Shown in pieces: positions 1 to 64,000 of a stretch of DNA of 64,000 nt. The notes below the pieces were generated by a model. That model was given only the letters and a program-made list of their open reading frames with translations, made no database searches and had not been told where the DNA came from. Within the stretch, counting starts at the first letter, position 1; each line of letters begins with the position of its first letter. A program made the position numbers and the translations under genes. The DNA comes from Microthyrium microscopicum (lineage: Eukaryota), in assembly GCA_010405405.1 (NCBI GenBank), contig MU004236.1, positions 694,576 to 758,575 on the forward strand, in the 5' to 3' direction.

Positions 1-2607
1 TGTAACTCGCTGGCGTTCAACTCTAAGAATGTTATCGCTACAGCACTAGAAAGAGTTCGCAACGATTCTGGTCTGAGTTTGTGTGATCTCGGTGGAAATT
101 CGCCAGAACCTTTCAGGAAATTGGCTCCCTCCGAAGGCGTGACAAGTGTCAAATTCTTTGGTCAAAATCCGGACCTGCTCCTGGCTGGAATACAGAAACA
201 GTATGTTCGCTTATACGATTTACGGGACAATCACACTTCAAATGCTCAGCAATGTCCTTCTCGAATTGTACACAATCTGGCGATTGACCCGTTGGATGAG
301 AATTACTTCATATCTGCTGGTCCTGAAAAAGAACCGATCGTTGCAGTCTGGGACAGAAGGCATCTTAGAGTGGGAGGCTCCGTTACCCCCTCATCAGAAA
401 CTGGTCCACAAGGAGCAGTCTTGGAAATGAGACCAGCTCTGGATACTACCAATTCATGCTCTATTTTGAGTCTTCGCTTTTCTGGAGTAAAGCGTGGCTG
501 CTTCGAGGTCTTATCAAGTTCTGGAGAGCTAAGAACTATAGAATTGGCGCAACATGCCGCGAGATCTGATCTAAAGCAATCATCTCACAATGCACTTGGG
601 GGTTCACCGTGGGCTTCTACCATGTATACAAGACGAACACATACCTTGGCACATCCAGCATGGAGCTCTTTACATGGTAGAGATGAGAAGCTCAAGATTG
701 TCTCTTGTGATTTCATGTCCTGGCAGGGACTTTCATCCGACGTATCGTTATTGGCTCTCAATCAAAACAGGCAAATTACAAGGCTTAAGATGCATGGAAC
801 TCCACGAAAGCTCAACATCACCGCCCTTGACGAGATATGGCTATGGAAAGACAGGCCGAAGGTGTTGAAAGTGCGCGAAAGAGCAGAAACTTCAGCCGCA
901 GATCTAATTACCATACAAGAAAAGGCGAATCTTGGAAGCGCTAGACGGACATCCGATCAAAGTCTTCAAAATTCATCTGCTCGCCTTCGAGAGTTGAGTC
1001 TGGAATCCCTCGCTCATAAAACACCGAATCATTACGAATCTCCTTTCTACACTTCTAGTAACGATAAACACGAAGATCTCATGTCAATGAACTTTCCGCA
1101 GTACACACCGTCTTTGGAAGATGCTCTGAAGCTCCTTCCCATCCAGCGTCGCCGCTGTCAAGAGGGTTACTCTCTTGTTCCAGCCAAAAATCAAAGAATT
1201 GTTGATAATGACCCTTGGCTTGTTGACATGTGGGGCATAATACAGCGTTTTGAAGATCTTGCCAAGAACGATGGAATGTACCACGAAGGTGTAGACCTTG
1301 CGTACCTTGGTGTATATGCAATCTGGACTCAAGATTTTAATCATAGAAACCGAATTTTTGGTCGAGACTCGTTCTCATCTGCGGATTATAATGAAGCAGT
1401 CATTTCAATCCTTCAACGACGAGGCTATCCCTCGTTTCAAGGACACAAGACTAAGTTCCCTGCCTTGAGGCAGCTTTGTTTGGCAGTCTGTGGTTGGGCA
1501 TTTTCAAAAGAGGTCCTACGACAGAAATGCCAAATCCTCATGGACCGTGGACAGTACTACAAAGCAATTGTGGTAGCAGTGATGCGTGGGTTCAAAGATC
1601 TCGCACAAGATTTGCTTCGAACCGCTATACAGACCAAACGCCTACAAAATATTGGCTTGGGTGCCGTAATCGCATGCGAGTCTGTTAACGAGGAACAACG
1701 AGAATTATGCAGCTGGATGGCAGAGGAGACCGACGATCCCTACCTAAAAGCCCTCCTGGCCTACTTTGTCTCTGGCGACTGGAAAGTCGTCGCTGACATG
1801 CCGCTCCTCCCCCTCTCCGACCGAATCGGCTGCGCTCTCAAATATGTCGACGACACCCGCCTCACCGAATTTATCAAACTCCAAACCAGCATCTCTGCTG
1901 TGGCCGGTCACACCGAAGGTCTCGTCCTCACTGGTCTTACCGACCGCGCCGTTGACCTCTTCCGCCAATACGTCGCTAAATTCAACGACCTCCAAACTGC
2001 AGTGCTCGCCATGAGCTTCTCCTGTCCGGTCTACGTCTCTGATCCGCGCTTTGACATGTGGCGCGAGACGTATCTCATGCAAATGCAAACTTGGCGCGCC
2101 TTCAACGAACGCACCGCCTATCTAGACGCTCACACCAAACGCTCCAGTGCTCGCTCCGGCGCACGTTTTGGAAACGCACCAGCAAGACCGCTTACGCTAC
2201 GCTGTATTCACTGCCAGGGAACGTTGGCTCCGCATACGCTCAAACGCGCGACAACCAACACTTCTACCGTGACTCAATCCACTACAGGCACCCTCCTGAC
2301 CGTTTCCGCACCCAAAATGCCCTTTTCAGCAAGCGCGTCTGCCCACTCAGGTCTGGTCTGTCCGCATTGCGGACGCGCGATGCCCCATTGTGGTATCTGT
2401 GGTCTGTTATTAGGCGCTCCAGACCCACGTAAAGTGAACGGTGCTGCCGCAGAACTGTTGGCGAAGGAGGATGCCTTATTTAGACAAGCGCTATTCTGCG
2501 TAACTTGCACGCATGTGTTCCATGGAAACCATGCGCGGGACTGGTTCGCGAGGCATAAAATGTGTCCGGTGCCTGACTGTCAGTGCATGTGCGGATTATT
2601 ACATTAG
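1..2607 (+). CDS. SEA4: SEACAT/GATOR2 subunit Sea4/MIOS-like (WD40 repeats plus C-terminal zinc finger/RING); 5' end lies upstream of the window
   Basis: Frame open from base 1 (CNSLAFNSKNVIATALERVRND). WD40-like segments (LYDLR, VWDRR). C-terminal CIHC...CPHC...PHCGIC...FCVTCTHVFHGNHARDWFARHKMCPVPDCQCMC is typical of Mio/Sea4. Confidence 0.88.
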   Translation, partial: CNSLAFNSKNVIATALERVRNDSGLSLCDLGGNSPEPFRKLAPSEGVTSVKFFGQNPDLLLAGIQKQYVRLYDLRDNHTSNAQQCPSRIVHNLAIDPLDENYFISAGPEKEPIVAVWDRRHLRVGGSVTPSSETGPQGAVLEMRPALDTTNSCSILSLRFSGVKRGCFEVLSSSGELRTIELAQHAARSDLKQSSHNALGGSPWASTMYTRRTHTLAHPAWSSLHGRDEKLKIVSCDFMSWQGLSSDVSLLALNQNRQITRLKMHGTPRKLNITALDEIWLWKDRPKVLKVRERAETSAADLITIQEKANLGSARRTSDQSLQNSSARLRELSLESLAHKTPNHYESPFYTSSNDKHEDLMSMNFPQYTPSLEDALKLLPIQRRRCQEGYSLVPAKNQRIVDNDPWLVDMWGIIQRFEDLAKNDGMYHEGVDLAYLGVYAIWTQDFNHRNRIFGRDSFSSADYNEAVISILQRRGYPSFQGHKTKFPALRQLCLAVCGWAFSKEVLRQKCQILMDRGQYYKAIVVAVMRGFKDLAQDLLRTAIQTKRLQNIGLGAVIACESVNEEQRELCSWMAEETDDPYLKALLAYFVSGDWKVVADMPLLPLSDRIGCALKYVDDTRLTEFIKLQTSISAVAGHTEGLVLTGLTDRAVDLFRQYVAKFNDLQTAVLAMSFSCPVYVSDPRFDMWRETYLMQMQTWRAFNERTAYLDAHTKRSSARSGARFGNAPARPLTLRCIHCQGTLAPHTLKRATTNTSTVTQSTTGTLLTVSAPKMPFSASASAHSGLVCPHCGRAMPHCGICGLLLGAPDPRKVNGAAAELLAKEDALFRQALFCVTCTHVFHGNHARDWFARHKMCPVPDCQCMCGLLH

Positions 2608-2636
2608 TCAACGGATAGTAGAATATATGGCATTCC

Positions 2637-2885
2637 CCCAACGAGTGTGATAGCTACCATCATACTTTTTTTTATAGAAACTACGGTATTTCCCATCGCG
2701 GTTGATGGGAGTATGACGCTATTTACGAAGCCTTCCGAATCTCAATTTTCGTTGTGAATTGCATCGCTTCGCAGTGGTTCTGGAAATGGCTGATACTCCC
2801 AACGAGTGCGATGGCTGCCACCAGGTCTTTTAATTAGAATATAAGATGGTTCTCATCGCACTTAATGGAAGTTTGACACTATTTT
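2637..2885. repeat. Degenerate direct repeat, two copies with ~161-bp period
   Basis: cccaacgagtgtgatagctaccatca (2637) vs cccaacgagtgcgatggctgccacca (2798); similarity continues to gtatgacgctattt / gtttgacactattt. Confidence 0.6.
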
Positions 2886-3156
2886 TGAGGTAGTCGATGG
2901 TAGTTTCCGATGAATCCACAGCTCACTTTTTGATGCCTGAGAGCACAGTGCCCAAGCCACTGCTAGTTTTGACTTCAGAGTTGTAAAATCATCCAACGGA
3001 TTACGTAGTGACCTGTTAAGGGGGTGTTCACGTCTCACAGACGGCATGTGGTTTGGTCGCCGGTATATCAATGCAATTCCTCATGCTCAACCGTACTGCA
3101 ATCCCACCAATTTCCTGGAAAACTATCCGTTTCGTAACCCATCAACCAATATCACG

Positions 3157-3602
3157 ATGAGTTTGAGCTGCTGGCTTCAGAACCCCAAATTCAAATGCTT
3201 CTGCTGTCTCTATAAATGCAATAGTGAGGATATATCAGACCATTCGGAGGATTGTCTAGACGACGACTGTCCGACCAAGCACCCTAAAACTGCCAAACAG
3301 TGCAGATACTGCAAGGTAAGCACTCGAAGACTGTTATATGGCCTGTGATTATAAGCTCAGCTTCTTAGGATTACCGATGCTCGCGCACTCTTCGTAATTG
3401 TATATGTCGTAATCACACGACATGTGCGACAGAAATCCGCGGTGTGCGAATAGCCTCTAAATCTAGCACTGGTTCCAGCAAGCCTTCTCGCAAAAGTGTC
3501 TTTCCTCCTGGACAAAAAGGTTTATGCAAATGCTGTAGAGTACTAGGTTTTCTCGCCTTGGAAAGAATGACATTAACATAAATTCAGGATAGAAAGTGCT
3601 AA
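3157..3602 (+). CDS. Small Cys/His-rich putative zinc-binding protein (3 exons: 3157-3315, 3369-3539, 3588-3602)
   Basis: Spliced product MSLSCW..KCFCCLYKC..KQCRYCK|DYRCSRTLRNCICRNHTTC..GLCKCCR|DRKC*. GT..AG introns; paralogous layout with the next gene. Confidence 0.6.
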
Positions 3603-3995
3603 TCAACGGTACTGTGTGCAAGCGCACAGCACAACTGCATAAGACTGCACTTGGGACTAGACGGTGAAAAGGGCGCCTTACAATGATTTCATAAGCACTA
3701 ATGCTTATGAATCTATTGAGAGAGAAACGGCGACAGCGAAGGAAGCTGTGGTCACAGGGCAGGATCCCGGCTATTCACTGATCGAGATATGATTTCTTTT
3801 TGAACTAATTTTTGTCTGATTGATAGAATAACTTCTCTTCAAATTCAATCTGTGAATTCGTTCTTCTCTATTATTCGAACAGACCGTTCGTTGATCTGTT
3901 TGCAAGAACACATCCCGTTCGCTGAAGATGTATATAACAAATCATACTCCAGGGTCATTAGACTCACACCTGAATGCTAATCCAATGAAGTAATA

Positions 3996-4779
3996 ATGTG
4001 CTATACCGCTGAGCTATTTGGAGCTCTTGACTTCTCTACACTCCAGGACGATGATCCCTCCCCCATCCCAGCTGTCTCGATTGAAGAACTGGAATGCTAC
4101 AACGATCTCACTTCCTATACACTGAAAGACGACAACCTCTTTGGCCATGACGACTTGCTCGACAAGTACGATCTCTGGTCTTCCGACCCATCAGACGAAG
4201 TGACCTGTTTCTGCTGCGACACGAACCACAAGACCAAGCTCAAACAGGTTCGACAGAAATACTCCTCCTCAGGAGATCGAGGCAAGCGTGCTAGACACTA
4301 TGCCGCAAAACTGTGCTTCAAGTGCCAGGTGAGCAAACTGTTAGCTCGATACAGCAATTGTCGCTGACTTTGCCATGCTAGTGGGGAGAATGTGGATGTA
4401 CGGCGTTTACTCTTGAATGTCGCTGTCCAACACATACGCGATGTACGAGTGGCAAGGCAGCTGCAGTTGCTTTGAAAGATCTGAAGCGCGTCAGGAAGAG
4501 AAGCGCTCGGAGAAAGGGTGCTAAGAGAACGGGAATTGTAGAGAGCACGCAGTTGTGTCGACGATGTACCGTGAGTATTTCTTCGGACAGGAATGATAAG
4601 TGAAACCGCTGAGAACGAGTTAGCAACTTCGATGTAAGGATCCAGGTGATCTAGCGGTGGTGCTGAAAGCATCCCCCATGCCAGTTCATGTGAATAGAGA
4701 CGAGGATGTACGCGAAATCAGTGACGAAGAAATTCCGAGTGAGCGAATGGAGCCATATTTGTTGTACAAATATCAGTAG
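3996..4779 (+). CDS. Cys/His-rich putative zinc-binding protein with acidic N-terminus and basic NLS-like stretch (3 exons: 3996-4328, 4382-4570, 4624-4779)
   Basis: Spliced product ..TCFCCDTNH..KLCFKCQ|WGECGCTAFTLECRCPTHTRC..KRVRKRSARRK..QLCRRCT|QLRCKDP..YKYQ*. Donors gtgagc and gtgagt; branch sites gctgac and gctgag. Confidence 0.65.
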
Positions 4780-4901
4780 TGATGATATTACTACTTGCTA
4801 TGGTTTAGTAATACTACTTCTTCAATAACCAAGCAATAGCTTTAGCTTTCTGAAACAAAACCACATTCTCTGCCTAGCAAACACTGATGACTACTAACAG
4901 A

Positions 4902-7854
4902 CTATACAGTTGCCACCATCTTCTGAGGCTGTGCCTTGAGGAGCTGTGGTCGCGTCAACGTGTGCACGTCCTGGTGGTTTGAAGTAACGCTACCTTGGCT
5001 AGGGCCGGCGTCCACAATATCCACTGCATTTCCAGCCTCGCTAACATCACTGGAGGCGACTTCCATAGGTACCTCTTCATCTCTAGCCTCGCTACCTTCG
5101 GCGACTTGCGCCGGAAAGATCTTGTTGTCCGACTCCGTAATTTCAGCTTCCGGCTTCTTGGTCTCTACTTCTTTGATCTCGTCTGGAGCAGCAGACACCA
5201 GCTTGGGGTCCAGGAACTCATCATAGCTGCGAATGTCTTCACCAGTTAGTAATGGATTGTCCATGTTGGAGAGTGTGACTTTGCTGCTGTAGACCTGGCG
5301 ATCCATCTCTTTTTGTACATCGAGCGAAGAGTACGTAAGACCAAATACGTTGGGTTCTTCCACGAGAGCGTCGACCCGTGCAGTGCGGTAATTTGAAATT
5401 TCGGCAGCTCCAGAAGCCAGATCGAATAATTGAAAAGCGATAACAGCACCGGGGCGACAATCAGCGAGAGTTGCTGGCTGAAGGTCCTCGACATTGGCTG
5501 GAAGGAGAGGAAGGTCGGCTCCAGGCATTATTTGGGTTTCTTGCTCGTTGTAGTCGAGTTGGATATATGAACCATCAACAGCAGGGCTACTGCGTGATGA
5601 GTTGTTCTCCCAAGTGTAATCGCCATCATGTTGTCCGTATTGCTTTGCCGCCGCTCGCTTGCCCTTTCCTCTCTTGCGGCTGACTTTGGGTTGATGCCAG
5701 CGCTGAGCAAATGGGTACGGAGGAGCTGAATATTGAAACTCTTCCTCCAGGTATCCATCGTTTGCCACAGTTTCGATGGCGGTTACACGCAGTTTTCCTT
5801 TCCATCCATCGGATTCTGGAGCAAGATCTTCCTCTGCCATCACCGTCGTACTAGTATGTCTTAAAAGTCCAGGAGCTTGTTCTTTCTCTGGGGTTGCATT
5901 TGCACTGACACGTCTAACAACGCTGTCCATCAGCTTCTGTCGTAATTTGTCGCCTTCTTCTTTCGTCTTTGGGTTTCTGAGACCCAGAGAGCCGAACACC
6001 ATTCTGTTGGTACTACCGATGTCGAGACGTGGCCTTTTCAGGGGAGGTGTTGCTGGGTCGTCGGACTTGCTGGAGCTGGGCCGCTTCAGATCTTGGGTTG
6101 AAGTAGAATCGATCGGCTCGAGAGTATCAATGTCTACGCCTCCCTGTTCCAAAGAGTCGAGCAATTTTTGGCGGCGGGCCTCAAATTCTGCCTTCTCAGT
6201 ACTACTCTTAGGTGTTTTGGTGGAAGCAAGAACAGTTTGGTTTTGCAAAGACTCATTTGTGCTGGCGTTGGTTTTCTTAGCGTTTGCATCGCTAAAGTGT
6301 GGTTGTGGTGACTCCGTGTGCGTGCGATCGTTTGACATATCGCCCATGGTAGAGTCGGGCCCACGGTACACTCCCCCGTTCTCGTACCATTTGTCGAGAT
6401 CTTCATGAGTTGCATTTTTTGGTAGAATGTTCTGCGCGATCAAAGATCGAAGCTTTTCGGCTCTTTTTCGACGAGCGTTTCGTTTTTTAGTGTTGACGTT
6501 GCCCTCTCCAGGCGGGACCGATATTGAATTAGTCTTTTCTTTGCGGTCATTTTTGGTAGTTGACACACTATCCGCAACCTTGGTTGTCTCTTTTTTAGAG
6601 GACATTTCGGTAGGCGCTTTTGTCGAAGAATCAGCTTTAGTGACCTTCTTCTTTGCAGGTGCCTTGGCTGGCTCTGGCTCTCTTTCGTCAGAACTCGAAT
6701 CAGAGGAATCGGAATCGGAAGAAGAGTCGGACGAAGAATCAGATGAAGAGTCGTTCTCGGAATCTTCACTGGAGTCATCATCACTAGATGAGTCTGAAGC
6801 CTCGCTCTCGGACGACGATGAAGATGAATTGGATGAACCTGTGTCTGAGCTGGAATCACTGCTAGCATCATCGTTGTCCTGATCCGCTGCGAACTTTACA
6901 TGTTTCTTCTTATGCGATTGCCCGGTTTTGGTCTTCCCAGTGTCTTGACTGTCATTTGCTGGCTTTTTCAGAATCTTCTGGCTGGCCTCTTCAGTCTTTC
7001 GCTTTTTGTTGCTTGGATCATGTTTAGAAGCCTTGGGACTAAGTGGCTTAGTTCGAGGTACCTTTTTGGTCCCATCTTTCTTGATAATCTTTGGGCTCGG
7101 CTGTTTGGGCTCATCCTCCATAGCTTCATCATCAACTTCCGAAGCCTCATCGTCAGTGTCATCGTCTGAGCTGCTTATATCATCCATTACTGCATCAGGG
7201 TCAAACTCTTCGTCGTCCTCGTCTTCATCTTCGTCTTCCAAGTAAACATCTAGTTTTCGCTTTGTAGTAGTGGTTGCGCCGGCTTCGGTTTGTAGCTGAA
7301 CCTCGCTCTGATCCATCTCATCACCACTAGTGAGCAGCAGAGGAGCGATTGCGGCATCGCCAATATTGAACTCTGCGGGGTTGTCTGATGGTGGATTTGG
7401 ACGGGGAGGAATATATATTGAAGGGCGAGACGGTTCTCTGAGATATGCGCGTCCGAAAGGAACGCCGTCCGTTAAGTGTTGACCGCCATGATTTATCTGA
7501 GAGCGACCAGCGAGCCGCCGGGCGCGGACCTCCGGTGTTTGTAGCGGACGGATACTATGTCACGAAAACGTTAGCGAGCAGATCAGTGAATACGCGACAA
7601 GTTTGAACTTACACTACATGATCATCCTCCTTGATGACGCTCTGAACGGACCAGAAGTGGAGGCATTCGAAGCCATCTATCTCAACGACGTAGTCTTCAA
7701 GACCCCAGTCATCAGATTCTATGCATATGATAGGATCGATTTCCTTCAGCAAGCGGGAGATGGTGCTGCCTGGATTGAGAAGGCTCTCAGGGATAACCCA
7801 TTGGACATGAGTGGTGGGAAGGCGATGGCGATGGACGGAGAGTTTGATGCGCAT
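4902..7854 (-). CDS. Coilin-like (Mug174-like) nuclear protein; one intron at ~7555-7612
   Basis: Exon 1 MRIKLSVHRHRLPTTHVQW... splices (gtaagt..gctaac..tag) into IRPLQTPEVRARRLAGRSQI..DGVPFGR and on into the 804-aa ORF. Acidic/Ser tracts, TKKRNARRK motif, and C-terminal LPLLP..PGAVIAFQLFDL..EISNYRTARV resembling the coilin Tudor-like domain. Confidence 0.65.
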
Positions 7855-8591
7855 ATTGGAAGACGTAGAAATGGTTCATCGGATTGTTGGAAGCAGAGGA
7901 ATAATGGGGATAAAGTTGGAGTGTCGATGTCAGATGAAGCTCACAAGCTCAAAAAATTGATGGAATAAAAGCCAACGAATTGTGATTGGCTGTCACGCGA
8001 AGAAGGCGCTAGTGCTGCCGTACGTACCCCTGTCACTGACTTTTCATCTCACCTCACCTCCATCTTTGCTCTTCGAGTTGGGGACACAGAGACCTTGGGA
8101 TTTCATCTCTTTCATACTATTCAGTCATATCTAAATATCTATCCCGGAATGTAGAGATGGTGATCGAAATGTGATGCATCTGATGAGAAACCACCTGTTG
8201 GGTTGGACATCATTGATCTCTTCCGGCATGGACGTTAAAAGCTTGGAAAACACATGCCCATACTACTTCTGATCGTAGCTTGCTCATCTGTAAGCTATCG
8301 GGCTGTGAGTCTATCAGATAGAAGCGGAGATGGATGTCGTTATCAATCTTCAAGAACGTTGCGAGGATCGAAGATAGCATCACTGGCACAGAGAACAGAC
8401 ACCGGAGCTATTAAAGCAGCACCAAAGCACCTAAGTATGAGTAGCTACTACTGATAATCTCGACTAATATACTCCGCATGCCTCTCTCTGCTTTCCTCAC
8501 GCAGTCTCTAGATATTTCCAGTCCACAACGTACACTCAATAACTGACTACCTTGAAAGCCAGTCCACTAGCCTCAACTCCTATCCTCTGCT

Positions 8592-9284
8592 ATGCCACGT
8601 TCCTTCCTTGATCTTCCCCCGGAAATCCGCAATGTCATCTACAACCATTACTTCTCTTACCCAGAGTTTCACAGACAGCATTGGCTGAATGAATATCACG
8701 GCCCACTTGCTGCTCAAAAATCGACTACCGCAGAAATCTGGAAAGACTACCTTAAACTATACATTACAATGCGGCATGTCAGCAAACAGATCAAGCATGA
8801 AGCAAGCTATATCTTTTTCAGCACGCACCTGCCACTCATCAACTTCTGCATCTTAAGTCTCGATCAACTAAAATCTCTTCTTGCGATAATTCCAGCTCAA
8901 CAACATCATCGAATTCGTATAGATCTATGGATTCGGGCAGAATATCTGAATTCACGAATGTTTGCACTTATTAGTCTTATCAATCGCGAACGAGGCTATC
9001 CCGAAGGCTTGAATGACATCATTCATGGAAAGATAAGTACTACGCATACTGAAGACTGTAAAGACGCACCATTTAGCTTTCGATTCGAAGGCAATGTCTG
9101 GGCTGTCGACGGCTATTTGGGCCCTGCTGAGACATACTCGTCACTTCGCGATATTCCATTCGTCAAACTCGTCCTTGTGGGAGATGTTGGTAGACTGCCA
9201 TTCATTCAAGCGTTATTCCACAGTACATGGGTGAAAGAGCGAGACTTAACCAGCGACGAGATGGGAATCTGGCATGAAAAATAG
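8592..9284 (+). CDS. F-box-like hypothetical protein
   Basis: 230-aa ORF starting SFLDLPPEIRNVIY, the common fungal F-box-like N-terminal motif. Confidence 0.7.
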   Translation: MPRSFLDLPPEIRNVIYNHYFSYPEFHRQHWLNEYHGPLAAQKSTTAEIWKDYLKLYITMRHVSKQIKHEASYIFFSTHLPLINFCILSLDQLKSLLAIIPAQQHHRIRIDLWIRAEYLNSRMFALISLINRERGYPEGLNDIIHGKISTTHTEDCKDAPFSFRFEGNVWAVDGYLGPAETYSSLRDIPFVKLVLVGDVGRLPFIQALFHSTWVKERDLTSDEMGIWHEK

Positions 9285-9981
9285 AGACCAGGGACTTGTA
9301 AGTCCTCTAGATTTCTCTAGAGAACTTAACAGAGCATTTTAAGCTTGAACTGCGATCAATATTTTGAGACCATTGAATTTGGCTTTTGTGGCGAACAAAT
9401 GCTCCTTAGCCGCCGAGGTTGTTTGATGTGATCAACGCATTGCTTATGGACGGCATTCTGATTGGTCCATCTTCAGCCTTGCACAAGAACGTAGCAATTT
9501 CATATTTTACCGCCCAGCTCATAGGATTGGGCAGACTCTGGCTTGGCTAGATCGGTTTGATCTCTCTCAAGTAGACTTGACGGTTGGTTCATGAGCCGCA
9601 GTTGGGTTGAGCATCGATCCTGAAACTCTAAGAATAGGGGCATTTAGATTGATTTTTGACAGGCCGCGGGTATGGAAACTCAACTGCGCCGCACGAACTG
9701 TAGACAGATATTTCTTCTAAATACTAATACTTTGCCATTATGCATTTTGGGGTTGACGATCTATTTGGGCTATACAACGAATATTTTGTGCGTTCAAACT
9801 CAAAAAAAATTGGAACTCCTACTTCGTGACTTCGATATTTGAGCAACAAAAAAGACAATATTCGACATACATAAATGTTGCTGCAGATTTTTGTAAGATA
9901 CCCTGTTCAAGCCACACTCTACTACGACGGTACAGCATTTTGCTATCTGAAGTTTGCAAAGAAGAAACTCTGCAGATCAAT

Positions 9982-10740
9982 ATGCTCGCAGTACATGTTT
10001 AATGAGGATGACACCTGATACTACTATGATGCTAATGTCTTCCAGGCATTCGTGCTATTATGGCAAACAACACTAGCATACTTCTGCGCTTTAGGCTGCA
10101 CACCAAATTGTCCTTTTCAAACATTTTGCGACCTGTCGCACCAAGTGTGCGGTAACTCCGTTCTGGGAACATGCATCGACATCGTCACTGTCACTAAAGT
10201 CATTCCTGTGCTTACGGGAGCAATACCTACCACTGTCACTCAATACACTGCAACGAGTACTCATTACAATGCCACTGTCACTATGCTGGCTGCCTCGAGC
10301 CTTGCGAAAAGAGTCAGTCCCTTCACATGTAGCATTTCTTTTCAAGATCCCACTCTAACAATGTTCAGGCCAAGACAGAAATACATTCCAGTCCACAGGC
10401 AGAAATCACGCCAAACAATCATTTCAAGCGTGCTAATTCAGTCGCGACACCGACGACTACAGTCACTGTGTCAAGTACACAGCCTATTTCTCAATATTGC
10501 GCCGCAACTAGCGACCCAGCCATGTGTGTAACGACCACCAGTATGGAACTGGTCATACAAGATATCATGACGGTCACAACGCATTTGGCTTCGACGACGA
10601 GTGCAGTCCGAAGCACCGCCAATGGGACTGCAAAAGGTGCATCGTCTACTGCTTCTAGTAGCGAAAGAATCGCTGCTGGTAATGCATTTTGGTTGTTTGC
10701 TATATTTCTGGCTTTAACGGCATCAATAAGGATATTTTAA
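9982..10740 (+). CDS. Small secreted Cys- and Thr-rich, probably GPI-anchored protein (introns ~9991-10045 and ~10313-10368)
   Basis: Spliced MLA|AFVLLWQTTLA signal-like start, Cys cluster, Thr-rich linker, KR sites, and C-terminal SS..AAG followed by hydrophobic tail AFWLFAIFLALTASIRIF. Confidence 0.6.
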
Positions 10741-11088
10741 TATTTTATAGAACAACGAGTTATAAACAGACTTAGAAGATGCTTTGATATAATTATATAT
10801 CTTGGCTATTGCCTGTTCAGTATGTGCATTTGACGGCTCTGTCCCATACGATCGATCATAGCTGCAAATTCTGGGTTAGATACACTAGCTTCCGCAGTGA
10901 AGGAATTAATAAGCCTCAATCCGCGCCATTATAGCGGAATCATGCCATTTTGGAACAGTTACTGTATGATATGTGAATGTCATGAGTCCTTTCACAGGGC
11001 CAGGCTAATCCTAATGGTGTGTAGCACTGAAAGGCATGCGTACACTGTGAGTTATATATGGATTTCCGGCACTTTGAAACATTGTCCA

Positions 11089-11167
11089 GCTCGATTAGCT
11101 CAGTTGGTTAGAGCATTAGACTAATGCTGTTATCTAAAGGCCACTGGTTCAACCCCAGTATCGAGCA
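11089..11167 (+). tRNA. tRNA-Ile (AAT) with apparent 5-nt intron
   Basis: Acceptor GCTCGAT/ATCGAGC+A; D arm GCTC-AGTTGGTTA-GAGC; anticodon stem TTAGA/TCTAA around CT-AAT-G[ctgtt]A; T arm ACTGG-TTCAACC-CCAGT; T-run terminator immediately downstream. Confidence 0.85.
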
Positions 11168-11594
11168 TTTTCTTTTTGGGTCCATGATATCTGCTTGCTG
11201 AAGCCAGAGGCTTCGGTGTTCAGGGTGGTGGCCGTTACACCTTGGGAGTCTTTGTTATTCCTATCAGAAGTAAGAAAAAGCCTCGTGATTATTGGGTTCA
11301 ACATATCAGAAGCAATCGACTTGAACGCCAGATGTGATGGTAAGATGAGAAGAGGAAGAAAGAGAACAGTCAAGAGACTCTTCAATCGACATTTTATACA
11401 CAACAAGGGCATCACGTGCGACATCACGATACATCCCTGGACTTAATGGACCCTACTCTCAATAGAAATGTTTTAGGCACTAGTACTTAATATAATCGTA
11501 TTGAAGAATGTAGTAAAGTGGGCTCTTTTTCAAACTTATTCTATGGATAGTATTGGTTGATTGAGAGGGAAAATATGCCCAAATTGAAGCTTTG

Positions 11595-11889
11595 TGATGG
11601 AATATAGTCCGTGCAGCTTAGGGAATGCAAAATCGGTAAAGGAAACATTAAAGAATCTAATTAACTAACTACTGTAATAACTACGGTATTTATACCCTAT
11701 TAAAGATGTAAAACGTGTCTTCTTAAAGCCTAGAATTTAGGCTATAATAAAGGCAAAAGTAATATATAAAAAGGGGTAGAAAAGGCAAAAAGATATAATA
11801 GTTAATAGAGGCTAAATTTTAGTATTTCTACTTCCTAATCTTAGATTAGGACTAGCGCGGATCTAAGGTTTAGAATAAACCTTCTATTA
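11595..11889 (-). repeat. 3' LTR of the copia element
   Basis: tgatgg...cttctatta; aligns to 20352-20646 with essentially only transition differences. Confidence 0.9.
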
Positions 11890-12791
11890 TACCCTCTAAG
11901 TTTCTAACCTATAGATTTTAAAATATACTTAGTATTAAGTATAAAAAAATATTAATTTTTAGGTTTTCTAAGACTAAGCTACTAAAATATTAAAACTAAT
12001 TAAAATAGGAAATAAAAGGTATTATTAGGTAGCCCTAGCGTAGAAGATTTAGCTTATATAAAAATATAAAAGATTTAGTAATTTATAATAGTAGTAGGAA
12101 TATTTATAGCGTTCTAAAAAGAATCTTCCTAAGCTAATACTAAGTACTCTATATCTACTAAATTTAGTATCTTTCTAAACTTCTTATATTCTTATAGAGA
12201 AAGAGCTTTTATTAAACTATCTACTAGCATCTTACCTATAAGAACCTATTTAATAAAGATATAGCCTTTTATAACTTCTTAATAAAGCTAGAACTAATAT
12301 ATATTAATATATTTTAATCTAGAAGATAAAAGCTAAGCCTACTTTATTACGATACCTACTATTTAGGTATTATTATTTAATATTAGTATTTTAATATTAG
12401 GATTAAACTTAAGCTATAAAAAGAGGCATTAAATTAAGATTAACTCTTTTAAGGTATTTAAAAAGAATAGAAGTTCTGCTTTTATTATAGATATTAAGAC
12501 TATCTTCTAACGTAAAGATTACTAACTAATAAGTCTTTTAAACAAGTTAAATAAAAAGCCCTAAGTTAATCTTTAAGTCTCCTAATTATCTATAAATATA
12601 GTATTATAAGCTACAAGAAATACTTCTTTGCTAATAGTAAGTACTTTAGTAGTTCTATAATACTTAAGCGCAAAGTATTTTATTATTTAAAGATATAGAA
12701 TAGTTTTCTTAATCTTATAGTAATAAAACTTAGAAGAATTCTAGTTAAAGTAGCTTAAATAAGAGGCTATATAATAAATATCTAGCCTATA

Positions 12792-13019
12792 TGTAAGGAT
12801 TCCTCGCTAAAGCATAATGGCTTTGGTGTTGAGCCAGATCTTTACAAAGATCTGGCGGCGCTAGTCCCGATTGGGGCTAGCGTCTCTAAGGATTTACCGA
12901 GCATCACCCTCTTCTTCCCTTAGCGTAGATTCTACTCTACCTCTCTCTCTCCCTTCGTACGCTAGATCGTTGAATATTATCTACTCTTTGCTTAATTACG
13001 TACCCGTTGGATCCTCACA
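12792..13019. mobile_element. Solo LTR (228 bp) of a second retroelement nested in the copia pol region
   Basis: TGTAAGGAT...ATCCTCACA inverted termini; 5-bp TSD CTATA on both sides; much higher GC than the surrounding RIPed DNA. Confidence 0.88.
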
Positions 13020-14722
13020 CTATATACTATCGTAGAGTAGATTATAAAGCTATAATATATTTAAAAGGCGTAAATTTAATCTTTAGATACCTATTCTTTA
13101 TTTAGAACAAGTTTAATAAGATTTAAGATAAAAATAACGTATTTAGTCTTCTTTATAATATTAAGCTAGAATTTAGCGTTAATTTTATTAATATACTAGT
13201 CCTATAAGATCTAGAGCTTTTAATTAGCTTAATCTTAAAGTATTTAAATATTAAGAAAGCTTTTTAGAGTACTTAAATCCCTTATAGCATAATACGTACT
13301 AAGTTTATATTTTATTTTATTTACTTTTACTTAATATACTTTTAGTAAGAGAAAGAGGAAATTATTAATATAATAAAAAAGAAAAATAGAATACTAAACG
13401 TATTTAAAAAAGTAAAAGTCTTTTAAAATAGGCTTAAACTTTATTATATAGAGAGTAGCTCTTATATCCTAATACTATAGTAATAAAGATCTTAATAGTC
13501 TATAAAGGGTATAGCAAAGTAGTAAGACCTTTCTAAAGATATTAAAACCTTTAAAGTATTAAACTAGAACTATTTTATCTAAAATAGTATTTAAAAAGGC
13601 ATTTATAGTATTAAATTAGTAAAGATCTAAATTAAACGTAGCTATTAGCGTAAGAATTATACATAATATATAGTAAGCTTTAATAGTAGTATAAATCTCT
13701 AGTTCTAGATTTTAGTATTATAGATCTCTTCTTATATAAATTCTAGCCTTATATTTAAGAAGGAAGCTATTTAAATTATACTTCTCTAAAAATACCTACT
13801 TTAAGGGTAGAATAAGCTTATTAGTTTAAAGGGTATAGACCTCTTTAAATATACCTTATTTCTAAAGTATTTTAATTTTAATTCTAATAGCTAAAAGATA
13901 CTAGTCTTAATTAGGGCGTTTTATTATTTTAAACTATATTTTTAATAATTCTAGTATATTTCTTTTATAATAGTATTAAACTAAAGCTATAAAGAACATA
14001 TAATATAATAAAGCGAGGAAGTAAGATTTATAAAGTACTAGATTAGTAGTCCTTAAGGATTATAAAATATAACTACTTCTTATAGCGTATATAAAGATAT
14101 TTTAAAAGGCTTAAATCTCTTATTTGTACTTAGTAATATACTACTATTTTAGGCAAGCTATTAGAGTAGCTAGTAGCAGTACTAGTAGAATTATAAAAGT
14201 AAAATCTTCTAAAGTATTTTCTCTTAATTTAGTATAATCTCTAGTAGATAACAGACTTATAAAGGGTATTAAATATCATAAAGAAGGCTAAGATAATAGT
14301 AATAATATAGGATTAGGCGTTATTAGCTAGTCGTTAAATATAAGTTAATTAGAATTGTTTTTAAAAGTCTAATAGCTATCTTATTTTTACTATTAATTAT
14401 TCTATACCCCCTAATTTTAATTAGGCTATTATTTAGCTTCTTATAGGTTAAATATACTACTACTAACGTCTATTTTAAGATAAGAGAGCAGTATATCTAG
14501 AGGTACGTTAGCAAATTAGTCGTTAATTATAGTAAGCGCAATAGTATTAAATTTAATAATTTTATTAATTATAATATCTCATACTTTAATAATATAGTTA
14601 TTTAAAGGAATCTAGACCCTAAAGATATTACTTTTAGTATAACCTATTAGCTAGCCTTTAATTAAGCAAGATTAAAGCTTCTTAAGCTTTAGAATATTAG
14701 GATTATAAATATAGGCTTTTAA

Positions 14723-15197
14723 NNNNNNNNNNNNNNNNNNNNNNNNNNNNNNNNNNNNNNNNNNNNNNNNNNNNNNNNNNNNNNNNNNNNNNNNNNNNNN
14801 NNNNNNNNNNNNNNNNNNNNNNNNNNNNNNNNNNNNNNNNNNNNNNNNNNNNNNNNNNNNNNNNNNNNNNNNNNNNNNNNNNNNNNNNNNNNNNNNNNNN
14901 NNNNNNNNNNNNNNNNNNNNNNNNNNNNNNNNNNNNNNNNNNNNNNNNNNNNNNNNNNNNNNNNNNNNNNNNNNNNNNNNNNNNNNNNNNNNNNNNNNNN
15001 NNNNNNNNNNNNNNNNNNNNNNNNNNNNNNNNNNNNNNNNNNNNNNNNNNNNNNNNNNNNNNNNNNNNNNNNNNNNNNNNNNNNNNNNNNNNNNNNNNNN
15101 NNNNNNNNNNNNNNNNNNNNNNNNNNNNNNNNNNNNNNNNNNNNNNNNNNNNNNNNNNNNNNNNNNNNNNNNNNNNNNNNNNNNNNNNNNNNNNNNN
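14723..15197. other. Assembly gap (run of N)
   Basis: 475 N characters. Confidence 1.
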
Positions 15198-15639
15198 ATA
15201 CTTTTTATAATTATAGTAATTATATTTAAAAAGTTATTAATAGAAATTAAAGAATAAAAAATATATTTATCTTTAAACAATTATAACTTAATTAACTTTT
15301 AAGATATAAAAATAATAAAAACATATCTAGATAGAGCTTAACAAGCTCTAAATAGTAATATAAAAATTATACCTTAAAGTTACCTATTTGGGTTACGATG
15401 TCTCTAATAACTACGATAAATTTTAAATAACTACAATAGATTTTAAATAACTATAATAGATTTTCGATGTATTTAAAATAACTACGATAAGTTTAAAATA
15501 ATTAGAATAACTAGAATTATTTAATACTTTATCCGATATATATCTAATGCGCATCTAATGTCTTTAAAATAACTAAAATAACCGTTTTACCGTTAGATAC
15601 GTAGTCCAATTTGCGATACATAATAATTTTTTTACGATG
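15198..15639. repeat. Right part of a TIR-bounded repeat unit (copy 1; left part presumably in the gap)
   Basis: Near-identical to 19568-20009 (offset 4370); ends ataataatttttttacgatg; subterminal ~20-bp repeats of type taactacgatagattttaaa. Confidence 0.85.
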
Positions 15640-18600
15640 TATTATCTTACTTCTTACCTATTACGGCTTTATAATTCTTATAAATTTAAAGGACCTTATA
15701 TTTAATATTGCCTACTTTATAACCTATATTTTTAATAATAGTAAGCACGTAGCGTAGGAATTAAATATAGTTCTCTTATATCTTCTAAGAAAGTATTTCT
15801 AATAGATAGAACTTTATAATAGTATAGTAAGCGTAGATAATCTAGTAATTATTATTATAGCCTTTCTTAACCTAAATTAGATTAATATAAAGTTTCTTAA
15901 AAGGCTTTAAACCTAAATCTATTAGTTAATAAGAGATCTATTTCTTTTGCTTTATTTTAATATAGATTTTACAAAAATAATTATTATCTTTAGTATCTCT
16001 AGAAGGAGTAACATTTAGAGTAATTTTTACGCCTTTAGTAGCGTATTCTATATAAGATACTATAGCTTTACTAATATAACCTATCCATTAGTGCTATTTA
16101 GATATAAAAGCTATAAAAATATAAGGAAGTAATAATATTATAGAAAAGGTATAGTAAGGATTATTTTTAAAGAGAAAGTAAATATTAAAGAAAATAATCT
16201 TAGCTAGAAGCTTTTCTATTTTAACGTACTTAATCTAGCCTATTTTGTTATTCTAGCAATATCTTATAACTTTTATCCTATAATAGGAAGCTAAATTCTT
16301 ATAGAAGCTAGGCATATAAGCAACGTTACAAAGAGTAACTATTTAGTATCCTTTAGGGCCTAAAATAGTAATATTTATATTACTATATCCTATAACCTAT
16401 AAGGAGACTCTACTATAGATTAAAGAACTAAGAATACTCTTATATATCTTAAAGTAGGATCTATTATTATAAATATATATATTTACTCTAAAATTAAGAA
16501 TAAATCTTCTATTAGGAAATATCTTAACTACTATAAACATTACAACTTTTATAACTACTATTCTAATACCTATATATTTAATTAGTTTAGGTAGTTAATT
16601 ATTATTATTACGTTTTTATTCTTACTCTCCTTAGAAGATATAATTAACTCTAGCTTTAAGTATAGAATTTCTAAGGCTCTTTTTAATTTTAGCTTCTACT
16701 TTAGAGTTAGGATACTATCTATTTAAACGTTTATTAAGTTAAAAATAAAAGTAATTATTATAGAGTTCTATCTTACTATAAAGGCAAGAAGGAGTTATCT
16801 TTCTATCCTTCTAAGAACTCTATAATCTAAACGTTAAGAAAAGTTAATAAGCATTTATATTTAAGGAAGTCTTCTTAAGTTAAGATATCTCTTCTTAAGT
16901 CTTTTTATTAAGAATAATAATAAAAGTAATACTAGATTATAATACTAGTATAATTTCTTTACTATAAATAGTCTAATACTTCTTAATATACTCTAAAAGA
17001 ATAAGTCGTTTATCTTCTATATAATAATAAATAAACTATATTTAAGCACTAGGGTAGAGAGCTTAAGTAGCGTCTATAAAGATATTTATAAGCTATTTCT
17101 TAGAGATTCTATCTTTATTATAAAAAGAGCTTTCTTTTTAAAGGAATATTTAATAAGTTAGCTAGAGTTATAGTTCTTACTATTTATGCCCCTTCCTTAA
17201 AATATTAAATTCTTTATTTAGCTTTAAGATTATACTAGTTTAGAAAGGATAAATACCTTTCTAAAGTACCTAAAGTATATCTTAAGCTTTAAAGATATTA
17301 GTAACGTAGTTCTAGAGACTTTTAGATACTATTTTATTTAGAAAGTTGTTAATCTTAACTATAGCATTTTTAGTATTTTAGTACTCCTAATAGTCTAAAT
17401 TATATATCTATAATAGAATATTATATTCTTAAGTAGGAGTTAACTCTACTATTTAAGTAAGTTAATTCTTATTATTCTTTATAGATACTTAAGAAATAGT
17501 AGATTTTACTAGGCATATTTTAGATAGGCGTACTAATTCTTTTAGAGAAGAACTAGTTCCTTCTAAATTAATATAATCTTATATATTTAGAATATATACC
17601 TATTATTTTATAGAGTTAATCTAGGTATACTAGTTATTATTATTCTTTAATATAACTACTATAAAGAGATCTCTAATAGTTACTATTTTAGGTAATCCTT
17701 TTATAAGGTCTATATAGTATACTTAAGAATAATACCTAGCTTTTTATAAAGATTAATATCTTTAATACTACTCTAATTAAGAGGTAGGAACGCTACTATT
17801 ATATTGAGTTACTATAGCTTATTCCTTTAGCTTAGTAGGCCGTTTTAAAGATTCCTCTAATTTAAAGGAACTATCTTAGTATATAAAAAAAGAAGAAGAG
17901 GTAGAGAAGAAGTAAAAAAAAGTATTTTATACCTCTAAAGATTAAGGGATTACCTATTTAGGTAATTTATGTTAAGTTTATTTAAAAAAAGCGCGCGTAA
18001 GCTTATAATAGGTACTTCTAATAAGTTATTACTCTGTTTAGAAGATACTACCTTAGTATCTCTATACCTCTATTTAGGAGATACTACCTTAATATAAAGG
18101 AAGAAGAAGAAGAAAAGGAGAATAAGTAAAGAAAGAAAGATATTTATACCTTCTAAGCTTCTAAGATTTCCTCTTTAAGTAGTTTAGGCCTAGCGTTATG
18201 TCTCTCTACTTAGAAATAAAATATAAAATAATTAAATACTTATATATTCTTACTAAGTATTCCTTCTGCTCTACTTAGGAATAGAATATAGAATAATTAA
18301 ATACTTATATATCTTTACTAAATATACCTTCTAGTTATAATATACTAAGCCTAGACTAAAGTACTAAAGTTAAGTTAGTAATAGTAAGATTGCTAATAAT
18401 ATTCTATAGGAATTTAGAATATACTTAAAGGTAGCGTAAGTTTTAGTACTACTATAGTTAAGGTAGTAAAGAGGTTAAGTCCTTAAAATTAAGGAATAAT
18501 AATAATAGTTTGTATAATACTAATAGTAAGTTTCTTTAAGAAACCTATTTAGTAGCTTAAGTCTATAAAAAAAGAAGTAGTAAGTATAGTAATATAGTCG

Positions 18601-19135
18601 CTATTAAGGATTTAGAAGGCATTATCTAGTACTACTAATGCTAAGGCTATTAGCGTATTCTAATACTACTAATACTAAGGCTATTAGCATGCTAAGCCTA
18701 GTAAAAAAGTTAAGTCCTTAAAGGTAAAAACTATTAATAATTAAGTCCTTAAAATTAAAAAAGCAATAGCGGTAAAAGAACCGTTAAAGACTAAAAGACT
18801 AGATAGTAACTAAAAGTAGTAAGAAGTATTGCTTATGCTTTACCTCTATAAATACTAAGGGTTTAAGGGAGTAATAGCTTTTAAAGAACTATTAAGATTA
18901 AGAATATACTAGGAGCTTAATAGTAAAGGTTATATAAACGCTAAATATAGTAAGAAGAGTACTAATAAAGGCGTAAAGCTTAAAGTACGTAATAAAGAAA
19001 AGAAGAAGAAAAAAAAGAAGGAAGAGAATAAAAAGATATTTATATCTCTAAGGTTTATAGGATTACCTCTTTAGGCGATTTCTTAATTTAATCTACTAAT
19101 TCCTTACTCTTTTTTACTATTAAATAACGTAGTAA
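15640..19135 (-). pseudogene. Heavily RIPed segment of unknown identity between the two TIR units; may be a former intron-containing gene
   Basis: No copia gag or integrase-core motif recognised. Three related ~80-bp units (~17885, ~18100, ~19000) read on minus as an RPKRQ.RKP.R-like exon end followed by a gtat donor and a pyrimidine tract; several short tandem duplications at 18040-18760. Confidence 0.35.
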
Positions 19136-20009
19136 CATTGTGAAAAAATTATTATTAATTTGAGCTATCTAATAGCACTAATAATAGCTATAACTATTAT
19201 ACGTAGTAGGTCATCTAAGGAGTTAGAAATAACTTTAAAATAACTATGATAACCTACGATAACCTAAAGATTAATAAATTAGGTAAAAGGATTTTACTAA
19301 AGTTCTTAAGTCTAATAACTAATTAACTAATTTAGCTATGCGCCTAGAAGATCTTGCTATAGGCTAAAATATAGGGTTTAGTACCTTTGGTTTAATCTAG
19401 AAATAAAAAGGTTAAAAAACTATAGAGTTAGTAAGGATTCTAGAAATAAATAAAAAAAGGAACATTAAAGTCTAAAAAACGTTTTTAGGCTGCAACTAGT
19501 AACTACTTAATAATAAATTCTAATTTAAATTATAACTTACTTATCTAAATAAGGGCTATCTAATGGTATACTTTTTATAATTATAGTAATTATATTTAAA
19601 AAGTTATTAATAGAAATTAAAGAATAAAAAATATATTTATCTTTAAACAATTATAACTTAATCAACTTTTAAGATATAAAAATAATAAAAACATATCTAG
19701 ATAGAGCTTAACGAGCTCTAAATAGTAATATAAAAATTATACCTTAAAGTTGCCTATTTAGGTTATAATGTCTTTAATAACTACGATAAATTTTAAATAA
19801 CTATAATAGATTTTAAATAACTACGATAGATTTTTAATATATTTAAAATAACTATAATGAGTTTAAAATAATTAGAATAACTAGAATTATTTAGTACTTT
19901 ATCTAATGTATATCTAATGCGTATCTAATGTCTTTAAAATAACTAAAATAACCGTTTTACCGTTAGATACGTAGTCCAATTTGCAATGCATAATAATTTT
20001 TTCACGATG
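19136..20009. mobile_element. 874-bp TIR-bounded non-coding element (copy 2; MITE-like or terminal module of a DNA transposon)
   Basis: Left end cattgtgaaaaaattattat is the reverse complement (1 mismatch) of right end ataataattttttcacgatg; subterminal short repeats; no ORF. Confidence 0.8.
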
Positions 20010-20351
20010 AAGGTTCTCTCGTTACTTCCTAAGGATTTAAATAGGTATTATAAATAATAAAGTAATAAAAAGAAGTATAAGTTGCCATAGAGGAGAATAA
20101 ATAAAGTAAAGTACTTCCTAACCCTACTTTAAAAAAGTAGTAGCTTTAAATAGTAGTTCTAACTTTAGTAATAATTATAACTTTAGAAGTAATATTATAA
20201 GTTAATCTATAACCTAAACGTTAAGTTTTAATACTAAAACTAGTATATAGTAATAGCTAGAATTTAGGAGATTATAATAATATAGTTTATAAAGAATTTA
20301 CGTATAGAATAATAAAATAATAAAGGTATATTAAAATACTAGGCTTATAAC

Positions 20352-20646
20352 TAACAAAATATAGTCTATATAGCTTAGGAAATATAAAATTAGTAAAGAA
20401 AATATTAAAGAATCTAATTAACTAACTACTATAATAACTATAGTATTTATATTCTATTAAAGATATAAAATATATCTTCTTAGAGCTTAGAATTTAGGCT
20501 ATAATAAAAGCAAAAGTAATATATAGAAAGGGGTAGAAAAGGCAAAAAGATATAATAGCTAATAGAAGCTAAATTTTGGTGTTTCTACTTCCTGATCCTA
20601 GATTAGGACTAGCGCGGATCTAGGGTTTGGAACGAACCTTCTGTCA
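20352..20646 (-). repeat. 5' LTR of the copia element
   Basis: taacaa...cttctgtca followed by TSD ctttg. Confidence 0.9.
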
Positions 20647-21070
20647 CTTTGAAAGGTACATTAGCGTTATGAAACTAAGGTAATCGTTTATGGATGCTAT
20701 TAATTTCTTTTGCTAATAAGTTCAGCATCTCCATGCTAGGTATGCCTAACAGAAATACAGATCCGCATAGCAGAGTCCATACTCCACCACACCGGGTTCC
20801 AATGCTACGTCCTGAGAACTCGAGTTGATCGAGCTTGTATTCGCTGAAGTGCGGGTTTGAAAGCTTCTCTTTCGTTGTAGCTACGGACGGACACACGCAA
20901 CAACCTAGGAGATGCTCGGTCGGAATATCCGACTGGCAGTAGGCTCCCATCAACTGGTCCTGGGCGCCCTTTTAAGGAAAGACCCTTTCATCCTTAACAA
21001 ATTTGATACAAGGTCGAAATTTTACGCAACCGACGAGCAAGACAGCAACTATCAAATTGTTTTTCGAAGC

Positions 21071-22539
21071 CTATTTGCAAGCTGAATATCCTGGAATATC
21101 TGATACAAGAGCATTCTTCGCGCTCACGCTGGCTAAGGAATCTCCCAAAAGTTCCACAGCGCCATCATTATACGACTTCCATCCCGCCTGTGGCAGTCCC
21201 TTTTCAGGGTCTTTCAGGAACGCTAGCCAAAGATCTTGCATCTTCTCACTCGTCTCCTTTTCAAAGGCCGTGGATTGGCCGTTGACAATACCATGCGTCC
21301 CAAAAACCAGAGGCAATTCGAATGAATGGAAGGCGCCCACTGTAGGGTGAATGTTTGTAAAGTTACCACGATACTGATAAAAGTAACTTGTCAGTCCTGC
21401 CTTGGCTCTCAATTTCAGATCTGTCGTTTGGCTGCAGAGAAAGGTTCCTCCCTCGTTCAGGTTGAAGCCATAAATGGCAGGGCCTTTAGCCATCTTCTTG
21501 GCCTCGCTTTGTATTCCAAAGTCTTTAAACAATGTGACGTTATCGTTCAGAGGGGAGAAATTGAGTGTGGCCGCAGCAGGAGTCGCGACGAATGCTTGCA
21601 GTCTTGTAGCATCCACTTGTCGCAAGCAGGCCAATTCCTTCTCAGGAGCGCCTGAGCAGTTGAAGTGGGCTGCCAGACCAGTGAACGGGCCTCCAATGGC
21701 AGTAGACATCGCATTTCCCATTCTCAAAGAGGCCCCACCCGAGTCAATGATAAATGATCGAGCAATAGGATTTTCCCAGTGAGCGAATGTGTACCAGCCA
21801 ACTGACGCGGCGCCGGCGGACTGTCCCCAGAGCGTGATTTTGGCTGGATCTCCCCCGAATCCTGCAATATTCTTTTGTACCCATTCTACCGCAGTTCGTT
21901 GATCCAAAAGGCCGAAATTTTGTCCTTTATTTCCTGCGGCCCCAGAAGCGAGTGCGGCAGAATTGGGGAATCCGAAAGCTCCAAGACGGTATTGTACACT
22001 GACCAAGATGTGCGCTTGAGAGCGCTGCACCCATGGGGCACCGTTTTGATAAGGCACGGAAGTCCCACCCTCACGAAGCCCACCACCATGGATCCAGACC
22101 AGGACGGGCAATTTCTCTCCAGCTGACGCATTGTTTGGTGCCCAAACGCTCAGTGTAAGACAATCCTCTGAAACTGGTCCCTCAATGAGGAATTGATACT
22201 GAGTTTGACTTCCAAATGGGCCGTTGTTCTCGGCTTTTGTTTGCATACAGCCTGGTGGCATAGTTTTGACATCGAGGGATTTAGAAGACTGTGAGACGGC
22301 TACGGGAGCGGCCCAGCGAAGAGGCCCCGTGGGCGATTGAGCATACGGAATTCCAAGCCATTGGCGGACAGAGGGGAAAGTGCTGTTGATGAAGCCGGTC
22401 ACTGCTAGAATTTAGCAGCGTTCGTAATGACAACATTGCATTTCTTACCTGATCCACTAGAAGTAGCAACAGTGAGAGTCTCAGGCGCAATCGAAAGGGC
22501 CTGCCCTAGAAGGGTCGTAAAGACAAGAGTCAGTCGCAT
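21071..22539 (-). CDS. Secreted type-B carboxylesterase/lipase; intron ~22405-22448
   Basis: Signal peptide MRLTLVFTTLLGQALS; motifs WLGIPYA..P.GPLRW, SEDCLTLSVW, VWIHGGG, nucleophile GQSAG, acid N..EG, and catalytic His in GAFHSFEL. Confidence 0.93.
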
Positions 22540-22941
22540 TGTGAAATGTGAGGTGGTGTTGGTGCCGAACAATTTCTGCAATGCGCGCTCATTGAAGTAG
22601 AAATAGACATTCTAGATAATCTACCATAACATCCTAGCTGTAAACTAGAGATTAGATATTTAGTGAACGTTCAAGCGGATTTGATTGCTTATAGGCATTG
22701 TCGGAAGAGCCGCAATATAATGGAAACAAATCATCATGAAGATATAGATGTCGGACCTATAAGTACAAATACCTGTTCCTTGTTACAATTTCTACACCAT
22801 ACTGCTGTGACATGGAAAAAATGCCCAAAAAGATGAATTTGTTGTTCAGCAGTCGCTGATGACTTCAAAGAGTTTTGAGGAACCGATCGAATTTACTGCA
22901 TCAGCGGATTCGCAAGAGTGACTGGCGTCTTGTCAATAACT

Positions 22942-25379
22942 TCAGAATAGCTCATACTGCACTTCTCTGCCACCGTTGAAATAGAAGGCTGAAGCTTCTA
23001 CTCCAGACATCAGTCCTATCCGCTTTCGTTGGTTTTTCTTCGTTGTTGAGCTGGGAAACAAAACCAGTGCGTATGCTTGGCGACCCATCGGACCCCGGTA
23101 TTGCTGCGGTGTGCCATGAGGACCCTCACGAGAATATGTTCGTGAGCCAAGAGGACCAGTAGTGCAGAGAAGCAAGCATTCGAGAAAAAGAGGCTCAGTG
23201 CCAAAGTTTTCGTCCAACATATACTCTGCAACATCGTCATCGAAGTAATCAAAGTTGATCTTGCCGATTTCATACTGCCAGTATGGAGTCATGTGGCTTT
23301 TGAACCGTTTCTTTTTGAGGTCCCAAATACTAACATCATAGCAGGATCTTACATGTGGCGATCCTGGATTATCATGCTCTTCGAGATTTGACGATGAACC
23401 GGGCTTTCTCGTCCAGGTAGGCACCAGTACCATCCGTGACCTGCCACGTAGCACCAGTGGCTTGTCTTCCTGCAGCGTATCCAGAGGAGAGATATCTGCA
23501 TCAGGTCTGCTTTCGTTAATCTGGTCAGGATCCGACTGTGCGTCGTCTGATGGCTCTCCTTCAGATCGTTCTCTGAGCTTATTGACATTACCGAAATCGT
23601 CTGGCTCTGGCCAACTAAGGAGCTCAATTTCACGACTTGGTTCATCGTCTTTTGTCACTACGTTTCCCATGTAACGAATCATTTGAAGACCTGCGTAAGG
23701 GGGAAAAGTCACTGCGCCATCGTAGTAAAGCCAACTATAAGTTGGATATAAAAACAGCTGATTGTTTGAGTATAGTCTGCCATATTTGTCGGCCATCTCG
23801 GCCGCGTTCCTTTGGTGCTTCGAGTACTTGTCTGCCTTCCAAGCCAAGTCAATGTGTAAAGTCTCGGTCCATAAACCGCAGAGGTAGGTCCCACGCTCCG
23901 GTCGCTCGTAGGCATTGCGGATCGCATGAATAGCCCCGACTTTGTCGTTCAAGTCTCCTAAGGTGCGTTGAGAGTAATTTGACACTAGCCAAGGCCATGA
24001 ATCTCGAGCTGTTACAGTGTCATGCCCTAAAACTCGTTAGTGGAAGTTTTCGCAGTATCGATACAACGGTCATAGACTACTATGGGGTTTTTTTGTTCCT
24101 GACAGACCGGATGTAGGAGTCTACCTGTAACGCAAAGTGTTCAAGTGGATGACTTACCAGATGTATCCATCAGCTCCATCAGTTTTGTGTGCCAGAAATA
24201 GTCTCTCGGTGTCGGACCACCAGTGCTTAGTGTAGTTGTCTTGCATTTCCAATATGGCTGGACATTCGAGAAGAATATAATTCTTTTGGACAGCATCATC
24301 TCTTGAAAAGTCCAGCCGCGTTTATGAAGTGGTTCGTAATCCAGAGTCCACCTGTTAGGATACGATCCTCCGAGACGGCTCATTTTCATGCTCGATGGGG
24401 ACTTTCCATCATGTGAGTTTAACACATCAAAATATAAACTCGAATCTCCTGGGCGAAGGAAGTTTTGCCCACATCCTGAGGTATTACTGGCCGCAATCGT
24501 CAATTGAGCATTAGAATAAATGTATCCCATTTTCTTGATTTCTTCCTTTTTTGACAGTGTGTCGTCCTGAACGATACATAATGCATCGATCCATAAATAC
24601 GGAATCTCAAGTTTTCGACTCACAAGTATTGCATCTTGAATAGCTTTTGGCAATGTCCATACTGATATGCCTTCTGTGTGGTCCTGGAGATTGTCTAATG
24701 TTGTTGTGACCTGCTGATCCGTGGCAGAATTGCCCCAGCAATAACTCAAAGCTGTATAGCGGATATCGTCAGAGAGCAATGCGATTTCCACAAGCTGTAC
24801 TGAATGATTGGCGGTTGCATCCAGCTTCAGTAGTCTTCTAGGCATTACAGCTTGCCCATTCGATTTGACATGACAATTCTCATGCTCGGCATCGCAGATC
24901 GTAATCCAACTTTTCATGATTGAAAATGAGCTATCAGATATTGTGTCGGACAATACTGGTCGATCAGGTATGAAAGTAGCGGCCTCAGTGCCTTTCGGTA
25001 ACAAGATCAGCGCATGTATCAAAGAAGTAAAAGCCTGACACTGCTTACCTTGTTCTGCTACGATTTCGATGTAGTTCCAATCTCCAGTCTTGAAGGAGGG
25101 AGCAGTTAGTTTCAAGGTGTTCTCAACATGCGCTTTGGATGCTTTTGAAGAACCGAGAGATAGACGAATCTCAAAAGCATCAGGGTCTATTGTTCTGAAA
25201 TGATCAAGCAGTGAACTGAATATCGACCTTTTCCTCTCTCCTCTACGAAAGAACTCTGAAATCTGGTGACAGAAGGGGCAGCTACTGGATTCAAGATGCT
25301 TTCGACTGCCCCTATACACGCGTTTTGGATAATGTTGCTCCAATATCTCGCGGCAAGGCTGGCAAATGCTTGAGTTCAT
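22942..25379 (-). CDS. HET-domain protein; introns near 25020, 24140 and 24050
   Basis: PRRLL, YTALSYCWG, LPKAIQDAI..YLWIDALCIVQDD, MGYIYSNA, PLHKRGWTFQE; C-terminal part NYSQRTL..DK..AI..YLCGLW..DLAW..PTYSW. Confidence 0.9.
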
Positions 25380-26141
25380 GATGGGTTGTGGTGGCCACGT
25401 TCACATACGCTGGAGATGATGGTTTGCATACGTTTTCGAGACGATAAGCTGCTGGTAAAATCTGTCAGGCTCTTGTCAGGAGTAGCCATTGTTGATGTTA
25501 CGCAGCCGCTGAAAGCGAAAGCAGCCAATGATCCATAGCCAAGAACTCAGCCACCAAGTCTTTCGATTGTGAAGGTCGATTGCCTTGATGAGTGCCGGCA
25601 AGGCGCAACAAGAGCCGACAAGAGCCATGATCGGTTCTGCGCTCTTTGAGAGCGGTCAAGTCTAGGATTCAACAGCATTTGGCGAATGCCATATATATTC
25701 CTGAGGTCATTAGAAGCCCCCACGGCGATTACTTAAATACTTGCTTGGAGAAAGCTTGAAGTGCGCATCTCTACATCCTGAACACAACCACAAGCGGCAG
25801 GCATCACGGGCGAGACTGAACGCCTCTCTACGATTCATGCTATTGAAACGAAATGGCACATAAGCAATTGAAAGATGAAGGACAAAAGTAAGCTTCCTTA
25901 AAGAATCAAGAGATGAAGTCAAGTCCTGGCGCAATCTCATTGGTCAGCGTGCCACGCGACTTATCCCTGTCAGATCGTGAAGCTCTTTTGGCTCTCGCAT
26001 CAAAATGAATCAACCCAGTCTCAACTTCCCAGTTCCAACAACTCCATACACCATAAACATTCCAATCACCACAATCACGAACGCCAAACTTCCCCCTAAC
26101 CTCCTCTCCACCACCCTCAATCTCGACCCCCCAAACCCAAC

Positions 26142-26792
26142 ATGCAACGCCTCCCCCCTTCCCTCCGCAAACCAATCTTCTACACCACAATCTTCCTGGC
26201 AACATACACCTTCCAAACAACAATCTCCACCCACATCCTAACAATCGATCGGCTCACCGGACCCTCCATGTCCCCCGCCCTCAACCCTACGAACCGCCTT
26301 ACACACACCAGCAGCTCCGACTACCTCCTAATCTCACCCCTCCGTTTCCACGCGCCCTTCAGCTTCTCCCGCTGTATTTACACACTAGCCCGCGGAGATG
26401 TAGTATCATTTCGCAAACCACAGAACCCTGAAGAACGCGGCGTGAAGCGCGTGATAGGTTTACCGGGTGATCGGATTATAAGGAGAGGGGAGAGAAGCGA
26501 GTTTAATAAGCGGCACGCCAGGAACTTGGGGCTGGGGAAAGTTGACGGAGACGTGGTGGTGCCGGCGGGACGAGTTTGGTTGGAGGGGGATAATTGGCGG
26601 GAGAGTTTTGATAGTAATGATGTAGGGAGTGTGCCAATACAGTTGGTTGAGGGCCGGGTGTTGGGGGTTGTGTGGCCTCCGGGACGGTGGAGGTGGGGAG
26701 TGGAGGGACGAGATGAGAGGAGTGTGAGGACGAGAGTGATTCAGAGACGGGAGGAAGAGGATGATAGTGGAGAGTTGGAAGGAGGGTTTTGA
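26142..26792 (+). CDS. IMP2: Mitochondrial inner membrane protease subunit (peptidase S26, Imp2-like)
   Basis: Catalytic GPSMSPALN and VKRVIGLPGD; VWLEGDN..SFDS..GSVP..GRV..VVWPP. Imp2 versus Imp1 assignment is tentative. Confidence 0.8.
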   Translation: MQRLPPSLRKPIFYTTIFLATYTFQTTISTHILTIDRLTGPSMSPALNPTNRLTHTSSSDYLLISPLRFHAPFSFSRCIYTLARGDVVSFRKPQNPEERGVKRVIGLPGDRIIRRGERSEFNKRHARNLGLGKVDGDVVVPAGRVWLEGDNWRESFDSNDVGSVPIQLVEGRVLGVVWPPGRWRWGVEGRDERSVRTRVIQRREEEDDSGELEGGF

Positions 26793-27288
26793 TATTGTTT
26801 TTTTTTTAGATTTTTGGCATAGCGGGTTTGATTTCTATGGACTGGGAATACTGGTTGGAGCACCTATCATACATGGGTTCTTAGACATTGAGGCAAAATT
26901 TCTCGTGGCGGAGGAACTTGGAGTATTTTTATTGGGTTGGGAAATGGCTTTGATGCCCTGCATCTAGCGGAGGATAAGGATGGTCAGGATAAGTTGATAG
27001 ACTGTTCTCATCCTGAGAATACTCATCACGAAGCATGGTATTTTGAGACGTAGTCTCATTGCCATCGTTGCCAAGCGAATGAGATTCGTAAGGCGATTTC
27101 ATTGCCGATGACTCTGTATAGTTTGAGAGAACTGTCTGCTGAGAGTCGAGGTTTACAGGAGCAGTGCGTCTTTCAATATTAAACTGTTGTGCGGGAGGTA
27201 TGTCCTGGCGAGTTGAAGACGGACCTGGCCCGTGACTTGCTTCAAAACTGTTGGACGATGTATCGGTTGAGGGTTTATGGCTCGGGTG

Positions 27289-29165
27289 CTACCGAACTGT
27301 TCGCTCAATCTCTTGCACCACGCTCTGTGTCACATCTCGAGTTCCGGACGATCCACCCAAATCTCTAGTCTGCACATTGTTAGCAACAGATCAATTGTAG
27401 ATGTTAGCTCTCACGAAATGCGATAGCTGAAATCGCAACTGAGGGCAGCGTAACAACATGCTCGGGTACGAAATGAACTTACTTTAACTCCCCATTCTGT
27501 CGCATTTTCAAAGCATCTCAGCAAGTGATCTGCAGCAGTCTGTTCCCCTAGCCATCTAAGCATTTCAGCCGCAGCCCACATGGCGCCAATTGGGTTGGCT
27601 ATGCCTTTACCAGCCAGATCAGGCCGGCTGGGCATGATAGGTTCAAAAGTGCTGGGGTTCTGGCGAGTAGGATCCAAATTTGAAGAACATGCTATTCCCA
27701 AACTTCCACTCAATGTGGATGCCAAGCTCGCAATAACATCAGAATGAAGATTCGTAGCCACTATGGTATCCAGAGAATGAGGATCCATTGTCATTCTCTC
27801 GATCATAGCATCAACTTGCATCAAATCGGCTTCTACATCAGCATAATCTTTGGCTATTTCTGTAAATATGGTGTCCCCTGTAAAAATTAGGATTAGGTTA
27901 CTGCCTGATATGATGGAAACTTACAGAATACCATTCCCCATCGTTGCATATTGCTTTTGGTTACTACGGTCAGCTTTTTCCGTGGACGAGCCTTTGCAGT
28001 CTCAAAAGCAAATCGAAAGATTCGCTCAGTAGCATGCCGCGTGAAAATGGTAACCTCAGTCGCCACGCCGAACGCAGCTTTTGGATGGGTTACACCACCT
28101 TGACCAGAGTATTCTCCTTCGGAGTTTTCACCGATGACCACCCAATCAAGATCCATTCTATCGATTGTACGAAGTGGAGAAGTTATACCGCGTAAGATAC
28201 GAATTGGACGGATGTTGATGAATTGTTTGAGCTCTTGACGCATATGAACTCGCAGTCCCCATATGGAAAGATGTTCTTGTACGTCTATTAAATAAGTCAG
28301 TTACTATTTGGATGATGTCAGTTAAGGTTAGCTTACCGTTCACTCCAACAGCTCCTAGGAATATAGCATCAAACTTTTTCAATCGCTCCATGGCGTCTGG
28401 TGGCATAAATAGACCGTGTGTCTTGTATGATTCAGAGCTCCAATCAAAGGTCTCGAATTGGACCTCAAATTTTTTGGTCGCAGTTGATAGTTTCTGGATG
28501 ACGCTGACAGCGGCCTCAGTAATATCAATGCCAATGCCATCGCCAGGAATGAGAGCAATCTTATGGACCTTCATCTTTTTTCTAGCACTTGCTGGAGTCT
28601 TTTCAACCAAAGGTCCATGATTGTGGTTGGGGTGCTTGATCTTGAGATTCCAAACGCTCGAGTTAGGAGCTTTTTGAATCAAGATCTGGAACATGCAACC
28701 TGTGCTTCGACTCGTCCGCTCGCGGATTGTACCTCGTGGTTGATATTGACCATGTCGGTCGCAATGGTAATAGTATCGTGTCTTAGCTACGTCCTTACCA
28801 TCAGGCTTGGATCGCTTGAGAGACATTCCATACCCATGTTCGCGAGCAAAGGTCATCATAGCATTGATTGCTTGCTCGGAGCTCATATAGGTCAGCTCGG
28901 GAGGTGCAGGCAATGGGTGATGCGGCGGCGTAGCCACCTGGGGACTGCCTTGTTGTGCATGTTGACTTGGAAGGGAATTGGAGACCAATGGCGTAGTCTG
29001 AAGGGAGCTTGACGCGAGGGAGGATAGTTGGTTGTGATGGACAGGTGTTAGGGAGGCAGCATGGTTGTGGACGTCGTCCATGTCCAGGAACCCACTGGCT
29101 ATGCGATCATCAATGTTGCCAGAATGGTGGTGACCCGCATTCGAGATTCCAGAGGGGCCGTCCAT
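27289..29165 (-). CDS. Fusion protein: low-complexity N-terminus, FAR1/MULE-type zinc DNA-binding domain, and tartrate dehydrogenase-like (IPMDH/IDH family) domain; exons 29165-28337, 28284-27925, 27877-27483, 27369-27289
   Basis: FAREHGYGMSLKRS..YYHCDRHG..SRSTGCMF..W..HNH runs in the same exon into KIALIPGDGIG; then NIRP, ENSEGEY, TKSN, VDAM, ATNL, FEPI, GIANPIGA, TRDLGG. All three introns are gtaag(c/t)..ag. Confidence 0.85.
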
Positions 29166-29987
29166 GATGGGTAAAATAGCAAATTTGGGGGTTGTAGAGG
29201 TTTGAGTTGTTTGGATTTGCGGTGGTGGAGAAAGAGCACCGGGGGTTGGCTCTATGCCCGTTTTAGTCGTCGCCTAAAGTGCAGACTGCGATTGAGATCA
29301 CCTCAACTCTATCTTTAGTTTTTGCCTTGGATGAAATCTGTTTTGCTTGAGAATGAGCAGTTTCTCGATAATTGATGTGTTCTTGGTGATTTAAAAATTT
29401 CAAGAGATTTTATTCGTGCTTGGTTGAGAAAGGTGAATGGATGGGGGAGAATATTGAGCGTAGCAGTGCTGGGACTGGGCAACGACTATATCCGTAGAGA
29501 GGTGAAGGAAGGAAGGAGCGAGCCCCCTTTTGGTAGGGTCGACAAAGCTAGCTTACTTATCATCCTCCCCTGGGCTCCAACTAGCGCTGTTTCCGTTGTT
29601 GTTGACATCAAATTCGAAGATCTTAATGCTCGTAACAGGTATCACGATCTAGGGAGTACAAATGAGATAATTATAAGCTAGAGAGAAGATACTACGAATA
29701 TGGAATAAACAAGCTCCAGAGTAATTTTCAATTGTACAGCTCATAGGCATATCTAATGTACGCGATGTGCATTGCAACTCTTATTGTGCTTCTTATCTTC
29801 TCCACACTCGTATCCTCTAGCAGTATGTTATACAAATCTCGTTATTCGCATGGCGACTGACCATGTTAAAGTTTGCTGGTTGCCCCTTCCTACTATGATC
29901 GTCCAGGACATTGGTGGTATGCGGCCATATGTTGGCAGCTGGTCATGATTTCAGATATTTCCGTCGTCCAGGCATCTAGCCAAATAT

Positions 29988-31081
29988 TTATTGCTTGAGC
30001 TTCTCAGTCAATTCAGGCACTTTATCAAACAAGTCTCCCACCAGTCCCACATCCGCGACTTGAAATATTGGTGCCTCTGGGTCCTTATTGATGGCTGCTA
30101 TCACTTTGCTATCTTTCATACCAGCAAGATGTTGAATCGCTCCGGAGATACCTGCACAAAGGTATAATTGTGGTGCAACGTTCTTGCCAGTCTGACCAAC
30201 TTGTAAGCTGTTGTCTGCGAACCCACTGTCAACAGCTGCTCTTGATGCTCCAATGGCGGCTCCAAGTGCATCGGCCAGGGGAGGCATTATGCGATCAAAC
30301 TCCTCTTTCGATTTCAATCCACGTCCTCCAGATACTACTCGGCCAGCTGATGCCAATTCTGGGCGATCTGATTTTGTGAGGTTCTCGGTTAGCCACTCAG
30401 TTGTAGTGGCATCTTTTGGATCCACGCCTTCTTCCACGGTCGCGGTCCCTGATGTAGGCTCTGCTGCTGGAAATGCGGTTCCTCGAACGGTGATGATCTT
30501 AATGCTGTCTTGTGATTGTACCGTTAATATGGCATTTCCGGCATAAATCGGTCTTACGAATGCTACTCCAATCAGCAAATACACATCCAGACAAGCATGA
30601 ATCACATACTGTCTTCTCCCTCGATTGCAGTGATATCAGATATTCCCTGTGAGTCTAAAAGAGCGGCAACTCTTGGCATCAAGTTCTTCCCAAAGGCAGA
30701 GTGGCCCGCCAGCACATGTGTATAACCTCCTTTCTTGATGTTTTCGACCACCAAAGGAGCAAAGCTTTCTGCTAGGCCCTTATCGTAGGCTGCACTATCC
30801 ACGTATAGGATCTTCTCGATTCCCTCAACCTTAGCAGCTTCCTCTGCAACTGCCTTGGTTCCCGCGCCGGCCACAAATGCATGTATTGGACCTCCAAGCT
30901 TCTGAGCTGCAGTCACTGCCGCCAAAGATGACCCATTGAGTTTGCCATCTCTTTGTTCGAGAATCGCTAGTGACGAGAGTAACCGAGCATAGCTTGTGAA
31001 CTGTGGGGTGGCGGAGAAAAGGGAAGAGCGGAATTGAAATCGGGCCTGGCGAAGGACGGTTGTGGATCGTGTTGATAACAT
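29988..31081 (-). CDS. AIM45: Electron transfer flavoprotein alpha subunit, mitochondrial; intron ~30563-30607
   Basis: Mitochondrial presequence; [64 protein letters not shown]. Confidence 0.96.
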
Positions 31082-31542
31082 GGCTATTGAGCTGCGCGAG
31101 TGTAGAAAGCACCAAGCATGTAGAAAATAGAGAAAAATGACAACTTAATGCCCGAGGGAGAAGTAGTGGGCGGAAAAGGTACTCCACATGTCAATGTCAT
31201 CACATTTGCTAGCCGCGAGCCGCGAATAGGCGATTCAACGCACAAGCATTGATAAAGCCCTAGACCTGAATGCTCAGTGAAAGTGTGCTAGCGTGTTTCA
31301 GCTCACTTCTCCAGCTTAACGCGAATCGCGACTTGGAACTTCTCAACCACCTTTCAACACCAACCCTATCTCCAAATCATCCCGTTCTCATTTGTTGATC
31401 ACCCTGTTATCTTCGCTCCTTCGACCCTCATCTGCGTCCCACCATTTTGAACCTCTATCGACCCTCCGTCAGAGTTTGCGCCGCTTTGCGCTTTCTCCAG
31501 CCCCTTTGCGCCGCTTGATACAACAACAAGTCCATTAACATC

Positions 31543-33898
31543 ATGGCTGATGATACCGTTGGAGCCTCAACGCCTGTGCAAGGTAGGCGCAACAGCTCCT
31601 TTCGTTCAACTCCTTATAGTGTGCCCACTAGCCACTCTGTTCGCTCTGCCAGCAACACTCGCTCCACAAGCCATGCAACTCTTTCTCAGTCTCCTGCGCC
31701 TCGCCGCCGTGGAAGACCTAGAAAGGGTTCAATAGTATCGCGTCGCAAAAAGCCTGTCAAAAAACCAAAGTTCAATGGTAAAACAACATCCGGGAGATGC
31801 ACTATCTTGTCCCCATATTTCTATATTCTCTTATTTTTCTGCGTTTTAAAAAAACTTAAATACTTACTCAAGTTTTAGATGTTGATACATCCATGGCCGA
31901 CGATGCTGATGTTCCCGTAAAGAAGTCTCCCGAGGAGGGCGCTGCAATACCCGAGGAGACAGCGAATACCGGCGAACTACCCGATGCTGAGGATGCAGAG
32001 GGCGTCGCTGATGCCGTTGATGATACCGAAGCGGGCGAAAAGAAAGATGGAGAGACCGCGGACAATCCAGCTGAGCAAGCTCTCAATAAATCAGCTCTTG
32101 AGTCTGCCGCCCGTTCCCATCTTATGGAACAAGCACACACAATCATCCTTCCGAGCTACAGTACATGGTTCGATATGAATACTATTCATAGTATTGAAAA
32201 GAAAAATCTTCCAGAATGGTTCAATGGTCGGAATCGCAGCAAAACATCTGCTACGTACAAGGATACTCGAGACTTTATGATCAACACCTATCGGTTGAAT
32301 CCTGCAGAATATCTCACCTTTACAGCTTGTCGACGAAATCTTTGCGGTGATGTTTGCGCAATTATGCGTGTTCATGCTTTTCTTGAGCAATGGGGTCTGA
32401 TCAACTATCAAGTAAGTATTCATGACCTAAATCCGATGTACTTGTGTCTGACAAGAAAAAGGTCGACCCAGAAACTCGACCATCAGCCATTGGACCACCA
32501 TTCACTGGACACTTTAGACTCACGGCCGATACTCCTCGGGGCATTCAACCCCATCAACCAGCTCCAAAATCAATGATCTTGGCCGGAAAGCCGCATCCAC
32601 AAACCGAGCGACTAGCCAGCTCAACACCAGCTCCCAAATCCGAATTAACGACTCAAGTGAGACGCAATGTTTACGAATCAAATGGCAAAGATGCTACCCC
32701 ATCAGACTCGAAAGCCAAGGCCACTAATGGTGAAGCCTCGACTAATGGAACAGTCGACAAGGCACTTGAAGAGTCTCTGAAGGAGGAGATTACCAAAATT
32801 TATTGCCACGTCTGTGGTAACGACTGCACTCGGGCACGCTATCACAATTCCAAGGCCACACCCAAATACGATATCTGCCCACCATGTTTCCGTGAACACA
32901 AATTCCCCCAAAATGTCGAGTATGGCGACTTCACGGAAATGGAGAACAAGGACTATTCTATCATTCCAGATCGGGAGTCAGAATGGTCAGACGAGGATCT
33001 CCTTCTCCTTCTCGAAGGCCTTGAGATGTACGACGAGGATTGGAGTAAGATTGCAGACCATGTGGGCAGCCGCACTCGTGAGGAATGCGTTCTGAAATTC
33101 CTTCAGTTGCAGATAGAAGACGAATTTGTCGAGCCTGACCCAAGCGATGCTGAGAAGCCGGCGGTAGCCATGTCATACATGGGCGAAGGCCGCGCTCCGT
33201 TTTCTCAACTGTTCAACCCCGTTCTTTCGACCATGGCATATTTGGCTGGAATTGCTGATCCCAATGTCACTGCCGCTGCCGTTGGCAAATCTGTTCAGCA
33301 AATGCAAGAAAATATGCGAGCTCGCATTGAAAATGGTGCAACCAAGAGTCAAAAGGGCAAGGAGAAGGCTGCCGCTAGTGGCGCGACTGCAGAAGGCGAC
33401 AAGTCTAGTGATGCAATGGACATTGAGGAATCGAGCGCTGTTGTCACAAAAGACAAGAACTCACTGGCAACACATCCAATGACAACTGTCCCGTTCGCCC
33501 TTGCCTCCGCTCGCGCTTCTGCCTTGGCTTCACATGAGGAGCGAAACCTGACCCGCCTTGTACATACTGCCACCAATCTCCAGACACAAAAACTAGAGCT
33601 GAAGCTACAACAATTCTCCGAAATGGAGAACCTCCTCAAGCTCGAACGCAAAGACCTCGAGCGCCGCCGACAATCACTCTTCCTCGAACGTCTCGAGTTC
33701 CAGCGCCGCATGAAGCTCGTAGAAGAGTCATTTGAGAAGGCGCTTTCTCTTGGCCCTGACGAGGGCATGGCTGCTGTTCGCGAGACTATCAAAGGGGCTG
33801 TTAACAAGGGTAATATGACTGTTGATAAGGCACGTGGAGTCGATGAGATAGAACCTCTTGGATCTGATGATACAGGCTTCAAGCAATTCACAGTTTGA
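31543..33898 (+). CDS. RSC8: SWI/SNF-RSC core subunit Rsc8/Swi3 (SMARCC): SWIRM, ZZ-like zinc finger, SANT, coiled coil; introns 31583-31878 (or 31778-31878) and 32412-32461
   Basis: [52 protein letters not shown] (SWIRM); [50 protein letters not shown] (SANT); KLELKL. Confidence 0.93.
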
Positions 33899-34693
33899 GT
33901 AGATTAGACCATCAGGATAATGATCTTGAGAGTGTTGCGGCGAAAGACTGTTGCTGTACGATGATTGCGATTGGGTTAAAAGGGTTGGCTGGGCATTGTT
34001 TAGGCTCGCTGTAGAAGTATTACAACCAACTTGAATGTATAACTGTTTTTTGTCGTCAACGATTAATTACAATGCTTTGCATACCACATTTGGATGTTAG
34101 ACGAAAATCACACTGAGCCTCATCTGAGCCAACTACATTTCGTAACGTCCAACGCATGCAATCGGCTGTTTTGCCCCGTTTGGGGCGCAGTGGTAAGGCT
34201 GCACTTTCAGTAAGCAATCATCGATCCCGCTCCAACTAACTCCCCGTCAAACTGGTTCCACACCTTGCCAATTTCTTCCGGCTAGCCCGACCGAATGCAC
34301 GTATTTCTAGCCTTGCCTCGAAATGGGAATGCCTGTCGCACTGCTTGCATGACCAAAGAAGCCAGTTGCATGCCTACCAACAGCCCAACTTCAGTAGTGG
34401 TTGGAGCAGCGTGCATCTCCCCACCACTTGATCTGCTACTCCGCGTGAGCTCAGCCCGCGGTCCTGCGCGGTGACTTTCAGCTGGTGGAACAAGCTGGGA
34501 TGCTGTTACTGGAGAGCATGCAAACGCAACTGGTTTACCTGGGCAAAAGCTGGGCAACCTGATCTTAATGGTGTGCTACTTAAAGAGCCCAAGATAGCCT
34601 TTTAGTTCGCGCTCTATCTTAGTACTCAACTAAACTTTACTTACTCCCTCAAATCTATTGAAAACTGCCTGATATCCATTGAAGTCTATCGCA

Positions 34694-35621
34694 ATGTCTA
34701 ACAACGATTACTACGGAGGTCAAGGCCATAACAATGGTCCTCCTCAGCCATCCTACGACAACAATCAGAACCCCCCATACCATCAAGGCGGTTCGCCATA
34801 TCCTCCCGTAAGGCGTAATGCTATCAAATCTGTGTTTCACAAGCTAACAACTTCCCCAGACTCAACAAGGTGGTTATCCTCCACCAGCGCAGCATGGCGG
34901 CAACTACGGCCCGCCCGCGCCAACATATGGCGAACATAACCAACATAACCAGCAGACTCCCTATCCCCAAGGAGATGGTCCAATTCCTCAGCCGTCGTAT
35001 CCCGGTGAGCAGCGCGGCCGCGACAACTCATCATATCCGCAACATGGCGGCCAAGCCGTGCCTGGCATCAACGAGCCAGGCCAATATCCTCCAGGAGCAG
35101 AAGGTCCTGAGGGCGCTGAGGGAGAACGTGGATTTGGCACAAATATGATGGGCGCTGCAGCTGGTGGCATTCTAGGCCATAAGTTCGGTGGCCATGGACT
35201 CCTTGGTGCGGCGGGTGGTGCTATTGCGGGCCACTTACTCGGCAAACACAAGTATGTTATACTTACCTAGTCCTCCAAATAGTCAATATACTAATGTTCT
35301 TCCAGAGACGAGAAGAAGCATCGCAAGCACAGCAAAAGCCCATCAGGCAGAAGATACGATGACGACGACGGCCTCGCATACGGAGACGATCACTCTTCGT
35401 ACGGAGGATCGCACCATTCTGGCTCACACCACTCGAGCTCACATCATGCTTCTTCGTACGGTGGTGGATCAGCGGCTTTGGGCGGCTTGTATGCTGAGTC
35501 GCAGGGCAGTCATGGAAGCCATGGAAAGCACCATAAGCATCATAAGCACCATAGAAGCCATAGTCGGGGGGAGCATCGTAGCAGGAGTCGTGGAAAGGAC
35601 TCTTCGTCTGAATCTGACTGA
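34694..35621 (+). CDS. Gly/Pro/Gln/Tyr-rich protein with glycine zipper and His-rich tail (2 introns, ~34808-34859 and ~35252-35305)
   Basis: MSNNDYYGGQG.. low-complexity region; GERGFG..GAAAGGILGHKFGGHGLLGAAGGAIAGHLL glycine zipper; last exon ..HGKHHKHHKHHRSHSRG..SSSESD*. Confidence 0.75.
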
Positions 35622-36135
35622 TTGTTGTTGGTGTTCTTCTTTGCTATGATACTATGGGTTTGATGAGATATGTGGGAATATGATATATTGACAGGCAATA
35701 GGTACTGGATTGGAATGACTGATGACTATACTGATGTTATACCTACCTTATCAATTTCGAAATCGACTGCTTGTTTTACCATGTCCAGGTCTTATCTTTG
35801 ACTGCTTTGTAACAGGTAGGGTCGTAGCTAGACTCAGGAGAAGTCCCTCAGTCACTTCTAGAACCGTTAACTCGTCCTAGTTTCAGCCTCATATTTGAAA
35901 AGCACAAACCCAAATAACGCCCCATTGAAAGAATCCAATAACAACATGTATTATTCGGGCCGTGATAGACTAAATACCAGGCTTGGTTTAGTTTTAAACC
36001 CTGGGGACCATTCCTAGACTTCGCCATCACGCGCTTAAGAATGCCATTGTTGTCCATGGTCTCTTCAACTTCGACTGTTCTTTAGTTTGTTCGTCGTTCT
36101 TTTTCAGTTTATACGTTCTTTATACTACATTCGCT

Positions 36136-38464
36136 ATGCTATCACGTTCGCTACTGGGCATTTTCGCCTTGCCACTCATTTCTGCTGTTACTTTTGATAT
36201 TGACTCAGTCAACCCAAAACTCGCCAAACGTGCTCAAGTTTGTGAGTCTTCTGTGTGAATTTTGAAATCATCAAAGTGCCTGTTGGTGATTCTCTAAGTC
36301 ACTGTTCGGTCAGACTGCGGCAGGTTGAACTCTTGGGAGATCCATAGGCGTTGGCCAACAATGTACGTGCTATAATGATCATATACTGACAAGCTTCCAG
36401 GTGGCTCCAAAGGCTACGACAAAAGCACCAATGCTTATTTCGGGTCGACCACCGCTTCACTTAGGACTGCCAGTGCTTGTGGAGCTCACTGCCTAGCTGA
36501 CAGTAAATGCCAATCTTATGCTGTTGGCAGCAATAACTGTCTACATTATACCGTCGCAGTGTAGGTTCGGCGCATATTGGGGATGACTTGGGATAACTTT
36601 GCGATACGTGTTGACTGATAATAGGACGGGGAACTTGAATGCAAACACGGCAAGCCCCTATGCCTTCTACGACCGTAGCTGCGCTGGGAGCAGCGCCTCC
36701 AGCTCCATTTTTGTGACCTCGAGCTCACGCGCCGTGACGTCTATCCCAGCATCATCTTCATCTGTGCCAGCTTCCTCTTCTGCGCCAGCTTCTTCGTCTG
36801 CGCCAGTTTCTTCGTCGTCTGCGCCAGCTTCTTCATCATCAACTCCAGCATCTTCAGCATCATCTGCATTGTCGCAGCAGTCGTCGTCGGTCACTTCCAC
36901 TATCAGCAGCGCAGCTACATCTTCCCGCTCGACAGTATCAAGCTCAGCTTCAAGTGCACCGATTCCGACTTGCAACGCTGCTGGATATGACACAAATACT
37001 CCACAGTCTTTCAAAGATTCATCCAGCGCTGCGTACCGCAGTCTTGCTGGATGCTCCGGCTTTTGCAAGGCTACGAGTGGATGCGTAAGCTTTGCTTACA
37101 GTAGTTCCATTTGCTACTTGTACAACAAGCCTCTGGCCGCAAATTTCAAGGCCGATGCCAGTTCACCTTATCGCTTCTACGACCTTTCTTGCGTTACTGT
37201 ATCGTCCAGTAGCTCTTCATTCGTTACTTCCACGATCACTTCAAGCGCGACTTCTTCTGTGCTGTCTAGCTCTGCATCCAGTTCTGCCGTCGTGTCTAGC
37301 TCTGATATCGCAAGCTCGTCCTTCAGTTCAGGTAAGAACTCTACTTTCACAGTCACCCAGTCGTTTGTTCGACGGAGTCCTATGATGAGGTCGCGCGAAG
37401 TGGCTCCCATCGCGATACATGGCTTGCGCAAAACACTTCTATCATACGAGCCTTACTCTATCAAAACTTACCACTAACGGTTATAGATGTCTCAAGCACC
37501 GCTTCCTCTTCAGCAGTCTCCTCTTCTGCATCATCCTCATCTGATACTAGCAGTTCTGTTACTAGCTCAGCGGTGTCATCTAGCTCAGATGTGCCGTCTA
37601 GCTCATCTACTGTTGTTTCTTCCAGTAGTATAGTAAGCGCCACAGCCCCTACTTATACTGCAACCATTAGAGTCAAATCTACGGATGGCGCTAGCGACTA
37701 TGGATATCTGTTGCCCGCATCAGGCTCATTCTCACATATTGGATCATTCACCCAAGATCCGGCCGCGGCACTTCAAGTCAGGTTCGTCGTAGACACAACA
37801 ACCGGCTTAAGCACACAAGGAAATCTTGTAGCGCTGAATCCCGGCTCCAACACTGATATTCCAGACATTGGTGGCATTGTTGGCGTCAACAACGATAGCA
37901 ATGATCTCGGTCCAGGTAAGTCATCTCCCAGCTTAGTTTACTAGCTAAAAACGTACCTTTATATGATAGAAGCTAACAAATTCAGGTTCTGCCAAGTATG
38001 AAATGTAGATCCACGTGCATTAACACTCTTACTGATTATCTGTAGCTATCTTTTCCTGGGTCAATCAGCTGCCAGTAAGTGTTACCTGAGCTTCCCGACA
38101 CTTGTTCATTTAATTACATCTAACCTTGATTAGCGCCGGCAGGAAGTCCGCCAGCAGCAGTCCATAACTCCTATCCAACGGTGGAGGATAGCGAGACGTC
38201 TATGGTAAGTCATCCATTCTCTCCAATGTCATTAAACTTCACTCGAAATTGAGTACTGACAAAACAATCTAGTGGAGTGCAGATTCAGCAACCGGCGCTT
38301 TGACGCCCACTTGGATCAATACAAACGGCATTCATACTGTTACATCCTTGGTTCTCGTTCCTGGCAGTAGCGCCATCGTTTTGGTTGGCGACGTGGGAAT
38401 ATTCGAAGCTACCTACTCAACAGGCACACAAGTATCTTTCACTCTCACTAATATATCTTCGTAA
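36136..38464 (+). CDS. Secreted multi-exon protein with two PAN/apple-like Cys domains, Ser-rich linkers and a C-terminal beta-rich domain
   Basis: Signal MLSRSLLGIFALPLISA, KR site, two repeats of C..GYD..C...C.....C.S(F/Y)A.....C..Y......A...SPY.FYD.SC, ASSSAP repeats, several GT..AG introns, stop at 38462-38464. Confidence 0.7.
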
Positions 38465-38830
38465 ACGAGAAGAGACATAGTCACCTTGGTAAGCTTCCCT
38501 CTTATACAACCTCCCACCTTAATTCGTTGATGCTACGAGGGTCATCAACTTGTTTTTTGAGACGCACATCAGAATTCGTTCCCAATATTATGCCATGAGA
38601 TCTATGTCAAGAACGATTTAGCGCATTTGAATGTTGTCAATGCACATGATAGTGATTTCACACTGACCCTATTCAGATCCAACAAAGCCCGGCAGCTGTA
38701 CTGATATACCTGTCTTCAGGTGGCCCACTTCAGTATCGGAGCTGAATTGATCTGAAAAGTTCTTCCACGTTACTTGAAAACCCTCGAGTAGACTTTGGTT
38801 GTATTTGCATCTTTTGACTTCGTACAACAA

Positions 38831-40847
38831 TCATTTTGTCAATCGCTCATAAAACTTTTTAGTTCTCAATGGATGTGCCTCCGTGTTATACACCCACTTA
38901 TTTGTTCCTGTCCCACTAACATGCCACTCGCCGTCCCCATCATCGAAGATCAAGAACAGATACTTGAAAGTCTCGCTGAAAAGGAAGCTTTCCTGGTTAT
39001 CGCCATACCATCTCTGGTCGTCCGGCACATTGACATTTCGTAGATAACTATAGCCATTCTCCAGTCGAGTGCCTTTATCAATCGCAAGCCATGCATCCCA
39101 CGCCCAGTCGCGGTATTTCTGGTCTTTGGTTAGGCGGTATGCGTAGTAGTAGGACTCGAGAGTTTCAGGCCTCAGATTGTATGATGGCTCTGTGATCCAA
39201 ATGCCACTGGCATTATTCATAGCTTGGTCTTCGGGATTTTGGGGTCCATCGCAACTCCAGGTAGGAGCGACCTGCTGCTGTTGGCATTGATTTGGCTCCC
39301 ATTTGAACTGCTCTGGCCCGATTCCGGTTTTGGTGGAGGCGTATGTATGGTGACAACCATCGATGAGTCTCTACAATACGGTAAGTAAGAAGTGAGAGGG
39401 AACCGGATACACTACATGCTCCAATGGTCGCAGAGAGCACATGTCACGTATTGTGTTTAGGATTTGGAGACATACTAGGCCGAATTCCGTGTATCTGGTT
39501 TCGTTGAGAACCGTACCCCCGAGAATGAAGTTACCACCAGCAAAGCACTCCATGTGTCCAGACTCGGGAATGAAACCATTCTGTCCATATCTTCCGATAA
39601 AAGTAATATTGGGGAATTTCTTGGGGCTGGAAGCTAGATACCTAATCGTGGAATCTGCCGCTTGAACCCATCGGTCTCTGTAAAGCCCAAAGGATTTTGG
39701 ATCATAGACGAACATTTTGAGTAAGTACTCGTAAAAAGAATCGGCACTGCCACCCCAAGTGACTGTGCCTTTAAGAAAGGATCCGGAAGCGATATCAATT
39801 TCTGTAGGAACTAAACCAGGAAAGGATTCGGCCTTCTTTGGAGTAGGATTCATCAAAAAGCTTTGCGCAAGTTGTGTCAGGTTTGCATATGTTGAATTGC
39901 CCACGAGATTCGATAATATGGTCCATTCCAGAACCTGTAGTTCGTTAGCTTGGTCTCCAATTTATTGTCATATCTTCAGTAGTAGCAGACCAAAGAACCT
40001 GCGCCAGCTAGACTATTTTCCCCATTGCCTTGTAATGTTTTGGGGTCCAGCATGCCAGATGGTAAGTTCTTTCCCTCTCCAAATGCTTTTGACAGCAGAT
40101 CTGCCAGGTTCACTGCTTTCTCTAACAAAATATTCAGATTAAACCCGGCAGGAACCTAGGATCTGTCAGTATAACATTCGATTGAAACTGACGCGCCTAG
40201 AAAAACCCTTGGGTCTTTTCGTGGTGGAAGAGTAGAAAACCCATCCCATTCGGTGGGATTCATAGCACTTGACCAGGAACGCACGCTATGGTAGCCATTG
40301 AGTGCGATAGGAGATGTGATTGCTTGGCTCTATCATATGTCACGAAGAAATGTGATTTGATATGGGTGAATCATACCGATCGTTGGAATGGGCCACTCAA
40401 GAGCTCATAGGCTGACAGTAACCCGCCGATATATCGAATCGTACTTTCAAACACCGAGATTGAGGTGTTGGTGTGAGTGAAGTCTGTCTGCGCAACATGC
40501 TCCAAGACAATATTGATTATATTCTTCTTGTCCATCAGAACTGCTGTTCCCAGCGCATCAACCGCCGTAGCGCCCCAGTCATTGCGACTGGTTCCAGGTG
40601 TGTTCGACACCGGCTTCAGCTCATCGTGAGGGAAAGCAAGCTTGTAGTATCCGTCCCAGGCAAAATCGAAAGCGGCTTTGATGGCGTCTGAGCGTTCCAG
40701 CGTGGAAGAGGGGGCTGTGGGAGGTTGATCCAGAGGTTGTTGGCTTGGGGTGATGATGTTGACGAATAGCACAACTATGAATATGCCGATTATGGGGAAT
40801 GAGAGAGGGACAACGCGTTCAGGAGGCCATCGTCTACTCCAGCGCAT
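38831..40847 (-). CDS. Class I alpha-1,2-mannosidase (GH47), multi-exon
   Basis: N-terminal TM; AF.FAWDGY..AFPHDELKP, WGATAVDAL, SVFESTIRYIGGLLSAY, VLEW, DSFYEYLLK, H..CFAGG, LRPETLES, QESFLFSETFKY, NTEAHPL. Confidence 0.95.
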
Positions 40848-41657
40848 CAATCGGCCCTCAGTCATCTCGAGCACTTAGTCGGCATTGGCTCTTGGGGCTT
40901 GAAGAGGTTGAGTATGAGGCTTACGAATTACAACTGAACCAGCCGCTGAAGCTCAATTTGCGATTCAGAGGTCGCTAACCGCGTCAGTTTGTGTTACTGA
41001 ATTTCAGGCAATCACATCCTTGCTATCAGACGGGTAGCCTGTCGATCCTGGATCCTGATCCTTCGCTGCTCCTAGGCGCCAAAATTGAAGTATTTCTGGG
41101 AAGGAGTGAACGATCAATGGCAAACTGCAATGGTGAACTTGCATTGAGTGCGACGCCTTTGAACCAGTGCGCTGTCCGCCATCTTATTCGAATGGGACCT
41201 TTTAATGATGCCAATAAACCATCAAGTCCCCAATCAGGCCCTGGCTTATGAAATGTGCTATTAATATCTACTCCATGGCCCGAAGTTCGAACATCTTTGA
41301 TCCTGGTAGTTGATCGTAAGCAACATTTGTATTCTAGAAAGCTGCAGTTCTACACTTCCAAATCTATCTTTAATGTCATTAGATTGCTTTGCAACAGGTG
41401 GACAAAATAAGTGGCATACTCACATCAAGTACGGTGTCTACCACCACCCCTTCCAAGAAGCATGTACTTTGATTCCAATCGTGTTCGATCAACCGTTCAG
41501 AAACGATCACCTTCTTTGATAGCACATGGGAGCCAGCGAAGTTGATGGGGCTAAGCCATTAATTTTTTCTATCCATTGTTTCAGTAGCATCTTGTACTAC
41601 ACTCCCTTCTATCAATTTTTCTTTCAGTTGCTCAAGTTGGTATTGAGGTCCAGCTTC

Positions 41658-44039
41658 CTACCTGGTAGGAGCAAAGACCTCAGGAGCGCCATCCTTTTGT
41701 GCTTCTCTCTGGATTCTCTTCTTCTTTTTCTTTTCATATGACTCTCTCAATACATTTCTAACGGTATTCTCGCCATCTCGCAGATTGGCAATGCATACTT
41801 TAACCAACGTCTCCACTTGCTCTGCCGTCCAAACGAGGTTATAACTCCCCGAGAATTTGGCTGTACTTGGATCAAACCCTGGTACTTCTCGTTCATTAGG
41901 CAAGAGTGGTAGATACAACATTGAGCATTCGTGGTGAGAAATGGGCGCTGGTGGGTTTTGGACCGTGTGGCCATAAGAATCAACAATAGTATCTGGTCGT
42001 GGACAGACAGTTCCATCATATATCTGCGCATAACATCCATCGAAGCGATTTGGGTCTCTTGCGTTTGAGCCAGCTTTGATGTTTGGATGTCTTTTAGTGA
42101 ATTTCAGACCTCGACGTGAACCAATTTGATCGACACGTTCTTGAAATGTATCCTTAAGAACATCGCTAGATGCATCCATATTAATGATAACATCAACTTC
42201 TCGAGAAGGATGGAGCATCACATATGTCGGACAATTATTATCCATTCCACTATCGATCAGCTGTATTCGAGGAGAGCGCTCAATGCCTGCAGGTCGGTCT
42301 CCATTCTTGTCTGCATATGTATAGTGAAACAGGGGATTATGTTCATCGCAAGCGTGTAGTGGATGGTGTTGTTGGAATTCCTCTTTCTTCTCAGCGCCCC
42401 ACATGTTCGCAATGCGATGCGATATGTCGTGAATAGCATCTGCAATGAATCCTGCTGGTAAGGAACGCTTGATGGTGGCCAAATAGGAAGTCAATGGTCC
42501 CGCTGGCGCACTTGTACAAAGCCCGAGAAGTAGAGCCAGCGATTGTTCTGGTAGTTGCATGACGGAACGGCCGCCTCTGAATGGACGTCCGAATCCCCAG
42601 ATAGGCACCCAGGCTGAGAGCTCATCGCAGCCTACTTCAAAGGGCGTCATTTCGAACCACTGGAACCATGCATTTCTAGCAGAAGCATGTTGTTCAGCGG
42701 TTGAATCGCATGGTTTGAAAGGGCACTTTTCAGATTCCCAGTCCTTCCAGGGACGTTCGTGTCGTATTGCTGTCAAGATGGGAAGTGGTTCAGCACCGCC
42801 GTTAAGGTACTTCATGGCTTTCGACCATTTGTACCAATTTGGGTGGTGACCGGCTACTTCGGCAAGTGAGGCTTTATTTGGGCCTCCTGGTATGAGCATT
42901 GGATCGTTTAGAAACAAGTAATTTGTCGTAAAAAGAGAATACAAATCCATTGCCACGTTCTCTAATCCACTGGCTTTCTTCTGAACTAGTGGTCCCAAGG
43001 TAGAGTAAGGACCTTCTGGAGAGTTGAGCAGGATTCTGATGGCATCTGGCGAAAGAGGATGATGAGGAGATAGTCTCTTTTTGCAGTGATCAATGACTTT
43101 CTTCATACTAGCTTCGCCAATGGTATAGTATGCCGCGATGGCCCAGCAAGAACCACTTACTCCAGCTGCATACGTGAGAGTGTCCTAATTGTCTTGTTAA
43201 TCAGGTACCTTAGGACATATCATGCCGATGTCCGAATGGATTTATGTGGTGTACTCACCCATAATCCAAATTGCTTCATCCCATCGCTGTATGCCAAAAA
43301 GCCAATCATGGCTCGGTACCCTCCACCACTTCCACCAAAAGCCACGATGGGAACGTCATCTGGATGAACTTCGCAGGGATCCAAACCGACATATTTCGCA
43401 AAGAAATCCTTTATCTTCCACCTTCGGTCGGACAAATATTCGCGCTCTTCCACACAAAGCTCAATCCCTCTACGGACTTCTGCGGTTTGTGATATTTCTG
43501 GATATTTGCTCGGGTCCTGAATATCTCTTTTGACAATCTCCTCGATTGACATCGCGCTCTTGATCATCGAAAACTCTGGCTTCACAACGTCCTGCCAGAA
43601 GCCTTTCACTTTACCTCTCACTGAACCTTCCCGTGATGAGCCATATTCATCTATAACTTGACCGGGCGGTGCGACAAAGCTGGAAGGATTCGTCTCGAGA
43701 TTTTCACTGCCATCGGGATAGTGCTGCATATGAATCTGCCGCTCATGCTCCTGTTGCTCAGAGGTCTCGGACCTCCGCATTCTGTAATAAACTATTAGCT
43801 GTCAGAATCCGCTTAATTCGACAACATCTTTTACTCACATTTGAGGATGGAAGCTGTAATCCATATTCGATCTAGAAGCTTTCCTCCAAGGACCATTCCT
43901 GCATAGGAAAGGGCGAGAGATTAACTGTGCACAAATCTTGCATTAATTGCCATCTATTCAAGTTTTGGTGATATCGTACAAGCGGCTGACTTTCTACAGC
44001 GTTGTGATTACTCGCGAACTTCGACCACAGGTCATTCAT
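41658..44039 (-). CDS. Cytosolic phospholipase A2 / lysophospholipase-like protein; 5' exons uncertain
   Basis: GSGGGYRAM oxyanion motif, AGVSGSCW nucleophile, WFEMTPFEVG, LIDSG catalytic Asp, R.VDVII.MDAS. Start MNDLWSKF at 44039 is tentative. Confidence 0.85.
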
Positions 44040-44453
44040 GCCAAATTGGTTTGTACTGTTGATAACATGATGCCTGAAAAGTGTGATTAGCAGGGTGTTG
44101 GCGCGTTGAGCTGGGTCTGTACAGTATTACTTGTGTTAATATTGGCGAATCGGGCTCTCCATATTACCACGTGCAAGCAACCAACAACGAGTAGGGTGTA
44201 ATTATGTACCTTCTTGACTGCTCAGTGAGACCTAGCGCAGTAGTTGCAAATATATCATTGCAGGTATCCTAGTCCATGGTAGCAGCACGGGAATGGACTA
44301 GTAGAAAATGGAACACTTGATATTTCTGCCTCCGCTATGAAAGTTCTTGTTCTGTATCGTTCATGGACTCATTAGTTGAAAGATTTGTAAGGGTATCTAC
44401 CTCCTTGATTTGAATATCTGCTAGCAATCTTAGCTTTTGAAGATCGGACTGTC

Positions 44454-46853
44454 TTATGTTTGATGTGTTGTGGCTGCAATTGCTTGAGCCCCAGCCTTAT
44501 CATCACTCAAAGAAACTTCGGCCATCCCATCGTCTTTCTTGGCCGCAAGCTTGTCTGTTGTCGGTGGGATTTCGGCCAAGGCTGCCTTTTTGGCAACAGG
44601 TTTGTCATCACCCAGAGAGATTTCAATCATGCCATCTTTGCTGGGAGTAACCTCTTCCTTCTTTGGAAGCATCACCTCTTGCTTCGTAGGCTCCTCCTCT
44701 TTCTTTGTTGCTGGTGGTATAGCCTCAGAGGTCGCGGTGGGAGTTGCTTCCGTTGTATGAGGCTTTTCTGGTGTACTATCATACTGTGATGTTGATTCTT
44801 GAGAGAGCTTAGGGGAAGGATGCGATGTCGGCGTTGAGAATGCATTGCTCTTGCTATCAAACCCTAATGTAGGCGATGGCGGAGTTGAGCTGGCAGGAGA
44901 CTTGTTTCCCCAGCCAGTACGTCGCTTCTCAGCTGCCCATGAGCCCCATGACGAAAAATATGCGCCCGCGCGCTGGCCAGCGGCTTGCACGGTAGCCTGA
45001 GCTTGAGAAAAGTCGGGAGCTTTGGGAACTGAAGCTGGGTTAGTAGACTGAATGGATGCATCTCTGGTGGGTGGTCACTCACGTTTGATTGCCGATTTGT
45101 CGTTGCTCGGCGAACCTGAGCCGTTGGCAGGCGGAATAGCAGCAACAAGCCGCTGCTCTGCGGCGCGTTTGCGCTGTGCTTCCCGCATGACCTCGATATC
45201 GGCCCAAAGACTGTTGAATGCAGTTGATACCTTCTTCTGCCCTGACGCCAGATGTTTTCCGATAACTTCACGACTTGACTGTAACCTTTCATCGAGGTGA
45301 AGCTCAGCAACTTGTTGGGCAAGCCTACGTTGCACGTCTTCAATAGAAAGACCTCCACTACAGGGATGATTTGGCTCCACTATGTCAAAGATGTGGGAGT
45401 CTGTGTATTTATTAAAGATTCGGAAGTTCTCGGTCTGCATCCAGGCTTTGATCCAATCGGGGCCGAATTCGTTGACAGGCTCTCCTTCGACTTCAATAAT
45501 TGCTTGCTTGTTATCACTCCTTTTGCTTTCGGTATATAGCTTGTACTTGACAGCAGATAGCAGAGCAAGTAGATACTCCTCAAATTGGAGTCTGATGAAT
45601 TCCTCACTCCCAGCATATCCAAGAGTTTTCGGCCGCCCTGGATTATCATCGTCCCAAGTGTCATTAACAGTTGCGGTAAGGAAATCTATCCAGCGGCGAT
45701 CCGGCGTTGTAAGAACCAATTGTTGACGTAATGGTTGGGAGGATATAATAATTGTATCCTCATCAAGATTGACCAGAATATCGCTATATCTGTCCTTCTG
45801 CGCTAGAAGGAGAGAGTTGGTAGATCCGACGACATAAGATTTCGTCTCGTGATCCGCCAGCATGTCTAGTTGCTGTAAAGGCGTATATGGGCCAAAAAAG
45901 CTGCCTTTCCCAAACACTTGTAAGGGCAGCCCAACATACGCTAACAAGGAAGAACGTTCGCTTGTCCTCAGCGAAGTGGGCATTTCCATACTATCTGTCA
46001 AGGCATGAAATTGAGGATCTGCACAATCTTGAAGCTTGCGAATCAAGCCAGGTATCAACGATATGAGTGAAAATTGCATCATGCATAATCGTTCGCAGTG
46101 AGATCCGAAAAAAAGCATCTGTTCATCGTTAGGAACCAGGCACTGCGGTATCACGCGTCTCCTACCTTTGGTTCCAAAAGAAGGGCCTTGAACAACACCA
46201 GTGTCTGAAACTTGAATTCGTGTATCATTTCCCGCAATGACATGCCAAAAAACTGGTCTTTCTCTTCCTCCAGATCCTTGAAGCTTTTCGCCAGACTTTC
46301 CTGGAAGTCTTGGAGTATGACGATATCGGTGAAATCTTTTTGCGCAAACCAAGCCTTTGTCACGATAGACAGCTTTTCTCGTAACGCTCCAAAGTGTTGT
46401 GGGCTATCAGATATCACCACCACTGCCTTCTGAACTGTGGAACGAGTGACATCGGCCGGCCGATTGATAAGGGTAGATGCATCTAGCTGCCGCGAACAGG
46501 CGATGCCGAATAGGGAAGTCGCAGAGACTTGATCGGATGAGGCTTTGCGCAATGTAAAGTATGAGAAATCTTCGATGCTTCTAAGCGCAATGGTAAGCAT
46601 GTGCTTCTCTCAGATATGGCAATATGTGACGAACGAGTGTGCACCATCAGAGAGGGCGAGAAAGGGAAGAAGGGACCAGTCATTATCGAGGGCGGGATCG
46701 CTTCCCTCGTCGACGCCTATCCAGGTTTCAACTTCTGGACCTCTAGAGATCAGTTAGTGGCATCACTTGGAATGATATGAGGCGGATTACTTACCTTGCA
46801 TGGTGAAATGCCACCACGCAGACAATAGGATTGAAGGGGGAGCTAGAGGCCAT
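44454..46853 (-). CDS. AVL9: Late secretory pathway protein Avl9 (DENN-like), multi-exon
   Basis: VCVVAFHHARGPEVE, LPFLALSDGAH, LFGIACSRQ, VTRSTVQKAVVV, FGPYTPLQQLD, GSEEFIRLQFEEY. Confidence 0.93.
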
Positions 46854-47216
46854 TATAAAATAGAAGAGCCACTATGGGCACTATAAGATCAGATTCTACG
46901 ACATGCTGTGAGGCAGCGGAAGGAACATTTTCTGCAGTCCGAGGATGTAGAAAGTTCAAAGTTGAAGGAGTTCGGTTCTCAGGGGTCAGAGTGGTGGGGC
47001 GATCCTACCAACCTTGGTTCACGCCTTCTGAGTCTACTAGAGTAGCTTCTGAAGGCTTAATTATGATTTTTGCTGCAAAGCCCAGAGTCATTCTTAAAGA
47101 ACAAAATCTCAATTGACACTGACAGTGTTTGAATACAGAGGGTCGAAAGTCTCTTCCGCTCTCAGTTCTGAATATTCCTGTCGTTTACCCCCTCCTGCAC
47201 GGCACCACTGATCACC

Positions 47217-48366
47217 ATGGCCAACTCAATGTATTTTCATGACAGTCATATCTACTTTTTACCTTACTCATACGATATGCAGGTATGAATATGTTCGGCT
47301 TTTTGAGCAACCAGATGTTCTTCTTCCGAATACCTGGATTGTAGTCAGAATTGACGGACGTGGATTCCACAAGTATTTACGCCGAATTCTTTCCATACAC
47401 ACTAACTAATGAAGCAATTAGATTCTCTGCAAAGCACGAATTTGAAAAGCCCAATGATAGAAGAGCTCTGGATCTGATGAATGCTGCCGCGGTTTCAACA
47501 ATGACAGAAATCTATGATATCGTTCTAGCATACGGCATCAGTGACGAATATAGCTTCGTTCTACATAAAAACTGCACTCTTTTCGAGAGAAGATCTTGGT
47601 AGCTAACCTAGTGTCTAACAGTGCAAATAAGCTGACTATATGGTAGTAAACTTGTCACAACAATTGTGTCCACCTTTACAGCCTATTATATCCAGCTATG
47701 GTCAACTTTCTTCCCGACCAAAACCTTAAGCGCGCCGTTACCAACTTTTGACGGGCGAGCCGTATGTTATCCAAGCGACCAGAACTTGAGAGATTACATG
47801 TCCTGGAGACAAGTGGATTGTATGTATTGCCATCAAATCACTTCCTAGAGTGCTCACCGGAGATAGGTCATATTAACAACCTCTATAATACTACTTTTTG
47901 GGCATTAGTTCAGAAGGGTGGGATGTCTGCGGGCGATGCTACTCAAGCACTTTCGGTAGGTCATTACAGAATACTCCCAAATCAAGACTCACATCACAGG
48001 GCACCCTATCATCAGACAAGAATGAAATTCTCTGGTCTAAATACGGCATCAATTATAACAATGAATCTGAGATGTTCAAAAAAGGAAGTATCCTATATCG
48101 TGATGTTAGTATTATAGGTCGATTGTATCATGATCATTGCTGAATAGTAGTAGTTTGAGCTTGCTTCCGAATCACAAGATCCGCCAACAACAGAGGACGC
48201 CGGTGTCGAAAAGCCGGTTTCTAAGACAGCAGCAACTAGAGACCGAAAAGCCAAAACCAAAGCAGGAGTGACTATCCAGTATGTTGATATGATTCAAAGC
48301 CTCTTTTGGGATTTGAGACCATGGATTTTATCAGGTAAAGCGGGGAAACCGAGAGAAACGATATAA
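47217..48366 (+). CDS. THG1: tRNA-His guanylyltransferase, multi-exon
   Basis: [87 protein letters not shown]. Confidence 0.95.
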
Positions 48367-48977
48367 GACGCATTCATGCCAGACCCGATGAAGGTCACTC
48401 CATCAGGGAACCAGGTAGCAATGAGCATTTACTCAGCCTGTGCAGATGTCAAAAGGCGCTCTTCTCCATTATGACCAGCAGTGGCACGACAAACAGATGA
48501 CTCCTTCATTAAAGGTGAGGCGGCATCTGAAGTTGCACCACGGGTACTGTGGCGCCGTGCGACCTGGAGTGGATCTTCGTGGACTTTCGGTCTATAATAC
48601 GACGTTTGATGCATAGAATGATGAAGCTGCGAAGAGCTGGTGAAATAAAAAAAGGAATGCCTCTTGAAGTGGCAGAGAAAGTGATCAGATCTACTAGCCA
48701 ATCAGGATTCACGATGCAATCATCGCGTGGCTCCGGCCAACTACACCTGATCGACACCCGTGGACGCTATCTTATCCTATCTCTATTCCAACTTCAGCTC
48801 TCCACACACAATCCGGCGATGACCTCTACATAGCACAGTCGTACTTGCGACTGGTAATTCAGTAGCCAGAAAGAACCGCAACCCACGACTCACGAGCCGC
48901 AAAGCGCGATCCGGACCTAGCCCTGCCACTTCACCCACGTTAAGCATCAACTCCAGCCTAGCTTAGGCCATATCAAA

Positions 48978-50191
48978 ATGGGTCGCAATAGAGCGCAGTC
49001 GAACGCGTCATCTTCGTCGCCAACCAGAGACCAAGTATGTCGCACACATACGTAGATGATTGATAGACAACTGAACACTAAATATAAATCAGGAGTTAGG
49101 TACAATGTACGATTATTTGGCGAAAATTATATTGCTCGGCCCGAGTGGTAGCGGAAAGTAGGCTTGGCTTATATGCTCCTGGCGTAGAGCACTGCTGAGA
49201 TTTTGCTCGCAGATCATGTATATTGCATCGCTTTGTCAAGGACGAGTGTATGGTTCACCAAACCCCTTTTCCCCATATATTGGTCTAATTATTGACAGGG
49301 CGCATATTATCTTCCCAAACCATAGGCGTAGAATTCGCCTCCAAAGTCGTCAAGGTTGGGTCAGGCGCCAGAAGGAAGCGCATAAAGCTTCAAGTATGAT
49401 GATCTCATTATCTAGCCGCGTGGTCACTGCTAAAACGACTATAGCTTTGGGATACAGCAGGAACGGAGCGATTTCGAGCAGTGTCACGATCGTACTATCG
49501 GGGTGCAGCTGGCGCGATCCTAATTTACGACATCACGAACCACGCCTCATTTCGAGCCTTGCCTACATTTCTCAACGACGCCAAAGCCTTGGCTTCACCC
49601 AATTTAACGGTCATACTTGCTGGCAATAAGGCTGATCTCTCCCAAGAGCATCAGGAAGAGGGCAGTCTACTGGACTTGGATCCCGATACTCCCATACCTT
49701 CATCATCATATAGCAGTCGAGCTTCATCCTTCCCGAATCCTTCCCAGTCATCCGTGTCTTCCTCTGTCAAAGACTCTCCAGGCTTTGGATCAACAAATAC
49801 AGTCAGCAAGGCTCCAGAAGGGAGAGAAGTCCTCCCAGAGGAGGCATCAGGCTGGGCATCCACTCAACAAATCCCTGTATCAGTTGACGTCTCGGCATAT
49901 TCCGGTGCCAATATCACAGAGATCTTCGAGCGCCTAGCCGCTATGATATTAACCAAAATTGAACTGGGTGAAATCAATCCAGATGACCCGCAAAGTGGAA
50001 TTCAATATGGCGACAGCGGTTGGGGATTCTCGGATAATGCCAGCACCAAAAGTGGAATGACCGTCGATGATGGTCATTCAACGATGCGGCGAAGGCGTGG
50101 CAGACGGACAGGAGGCGGCTGGGGTGGAGGGCTTCGCGAATGGGAAGAAGTATTTCGGTTGGATGGGCGGCGCAGGAATCGATGTTGTTGA
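48978..50191 (+). CDS. Rab-family small GTPase (Rab4/Ypt4-like), 5 exons
   Basis: Spliced YDYLAKIILLGPSGSGK|S, TIGVEF, LQ|LWDTAGTERFR.VSRSYYRGAAG, GNKAD, VSA, KIELGEI.PD, C-terminal CC. Confidence 0.88.
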
Positions 50192-51533
50192 TCTAGCCTT
50201 GGACTCCATCTATATTCACCCCAGCTTCGAAGCGGTCTAGCTCCACTATGGGCAATTCTTAGCCGGCCAAGATAGGCGACAGAAATAGATGAAAGTCGCT
50301 AAGAGGGGGAGATTTGTCAATGGTGAAGACCCGTGTGATGGGAACGGTGTTTTGGTTGGTATACCCCATGGCTTTTAATTTCCTAATGCGATAATGCCCC
50401 TTGACCGCAGTGTATGTCTGAGTGAAACAGTCAGCTGTAAGTGAATTTGCTTGAAGAGGCTCACGGAACACAAACAGGCACATCAATATCATAGAAACTG
50501 CCCATGGACTAGCCCGAGGAATCTGGCCTCGGGATAAGTCTCCAGTAGAGAAACCCTTGCCCAACCGAACAAGATCCACTTCCTATATTTCCCCAGAGGC
50601 GCATGCTCAAGATGTCCGGGGAACACTTGCGGGAGCAATGTCCTGCTATTGGCCCCTGACCTCTGTTTGTCTATCATATAATTTACGATGATCAATCTAA
50701 CATTACTAGAATAGGAGAACCGTTCAGAGACATCGAAAACCACAACGCTTAATACTAGCAAGGATAATTTGCCATCGATTCGAAAATCAGCCAGTAGTCA
50801 TATTCAAATTCCGGCCCTACCACCCAAATTTTGAAATATCATTTTTCTGATTGGCGAAATATTTGATTCAGACAGACGCTTCCATCTATAGGGCAGCCTT
50901 GCAGTTCTTCTACCTCTTGACAAAAACCATTCAATTAGCACTGCGGATTATGCTACAATTTGACCTTTGTATCAGTGATACACGTCTATTCGAACTCGAA
51001 AGTGAAAGTTTCTACCTGGATCATTTCCAAATCGTACAGTCACAAACTCAGCATCGTATTACTCCTCTTCTACATTTACCACTACATTGTCTATTTAGAT
51101 GATTGAAGACCCATCGACCATCCTTCTCCTTTATCAAAGGATGAAGGAAGTTACACAAATGCGGCGAAGTTCACACCCATCATGTCCACCGTACCAACTT
51201 GGGCGGCGAGCAGGACAGTACAAATCCAAGGGAATTGATTATAGCGTCACGATGTCTGCTGTTAGCGAGATCTTAATAGGCTACTATCCCTGGATCTTTA
51301 CCTTCCCGCGGTCCGTGCAATCCCTTAATCTTGTTTATATTTCAATATACCAGCCTTGGTTTAATCCTATACTTTGGTCACACTACCCGGAGAGCTGTTC
51401 TAGGTACTCTACCCTTTTAGATACATTTCAGATCTTAGATCTGCATATTTCCTTGCTGGTGTTGAAGATATATATCTCTTCCTAAGAATCGACGTGCGGA
51501 TGTTGTTGTTTTAATTTTCTATCCTTCGCAAAA

Positions 51534-53498
51534 ATGGCCCACGGCCCTGACGATAAGACGGGAGGCGTCAGCTATGATAACTATCATACGGACAGCAATA
51601 ATGATATCGACGGTCCTGAGTTCACTCCGGCGGAAGAGAAGAAGATATGGCGCAGAGTGGATTTGAGACTGGTGGTACTTATCGGATTCATGTATTGTGT
51701 GTCGTTGATGGATCGCGCAAACTTGAGTAATGCCAGTATGTTTGAGTCGAACATTTGTGTGAAGACTGAAGCTAAGCAAGCTCTTTTCTAGAGGTCGCTG
51801 GAATGGAGTCGGACCCCAGAGACCCCAAGTTCAAGCACGAGCAAGGACTTAACTTGATAGGCTTCCGATATGTAAGTTATTCGAATCAATGACAGTTAAC
51901 CTTGAGTTCTTGAGTGCTAATCCGAGGCCATAGAACATCATGTCTCTCGTTTTCTTTCCACCATACATTATTTTTCAAATCCCTTCCACTGTTATCGTAC
52001 GAGCACTGGGCCCACGACTTCATCTGGGAACGATCACATTGCTATGGGGGAGCGTTATGGTCGCCATGGCTTTCGTTAACGATTGGCAAGTTATGGCAGG
52101 AATGAGAGTGCTACTCGGAATCTTAGAGGCAGGGTTCTTCCCAAGCTGCGTGTACTTGTTGAGTACTTGGTATACGAGATGTATGGAGCGGTCTAAGCAA
52201 AAAGCCTCAGTGCTGACGAGTTACAGATGAGATGGGTAAACGGTATTCGCTATTCTACATCCTGGGATGCGTTGCCTCCGCATTTGCAGGTTTACTAGCT
52301 TATGGGGTAAGTAGAGGCTTGATATTGAGTGAGTTGACATTCAGGACTAACACTTCACAGATCATGAGTCTGCAAGGAAAGGCAAATATGGCCGCCTGGA
52401 GATGGATCTTTGTAGGTTATATGGAATGATAAGAGCCAGTTAAGCCAGCTTACTAACAGCTTGCGCAGCTTATAGAAGGACTAGTATGACCTTGCCTCCA
52501 GTTTGATCTTCCAAGAAGAATCTAACTTTCGCTAGCTCACCATTTTTATGGCTCTCCTGGGCTATGCTCTGATTGTTGGCTTTCCCGATCAGTGGAAACC
52601 AAGGTATTTTTTGTCACTGCACGACTCTACAGGCTTTTCTGACCATTTCAACAGCTGGCACTTCCTCAGTGAACGGGAAGTCAAATATGTCCTCAGCAAG
52701 GTGAATGAAGACCGTGGAGATGCAGTGGTCGAGCCCTTTTCCATGGGAGTATATTTGCGCTCCGCTCTTGACTGGAAAATATGGTGCTATGCGATGATCT
52801 TTTTCAACAACACGACAGTCACCTACGGTTTGGCTTACTTCTTACCCGATATTCTTCGTAAATCGTTGCATTATGACCAGAAAATGAGCCAGATCATGGG
52901 CGCTCCGCCGTATATCGCTGCTGGAGTCGTTATGTACCTCACAGGCTGGATTGGAGACAAGTATCAGATTCGTGGGCCGATCATCATCTTCAACATGATT
53001 CTTTCCCTCATTGGGATTCCCCTACTTGGCTGGACCACAAATGGCTCAGTCAGATATTTTGGGATCTTCCTTCTCGCTGCCGGTGTCAACGCAAACATTC
53101 CAGTTACTATGACATACCAGGTAAGATAAAATTCTGCAACGTAGGAGAACTTTGCACTGACGTATCTTTTCTCAGGCAAACAATATTCGCGGTCAGTGGA
53201 AACGCGCCTTTTGCAGTGCGACCCTCGTCGGATTCGGAGGCATCGGTGGAATTGCAGGCTCTCTTGTCTTCCGGGCACAGGACGCTCCGGCATACAAGCC
53301 GGGCCTTTTCGCGTGCATGGCATGCTGTATTCTCAACATAGTAATAGTGACCATTCTCACTCTCAATTTTACGAAGCGCAATCGTGACGCGCGGGCAGGC
53401 AAAAAGTTCATTGAAGGAGCAGATGTAAGTCAAACTCAATCTTTGCCAGTGCTGAACTAATCTTGTCATTTTAGGATGGATTCTTATACACGATATGA
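51534..53498 (+). CDS. MFS transporter, anion:cation symporter (Dal5/Tna1-like) family; many introns including a 15-nt micro-exon (~52470-52484)
   Basis: RRVDLRL..SLMDRANLSNA, FFPPYIIFQIPS, R..LGILEAGFFP..YLLSTWY, AWRWIF|LIEG, APPY, NNIRGQWKRA, GFLYTI*. Confidence 0.92.
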
Positions 53499-54081
53499 TC
53501 CTAATTTTTACGACGATGAAAGCAGACAGTGGGAATGTTTGACTATCCGCGAGGATAAATTGTATCGATGGAACATTGATAAAGACAGCGTTAAGCCTTC
53601 AAACATAGAGCACAACCGAATCACACTTTTTAAAGTAAGGACAAATTCTGAACATTATCTCAGTCATGCCTTGTCAAACTCATTCATACAATTTTCTCCC
53701 CAACATTTTAATGTAACGACATGTTATGTGAATATATGATTGTGCTCGCTGTATATATTTTATCAGCGTTGCTTCGCATTCTGGATTAGGTACTTAGTTT
53801 ATGGAAACCACAGAGCGTCGCTATTTCTTACCATTTACAAGTAATACAATTGCATATAATTGCTATGAGCTTGATGCTCCAACATGTGACATCTTAATGG
53901 AAAGTGCAACAAACCTAAGATACTACTAGTAGTAAGTAGCACAACAAAAAGAGGCACCTCTTCCATCTCAACAGCAACAAAAAGGCATGCCACAAACACT
54001 TTTAAAAAAGAGAGAAATAATAGTATAGATTGCTCTCGGTTATATCATTGACAAAAAAAATTGCAATGCAAGAAAGTTCTA

Positions 54082-54170
54082 CTCCTCCACGTGGGCTTGA
54101 ACCACGAACCTCCAGATTATACATATGAATAGTAACAGTCTGACGCGCTAGCCAATTGTGCCATAGAGGA
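54082..54170 (-). tRNA. tRNA-Asn (GTT) with 15-nt intron
   Basis: Minus strand TCCTCTA..TGGAGGA+G; anticodon arm TCAGA-CT-GTT-A[ctattcatatgtata]A-TCTGG; T arm CGTGG-TTCAAGC-CCACG. Confidence 0.92.
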
Positions 54171-55342
54171 TTTAGAATTATGCTCCATTTCACAAAATTT
54201 GAATATGTTTAGCTAATTCAATGCCACAAAGCTGACACGGTCTTCGTGTTCATTGATCAAATTCATTGCTAATTTGACGACCTTCAAAGACGTAATATTT
54301 CGTACCTTGTCATTCCATAATTACCCTGCTACAGTTTGTTGAAATTTAGCTTCCAATGCGTGCCACACAACTCCGTGCAAGCCTCTACTCGAGTTCAAAC
54401 ACGTAACCTCCGACTTGCTTAACTTTCCACCACCCATTTTGAACCGTCAGCGTAGTTTTGACGTAGCCAGTAACTTCAATAGTAAGGCTGATCTAGGCCA
54501 CATCCTCCAATAGGCCGTTCTACAGCCTTTTGACACGATTGACGCGCTTGGCGTTGCTCAGTATAGCGCCCCCTCCCTTCAGTACGCGCCGTGGACTGTC
54601 ATGACTGGCTCAATCGACCCCAGCACCAAAGCCCAGTTTTGCAACGCCGAAAAGGAGCGAGTGCCATCGAACTGAAGCCTACTGGCATTACTATTCTCAT
54701 TCAGCCAAGAGAGTGAGGTTTCGAAGACCCCTCTCGTGGCTCTTCACCCGCCAGGAGCCCAGCTCAGGGGCTTGTTGGCCTTCCATTGCATATCTTTTCT
54801 ACAGATTACCTGTTCCAGTATCCCATCGAGCGTCCGGATATTATTGATCTGATCTACGGATTTTCTACAAGGTTCAGTACGAAGGCTCAAGGCTTTTGTG
54901 ATGGCTGAGTTGCAAAGTGGCAGCGCATGTTTCTAGCGCTTGACCACAGGGAGCTATCAAAAGCTCGTCTTCTTGCACTCACAGTTTCAGAATCCCAACA
55001 TGTCCACGCCCGTCCTAGGAAGCCGTACTTGGCAAGGCTTGTATGTTTCTTGAATTTTCCACTGTCATTAACCGCAGAGTAAAAAGCCTCTTGCTATATG
55101 TTAGGCCTCATCGTCGTGGAAACATTTGGTCATGTCGGGGTAGTTGTCATCCTACATTGGTACAACTGTATTCATTCTTTTCCTCTTCTACTAGGCGTGA
55201 TATTCATTCATTCTTGCTGGCCAAGCTATATTCAGTCTTTTAAACCTCAAATATCGAAGCTTGTTCGGTTTCATTTCAACGGGCCGGCAGATCAAGTGCA
55301 TAAACCTCCTAAACCATATTGAACAAAACATATACAAACATC

Positions 55343-56400
55343 ATGAAGACTATCTTCCTGGCTTCAGCACTGTTACCCATCCTAGCGTTTGCTAGAGATA
55401 ACCCATTCGATCCAAAAACCAGTAAAGGCACGTTCGGTCCTTTCACACCGGCTAAGAAAGCACTCAAATCCGCAACCGGTGCTCCAGCAACAGTCGACGA
55501 TGATACAGCTCAAGCCCTCCAGACCGCATGCGACAACTGGACCGCAGACACGGGAAAAGTGTCCAATTTCCAAAACATTGGCTCATCCACTGCATCTGGC
55601 TCCCAGTTCACGAATGCCGCCAACATCGCCTATAAGGCTGAAGTCGACGAACTAACCCACAAAGCCAGTAAGTCTCACCCTCTTCCTCCTCCTTCAAGTC
55701 ACTGTCTAACAATACCCTAGTTCTCGACAAGATAATCGGCAAAGACCCAACCGTCTCCATCGCCAACCAAACCCTCACCAACGGTGTCTTCCAAAGCGTA
55801 GTCGACAACCTCCAAATCATGAGCATCCAAGGCAAATCGCGCGTAAACCTTATCGACACGATAAACAGTGTACGCTGCACGCAGATTCTACCATCCATTG
55901 ATGCCTACTGTGCCGTGGTCGCGCGCACAATTGGCGGAGGAACACAAGCGAAGACAGCAGTTAGGCCTTCCGCTTGTGCAGCGATTGTCGCCGCAGACAC
56001 GGATCCAGCAGACTATCCAAACGTGCCCAATGTCCCTGGAGGAACAGCGCTGGCATCTGCGCCGTCTTCGAGTGCCAGTGCCAGTGCTGGCGGCAATGGG
56101 GGAAGTAGTTCGAATGGGGGTAATGCAGGAAGCAGCACTGGGACGACAGGAGGAGGACACCATTCGCATAACAACCGGAAACGATATTTCGCTGGAACGG
56201 AATATATTGCAAGAGAAAAGACTCCTAATCGTAAGCGATATTTCGCTGGAACGGAATATATTGCGAAAGAGAAGAATACCAACCGCAAACGCTACTTCGC
56301 AGGTACGGAATATATTGCCAAAGAGAAGAATTCTAACCGGAAGCGATACTTCAAAGGCAGCGACTATATCGCGAATGAACCTAGCGAGGTTTCTCATTAG
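55343..56400 (+). CDS. Secreted protein with Cys-containing domain and C-terminal Kex2-processed peptide repeats (KEP / candidate RiPP precursor); intron 55668-55720
   Basis: Signal MKTIFLASALLPILAFA; ~200-aa region with 4 Cys; Gly/Ser linker; four NRKR-YF(AGTE/KGSD)YIA units. Confidence 0.85.
56173..56397 (+). repeat. Coding tandem repeat, 54-bp (18-aa) unit x4
   Basis: Units start at 56173, 56227, 56281 and 56335; NRKR is encoded aac-cgg-aaa-cga, aat-cgt-aag-cga, aac-cgc-aaa-cgc, aac-cgg-aag-cga. Confidence 0.95.
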
Positions 56401-56771
56401 ATATGTAGCAATTGCACTGTTTTATCATGTTATCAAGACTGCATTTTGATATGTTTGCAGATTCGTTCTCTGAATGTATGTAAGTCGATTTGGATCACTA
56501 GAACAAAGCATAGTCCGCCCTCGGTAGAGCTATCAATACTTCGAAAATGCATTTCAGTAACAGAAATGATGAAATAGGAAGTATACACTGCATTTGAACT
56601 ATATCCCGATGAGCACCAACTTCCCCAGCATTCGCAATGCGATCCAAGCCATGCTTTTGTATCCATTATCCCATATGTCACTAGGAGAAAACGTTTCGCC
56701 AAACAAACATGCAAAAGTTTCGAGGACGTATTCACTGCGCAATGTCGCAAATGCAATAAAACTCATTACAA

Positions 56772-59370
56772 TCATGCTCCCGTAACGGCCTCGACGCGCT
56801 TCAGAAACTCACGTACCCGTCCCACATCATTCTCTGGCTCACTCTCCACCGCCTGTACGAGCTGTGGTAACACTGGATCGACTTCATCCTCAGCAACACC
56901 AGTACATAATGAGACAACTTTACGGTACTTGCTTTCAAGCTCAGTATCGCGCGCCTTGAGCGACATGAGGTGCGCGTTAAGACTCGCAAGCAGCTGGTTA
57001 TACGTGCCAATCTGCGAATTCAGATTCTGCGGGTCTGGGGTATCAGCCGGATCTTGGAGGTCGAACGCAGAAGAGTCAGGGAGGAGGTAGTCACTATCAG
57101 CATCACCGACAGAGAGCGAAGGAATGCCGCCACGCGCATTGCCAGAGTTGCCGATACGATCGCGGATTTCACCAACAGCACGTCGCAGGTTCTGGATTCG
57201 TTGCTTGCGTTCCTGGCGGCCTTGCAGTTCGGCAGTCTGAGCGTCGACTTGGGTGGTGAGTACTTTCTGTTTGCTGGAGAGATCACGAATTTCATGGGTG
57301 GATTTGTCAATTCGGTCTTGTAGGAGGCGAAGTTCGGTACTGAATTGGGATGAGGTTTGTGTCATGGATGTAGTGAGAGCTGGATGAAGTTGTTAGTCAG
57401 GTCATAATTATAGGCTTAGGAAACATACTTGGCATGAGCTCCTGGGAAACTTCTTCTGCTTTGCTTGGGACCTTGGACTTGGGACTTTCGGCTATCCTTT
57501 GAGATAAGCCTTCCGAGCTCTCTGGGTCTATTGGCTCAACACCAAAGTCGACAGGCCGTAATCCTTTATGATTCGGAATGGTTGGGTCAGCTTGCACTTC
57601 GACGAGCTGTCGGATTATACTGCTATTCCCAATTCTTGCCACTAGATTTAGCGCGGTGTTTCCTGCCATATCTCTGGCATTGACCATCTCGCTCATAAAA
57701 CGCATGAGACCGATAGGCGCTTTTGGTTGGCTACTATTGCCACCATCGAAAGAAGAGCTGGAGTTGTCATTGTTCGTTCTTCGTACAAGGAACTCGAGAA
57801 GTGCTTCCAGATAGTATTTTGAGCTTGTGTTTCGACCACGAATGCCAGATGCTAAAGCAATGTGATGCAGGATTGTTCGTCCTTTCGAGTCCCTGATCTC
57901 TATAAGAGAATTCAGGAGCTCGAGAAGGTCAGGAAAACAAGTATGATCAAGGCAATTGTTCACTTGGACGGCGGCCATCAAAGGGGTTTCACCAGCGATA
58001 TTTCCTCGGAAGATACTGGCTCCCTTGGCAATAAGCAGCTTCATTAGAGGAATCCTTGCGAGCGTTGCAGCCCAGTGGAGAGCGGTGTTTGCCGATTGAT
58101 CTAAAGGTAGATCGAGATCAGGACCCGAAAGATGTAAGATAGCCGGATGATTGGTATAATCAGTTCGATGGAGATCGGCAAAGAGATCGAGAAGAAGCGA
58201 TTGTTTCTCTTCACTAGACTTGTCTGAGGGATGAGGTAGTGGTGGGTAAGCAATTGGGACATCGCCGTCCGAAGCCATGGCTTGATCTGAAGGCCTGTAG
58301 AGGAAAGATTCGTTTGCTTCAGTGGGCGACCCATCACGAATGAAAGATTGTGATTCTCCATTCATGTGTGAATAATCAGCATCTGGTGTGCTTGGTCTCA
58401 TTCGTTTCCTTGGTGGTTCTTGAGAATCCATGCCTCGATCGAGTTGTTGGGTGATGTATGCAGAATCCGTACCATTGAAACTACGCTCATGATGTAACCC
58501 AGGATTACTCCGTTGGCTTGAAGGCTGCTGAGAATTCTGCATTGATTCCTGACTATTAGGGAAAGACCGCGCAGCGGAGCCGGGACGTCTTGGAGCGCTT
58601 GCCGGCCTTTGGGGAGGAGTATTCAGTCGCGCCGCTCGATTCATAGCAGATATCGCATTTGATGCTGCGGAGGAGAGGTTGGAGAAGAATGTTCCAGTCC
58701 CTTGCGGCCCTTGAGGCTGGCGACCGTCCTGAGTCTGAGTATATAGCCGTTTACGATTGGCAGCCATTGCCTGTTCTTTCGTTGGAGTATCGACACCATT
58801 TCCAGGTTGACCACTTCCATCGGCACTTAGATCATAGTCCAGGAGGGGTCGCAAGAGTTCTTCAACACCATACTGTCGGCAGAATTCGCGACCTCGGCGA
58901 TAATTTATCCAGGTTCCTTGATATTTGCCATAGCCACCTTGCACTTTTTCATGTTCACCGGTGAGGATCTCTTTCTCTAGAACTTTTGTCCTCTTTCCCT
59001 TGTCAACGCCCGCGACCTTTAATATTTGAGTGGCATTGAGCCACGAGTCGGATCTGCGTCTCATTACAACAACTCTGTTGATAACCATTTCATATACTTG
59101 TACTCCGGAGTAAACAGCCTAGTGGGAATTTAGTGCATGCCATCAACAAGCAGTGTTAACCAGTTCGCTTACAGTATAAATTTGAGGAGATGGAGCCATT
59201 TGCTGATGCGCTCCTCCATTCATATCAGGAAAACTGCTGCGATAGCTGGACATGGCGCTCTGTTGGGAGCCATACATCATCTGGCCATTTCCATCTTGGG
59301 AGGATGTAAAGGAGGCAACATTACGAGGATCATATGGAGGAATAGACATTGTCGGAGCGGTCCCCTGCAT
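56772..59370 (-). CDS. SWI6: APSES/KilA-N plus ankyrin cell-cycle transcription factor (Swi6/Cdc10-like MBF/SBF subunit); introns ~59119-59170 and ~57381-57428
   Basis: IYT|AVYSGVQVYEM..VMRRRSDSWLNATQILKVAG..EKVQGGYGKYQGTWI; ankyrin repeats NTALHWAA, ETPLM, RTILHH, NTALN; C-terminal coiled coil KYRKVVSLC. The start codon is tentative. Confidence 0.85.
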
Positions 59371-60231
59371 TGCGACCGCTGGAGTATGGTAATGGTGAAG
59401 AGGCAGCAAAGGTAGTTGACTAGACGCAAAGGTGTGCGGACTGCATGGGTGTTTGATATTAGGTGATGGCTACGAGCGCAAACTGGCAGAGAGAATGATA
59501 ATGCGAATTCCGACAGATGAGAGGATCGGACAGTGGAACAGCGTAGAACAGCGCAAATAATGTTGAACTTGAAGCGATTGGAAGAAAGAGATGGCGTCGC
59601 GCGTCTTCAGCTTCGGGCTTGAGACGCGTTTTCCAACTTTGCTCGGCCCCTCTTTCATTAATACAAAGCTAGCCCAGAGTAAGCAATCTTTAGCGAATTA
59701 AGATACATAAATTCTGAATAAGTAATTTCTGGGGTACTTTCCTTTACTCTGCTCGATAGACGATAATTTGCACCTTATCCTCGATTCCTCACCCTCTACT
59801 TCCTATCGACATCATCTTGGTCCAACTCTAGCCTGCCAGGCCACTCATTTCAGACGATAAATCCATCGACTACGATCTCTACCATAAGACTTCTCGACGG
59901 AGGAAGGCGTCCGTCGCATCGAGCGCTTTGCATACCTACAAGATTGTCGAATGCGAAGGTACTTAGCGCCTTGCTTTTTCAAAAGTCTAGAGGTCTGGGT
60001 AGATTGATGGAGGACCTCAGTGGCTCTCGTAGTTTGATACCAGGTATATCGCGTCAACAATCGCGTCATCGCAAGCTCAACGTCGCGGATAAGCTTCTCA
60101 AGATCCATTCTGTTGCTGGTGAGGAGCCATGAAGGTGTAAATGTGGGTATCATAATAATATTATCCGCATGATAAATCTGGTTTACGACTGCGCAAACTC
60201 CTGCTATGCTAATATTTCAGACAAAATGCGC

Positions 60232-61219
60232 TCAGTCAGCGTGAGGTCCATTTTCATGGTACTCTGATAACGTTCCCCTTTCTATTCTCCTCCTTTTCAA
60301 CCAGTGTCTAATGTTGTTGAAGTTTCGGCAAGTATGAGTTCCTCCATGAGCAATATACATCTGCTCTCCATTCATAACCGCGCCTTCTTGTTTATACAAT
60401 GGTATCGGAGTGAGGTCTCCATGGCACTCAACGACCTGTCGAACGTAGTCTAGACAATGTTCTTCATTGAATGTTAGCTGAATCGAGCGTCTCGTAGTTG
60501 GAGGACTTACCCATATGAACTTCCGAAAAATGTGGCGGAAATTGTGGTCCATCCTGATGCAGTTTTCCGATACTTGTGTAGTAGTCTTTGAACATGTTGA
60601 TTCTGAGCGCGTTCACACAATGTAAGCCGTGGACGACGCCGACAGCAGCAAAGTAGTTGCCAGACTTGTTCTCTCCTTTTATCTTGACAAAGTCTTCTCT
60701 GGCAAACGGTTTTGCTTCTTCGTCTGTAAGACTAAAGAACTCGTCTTTCAAGATGTTCGCCCAGTTCTTGTCGATTTCCGGATAGACGGCTGGATTCCCG
60801 AAATATCGAGGCTCATTAGCTGGTCTCTCGTACCAGAAGTCTTTCGCCGTGTTGTTCCAGACTATGCCACCGGAAAACACTTTTTGCTCGAAATCAATGT
60901 ATTGCCGTGCTTGTTCAAAGTCCGTCGCGAAGCCTGGCTTTTGCTCATTCACTTCAAGCTGTTTTGCTGCCAGATCAGTGAGAATCTTTTCCAGGTGCCA
61001 TAAGCGGAAGAGTAGAGCCAGGACGACGATTCCTAAGAGAAAACATGATGCGGCGGCGAAAAAGAAGAGATTTCGGAATCTATCTGATCTCGAATGGCTG
61101 TATAAATAGTGTCCTTCTCTTGTTGGCGTGTCCACTTCAGTGTCGCTCTGATCATCTTCGCTGAAGTCCTCCCTTATCACTCGTAACGGTTTGCTTTCTT
61201 CCATGTATCGTGGGCTCAT
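60232..61219 (-). CDS. DUF3328 / UstYa-like oxidase; intron 60462-60510
   Basis: N-terminal TM helix; PRYFG.P..EIDKNW; two HXXHC motifs, VHGLHCVNALR and spliced VHM|EHCLDYVRQVVECHGDLTP; HTCRNF..IR.W. Confidence 0.92.
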
Positions 61220-61780
61220 AATGTGCGCGGAGTGAGGACCTGTCAATCCAAGTTATGAACTTCGCTGTAATGTTGGCAAAACATGTGCCAGTGAAATGGT
61301 CATTGCGGGCGGAAACGAAAGGTGCCAAAATAGAGTTCGCGGAGGCGATTTCACCTGCTCTATCTATCTCTATATGAAACACCATTCTTCTATACTTTGT
61401 GGCTCCACAAGCTAGCTCGAATCACTCTACCCCAAGGTGATGCGCTTTAGGGTACAGCGGCGTGGGCTGTACATGGCCTTCTCTGAGATGGCTTTATATT
61501 GATCTATACCACAACCCCTATCAACGATCTTCAAAGATAACGGTTATGCCAAGGAGATCTTGATTTGCTTCTCCATCAATGAAGAATATAATCCTTGGTA
61601 TTCGAGATCTTTCCTTGGCTCACAGTGTTCTCATCAAGTGAGGAAAGTATGGTGGCTTACTAAGCACATATCGTCAAACAACTTCTGTCTGAGCTTCAGA
61701 AACTTGCATCTGATCTTTCGTTTCCTGTCAAATGCCACGACAGTGAACGCGCTCAAGCCTTTCTCCACTCAAATAAGCTT

Positions 61781-63088
61781 ATGCCTGCTGCGTTCAATGC
61801 TGCAGATCACGCACGTAAATGCCTCCAACTCTATCGTAGTCTCCTACGCGCCTGCTCCTATCTACCCGACTCGGTAGCCCGAAACCACATTCATCGTCAC
61901 ATAGTCTACCGCTTCCGAAACTACAATTCCCGCGCAAAGGTTCTCGTTGCTGTCGCTGCACAGTCAAGATCATGGAATGAACGAAAAGATGCCGAGGAGA
62001 CTCTTCAAACACGTTTGGGCAAGGCGCAAGCTTCGCTGAGGACTCTTGAGAAAGCCAATGCTGGAGGCTTGCTCTCCTTGCAGTATGTTCTGAGATGGGC
62101 ATATGGACGCGTTGGAAAGAGGAGATTTGAGCTTTTGAAGCCACTGCTGGAGCCAGATACAACGCCTGGAAATGGCAGTATTACAACCCGCCCAGCTCTG
62201 TCAGAGCCGCCCCAAAAACGAGGCTATGATTTGGCGATAGTTCCTATCTCGGATATATTCACGCCTCCAAAAGTGTCAAGGGAACACATTGTCTACGATA
62301 TCTCTCCGAAGTATAGCAAGCTAAGGGCCATTATTTTAGCTCAGGTCAACCTCGGCAAGCTGCTACCACACAGCGAGAGAGTGCTCAGGAGCTATTTGTT
62401 GAAGATCCCAACCAAGAACGAATGGAATCGTCCCATGCCACTTGTTAGGGTGAAAAATTTTGCCAACAAACATTATGCTTGGCTTCTGGAAAAGGTCCTC
62501 CCACCACTCCCTGACAAGGACTGGCTTTGGCTATACGAGTTGGCAACTGGAACTCGCAAATGGGAGGGCGTTCCAAAACGACGAAAGAGAGTTGTCGTTC
62601 AGCATCCAGAGAAATATAGCGCTCGGGATTTGGAGAGCATTCTGCACGTCGGCCGAGTACAGTCTCTTTCGCCAAGCGAACAGTCGACTCGTAGCCAATA
62701 CTCTACGGACGACGTTGAGAAAGTCCTTGGTCGCCTACCACAATCTTTGCACCATTTCGATTCCAAGGATACGTGGCTTGAAGATAGTCAGCTCTTTGAG
62801 CAATCCAAGAGCAACGTCTTGGAGGAGGAGCTCAATGTTGGTGGTCAATTTGCAGTGACAAGAAACTCTAGCGATGATCCTCACACCATCACTGAGCGAT
62901 ACATGAAAAGGCAACTGAAAGCGATACTGGTTGAATGTCCGAGGCTTAGCAAAGACAAACAGACAGGTGGATGGGAAGTTACTTCAGGTATCTTTGCCTC
63001 TAAAGAAGCACCGGATACTTCGACTTTGGCACCTCTTTTTGATATGATGGAGCTTGGCACAAGCGCGCGAGAATCTGTAGCTCGATAG
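61781..63088 (+). CDS. LYR-motif-containing hypothetical (probably mitochondrial) protein
   Basis: 435-aa ORF; LQLYRSLLRACSYLPD..HI..RFR; AYGRVGKRR.EL; N.W.RPMP. Confidence 0.75.
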   Translation: MPAAFNAADHARKCLQLYRSLLRACSYLPDSVARNHIHRHIVYRFRNYNSRAKVLVAVAAQSRSWNERKDAEETLQTRLGKAQASLRTLEKANAGGLLSLQYVLRWAYGRVGKRRFELLKPLLEPDTTPGNGSITTRPALSEPPQKRGYDLAIVPISDIFTPPKVSREHIVYDISPKYSKLRAIILAQVNLGKLLPHSERVLRSYLLKIPTKNEWNRPMPLVRVKNFANKHYAWLLEKVLPPLPDKDWLWLYELATGTRKWEGVPKRRKRVVVQHPEKYSARDLESILHVGRVQSLSPSEQSTRSQYSTDDVEKVLGRLPQSLHHFDSKDTWLEDSQLFEQSKSNVLEEELNVGGQFAVTRNSSDDPHTITERYMKRQLKAILVECPRLSKDKQTGGWEVTSGIFASKEAPDTSTLAPLFDMMELGTSARESVAR

Positions 63089-63319
63089 TTCGTCAATACC
63101 AGAATTCAGCAACTCAAAGCCCTGAAACCTTCAACGTTGGTACCTTGCATCCGATATCGGAATTATCCAGAATAGTTGGCATCACTTGAGGCTCTGTCCG
63201 GGTGAATATCACACTACATCTCTAGGGCGTCAAACAAATATTCGAATTTTTTGAACAGTTTTAATCGACAAGGCATCCATCAACACCGCAAATCCAACTA
63301 GGCCAAAAGTGCTCTCGAA

Positions 63320-64000
63320 ATGTCCGACCAACCTATAATCCGCTTCGCAACAAAAGACGGTAGGCCGAGTCTCAACTCAGTACAATAACCATCTTACCTG
63401 TCTAGATGTCTCATCAATCCTCTTCTTGATCAAAGAGCTCGCTATTTTCGAGAATGCACTCGACTCCGTCGAAACTACTGAACAATCCCTTCTCGACACG
63501 CTCTCATTTCCAAACACCCCAGATGCAGTCAGCCTAAGCGATTTCAGCCCAGGCTTTGCTCGAACATTCTTGCTCATAGTGCCCAACTCCAACGTCACTG
63601 ATGTGCCCAAGGCACATGATGGCAGTGTTGCGGGCATGGCGCTCTTCTTCACCAACTACTCCACATGGCGAGGTAAGATTCCCCTGCACTAAATCACATT
63701 TCCTCACGACATGCAACGAATTCAAAAACAGCATATCTCCCTTCGCATTCGATGGCCGGTTTACCTTTTTACCAGGAAAAGAGCAAAGGGGCTTTTAGGC
63801 ATGCTGGCTTCAATCGTAATGGGTCCTGACACATTCCAGGTGCACCGGGAGTATATCTCGAAGACTTGTATGTGCGCCAGCAGTTCCGTCGTAAAGGACA
63901 TGCGCGTTTGCTGCTCGGTGCGCTGGCCAAGGAGACAATTAGGCTTGGAGGGAAACGCTTGGAGTGGAGTTGCTTGAATTGGAACGTCAATGCGTTGAAA
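63320..64000 (+). CDS. GNAT N-acetyltransferase (SSAT/Ats1-like); runs off the window
   Basis: IRFATKD|DV..IL.LIKELA.FE, GMALFFTNYSTWR|GAPGVYLEDLYVR..FRRKG..LL..LAKE..G.RLEWSCLNWN..A. Confidence 0.9.

Follow-up and report, generated by a model that had tools for sequence, protein, structure and literature searches.

The gene analysed here occupies the reverse strand of the 64-kb stretch of Microthyrium microscopicum DNA that was studied as a whole (hereafter, the window). Its four exons would encode a protein of 554 amino acids in which a low-complexity N-terminus, a FAR1-type DNA-binding domain (DBD) and a short basic linker run into a domain resembling tartrate dehydrogenase (TDH). The coding sequence comprised 1665 nt including the stop codon, contained zero internal stops and was interrupted by three GT-AG introns (Table 1). 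The exon junctions gave gap-free alignments to plain fungal TDHs, exon 2 shared 83 of 119 residues with a relative carrying the RENSEGEY motif (P0411), and the ORFs of nine relatives ran unbroken from exon 3 to exon 4, matching the spliced product of the window. When the positions were recounted, Met198, Gly328, Ser447 and the Met478/Pro479 pair fell exactly where an earlier note on this DNA had placed them. Within the 64 kb, we found neither a second FAR1 or Iso_dh copy nor a plain TDH paralogue, and there was no transposase nearby. The neighbours of the gene are housekeeping genes rather than a metabolic cluster. RIP was also considered as the source of the substitutions described below and ruled out, since the gene region had normal RIP indices (TpA/ApT of 0.65 and (CpA+TpG)/(ApC+GpT) of 1.3-1.4); the corresponding values for an AT-rich block at 12-20 kb were 1.46-1.71 and 0.12-0.25.

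Table 1. Features of the FAR1-TDH gene, in positions of the window
Feature	Coordinates	Strand	Remarks
Whole gene	27289..29165	(-)	554-aa product (FAR1 DBD + TDH-like domain); 4 exons; junctions match homologues
Exon 1	28337..29165	(-)	aa 1-276 + first base of codon 277: N-terminal region, FAR1, linker, first 75 Iso_dh residues
Low-complexity N-terminus	28890..29165	(-)	aa 1-92; S14, P11, H10; pI 5.8; one K/R
FAR1 / insert-containing WRKY-GCM1 zinc domain	28608..28889	(-)	aa 93-186; Pfam envelope aa 105-183 = 28617-28853
Putative Zn ligands	28761-28763; 28695-28697; 28623-28625; 28617-28619	(-)	C135; C157; H181; H183
Basic linker	28566..28607	(-)	aa 187-200; 5 K/R of 14; RKKMK; Met198 at 28572-28574
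Intron 1	28285..28336	(-)	52 nt; GTAAGC..TAG; phase 1; relatives' ORFs end here
Exon 2	27925..28284	(-)	Iso_dh core: R292, R302, G328 (28130-28132), Y335 (28109-28111), K386 (27956-27958)
Intron 2	27878..27924	(-)	47 nt; GTAAGT..CAG; phase 1; coincides with in-frame read-through in P0411
Exon 3	27483..27877	(-)	Kept: D419 (27810-27812), D443 (27738-27740); altered: S447 (27726-27728), M478-P479 (27630-27635), R481 (27624-27626)
Intron 3	27370..27482	(-)	113 nt; GTAAGT..CAG; missing from nine relatives' ORFs
Exon 4	27289..27369	(-)	Final 26 residues + TAG stop

The Ser/Pro/His-rich N-terminus was weakly conserved among the relatives and could possibly act as an activation region. In the following domain, the translation gave the Cys/His pattern C135-x21-C157-x23-H181-x-H183, in which a long insert separates the Cys residues, and Pfam FAR1 (PF03101) matched with 29.1 bits (E 1.6e-6), a marginal score 1 bit over the cut-off of 28.1; the FAR1 domains of the relatives scored 23.6-30.2 bits. 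These two results bear out the FAR1 domain that the earlier note had recognised from its C-x21-C and HxH signature. In an alignment of 36 sequences, C135 was invariant and C157 was at least 90% conserved, as was W172 in the FAR1 alignment, the conserved Trp of the fourth strand. The AlphaFold model of the domain (pLDDT 78.6) contained four strands (model residues 25-31, 41-46, 71-76 and 83-89), the last of which holds W172, and both a fourth strand and a conserved Trp are described for insert-containing WRKY-GCM1 domains (PMC1702500). When the model was used for a fold search, Aft2-DNA structures took the top three places among the PDB matches (TM 0.49-0.51) and WRKY domains the next seven, with a best E-value of 5.5e-3 and none reaching 0.001, and the FAR1 alignment profile matched Aft2 (4lmg) with an E-value of 7e-4. 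As modelled, the DBD shows the four-stranded WRKY-GCM1 fold. The closest non-fused relatives of the domain included the N-termini of fungal MULE transposase proteins (45% identity and E 4e-25 for a MULE-domain protein; 39% for a second one), in agreement with the link to Mutator transposases that the note had drawn. The MULE core (PF10551) and the SWIM zinc finger had no match in any exon, so that the gene has only the DBD in common with the MULE/FRS families. The FAR1 domain was basic (pI 9.95) and constituted the best-conserved part of the protein, with 66-92 of its 94 residues identical in the relatives versus 40-61 of 74 for the adjoining Iso_dh segment. We predict that it binds DNA in a sequence-specific manner, and the RKKMK stretch of the linker is a candidate nuclear localisation signal.

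The fusion was found in related sequences as well. Ten clusters of homologues (P0001-P0010; 26 sequences, 60-92% identical) encoded FAR1 and Iso_dh in a single ORF, which in each of the ten broke at the position of intron 1 in the window. Their linkers, 20-32 residues in length, were always in frame, and no stop separated the domains; the one-exon, one-frame layout read by the earlier note is therefore repeated in all 26 sequences. The note would have given up co-translation if transcripts started at Met198. Such a separate start was rejected, as this residue is not conserved (Ile occupies the position in the closest relatives), and 15 of the 26 relatives had no Met anywhere in the linker, the other 11 having some. 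Moreover, the fusion linker could be aligned with the stretch that extends plain fungal TDHs at their N-terminus, minus the TDH start Met. The tree tests allowed the fused sequences to share one origin: the AU test did not reject their monophyly (p = 0.945), and the tree constrained in this way was better by 47.9 lnL. As for complete proteins, none of 2177 candidates of 484-2000 aa was a full-length fused homologue, and when 1.84 billion cluster representatives were scanned exhaustively, one entry across both domains was returned, the 231-aa fragment P0009. Three other entries that matched over the domain junction (P0308, P0405 and P0371) turned out to have Iso_dh only, their N-termini being unrelated, and the ESM Atlas look-alikes of exon 1 provided no usable match. 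In the collections searched, every occurrence of the family is an ORF fragment of a eukaryotic contig without annotation and, therefore, standard annotation has probably yet to report it as one protein. Altogether, these comparisons confirm the gene, as modelled from its sequence alone, as a real, co-translated and evolutionarily conserved fusion of a filamentous fungus.

The Iso_dh domain (PF00180) begins at residue 202, in the same exon as FAR1, and runs on through exons 2 and 3. It belongs to the PF00180 superfamily, with matches to profile positions 1-72, 88-192 and 200-322 of 348 scoring 41.2, 70.2 and 91.7 bits, respectively (cut-off 27). The top family for each of the three large exons was TIGR02089. 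Scored separately, the exon pieces gave 83.5, 147.1 and 149.7 bits, about 380 bits in a sum that excludes the last 26 residues and two split codons, versus a cut-off of 470.4 and 514 bits for the plain fungal TDH P0012. Compared to a plain fungal (Delitschia) TDH, 229 of 364 residues were identical. We then considered the 67 columns that were at least 97% conserved in 99 full-length TDHs, 55 of which are kept in the window's gene. Among the 12 altered columns, five presented radical changes (R328G, D447S, H478M, G479P and A481R) and seven conservative ones. Specifically, the Arg at position 328 was present in 99 out of 99 TDHs and the Asp at position 447 in 98, while the nucleotide loop reads EPIMPSRPD instead of E-P-x-H-G-S-A-P-D, with Asp483 kept and His, Gly and Ala each found in 98 of the 99. 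Similarly, the second metal Asp was present in 117 and the His-Gly pair in 118 of the 120 exon-3 homologues listed. Alignment to 3flk_A showed that R292, R302, Y335, K386, D419 and D443 were retained. The substrate Arg trio (3flk_A positions 98, 108 and 134) is consequently represented by R292, R302 and G328, and the metal Asp trio by D419, D443 and S447. The catalytic pair is intact (Y335 and K386 correspond to 3flk_A positions 141 and 192), and the GKGIANP segment is also retained. The roles of these Arg and Asp residues in TDH are presumably those of the wider family. Their counterparts in E. coli IDH are Arg119/129/153 for the substrate, with roles drawn from PMC13660168 and from the wider family, and Asp283', Asp307 and Asp311 for the metal. 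The three altered motifs listed in the earlier note, together with the catalytic Tyr, Lys and remaining Arg/Asp residues that it regarded as retained, were all recovered in these alignments, and the altered positions proved to be near-invariant in the 99 TDHs.

Further comparison of the fused relatives showed that degeneration was restricted to one branch. Exon-1 and exon-3 fragments of the relatives were paired by the equal size of their source contigs (nine coincidences), and the catalytic motifs were canonical (RENSEGEY, DILSD or HGSAPD) in five of the six fused lineages for which downstream exons could be assigned. The sequences with degenerate motifs, six rows in all (the window's gene, its nearest relatives and P0125), formed one clade with an SH-aLRT support of 99 and a stem length of 0.62 changes per site. 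All six sequences had S447, M478 and R481 in common; the exon-2 change R328G is known from the window's gene alone, and the sharing across the clade covers the exon-3 changes. At 63-78% identity, the six presented no indel or stop over 131 columns and all kept D419. The five relatives ran intact to a conserved C-terminus, and in four of them the first Asp of the DxxxD pair had changed to Glu. The pseudo-enzyme proposed in the earlier note is consequently upheld for the motif losses of the window's gene, common in exon 3 to its clade, and does not hold as a trait of the architecture; the conservation of the substitutions in orthologues, which the note had suggested checking, extends to the six degenerate sequences and stops at the canonical lineages. 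When FAR1 and Iso_dh-N identities were compared, the degenerate branch gave 99/82 and 95/72%, and canonical fused pairs gave 98/91, 93/88 and 91/91%. The Iso_dh part of the degenerate branch was diverging 2-3 times faster relative to FAR1 than that of the canonical fused lineages, suggesting that its constraint has been relaxed or redirected. Between the window's gene and P0125, 18 of 27 motif positions in exon 3 were identical, compared to 63% overall. The altered motifs were no better conserved than the rest of the exon and, therefore, do not point to a specific new ligand pocket. Altogether, the distribution of the motifs indicates that the fusion preceded the loss of the catalytic motifs, which occurred afterwards along the branch of the window's gene, and the degenerate motifs would represent a derived state rather than decay.

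We propose that the DBD of a Mutator-like (MULE) transposase was joined 5' of a TDH paralogue. In the resulting protein, the N-terminus would have been acidic and of low complexity, the zinc DBD and the linker basic, and the TDH fold would have followed them; the active site of the ancestral fusion would have been intact. In the branch of the window, the substrate Arg, the metal Asp and the His-Gly pair of the nucleotide loop would then have been replaced through the five radical changes described above, after which the dehydrogenase domain would have evolved faster and the DBD would have remained almost unchanged. The present protein may be a nuclear regulator that binds DNA at specific sequences. 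Its TDH-derived domain would no longer carry out beta-decarboxylating dehydrogenation and, because Iso_dh enzymes are obligate dimers, might serve as a dimerisation scaffold, possibly also as a ligand-binding module through the remodelled cleft. This reading, in which a transposase-derived DNA-binding regulator carries an enzyme domain turned into a non-catalytic dimerisation or ligand module, is the one we prefer, with about even confidence.

The same divergence could be read in another way. Faster evolution, with the long stem of 0.62, would be equally expected of a domain heading to loss, and the altered motifs were conserved no better than their background. Only the FAR1 domain and the N-terminus might then be functional, with Iso_dh drifting, or the whole gene might be a young pseudogene. 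However, the reading frame is intact over four exons with canonical splice sites, the degenerate sequences are free of indels and stops and their C-termini are preserved, more than half of the aligned residues (229 of 364) are still those of a plain TDH, and the six are invariant for S447, M478 and R481, which makes such decay unlikely. We considered it quite unlikely that the domain is still an enzyme, with a shifted substrate or cofactor or with metal-independent chemistry. The protein would then combine two functions, catalysis and DNA binding, like bacterial PutA, and this may also be true of the canonical fused relatives, which show that enzyme and DBD are a viable combination. The retained Tyr335, Lys386, Arg292, Arg302, Asp419, Asp443, GKGIANP and Asp483, together with the 55 of 67 near-invariant columns kept, would leave room for residual or altered activity, and the new R481 of all six degenerate sequences could substitute the lost positive charge. 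Nevertheless, the changes affect the substrate Arg, the metal Asp and the nucleotide loop at once, in columns where 97-99 of the 99 TDHs agree, the first Asp of DxxxD was replaced by Glu in four of the five clade relatives, and the clade shows a long stem branch and quicker divergence.

Pairing with an active partner appeared improbable as well. As in yeast IDH1/IDH2, the degenerate domain could be the regulatory subunit of a heterodimer with a plain TDH paralogue, to which it would give Lys386 and Asp419 in trans, its own site would bind an effector, and FAR1 would couple the state of the enzyme to DNA or tether it to chromatin. K386 and D419, the latter in six out of six degenerate sequences, correspond to residues that the second subunit provides in E. 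coli IDH (Lys230' and Asp283, in the passage of PMC13660168). The lost R328, D447 and His-Gly loop would be cis residues, yeast IDH1 and IDH2 (3blv/3blw) were among the solved homologues, and plain fungal TDHs were plentiful among the homologues. Against this pairing, no plain TDH paralogue was present within the 64-kb window, and the cis/trans assignment for TDH combines the background of the family with one passage on IDH. Finally, Met198 sits just ahead of the Iso_dh fold, a linker Met occurs in 11 of the 26 relatives and the homologue searches found no annotated full-length fused protein, but an annotation artefact, meaning separate translation of a short FAR1 protein and of a dehydrogenase-like one from Met198, or else a chance open frame, is highly improbable given that Met198 is not conserved, that 15 relatives have no linker Met, that 26 out of 26 lack an inter-domain stop despite their 20-32-residue linkers and that the linker lacks the start Met of the TDH extension with which it aligns.

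What is new here is that the FAR1-TDH fusion is a conserved family that is degenerate in one clade. The fusion of an enzyme with a DBD is the simplest coupling of metabolite level to transcription. Such fusions are well studied in bacteria, and rare and poorly documented in eukaryotes. Plain TDHs, FAR1-TDH fusions with a canonical active site and FAR1 fusions with a degenerate site constitute a natural series and, therefore, the path from enzyme to regulator can be tested with few recombinant proteins. The gene would also add a further domestication of a transposase DBD in fungi to those of Aft1/Aft2 and Rbf1. More tentatively, and with considerable reserve, these proteins could be a fungal family of one-component regulators, so far undescribed, that arose when a transposon-derived DBD was wired directly to a tartrate/D-malate dehydrogenase. 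This family would include a bifunctional, PutA-like stage with an intact site and, in the window's branch, a pseudo-enzyme sensor stage whose cleft, with S447, M478 and R481, might read a hydroxy-acid or nucleotide metabolite and control transcription.

Regarding known systems, TDH / D-malate dehydrogenase (decarboxylating; TIGR02089; Pseudomonas putida TDH, PDB 3flk) was the best or second-best solved homologue. The TDH-specific segments and the Tyr/Lys pair are kept in the window's protein, as are two of the Arg and two of the Asp residues; unlike TDH, the protein bears an N-terminal addition of about 200 residues with the DBD and is devoid of Arg134, Asp253 and His284-Gly285 (3flk_A chain positions, by offset). 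Iso_dh folds without catalysis are exemplified by yeast IDH1 and human IDH3 beta/gamma, homologues at E-values of 5e-13 to 1e-7 that are kept as ligand-binding or assembly subunits. These are not fused to a DBD and belong to the isocitrate branch, whereas the window's domain belongs to the TDH branch, and the alignment showed that yeast IDH1 retains the Arg lost in the window's gene. With plant FHY3/FAR1 (FRS family), the gene shares an N-terminal FAR1 DBD (PF03101) and a domesticated Mutator origin. FHY3/FAR1 retain the MULE core and the SWIM zinc finger, which serve dimerisation and activation, whereas in the window's gene both are missing and the TDH fold occupies their place. Aft proteins have no enzyme domain and sense iron through a Cys motif. 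The DBDs of Saccharomyces Aft1/Aft2 (Rcs1) and Candida Rbf1 belong to the same family as the window's FAR1, according to the profile and structural matches to Aft2, with a low identity to Aft2 of 12-13% in the structural alignment. These fungal transcription factors arose from MULE transposase DBDs, following the same route from transposase to regulator (PMC1702500) as is proposed for the window's gene.

The earlier note knew of no characterised protein with this architecture, and in the literature library that we searched no paper paired FAR1 with a tartrate or isopropylmalate dehydrogenase. For this kind of protein, however, the closest published precedent is provided by the fungal stand-alone WRKY-GCM1-isochorismatase fusions of Babu, Iyer, Balaji & Aravind (2006, PMC1702500), who suggested that the enzyme domain senses a small molecule. 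As in the window's gene, a transposase-derived FAR1-type zinc DBD without transposase core is combined there with a metabolic-enzyme fold in a conserved host gene of filamentous fungi (PMC1702500). The partner here is instead a TDH-type Iso_dh, and the word 'dehydrogenase' is absent from the main text of PMC1702500. Furthermore, the family described here has both canonical and catalytically degenerate members, which makes the transition from enzyme to non-enzyme visible.

Pfam scans placed a FAR1 domain (PF03101; residues 105-183; 29.1 bits, cut-off 28.1) and the start of an Iso_dh domain (PF00180; from residue 202 and on through exons 2 and 3) together in exon 1 of the predicted gene. This agrees with the earlier note, whose described features were all recovered in place. 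The translation carries the zinc pattern C135-x21-C157-x23-H181-x-H183, a linker (residues 187-200) containing RKKMK and Met198 (28574-28572), and the altered motifs GENSEGEY, DVIAS and EPIMPSRPD, starting at residues 328, 443 and 475. The three introns (52, 47 and 113 nt) all have GT..AG borders. The gene model is supported by homology, since plain fungal tartrate dehydrogenases (TDHs) can be aligned across all three exon junctions with no gap, exons 3 and 4 read as a single piece matching the spliced product in nine relatives' ORFs, and the homologous ORF P0411 reads through in frame at the position of intron 2. Intron 3 was missing from all nine relatives' ORFs covering that point, which points to a gain in one lineage or a loss in all others.

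Features of the window around the FAR1-Iso_dh gene
Feature	Position	Strand	Remark
FAR1-Iso_dh gene	29165-28337, 28284-27925, 27877-27483, 27369-27289	-	four exons; predicted product 554 aa
Intron 3 of this gene	27370-27482	-	113 nt
S26 signal-peptidase gene	26142-26792	+	one flank of the FAR1-Iso_dh gene
ETF-alpha gene	29988-31081	-	other flank, immediately upstream
HET-domain gene	24141-25379	-	no obvious link to the FAR1-Iso_dh gene
KilA-N + ankyrin (APSES-like) gene	57397-59088	-	no obvious link to the FAR1-Iso_dh gene
UstYa-family (mycotoxin biosynthesis protein) ORF	60464-61246	-	no obvious link to the FAR1-Iso_dh gene
AT-rich block	12001-20000		GC 0.17-0.24; strong RIP-like signature
ORF in AT-rich block	14672-15280		single ORF of at least 140 aa in the block; no Pfam match
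tRNA-Ile (anticodon AAT)	11089-11167	+	edge of AT-rich block; the window's only tRNA

The window has the look of fungal DNA. Among its genes are HET-domain, APSES-like, Swi3-like, GH47 and ETF-alpha genes, and introns are short and of the GT-AG type. The ETF-alpha gene consists of two adjacent ORFs in different frames (an ETF domain, then an ETF_alpha FAD domain), presumably split by a short intron or frame change near 30602. The AT-rich block showed TpA/ApT of 1.46-1.71 versus 0.5-0.9 elsewhere in the window and (CpA+TpG)/(ApC+GpT) of 0.12-0.25 versus 1.2-1.5; this RIP signature was absent from the FAR1-Iso_dh gene region.

The dehydrogenase part can be assigned to the TDH branch: TIGR02089 was the top NCBIfam for every exon piece, and the separately scored pieces (last 26 residues and split codons outside) summed to about 380 bits, the cut-off being 470.4 and a plain fungal TDH scoring 514. 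For comparison, 99 full-length TDHs (three fungal, the rest bacterial or metagenomic) were chosen from the homology matches by length (335-395 aa). At the 67 columns conserved in at least 97% of them, the window protein retains 55 residues and carries seven conservative changes (G258A, D280E, L284I, I291M, I444V, L445I and I484L) together with R328G, D447S, H478M, G479P and A481R, so that all three altered motifs do hit near-invariant positions. The last three fall in the H-G-S-A-P-D loop, which takes part in nucleotide binding in this dehydrogenase family. When aligned to Pseudomonas putida TDH (3flk_A), G328 matched position 134, in RENTEGEY, while Y335, K386, R292/R302, D419, D443 and S447 corresponded to 141, 192, 98/108, 225, 249 and 253. 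By alignment offset, G328, Y335, D419, D443 and S447 are equivalent to Arg153, Tyr160, Asp283, Asp307 and Asp311 of E. coli IDH, described in PMC13660168 as isocitrate- or metal-binding. Judged residue by residue, the window protein lacks three features expected of a working TDH.

Exon 1 as query returned ten clusters (P0001-P0010; 26 member sequences, 60-92% identical), and in all ten a single ORF held FAR1 together with the beginning of Iso_dh. The ORFs had been called in prokaryote style on contigs lacking annotation, and each stopped a few residues past GAVG, exactly at the position of intron 1. The results show that a MULE-derived FAR1/WRKY-GCM1 domain and a TDH paralogue are fused in one ORF and that this fusion is conserved. 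In a scan of 1.84 billion representatives, P0009 (E 1e-74) was the sole entry spanning both domains, the next-best matches having FAR1 alone or Iso_dh alone, and a search of proteins 484-2000 aa in length gave no full-length fusion. P0308, P0405 and P0371 were rejected as fused proteins, being Iso_dh-only with unrelated N-termini.

Among the 120 exon-3 matches listed, 117 kept the second metal Asp and 118 the His-Gly, and the Asp-to-Ser and His-to-Met changes were shared only by P0121 and P0125. Cluster members included, S447, M478 and R481 occurred in six sequences (the window, P0121, P0254, P0255, P0256 and P0125), hereafter degenerate, which formed one clade (SH-aLRT 99; stem 0.62 changes/site versus a median terminal branch of 0.075) in a quick tree of 131 columns with many unresolved forks. 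The fragment P0226, plain TDH-like in other respects and lying outside this clade, shows DVLSN, with Asn replacing the second metal-binding Asp, and its nucleotide loop is changed to HGSAFNM; active-site erosion may have occurred here a second time, independently. Exon-1 and downstream fragments were then paired by identical size of their source contigs, consistently cluster by cluster. P0001 was linked to the degenerate P0255 (shared size 8237); fragments with canonical motifs were linked to P0005/P0243 (P0123/P0257; 6831 and 110098), P0007 (P0227; 2555), P0010/P0418 (P0408/P0407; 1545 and 36876), P0006/P0417 (P0414/P0415; 4653 and 3996) and P0416 of the P0004 cluster (P0411; 3293). P0411, identical to window exon 2 at 83 of 119 residues, spans exons 2-4 by read-through with VPDHISLW, RENSEGEY, DILSD and HGSSPE. 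On nine size coincidences, five of the six linked lineages are thus fused and canonical. The AU test did not reject (p 0.945) a tree in which every exon-3 row known to be fused was grouped apart from named plain and bacterial TDHs, and this tree surpassed the quick free one by 47.9 lnL; ENVTEWGV(K/R) was common to the fused groups, plain fungal TDHs having ENVT(G/A)AGIK. Most fused lineages keep canonical catalytic motifs, and the degenerate state is limited to the window's own branch, where three functional elements were lost once, as a derived change (R328G being read in the window only).

The strongest constraint fell on the DNA-binding domain. FAR1 was better conserved than the adjoining Iso_dh segment in every comparison (66-92 of 94 versus 40-61 of 74 residues), and, with FAR1 divergence matched, the degenerate branch showed 2-3 times as much divergence in this segment (FAR1/Iso_dh-N identities of 99/82% for window-P0002 and 95/72% for window-P0001; canonical fused pairs, 98/91% for P0005-P0243, 93/88% for P0003-P0004 and 91/91% for P0006-P0008). 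Despite this faster divergence, the degenerate domain is not breaking down: indels and stops were absent from the six sequences over 131 columns, their C-termini were intact, and the window domain matched plain TDH at 229 of 364 residues. The replaced motifs were conserved no better than the rest of exon 3, and so do not establish a specific new pocket. A passenger domain drifting towards loss is unlikely, and about as unlikely are a shifted enzymatic activity and a heterodimer of the IDH1/IDH2 type formed with a plain TDH. In the heterodimer reading, K386 and D419, which would be donated in trans, are the residues that were retained. Least likely is separate translation of the two parts from the internal Met (28574), since the relatives' linkers (20-32 residues, always in frame and Lys/Arg-rich) lack Met in 15 of 26 cases and the closest relatives carry Ile at Met198, indicating that solo translation of the dehydrogenase part is not the conserved mode. 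We favour a nuclear DNA-binding regulator in which the TDH fold would supply dimerisation and a ligand may be bound in the remodelled cleft. Enzymes of the Iso_dh type are obligate dimers, and in plant FHY3/FAR1 dimerisation is performed by the MULE/SWIM part.

The transposase origin proposed for the DNA-binding domain was borne out by its nearest non-fused relatives, which include a MULE-transposase group (P0014, P0276, P0309 and P0335), with 45% identity to the N-terminus of P0014 (E 4e-25) and 39% to P0335. The others were stand-alone or tandem FAR1 proteins (P0011, P0259, P0260, P0286 and P0314) and one SNF2-helicase fusion, P0297 (1574 aa), in which two FAR1/AFT domains are joined to the helicase. 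Two or three tandem FAR1 domains occur among P0286, P0314, P0259 and P0260, and in these organisms the domain looks promiscuous. A profile of the 36-sequence FAR1 alignment matched the DNA-binding domain of Aft2 in its solved structure 4lmg (E 7e-4). The AlphaFold model of residues 90-200 built on this alignment (pLDDT 78.6) opens with a helix at the N-terminal end, after which come four main strands, and its ten best PDB matches were all WRKY-GCM1 domains, headed by the Aft2-DNA complex (TM 0.49-0.51, E 5.5e-3), none reaching E 0.001. The domain is basic (pI 9.95; 15 K/R versus 6 D/E), and the 92 residues ahead of it are Ser/Pro/His-rich and acidic. [quoted passage not shown]

Our literature search found no pairing of FAR1 with tartrate or isopropylmalate dehydrogenase. 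In contrast to the plant FRS family, which has MULE and SWIM domains, the window gene has neither by Pfam, and it is thus neither an FRS member nor a transposase. The closest published kind is the same type of fungal DNA-binding domain fused to an isochorismatase domain, for which a role as small-molecule sensor was proposed (PMC1702500); that paper mentions no dehydrogenase partner.

Follow-up and report, generated by a model that had tools for sequence, protein, structure and literature searches.

Ustiloxins, phomopsins and asperipin-2a are fungal peptides whose side-chain cyclisation is reported to require proteins of the DUF3328 (UstYa) type. DUF3328 has been proposed to be the enzyme that defines the dikaritin class, and a double HxxHC motif as the mark of those DUF3328 proteins that are related to RiPPs (PMC12048977). 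The same source describes DUF3328 proteins outside RiPP pathways, where they take part in hydroxylation, chlorination and transacylation, and gives an original five-gene definition of dikaritins that included a tyrosinase, a methyltransferase and several DUF3328 genes, which later definitions drop (PMC12048977). In ustiloxins and phomopsins the N-terminal tyrosine is linked to an internal isoleucine, in asperipin internal tyrosines are involved, and in victorin phenylalanine and leucine (PMC9233826).

In the survey of Umemura 2020, KEPs (Kex2-processed repeat proteins) were defined by an ER signal and three or more tandem repeats, each 8 aa or longer and bounded by dibasic sites, and proteins with any segment longer than 100 aa were left out (PMC7329392). 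According to the counts reported there, 22% of 7878 KEPs have a DUF3328 gene no more than 15 genes away, the mean distance being 3.09 genes and the adjacent position the most frequent one; counted from the other side, 31.8% of 9399 DUF3328 genes have a KEP in this range and about two thirds are not near a recognised one (PMC7329392). Tyrosine was present in 65.6% of the repeats of KEPs accompanied by a DUF3328 gene compared to 38.2% of the repeats of unaccompanied ones, and MFS genes were not enriched near KEPs (PMC7329392). The protease Kex2, which resides in the late Golgi, needs arginine at P1 and lysine or arginine at P2 (PMC8528282). Kex2-separated repeats can occur together with a folded domain, as in Hum3 of Ustilago maydis, which combines them with a hydrophobin domain (PMC4617103).

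Here we describe a gene of Microthyrium microscopicum, a filamentous fungus with a leaf-litter habitat, which encodes a predicted secretory protein with a four-helix bundle and four RKR-delimited peptides and is located close to an intact UstYa gene. The analysis covered a stretch of 64 kb, termed the window in the following, and all positions refer to it.

Results

A two-exon gene encodes the precursor

The precursor gene extends from the ATG at position 55343 to the stop codon at 56398-56400 and consists of two exons (Table 1). The frame starting at this ATG runs into stop codons unless a 53-nt intron with GT..AG borders is removed. The initial annotation of the locus had not mentioned this intron. 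The spliced gene codes for 334 amino acids and its product is 100% identical to the M. microscopicum protein P0003 of NCBI, a hypothetical protein (BT63DRAFT_456013) that bears the automatic UniRef name 'Cell wall protein'.

Contigs of run X1, the sole public run containing this DNA, which was labelled as RNA by guess and whose contig depth cannot rank expression, skip exactly the precursor intron, the intron of the UstYa gene as predicted and two introns of the gene located between them, all with GT..AG ends. We interpreted these contigs as cDNA that supports the gene model. As the introns of the precursor gene and of the UstYa gene are both skipped, both genes were transcribed in the sample from which the run was obtained.

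Table 1. Positions of the precursor gene, its parts and the neighbouring genes within the window.
Feature	Position	Strand	Details and basis
Precursor exon 1	55343..55667	+	residues 1-108 and first base of codon 109; RNA-like contig coverage
Precursor intron, 53 nt	55668..55720	+	GTAAGT ... CTAAC ... TAG; sequence; skipped in X1 contig, ends GT..AG
Precursor exon 2	55721..56400	+	residues 109-334 and stop codon
Four-helix-bundle domain, residues ~20-210	55400..56025 (intron within span)	+	AF2 blocks 21-210 with pLDDT 90-98; 91 homologues
Gly/Ser/Thr/His linker, disordered, residues ~211-260	56026..56175	+	pLDDT 33-48; sequence
Unit 1, RKR + YFAGTEYIAREKTPN	56176..56229	+	sequence
Unit 2, RKR + YFAGTEYIAKEKNTN	56230..56283	+	sequence
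Unit 3, RKR + YFAGTEYIAKEKNSN	56284..56337	+	sequence
Unit 4, RKR + YFKGSDYIANEPSEVSH (C-terminus)	56338..56397	+	sequence
Mbp1/Swi4-type transcription factor gene (KilA-N/APSES, ankyrin, coiled coil)	56772..~59444	-	Pfam; between precursor and UstYa genes
UstYa/DUF3328 gene	60232..61219	-	exon 1 61219-60511, intron 60510-60462, exon 2 60461-60232 (including stop)
MFS transporter gene fragments	51486..53460	+	Pfam MFS_1, E 7.5e-10; ~1.9 kb upstream of precursor

A putative signal peptide, a four-helix bundle and a disordered tail

Read by eye, residues 1-17 (55343-55393) form a putative signal peptide, with MK, a 14-residue hydrophobic core and the end AFA followed by RD; the homologues align with similar N-termini. 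The AlphaFold2 model calculated with 61 family sequences contains four helices (residues 53-79, 87-114, 118-149 and 152-179) and is disordered beyond residue ~220. The protein possesses four cysteines (positions 63, 161, 172 and 194) and two N-x-S/T sequons. The initial annotation had recognized a signal peptide, a cysteine-containing region of ~200 aa, a Gly/Ser/His linker and four RKR-delimited peptides, and this architecture was recovered in full, with the exact units at 56176-56397.

No specific fold match was obtained for the bundle. Pfam assigned no family to either precursor exon or to any of the 61 family members (0/61), and this set also lacked MF_alpha-type and hydrophobin domains. 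A Foldseek search of the bundle against the PDB gave no match at E ≤ 0.001; of the known helical secreted families such as the Mp1/HsbA-type ligand-binding bundles, Mp1 domains surfaced only at E 1.6-2.5. In a wide search with VIA-align only generic four-helix bundles were retrieved, the best being BRIL and designed bundles with a Z score of 10.6, a value in the range where the tool advises caution for helical bundles. The bundle profile found no solved relative among the PDB sequences (best E 0.094), and the ESM Atlas returned only unnamed Ascomycota clusters for the domain. No enzyme signature was detected by Pfam, Foldseek or VIA-align.

The repeated peptide is under purifying selection

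At the DNA level, the repeats have a period of 54 with 3.3 copies, 82% matches and a score of 227 in Tandem Repeats Finder. The four RKR sites are spaced with an exact period of 18 residues inside the part modelled as disordered (pLDDT 33-48), and they are the only sites of the KR/RR type in the whole precursor. A single KK is present at residue 38, and residues 40-260 are devoid of KR, RR, KK and RK. The peptides following RKR are 15-17 aa long and comprise three near-identical 15-mers of the form YFAGTEYIA-R/K-EK-xxN and one 17-mer. Y1, F2, Y7 and I8 are conserved in all four units, and unit 4 has retained YF-x-G-S-D-YIA, as noticed in the initial annotation, which had given the motif as YF-x-G-(T/S)-(E/D)-YIA. 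In all units YF follows RKR directly, so the XA/XP spacers of alpha-pheromone precursors are missing, again in agreement with the first description. The computed net charges of the four peptides after removal of RKR are 0, 0, 0 and -2, and the computed [M+H]+ masses of the linear peptides are 1759.865, 1748.849, 1734.833 and 1942.882.

Substitutions were counted in the 12 codons of RKRYFAGTEYIA in units 1-3. The pairwise comparisons revealed 3, 6 and 7 synonymous and no non-synonymous differences, corresponding to pS values of 0.34-0.82, which are close to saturation, and a pN of 0. Along the three sequences at least nine substitutions can be inferred. Every one of them is silent, despite non-synonymous sites making up about three quarters of the total. 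Variation is freer in the final six residues of each unit and throughout unit 4. Since all of these changes are silent at such high pS values, the copies must be old and their amino acid sequence, including the cleavage site, has been kept by selection. The persistence of silent differences likewise indicates old copies, because gene conversion would erase them. Thus, the repeated peptide and its cleavage site are under purifying selection; selection on the peptide had been proposed in the initial annotation from the mostly synonymous differences among the repeats.

The repeat tail has no homologue in the databases searched

A phmmer search with the 74-residue tail against 1.84 billion representative proteins gave eight matches, which omit the query's own protein and which tails lying beneath 50% cluster representatives could have escaped. 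The best two were KR-repeat proteins of the gastropods Plakobranchus and Biomphalaria with an 18-residue period. These mollusc proteins were considered as homologues of the tail and set aside, the likeness being read as convergence between precursors of the prohormone type. In a word-based search of a set of 5.8 billion proteins, the 697 candidates of 183-585 aa contained no match besides the query, and the 457 candidates of 30-182 aa contained no match at all; the ESM Atlas yielded no usable match for the tail. The first impression that the core matches no known one was thereby borne out both in the representative proteins and in the word search.

Neither the peptide core nor the locus-tag prefix was named in the full-text literature searched, including 22 papers that name the species. 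The genus Microthyrium gave no match in the supplementary tables of the Umemura 2020 survey, and neither did the core motifs; these tables list accessions rather than sequences and are based on data downloaded in October 2019. As judged from these sequence searches, the repeat tail appears to be an orphan, known from one species.

The bundle belongs to a Dothideomycete family with a C-terminal dibasic module

Domain and repeats had been proposed in the initial annotation as separate queries, and searched in this way the domain has 91 homologues at E ≤ 0.001, none of which carries the repeat tail. They form a Dothideomycete family without a Pfam model. Venturia inaequalis, Verruconis gallopava and Tothia fuscella are among the species represented, M. 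microscopicum itself has a paralogue, and many further members come from metagenomes or metatranscriptomes. The alignment comprised 61 of the 91 relatives, the other 30 being mostly truncated or not inspected, and the tree was calculated from the domain columns of 56 rows after removal of five fragments. It consists of two clades with 100/100 support each, and the precursor is located in the smaller one, which has 18 rows.

In 16 of the 17 other rows of this clade, the domain is followed by a long low-complexity tail that closes with a stretch of basic residues, a dibasic site and a short terminal peptide whose third-last residue is phenylalanine. These final peptides follow the pattern dibasic site plus x(2-8)-F-x-x-COOH and are typically of the type RRS[MVI]xF[VA]A or KRWHPRLFQV. 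Such an end is found in 23 of the 91 family members, and the precursor is the only one among the 91 in which the same tripeptide follows at least two KR/RR sites. In an AlphaFold2 model of the clade-I homologue P0011, based on 22 sequences, the C-terminal peptide is disordered (pLDDT 32-41) and shows no sign of docking on the bundle. A reading of the short clade-II proteins as products of intron read-through was dropped, as no instance was found.

From these comparisons, the bundle domain is the ancestral part of the protein, and the dibasic-delimited C-terminal peptide is a trait of the family. As 16 of the 17 clade members already possess a linker, a dibasic site and a short peptide, the Microthyrium tail would be an amplified module of the family and not a foreign fusion; it looks like a lengthened, fourfold version of the C-terminal module. 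The term 'chimeric' in the initial annotation, in the sense of a fusion of unrelated parts, is not supported for this protein. That the Y-I-A of the units descended from the F-V-A end of the family is only a suggestion.

An intact UstYa gene is located two genes away

The UstYa gene is the second gene along from the precursor, on the opposite strand, 3.8 kb from the precursor stop codon and with one gene in between. It matches Pfam PF11807 on both of its exon ORFs (E 4.9e-14 and 1.1e-11) and codes for two HxxHC motifs, HGLHC and the intron-spanning HMEHC, as well as for a membrane span at the N-terminus. The intervening Mbp1/Swi4-type gene is probably not part of a system formed by precursor and UstYa; its introns 57380-57428 and 59118-59171 are those skipped in the contigs, which reach 59444. 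It is doubtful whether the MFS transporter upstream belongs to the precursor system.

A Pfam scan of 49 ORFs over the window identified mostly housekeeping genes and a single UstYa gene; tyrosinase, methyltransferase and peptidase genes were not among them. When ORFs in all six frames of the 64 kb were scanned, only the precursor had a repeated peptide after dibasic sites. A tRNA scan of the region 50-64 kb found none, and the upstream regions of the precursor, UstYa and MFS genes did not share promoter words above the level of shuffled sequences. Homologous metagenome loci were available in 24 cases, those with long flanks being the more distant matches (46-55% identical). By tblastn, none of the 24 contained Mbp1, LYRM or MFS at E ≤ 1e-3, and none contained a UstYa match (best E 0.68).

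As a rough estimate, the chance of finding a UstYa gene within two genes of the precursor is well under 1%, calculated with ~6 DUF3328 genes in each strain, a figure derived from the totals of the survey (PMC7329392), and an assumed ~10^4 genes instead of a count for this genome.

Discussion

Our preferred reading, held tentatively and with a confidence just short of even, is that the gene encodes a kexin-processed precursor whose peptides are cross-linked by UstYa to a dikaritin-like product. After removal of the signal peptide, the bundle with its disordered linker and tail would reach the late Golgi, where kexin (Kex2) would cleave C-terminally of all four RKR sites. A Kex1-type carboxypeptidase, as in the processing of alpha-factor, would then trim the basic residues. 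This would yield a bundle protein of ~240 residues, the three 15-mers and the 17-mer YFKGSDYIANEPSEVSH. The membrane-bound UstYa/DUF3328 oxidase would act in the same secretory compartment and cross-link a tyrosine side chain (Y1 or Y7) of these peptides to another side chain.

Several features are consistent with this scheme. RKR fits the requirements of Kex2 at P1 and P2, and the remaining 260 residues contain no other KR or RR site. For a link with UstYa speak the position as second gene along, the double HxxHC motif, the tyrosine and isoleucine in the core and the fact that the 64 kb contain no other candidate precursor. Each unit has two tyrosines, one of which would become N-terminal after cleavage, and an internal isoleucine, which is the pair cross-linked in ustiloxins and phomopsins. 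With an intact, expressed UstYa/DUF3328 gene two genes away, the analogy to dikaritins is stronger than the case made for it in the initial annotation. Against this link speak the conserved housekeeping gene in between, the opposite strands, the lack of other tailoring genes and of a shared promoter motif in the window, and the 24 homologous loci, none of which has a UstYa gene nearby; no relative with a repeat tail is available for comparison. In addition, DUF3328 proteins also occur outside RiPP pathways, and roughly two thirds of DUF3328 genes are situated away from any recognised KEP. With respect to the full chain of events, the number of only four units and the unusual spacing between tyrosine and isoleucine count against it.

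The comparison with the loci for ustiloxin, phomopsin, asperipin-2a and victorin brings out both sides. Common features are the signal peptide, the short repeated cores framed by kexin sites, the tyrosine in the core, the N-terminal tyrosine together with an internal isoleucine after predicted cleavage, and a nearby DUF3328/UstYa gene with two HxxHC motifs. In contrast to dikaritin precursors, a conserved folded domain of ~200 residues and a 50-residue linker precede the repeats, and there are four units instead of the many more of the classical ones. The locus also differs in having no tyrosinase or methyltransferase gene and a housekeeping gene inside the 'cluster', and it is known from its genes alone. 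Its core is unrelated to YAIG of ustiloxin, YVIPID of phomopsin and FYYTGY of asperipin, and the spacing from tyrosine to isoleucine is 1 to 8, or adjacent (7-8). For comparison, nine loci of Venturia inaequalis have been called dikaritin clusters, on criteria by which the present locus would be counted as well (PMC9632046).

Like the KEPs described by Le Marquer 2019 (PMC6339444) and Umemura 2020 (PMC7329392), the precursor has a putative ER signal and at least three repeats between dibasic sites, and it would be grouped with the 'stand-alone' type without homologues. It differs from the surveyed KEPs in failing the filter for segments of at most 100 aa, as residues 40-260 contain no dibasic site; this filter is a device of the survey and not a biological property. 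Because of this exclusion, an architecture of bundle plus repeats could not turn up in that survey. The statement of the initial annotation that KEP and dikaritin precursors normally lack a large additional domain is therefore partly a survey artefact, and Hum3 provides a precedent for such a domain.

The protein resembles Hum3, as well as Rep1 and Rsp1, which were named with it, in combining repeats separated by Kex2-type sites and a folded domain in one secretory precursor. The two are not homologous, and the repeats come last here and first in Hum3. The Microthyrium repeats are 15-17 aa long and uncharged or acidic, whereas those of Hum3 are amphipathic and 31-36 aa long, and in place of a hydrophobin domain there is a four-helix bundle containing four cysteines. 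In fungal borosins and plant burpitides, too, the precursor carries the core on a large folded protein, and there the folded part is the enzyme that carries out the modification. The Microthyrium precursor is similar in that core peptides hang on a large folded protein, but its bundle is without an enzyme signature and the candidate enzyme is encoded by a separate gene.

The cleavage sites and the selection on the peptide would also be explained if the precursor were a KEP that yields linear, unmodified peptides with a role as signal, at the surface or in defence, and if the nearby UstYa were coincidental or acted on another substrate. We consider this rather unlikely, and it is the alternative that fares best. 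In the survey, 78% of the KEPs had no nearby DUF3328 gene (PMC7329392). At this locus the housekeeping gene separates the two genes, further tailoring genes are missing and the promoters of precursor and UstYa share no motif; moreover, the window stops 2.8 kb past UstYa, so that another precursor may be located further to the right. On the other hand, a DUF3328 gene in second position from a tyrosine-rich KR-repeat gene is found where functional pairs concentrate, as the reported counts peak beside the KEP gene (PMC7329392). The missing XA/XP spacers argue against a pheromone of the alpha type, and with net charges of 0, 0, 0 and -2 the peptides are not of the cationic antimicrobial type.

Less probable still is, in our opinion, that the tail has a role in cis or is a pro-region for the bundle protein. 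The bundle protein would then be the functional product, a basic and aromatic C-terminal module serving, for example, in wall or surface attachment, sorting or folding would merely have been duplicated, and any released peptides would be by-products. The family comparison gives this idea its weight, since the basic run, the dibasic site and the F-x-x end recur in nearly all other rows of the fully supported clade and in about a quarter of the family, and the Y-I-A of the units resembles the F-V-A end. The automatic name 'Cell wall protein' and the 0/24 homologous loci with a UstYa gene fit with it, too. However, in three old copies RKR and all residues of the 12-residue block have been held by selection, which goes beyond what a charge or an anchor would need. 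Cleavage is to be expected at accessible dibasic sites in a disordered secretory tail, and any anchor would thereby be lost; once RKR is removed the 15-mers carry no net charge. That the tail is an annotation artefact or a neutral, functionless low-complexity expansion, for which its occurrence in a single species might be quoted, is highly improbable in view of the spliced contig, the location of tail and domain in the same exon, the identical NCBI model and the complete absence of non-synonymous changes next to at least nine synonymous ones in the core of units 1-3.

The preferred reading of a kexin-processed, UstYa-cross-linked precursor can be extended by a more speculative proposal, which we regard as unlikely: the locus might represent a RiPP precursor at birth. 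A kexin-released mini-peptide of the clade (RRS-x-x-F-x-A type) would have been extended and amplified fourfold and then recruited by the neighbouring UstYa, giving rise to a new dikaritin-like cyclic peptide from a folded carrier, and thus to a class that is filtered out by current KEP and RiPP mining.

The system is not of a new kind, as it fits the KEP/dikaritin scheme and as precursors with folded domains have precedents. What is new is the orphan core and the construction of a precursor on a conserved family of four-helix bundles. New as well is the evidence that a multi-core tail grew from a C-terminal dibasic peptide present throughout the family, as is the point that such precursors slip through current mining filters. 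If only linear peptides were released or the tail acted in cis, the protein would merely add to the orphan KEP-like proteins and be of limited interest. The family comparison pictures how a multi-core precursor may originate, namely by tandem duplication of a C-terminal pro-peptide. Mining for fungal RiPPs seeks small, repeat-only precursors beside DUF3328 genes. Should the locus be active, a folded secreted protein can serve as a multi-core precursor at the same time, and the substrates of some 'orphan' UstYa genes may be concealed in tails of proteins that look ordinary.

Transcript Ends and Gene Neighborhood of the Precursor Gene

X1 is the single public run matching the DNA of the window, and its label as RNA is only a guess. 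The record of the X1 contig covering the precursor gene comprises 4306 letters, and its placed part ends at record position 3634. Since 672 extra letters thus extend past window position 55200 (region ~54530-55342, plus strand), the contig points to either a long 5′ UTR of the precursor gene or a separate transcript 5′ of the ATG. The same contig extends into the convergent Mbp1-type gene and bridges both genes; therefore, their transcript 3′ ends abut or overlap. In the Mbp1/Swi4-type gene, the introns 57380-57428 and 59118-59171 were confirmed by contigs.

Features of the window
Feature	Position	Strand	Remarks
Assembly gap	~14700-15230		run of N, about 470 bases
HET-domain gene	24141-25400	-	
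ORF with FAR1 DNA-binding match	28158-29273	-	
MFS transporter gene	51486-53460	+	several exons; 1.9 kb upstream of precursor gene
Mbp1/Swi4-type factor gene	56772-59444	-	KilA-N/APSES, ankyrin repeats, C-terminal coiled coil
UstYa/DUF3328 gene	60232-61219	-	intact, spliced; membrane span and two HxxHC motifs

The UstYa/DUF3328 gene, which was absent from the initial annotation, is flanked by the Mbp1-type transcription factor gene on one side and a LYRM2-like gene on the other. MFS transporter genes such as the one upstream of the precursor gene are common, and they are not enriched near genes for Kex2-processed repeat proteins according to a survey (PMC7329392). One ORF contains the FAR1 DNA-binding domain match, and the match shares its reading frame with the beginning of an isocitrate/isopropylmalate dehydrogenase gene.

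Relatives of the Bundle Protein and of the Repeat Tail

Outside the window, the clade-I relatives of the bundle protein (among P0004-P0082, alignment A2) end with a conserved dibasic site and a C-terminus of the RRS[MVI]xF[VA]A type, which is preceded by long low-complexity tails that are often Lys-rich. The best two phmmer matches to the repeat tail, P0094 and P0095, are long gastropod proteins with KR-delimited repeats of an 18-residue period, whose units begin with KR-Y-[LF]-D-G. They look like uncharacterised neuropeptide-type precursors, and their likeness to the fungal tail is apparently due to convergence.

Follow-up and report, generated by a model that had tools for sequence, protein, structure and literature searches.

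Two neighboring genes of Microthyrium microscopicum, one encoding a predicted secreted protein that ends in repeats bounded by Lys-Arg and the other an intact UstYa (DUF3328) protein, probably, if by no wide measure of confidence, form a two-gene, dikaritin-like RiPP locus whose precursor is of an unusual kind: Kex2 would free Tyr-containing peptides from it for the UstYa protein to cross-link. The "precursor" is more than a repeat protein, consisting of a conserved four-helix-bundle domain with a repeat tail, and this domain, together with the synonymous-only variation among the cores of the repeats, is what is new here. Positions (Table 1) are those of the window, by which we mean the whole stretch of 64,000 nucleotides that was analyzed.

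Table 1. Features of the repeat-protein gene, the UstYa gene, and the gene between them
Feature	Position	Strand	Basis and remarks
Repeat-protein gene	55343-56400	+	Two exons; 334-aa product, predicted secreted
Exon 1, repeat-protein gene	55343..55667	+	Residues 1-108 and first base of codon 109; ORF, donor GTAAGT at 55668
Intron, repeat-protein gene	55668..55720	+	53 nt, GT..AG; removal gives P0001 exactly
Exon 2 with stop codon, repeat-protein gene	55721..56400	+	Second half of four-helix domain, Gly/Ser-rich linker, repeats; single unbroken frame
Signal peptide MKTIFLASALLPILAFA (predicted), repeat protein	55343-55393	+	Hydropathy; hydrophobic N-terminus conserved (39-sequence alignment)
Conserved four-helix-bundle domain, ~residues 53-200	55499..55995 (intron included)	+	AlphaFold2 and alignment
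Disordered Gly/Ser/Asn-rich linker, ~residues 222-259	56059..56172	+	pLDDT <50; hypervariable among homologues
Four repeat units	56173-56226, 56227-56280, 56281-56334, 56335-56397	+	N-R-K-R starts each; Tandem Repeats Finder, translation
KR codons of repeat units	56179-84, 56233-38, 56287-92, 56341-46	+	Proposed core peptide after each KR
Intervening MBP1/SWI4/SWI6-type gene	56772..59370	-	KilA-N/APSES E 4.3e-7, Ank E 1.4e-11; context only
Exon 2 with stop codon, UstYa gene	60232..60461	-	Second motif HMEHC across splice junction (60454-60517)
Intron, UstYa gene	60462..60510	-	49 nt, GTAAGT..AG, GCTAAC branch-like site; removal gives P0092 exactly
Exon 1, UstYa gene	60511..61219	-	Cytosolic tail (residues 1-50), TM helix (~61001-61069), HGLHC (60617-60631)

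The model of the repeat-protein gene, with its ATG at 55343, its stop codon at 56398-56400, and its intron, is readable directly in the sequence, and the spliced product is identical (100% over 334 aa) to a database protein of M. microscopicum, P0001, which is labeled "Cell wall protein" (UniRef) or "hypothetical." Its N-terminus consists of MK, a hydrophobic run, and AFA, a pattern conserved across 39 homologues, and the homologues from Venturia inaequalis appear in a list of predicted secreted proteins, consistent with the predicted signal peptide. Pfam assigned no family to either exon at an E value of ≤0.01, and the whole protein gave only a subthreshold match to DUF7302 (E value of 0.07).

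Tandem Repeats Finder places a 54-nt period at 56173-56352 (3.3 copies, 82% matches, score of 227), the only repeat of that kind among the 21 rows returned for the whole window. In translation, this tail reads NRKRYFAGTEYIA(R/K)EK.. three times and then NRKRYFKGSDYIANEPSEVSH, i.e., three near-identical 18-aa units and a fourth, degenerate unit, each with KR before it, which together make up the last 72 of the 334 residues (263-334) and keep two Tyr per unit throughout. The protein has four [KR]R sites in all (residues 262, 280, 298, and 316), each of them inside the repeats and within the conserved part of the unit; KR is absent elsewhere, so that the folded domain would survive Kex2.

The peptide sequence of the repeats is under purifying selection. 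Across the 13-codon core N-R-K-R-Y-F-A-G-T-E-Y-I-A of units 1 to 3, there are 8 variable sites, all of them third-position and all synonymous (4, 6, and 8 codons differ, every change being silent). For units 1 to 3, dN values are 0.02 to 0.075, against dS values that range from 0.8 to saturated. None of 200,000 simulated random placements of 8 substitutions was entirely synonymous, and because the core differences are synonymous only, it is the peptide itself that is under selection. A search with the repeat region alone recovered only P0001 itself among 708 candidates, and a pheromone reading of the repeats was dropped, since that search gave no relative. With its predicted signal peptide and three or more tandem repeats, each 8 aa or longer, between dibasic sites, the protein is a KEP under the formal definition of Umemura 2020 and Le Marquer 2019, which names these features, takes KR, KK, RK, or RR as the dibasic site, and allows no repeat of >100 aa.

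Approximately the first 210 residues of the repeat protein constitute a conserved domain common to at least 90 other secreted fungal proteins (E values of 4e-45 to 4e-8), and the repeat was not found in the C-termini of these relatives, as far as they are printed in the matches listed. AlphaFold2, supplied with 39 sequences, models helices at residues 53-82, 86-114, 118-149, 152-179, and 193-200, with pLDDT values of 91 to 98 for the block and <50 from residue 222 on; the alignment of the same 39 sequences contains 28 invariant columns, and the tails of the family are hypervariable, disordered, and often rich in Lys and Arg. The family includes effector-candidate family 43 of V. inaequalis, two of whose rows, g24098 and g5313, match P0018 and P0050, respectively. 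A table in PMC9632046 gives g24098 the same four-helix fold, and members of family 43 are listed there as effector candidates with long, low-complexity tails; the effector-candidate list of that paper attaches no family name to g24098 or g5313, and text searches of its supplements for dikaritin terms did not return family 43, with the list of ten putative precursors lying outside the text so searched. In the apple scab fungus, the family shows in planta expression.

Foldseek comparison of the AlphaFold2 model with the PDB yielded no match at an E value of ≤0.001, the best being generic helical bundles; a Mp1p ligand-binding domain at rank 5 (E value of 1.2) was not significant. The ESM Atlas returned only Ascomycota clusters without names, at a score of 0.87, which is under the level that counts. 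Among the long-tailed members of the family, 16 of 29 carry a dibasic site followed by 4 to 10 residues to the C-terminal end, a pattern which points to an old family trait, the release of a short peptide from the C-terminus, that does not depend on this UstYa protein.

The UstYa gene is intact, as the earlier note had proposed, and possesses both HXXHC motifs and an N-terminal membrane anchor. Its spliced product is the database protein P0092 (312 aa), which matches Pfam UstYa (PF11807) with an E value of 2e-32 and 113 bits against a cutoff of 25, and in which HGLHC occupies residues 197-201 and HMEHC, formed across the splice junction, residues 235-239. The transmembrane helix was assigned by Kyte-Doolittle hydropathy: the most hydrophobic 19-aa window spans residues 51-69 (mean of 2.72), the run extends to ~73, and an N-terminal tail of ~50 aa precedes it, which is the layout that characterizes UstYa proteins (a tail of 34 to 58 aa, a TM helix of 19 to 24 aa, and then the motif domain). 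A word-indexed search gave only one relative besides P0092 itself, and an exhaustive search was used instead; in the resulting 50-sequence alignment, none of the 11 invariant and 13 near-invariant columns is lost in P0092. It is without a close orthologue in the protein sets searched, the best showing 41% identity. A complex prediction for the luminal domain (residues 85-312) with the tail of the repeat protein (residues 255-334) scored 0.00 (mark of 0.34, without controls) and speaks neither for nor against binding.

The two genes are convergent and separated by 3,832 nt (60232-56400), in agreement with the 3.8 kb of the earlier note, and the UstYa gene is the second gene away, with only the SWI6-like gene recognized in that note (KilA-N/APSES and ankyrin domains) between them. 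The nearby transporter and acetyltransferase genes that the note had listed are likewise present: the MFS gene has PF07690 on two exons, and positions 63830-64000 encode part of a GNAT (PF00583, E value of 1.4e-7). Nothing ties either to the pair, and the note had itself cautioned that they may be unrelated. Pfam detected no tyrosinase, methyltransferase, P450, dedicated peptidase, or pathway regulator in the ORFs scanned (57 of the 126 window ORFs of at least 100 aa, plus seven more). The upstream regions of the two genes (54343-55342 and 61220-61780) share k-mers (k = 8 to 12) at a level not above that of shuffled controls, in what is a weak test.

Statistics on such proximity come from Umemura 2020 (PMC7329392), whose survey of 1,461 strains counts 9,399 DUF3328 genes among 14.49 million proteins. 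According to that paper, a DUF3328 gene lies within 15 genes of 1,758 of 7,878 KEPs (22%), on average 3.09 genes away and most often in the adjacent position; 31.8% of DUF3328 genes are near a KEP, and 78% of KEPs are without a nearby DUF3328 gene; Tyr is present in 65.6% of the DUF3328-linked KEP repeats and in 38.2% of the unlinked ones. From these figures, the chance of a DUF3328 gene within two genes on either side is ~0.26%, or ~1% if the genome holds 30 copies. Microthyrium does not occur in the tables of the survey. We examined the UstYa relatives through a proxy for synteny based on its Table S2, which assumes that accession order equals gene order and in which Cercospora berteroae has no rows. 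One relative, P0115 (37% identity to P0092), is four accession numbers from a "type 50" KEP marked "DUF3328 in vicinity" in two Colletotrichum species, and no KEP is listed within ~30 accession numbers of the UstYa clusters of A. nomius, Cercospora beticola, and Colletotrichum orbiculare. By this measure, two of the five testable relatives, or one of four independent clusters, have a KEP at a neighboring accession number, approximately the family-wide base rate, so that the comparison is uninformative. The putative functional link between the repeat-protein gene and the UstYa gene draws on proximity statistics only.

On the favored reading, the 334-aa repeat protein would enter the ER by way of its signal peptide, and Golgi Kex2 would cut after each of the four Lys-Arg sites of the tail, yielding the four-helix-bundle protein with its linker, three YFAGTEYIA(K/R)EK..N(RKR) peptides, and a C-terminal YFKGSDYIANEPSEVSH. 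The basic ends of the freed peptides would then be trimmed by a carboxypeptidase. As a type II membrane protein with its HXXHC domain facing the lumen, the UstYa protein would reside in the same compartment as the precursor and would oxidize the peptides before or after cleavage, the most probable modification being a cross-link from a Tyr side chain to a second residue, and the modified peptides would be secreted. The Y-F-A-G-T-E-Y core and Tyr-ether ring put forward in the earlier note, the core boundaries, and the type of cross-link are things that we infer, as are Kex2 cleavage, the action of this UstYa protein on this precursor, and any bioactivity of the products.

Kex2 processing might also occur with no part for the UstYa protein, the products being the folded protein and three or four unmodified, linear peptides of 15 to 17 aa (signal, pheromone-like, or surface-active) next to an unrelated UstYa gene with a substrate encoded elsewhere, and this we judge unlikely. 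Linear KEP peptides are common and most KEPs (78%) lack a DUF3328 neighbor (Umemura 2020), more than half of the long-tailed relatives (16 of 29) end in a dibasic site and 4 to 10 residues, and no family relative is known beside a UstYa gene; nor were accessory genes found in the scanned window ORFs or promoter words shared. The location of a UstYa gene within two genes would, however, then be due to chance (~0.3 to 1%), the peptides are Tyr-rich, which is a tendency of DUF3328-linked KEPs, and the tail and the UstYa gene are both lineage-specific, as expected of a coevolving pair. Against the RiPP reading, the repeats occupy just 72 of 334 residues in 3+1 copies, a housekeeping-type gene splits the pair, UstYa proteins are also active outside RiPP pathways, in those of cyclochlorotine, astins, and atpenin (PMC12048977), and no more than 31.8% of DUF3328 genes have a KEP nearby.

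Decidedly improbable, in our estimate, is a secreted or cell wall four-helix-bundle protein whose basic, Tyr-containing tail is never cleaved and serves a structural, adhesive, or wall-binding role, the UstYa gene again being unrelated. Strict conservation of residues alongside saturated synonymous divergence is not normal in low-complexity tails, the conserved block holds N-R-K-R, a canonical kexin site, and the rest of the protein has no KR; these observations count against an uncleaved tail, whereas the UniRef label "Cell wall protein," the hypervariable, disordered, often Lys/Arg-rich tails of the family, and the long low-complexity tails of the V. inaequalis effector candidates would all suit one.

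The favored reading, cleavage followed by UstYa-dependent cross-linking, can be carried further, tentatively and with more doubt than belief, to a RiPP with a new precursor architecture, in which the cores are a C-terminal appendage acquired and amplified by a secreted four-helix-bundle protein from an effector-candidate family of Venturiales-like fungi. One gene would then yield both a folded protein and cross-linked peptides, and the dibasic-plus-short-peptide C-termini of the long-tailed relatives would be the ancestral, single-copy form.

A real link would mean a Tyr-containing peptide scaffold not described before, from the Microthyriales, an order that has hardly been studied, and would show that an ordinary folded secreted protein can carry RiPP cores on its tail; it would also raise the question of whether the family-wide dibasic-plus-short-peptide C-termini are processed peptides as well. 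Such genes tend to be missed by repeat-only mining rules and by annotation pipelines. Should the link not be real, the locus would be a false positive of the routine kind that RiPP mining by proximity produces, and a useful caution.

The assignment to a dikaritin-type system, as made in the earlier note, holds in part. Published mining criteria (PMC7329392; PMC9632046) comprise a signal peptide, at least three kexin-separated repeats of at least 8 to 10 aa, and, within 10 to 15 genes, a DUF3328 protein in which a tail and a TM helix precede two HXXHC motifs; according to PMC12048977, it is this enzyme that defines the class. The pair has the signal peptide, the kexin repeats, the UstYa architecture, and the distance, and it has Tyr in the core. 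What does not hold is the makeup of precursor and cluster. Most of the precursor is a folded domain. The definition first given (Ding et al., cited in PMC12048977) also names accessory genes, namely, a tyrosinase, a methyltransferase, more than one DUF3328 gene, and a peptidase or transporter, which later definitions do without; of these, the scanned ORFs include one MFS gene of unproven relevance and no others.

Among the closest counterparts is the asperipin-2a cluster of Aspergillus flavus, which likewise has a single DUF3328 gene, no tyrosinase or methyltransferase, and Tyr in its cores, with cross-links formed from Tyr side chains (PMC7329392, PMC12048977, and PMC9233826); its precursor, however, is described as a repetitive protein, whereas the one described here is mostly a folded domain that ends in a short run of repeats, and there is no sequence similarity to this tail. 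Ustiloxin, phomopsin, and victorin, the last of which places the dikaritin class in the Dothideomycetes (PMC12048977 and PMC9233826), also derive from signal peptide-bearing precursors with Kex2-flanked, repeated cores and from UstYa oxidases with two HXXHC motifs. Their clusters encode several UstY proteins and/or tyrosinase, methyltransferase, peptidase, and other tailoring enzymes along with many cores, whereas this locus has one UstYa gene, 3+1 copies, and no accessory genes among the scanned ORFs. Nine putative dikaritin clusters in V. inaequalis, of a related fungal class, were called by Rocafort et al. 2022 (PMC9632046) under a rule whose elements are all present here (a DUF3328 protein with a 34- to 58-aa tail, TM helix, and tandem motif, no more than 10 genes from a protein that bears a signal peptide and repeats of 10 aa or longer set apart by kexin sites), but those calls were additionally filtered by in planta coexpression, whereas this locus was called from sequence alone. 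Dikaritin precursors, as described in PMC12048977, start with a signal peptide followed by many repeats, and KEPs in the sense of Umemura 2020 and Le Marquer 2019 differ in the same direction, the repeats here being a minor addition at the C-terminus of a conserved domain.

A precursor made essentially of a leader and highly repeated cores is a dikaritin feature that this locus lacks, and analogues for its architecture lie among proteins that have no sequence relation to it. Hum3 and Rep1 of Ustilago maydis are secreted proteins of two parts, a folded module and repeats that Kex2 releases, the Hum3 peptides being unmodified wall repellents, and in borosins the core peptide is fused to an enzyme domain that is itself the modifying enzyme. 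As is proposed for this locus, one gene in each case gives a folded protein and short peptides cut out of it; the fused domain here is a four-helix bundle, in contrast to the modifying enzyme of the borosins.

Microthyrium microscopicum is a Dothideomycete fungus, and the products of the two genes considered here are each 100% identical to database entries of that species: the 334-aa repeat protein P0001 (BT63DRAFT_456013) and the 312-aa UstYa/DUF3328 protein P0092 (BT63DRAFT_479784). The spliced exons of each gene model reproduce its protein exactly. The genes are convergent, with stop codons 3832 nt apart, and the sole gene between them encodes a KilA-N/APSES and ankyrin protein of the MBP1/SWI4/SWI6 type, just as an earlier note on this DNA had described (a 3.8-kb gap holding only a SWI6-like gene). 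Checks of the Tandem Repeats Finder output, the KR sites, the UstYa match and motifs, and the MFS and GNAT genes bear out all of that note's sequence statements, including a KR-repeat protein, an intact DUF3328/UstYa gene with two HXXHC motifs and an N-terminal membrane anchor, and nearby MFS and GNAT genes (the GNAT being a fragment at the window's end).

Features of the gene pair and its surroundings (window coordinates)
Feature	Position	Strand
AT-rich block, GC 17-24%	12000-20500	
Assembly gap (N)	14724-15197	
Arrays sharing an identical 20-nt unit	15406-15464; 19776-19839	
HET (heterokaryon incompatibility) domain ORF	24144-25400	-
Frame with FAR1 and dehydrogenase matches	28161-29273	-
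ORF with no Pfam match	36587-37474	+
Imperfect 18-21-nt coding repeat, 5.5 copies, in that ORF	36746-36855	
Repeat-protein gene exon 1	55343-55667	+
Repeat-protein gene intron, 53 nt, GT..AG	55668-55720	+
Repeat-protein gene exon 2	55721-56400	+
54-nt-period repeat, 3.3 copies, score 227	56173-56352	
UstYa gene exon 2	60461-60232	-
UstYa gene intron, 49 nt	60510-60462	-
UstYa gene exon 1	61219-60511	-
LYR-motif (LYRM2-like/Complex1_LYR) gene	61781-63088	+

The tandem repeat encoding the tail of P0001 is the sole coding repeat of its kind within 64 kb. Units 1 to 3 read N-R-K-R-Y-F-A-G-T-E-Y-I-A-(R/K)-E-K plus two variable residues, and unit 4, which forms the protein C terminus, reads N-R-K-R-Y-F-K-G-S-D-Y-I-A-N-E-P-S-E-V-S-H; the protein has no dibasic sites besides the four [KR]R sites, at residues 262, 280, 298, and 316. 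No relative of the repeat was found in the protein sets searched: it is absent from the C-terminal 45 residues of 90 P0001 relatives, and a search with the repeat region only, covering proteins of 123 to 394 aa, returned P0001 itself as the sole match among 708 candidates, even at E values of ≤10. Comparison of units 1, 2, and 3 over the 13-codon block N-R-K-R-Y-F-A-G-T-E-Y-I-A gives 4, 6, and 8 codon differences, all synonymous; all 8 variable sites are third codon positions, and none of 200,000 simulated random placements of 8 substitutions was wholly synonymous. Over whole units 1 to 3, dN is 0.02 to 0.075 and dS ranges from 0.8 to saturated. The tail is unlike drifting low-complexity sequence, and because divergence in the 13-codon block is synonymous only, the peptide sequence, including the kexin site, has long been kept by selection.

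The rest of P0001 belongs to a wider family. Exon 2 as query matched 91 proteins at an E value of ≤0.001, P0001 included; the other 90 span just 16 to 65% of the query, and their common part is the N-terminal domain. These relatives come from Venturia inaequalis, Verruconis gallopava, Tothia fuscella, a Microthyrium paralogue on another contig, and many environmental records. Aligned over 39 sequences, the family has a signal peptide followed by a short Pro/Asn-rich stretch and a domain of ~150 residues with 28 invariant columns; the tail beyond the domain is hypervariable. The AlphaFold2 model built from this alignment has four long helices at residues 53-82, 86-114, 118-149, and 152-179 (block pLDDT of 91 to 98), with the tail disordered from residue 222. 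Foldseek found no match to this model in the PDB at an E value of ≤0.001, Pfam assigned the repeat protein to no family, and its ESM Atlas matches are unnamed Ascomycota clusters only. Two V. inaequalis homologues form part of effector-candidate family 43 (supplement to Rocafort et al. 2022, PMC9632046), where the family name of both is listed as "NA"; the fold given for that family matches the predicted structure of P0001. Among homologues P0002 to P0080 with a tail of at least 90 aa, 16 of 29 end in a dibasic site plus 4 to 10 residues, often with a conserved Phe, and many of these C termini read RR-S-x-x-F-x-(A/V) or KR-(W/S)-H-P-R-L-F-x-V. Such termini may be a conserved processing or sorting signal of the family as a whole. 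Release of a short peptide from the C terminus may be general in the family, and Microthyrium may have amplified this peptide; the termini fit with a fusion of cores to a folded secreted domain.

P0092 matches the Pfam UstYa family with an E value of 2e-32 (113 bits; cutoff of 25). It has an N-terminal tail of ~50 aa, its most hydrophobic window at residues 51-69, and the motifs HGLHC (197-201) and HMEHC (235-239), the latter assembled over the splice junction. A word-indexed search returned one relative (35% identity), and an exhaustive search of cluster representatives returned 1610 at an E value of ≤0.001, of which 298 reach ≤1e-10 and 8 reach ≤1e-30, with 41% identity for the best; named relatives are scattered over Penicillium, Aspergillus, Hymenoscyphus, Aulographum, Xylogone, Cercospora, Colletotrichum, and a lichen fungus. 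On these comparisons, the gene is lineage specific and belongs to a large family that evolves fast. In an alignment of 50 UstYa sequences, P0092 retains every one of the 11 invariant and 13 near-invariant columns and so looks functional. Its UniRef label ("Tat pathway signal se...") and the names that sources give to relatives P0096, P0100, P0112, and P0247 ("Tat pathway signal sequence" or "Cyclochlorotine biosynthesis protein O") are annotation carryovers with little information on function.

P0001 is a Kex2-processed repeat protein (KEP) as defined in Umemura 2020 (PMC7329392), i.e., a signal-peptide protein in which dibasic sites delimit three or more repeats of at least 8 aa each. According to that survey, 1758 of 7878 KEPs (22%) have a DUF3328 gene at most 15 genes away (mean of 3.09 genes, with the peak at adjacent), 31.8% of 9399 DUF3328 genes are near a KEP, and Tyr occurs in 65.6% of the repeated sequences from linked KEPs versus 38.2% of those from unlinked KEPs. 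Taking the survey totals (9399 DUF3328 genes in 14,491,621 proteins), we computed a chance of ~0.26% that a DUF3328 gene lies within two genes either side of a given gene, or ~1% if the M. microscopicum genome holds 30 copies; even when the prior is set low for an atypical precursor, the co-location speaks for a functional link. The locus also passes the sequence part of the rule by which Rocafort et al. called nine dikaritin clusters in V. inaequalis (PMC9632046), namely, that a DUF3328 protein bearing a 34-58-aa tail, a TM helix, and a tandem motif is encoded at most 10 genes away from a signal-peptide protein whose kexin-separated repeats are at least 10 aa long; those authors also filtered by co-expression. 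As a proxy for synteny, we took KEPs with accession numbers near those of named UstYa relatives in Table S2 of Umemura 2020. Colletotrichum simmondsii KXH34551 and C. nymphaeae KXH59243, which form one 90% cluster, each lie four numbers from a DUF3328-linked "type 50" KEP; no nearby KEP is listed there for Aspergillus nomius KNG84751, Cercospora beticola PIA93889, or Colletotrichum orbiculare TDZ14575, and Cercospora berteroae has no rows. This amounts to 2 of 5 relatives, or 1 of 4 clusters if only independent ones are counted, which is close to the base rate of the family.

Given the anatomy, motifs, proximity, and selection observed for the pair, we lean slightly toward an asperipin-like RiPP, in which Kex2 peptides of P0001 are cross-linked by the neighbouring UstYa protein. 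P0001 would enter the ER, and Golgi Kex2 would cut after every KR, giving the four-helix protein and attached linker, three peptides starting with Y-F-A-G-T-E-Y-I-A, and one C-terminal variant; a carboxypeptidase would trim the basic ends. P0092, as a putative type II membrane enzyme with its HXXHC domain in the lumen shared with these peptides, would oxidatively cross-link a Tyr side chain within the peptide; we infer this enzyme-substrate pairing, as well as the cleavage, the ring, and the activity.

The peptides could instead stay linear, with the UstYa gene an unrelated neighbour, which we regard as rather unlikely given the co-location. UstYa proteins are active also in nonribosomal and polyketide pathways (PMC12048977), which weakens the dikaritin reading, and the upstream regions of the two genes have no common words above shuffled controls. 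The small repeat share and low copy number of P0001 also weaken the dikaritin reading. That the tail remains uncleaved and is structural seems quite improbable; selection on the peptide argues for a function of the peptide itself and against an inert tail.

Pfam was run on seven focal pieces and on 57 of the 126 window ORFs (stop to stop) with a length of 100 aa or more, namely, the longer, non-nested ones. Matches comprise MIOS, a carboxylesterase, a HET protein, an S26 peptidase, isocitrate dehydrogenase, ETF-alpha, a SWIRM/Myb protein, GH47, a lysophospholipase, Avl9, Thg1, a Ras GTPase, one MFS, and a LYR-motif protein, mostly without an apparent role in secondary metabolism; the scan of this set picked up no tyrosinase, methyltransferase, P450, dedicated peptidase, or pathway regulator. 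Nothing was found tying the MFS or GNAT gene to the pair, in keeping with the earlier caveat that both might be unrelated. The LYR-motif gene is divergent from the UstYa gene, and their start codons are 561 nt apart, so the UstYa gene has a promoter region in common with a housekeeping-type gene. Elsewhere, the AT-rich block (GC ~47% outside it) contains the assembly gap and several short tandem arrays and resembles a RIP-degraded repeat or transposon remnant; six "ORFs" at 14675-15280 were rejected as artefacts of the N run. The frame joining a FAR1 DNA-binding domain to the first part of an isocitrate/isopropylmalate dehydrogenase is probably a neighbouring gene or intron read-through, and the ORF with the 18-21-nt repeat probably encodes a low-complexity Ser/Ala-rich protein.

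Among the matches listed, no literature joins M. microscopicum with a RiPP term, and Microthyrium has 0 occurrences in the Umemura 2020 tables (PMC7329392). With thousands of KEP-DUF3328 pairs already on record, one further candidate is of modest interest. The locus would work like a minimal asperipin-type dikaritin locus: the proposed dikaritin assignment stands as to enzyme, signal peptide, repeat, kexin site, Tyr, and distance, but not as to a precursor that is essentially repeats or to accessory genes. Whereas described dikaritin precursors are in essence a leader plus many cores, repeats make up 72 of the 334 residues of P0001, in 3+1 copies; what is new here is that the cores are fused to a folded secreted domain that is conserved.
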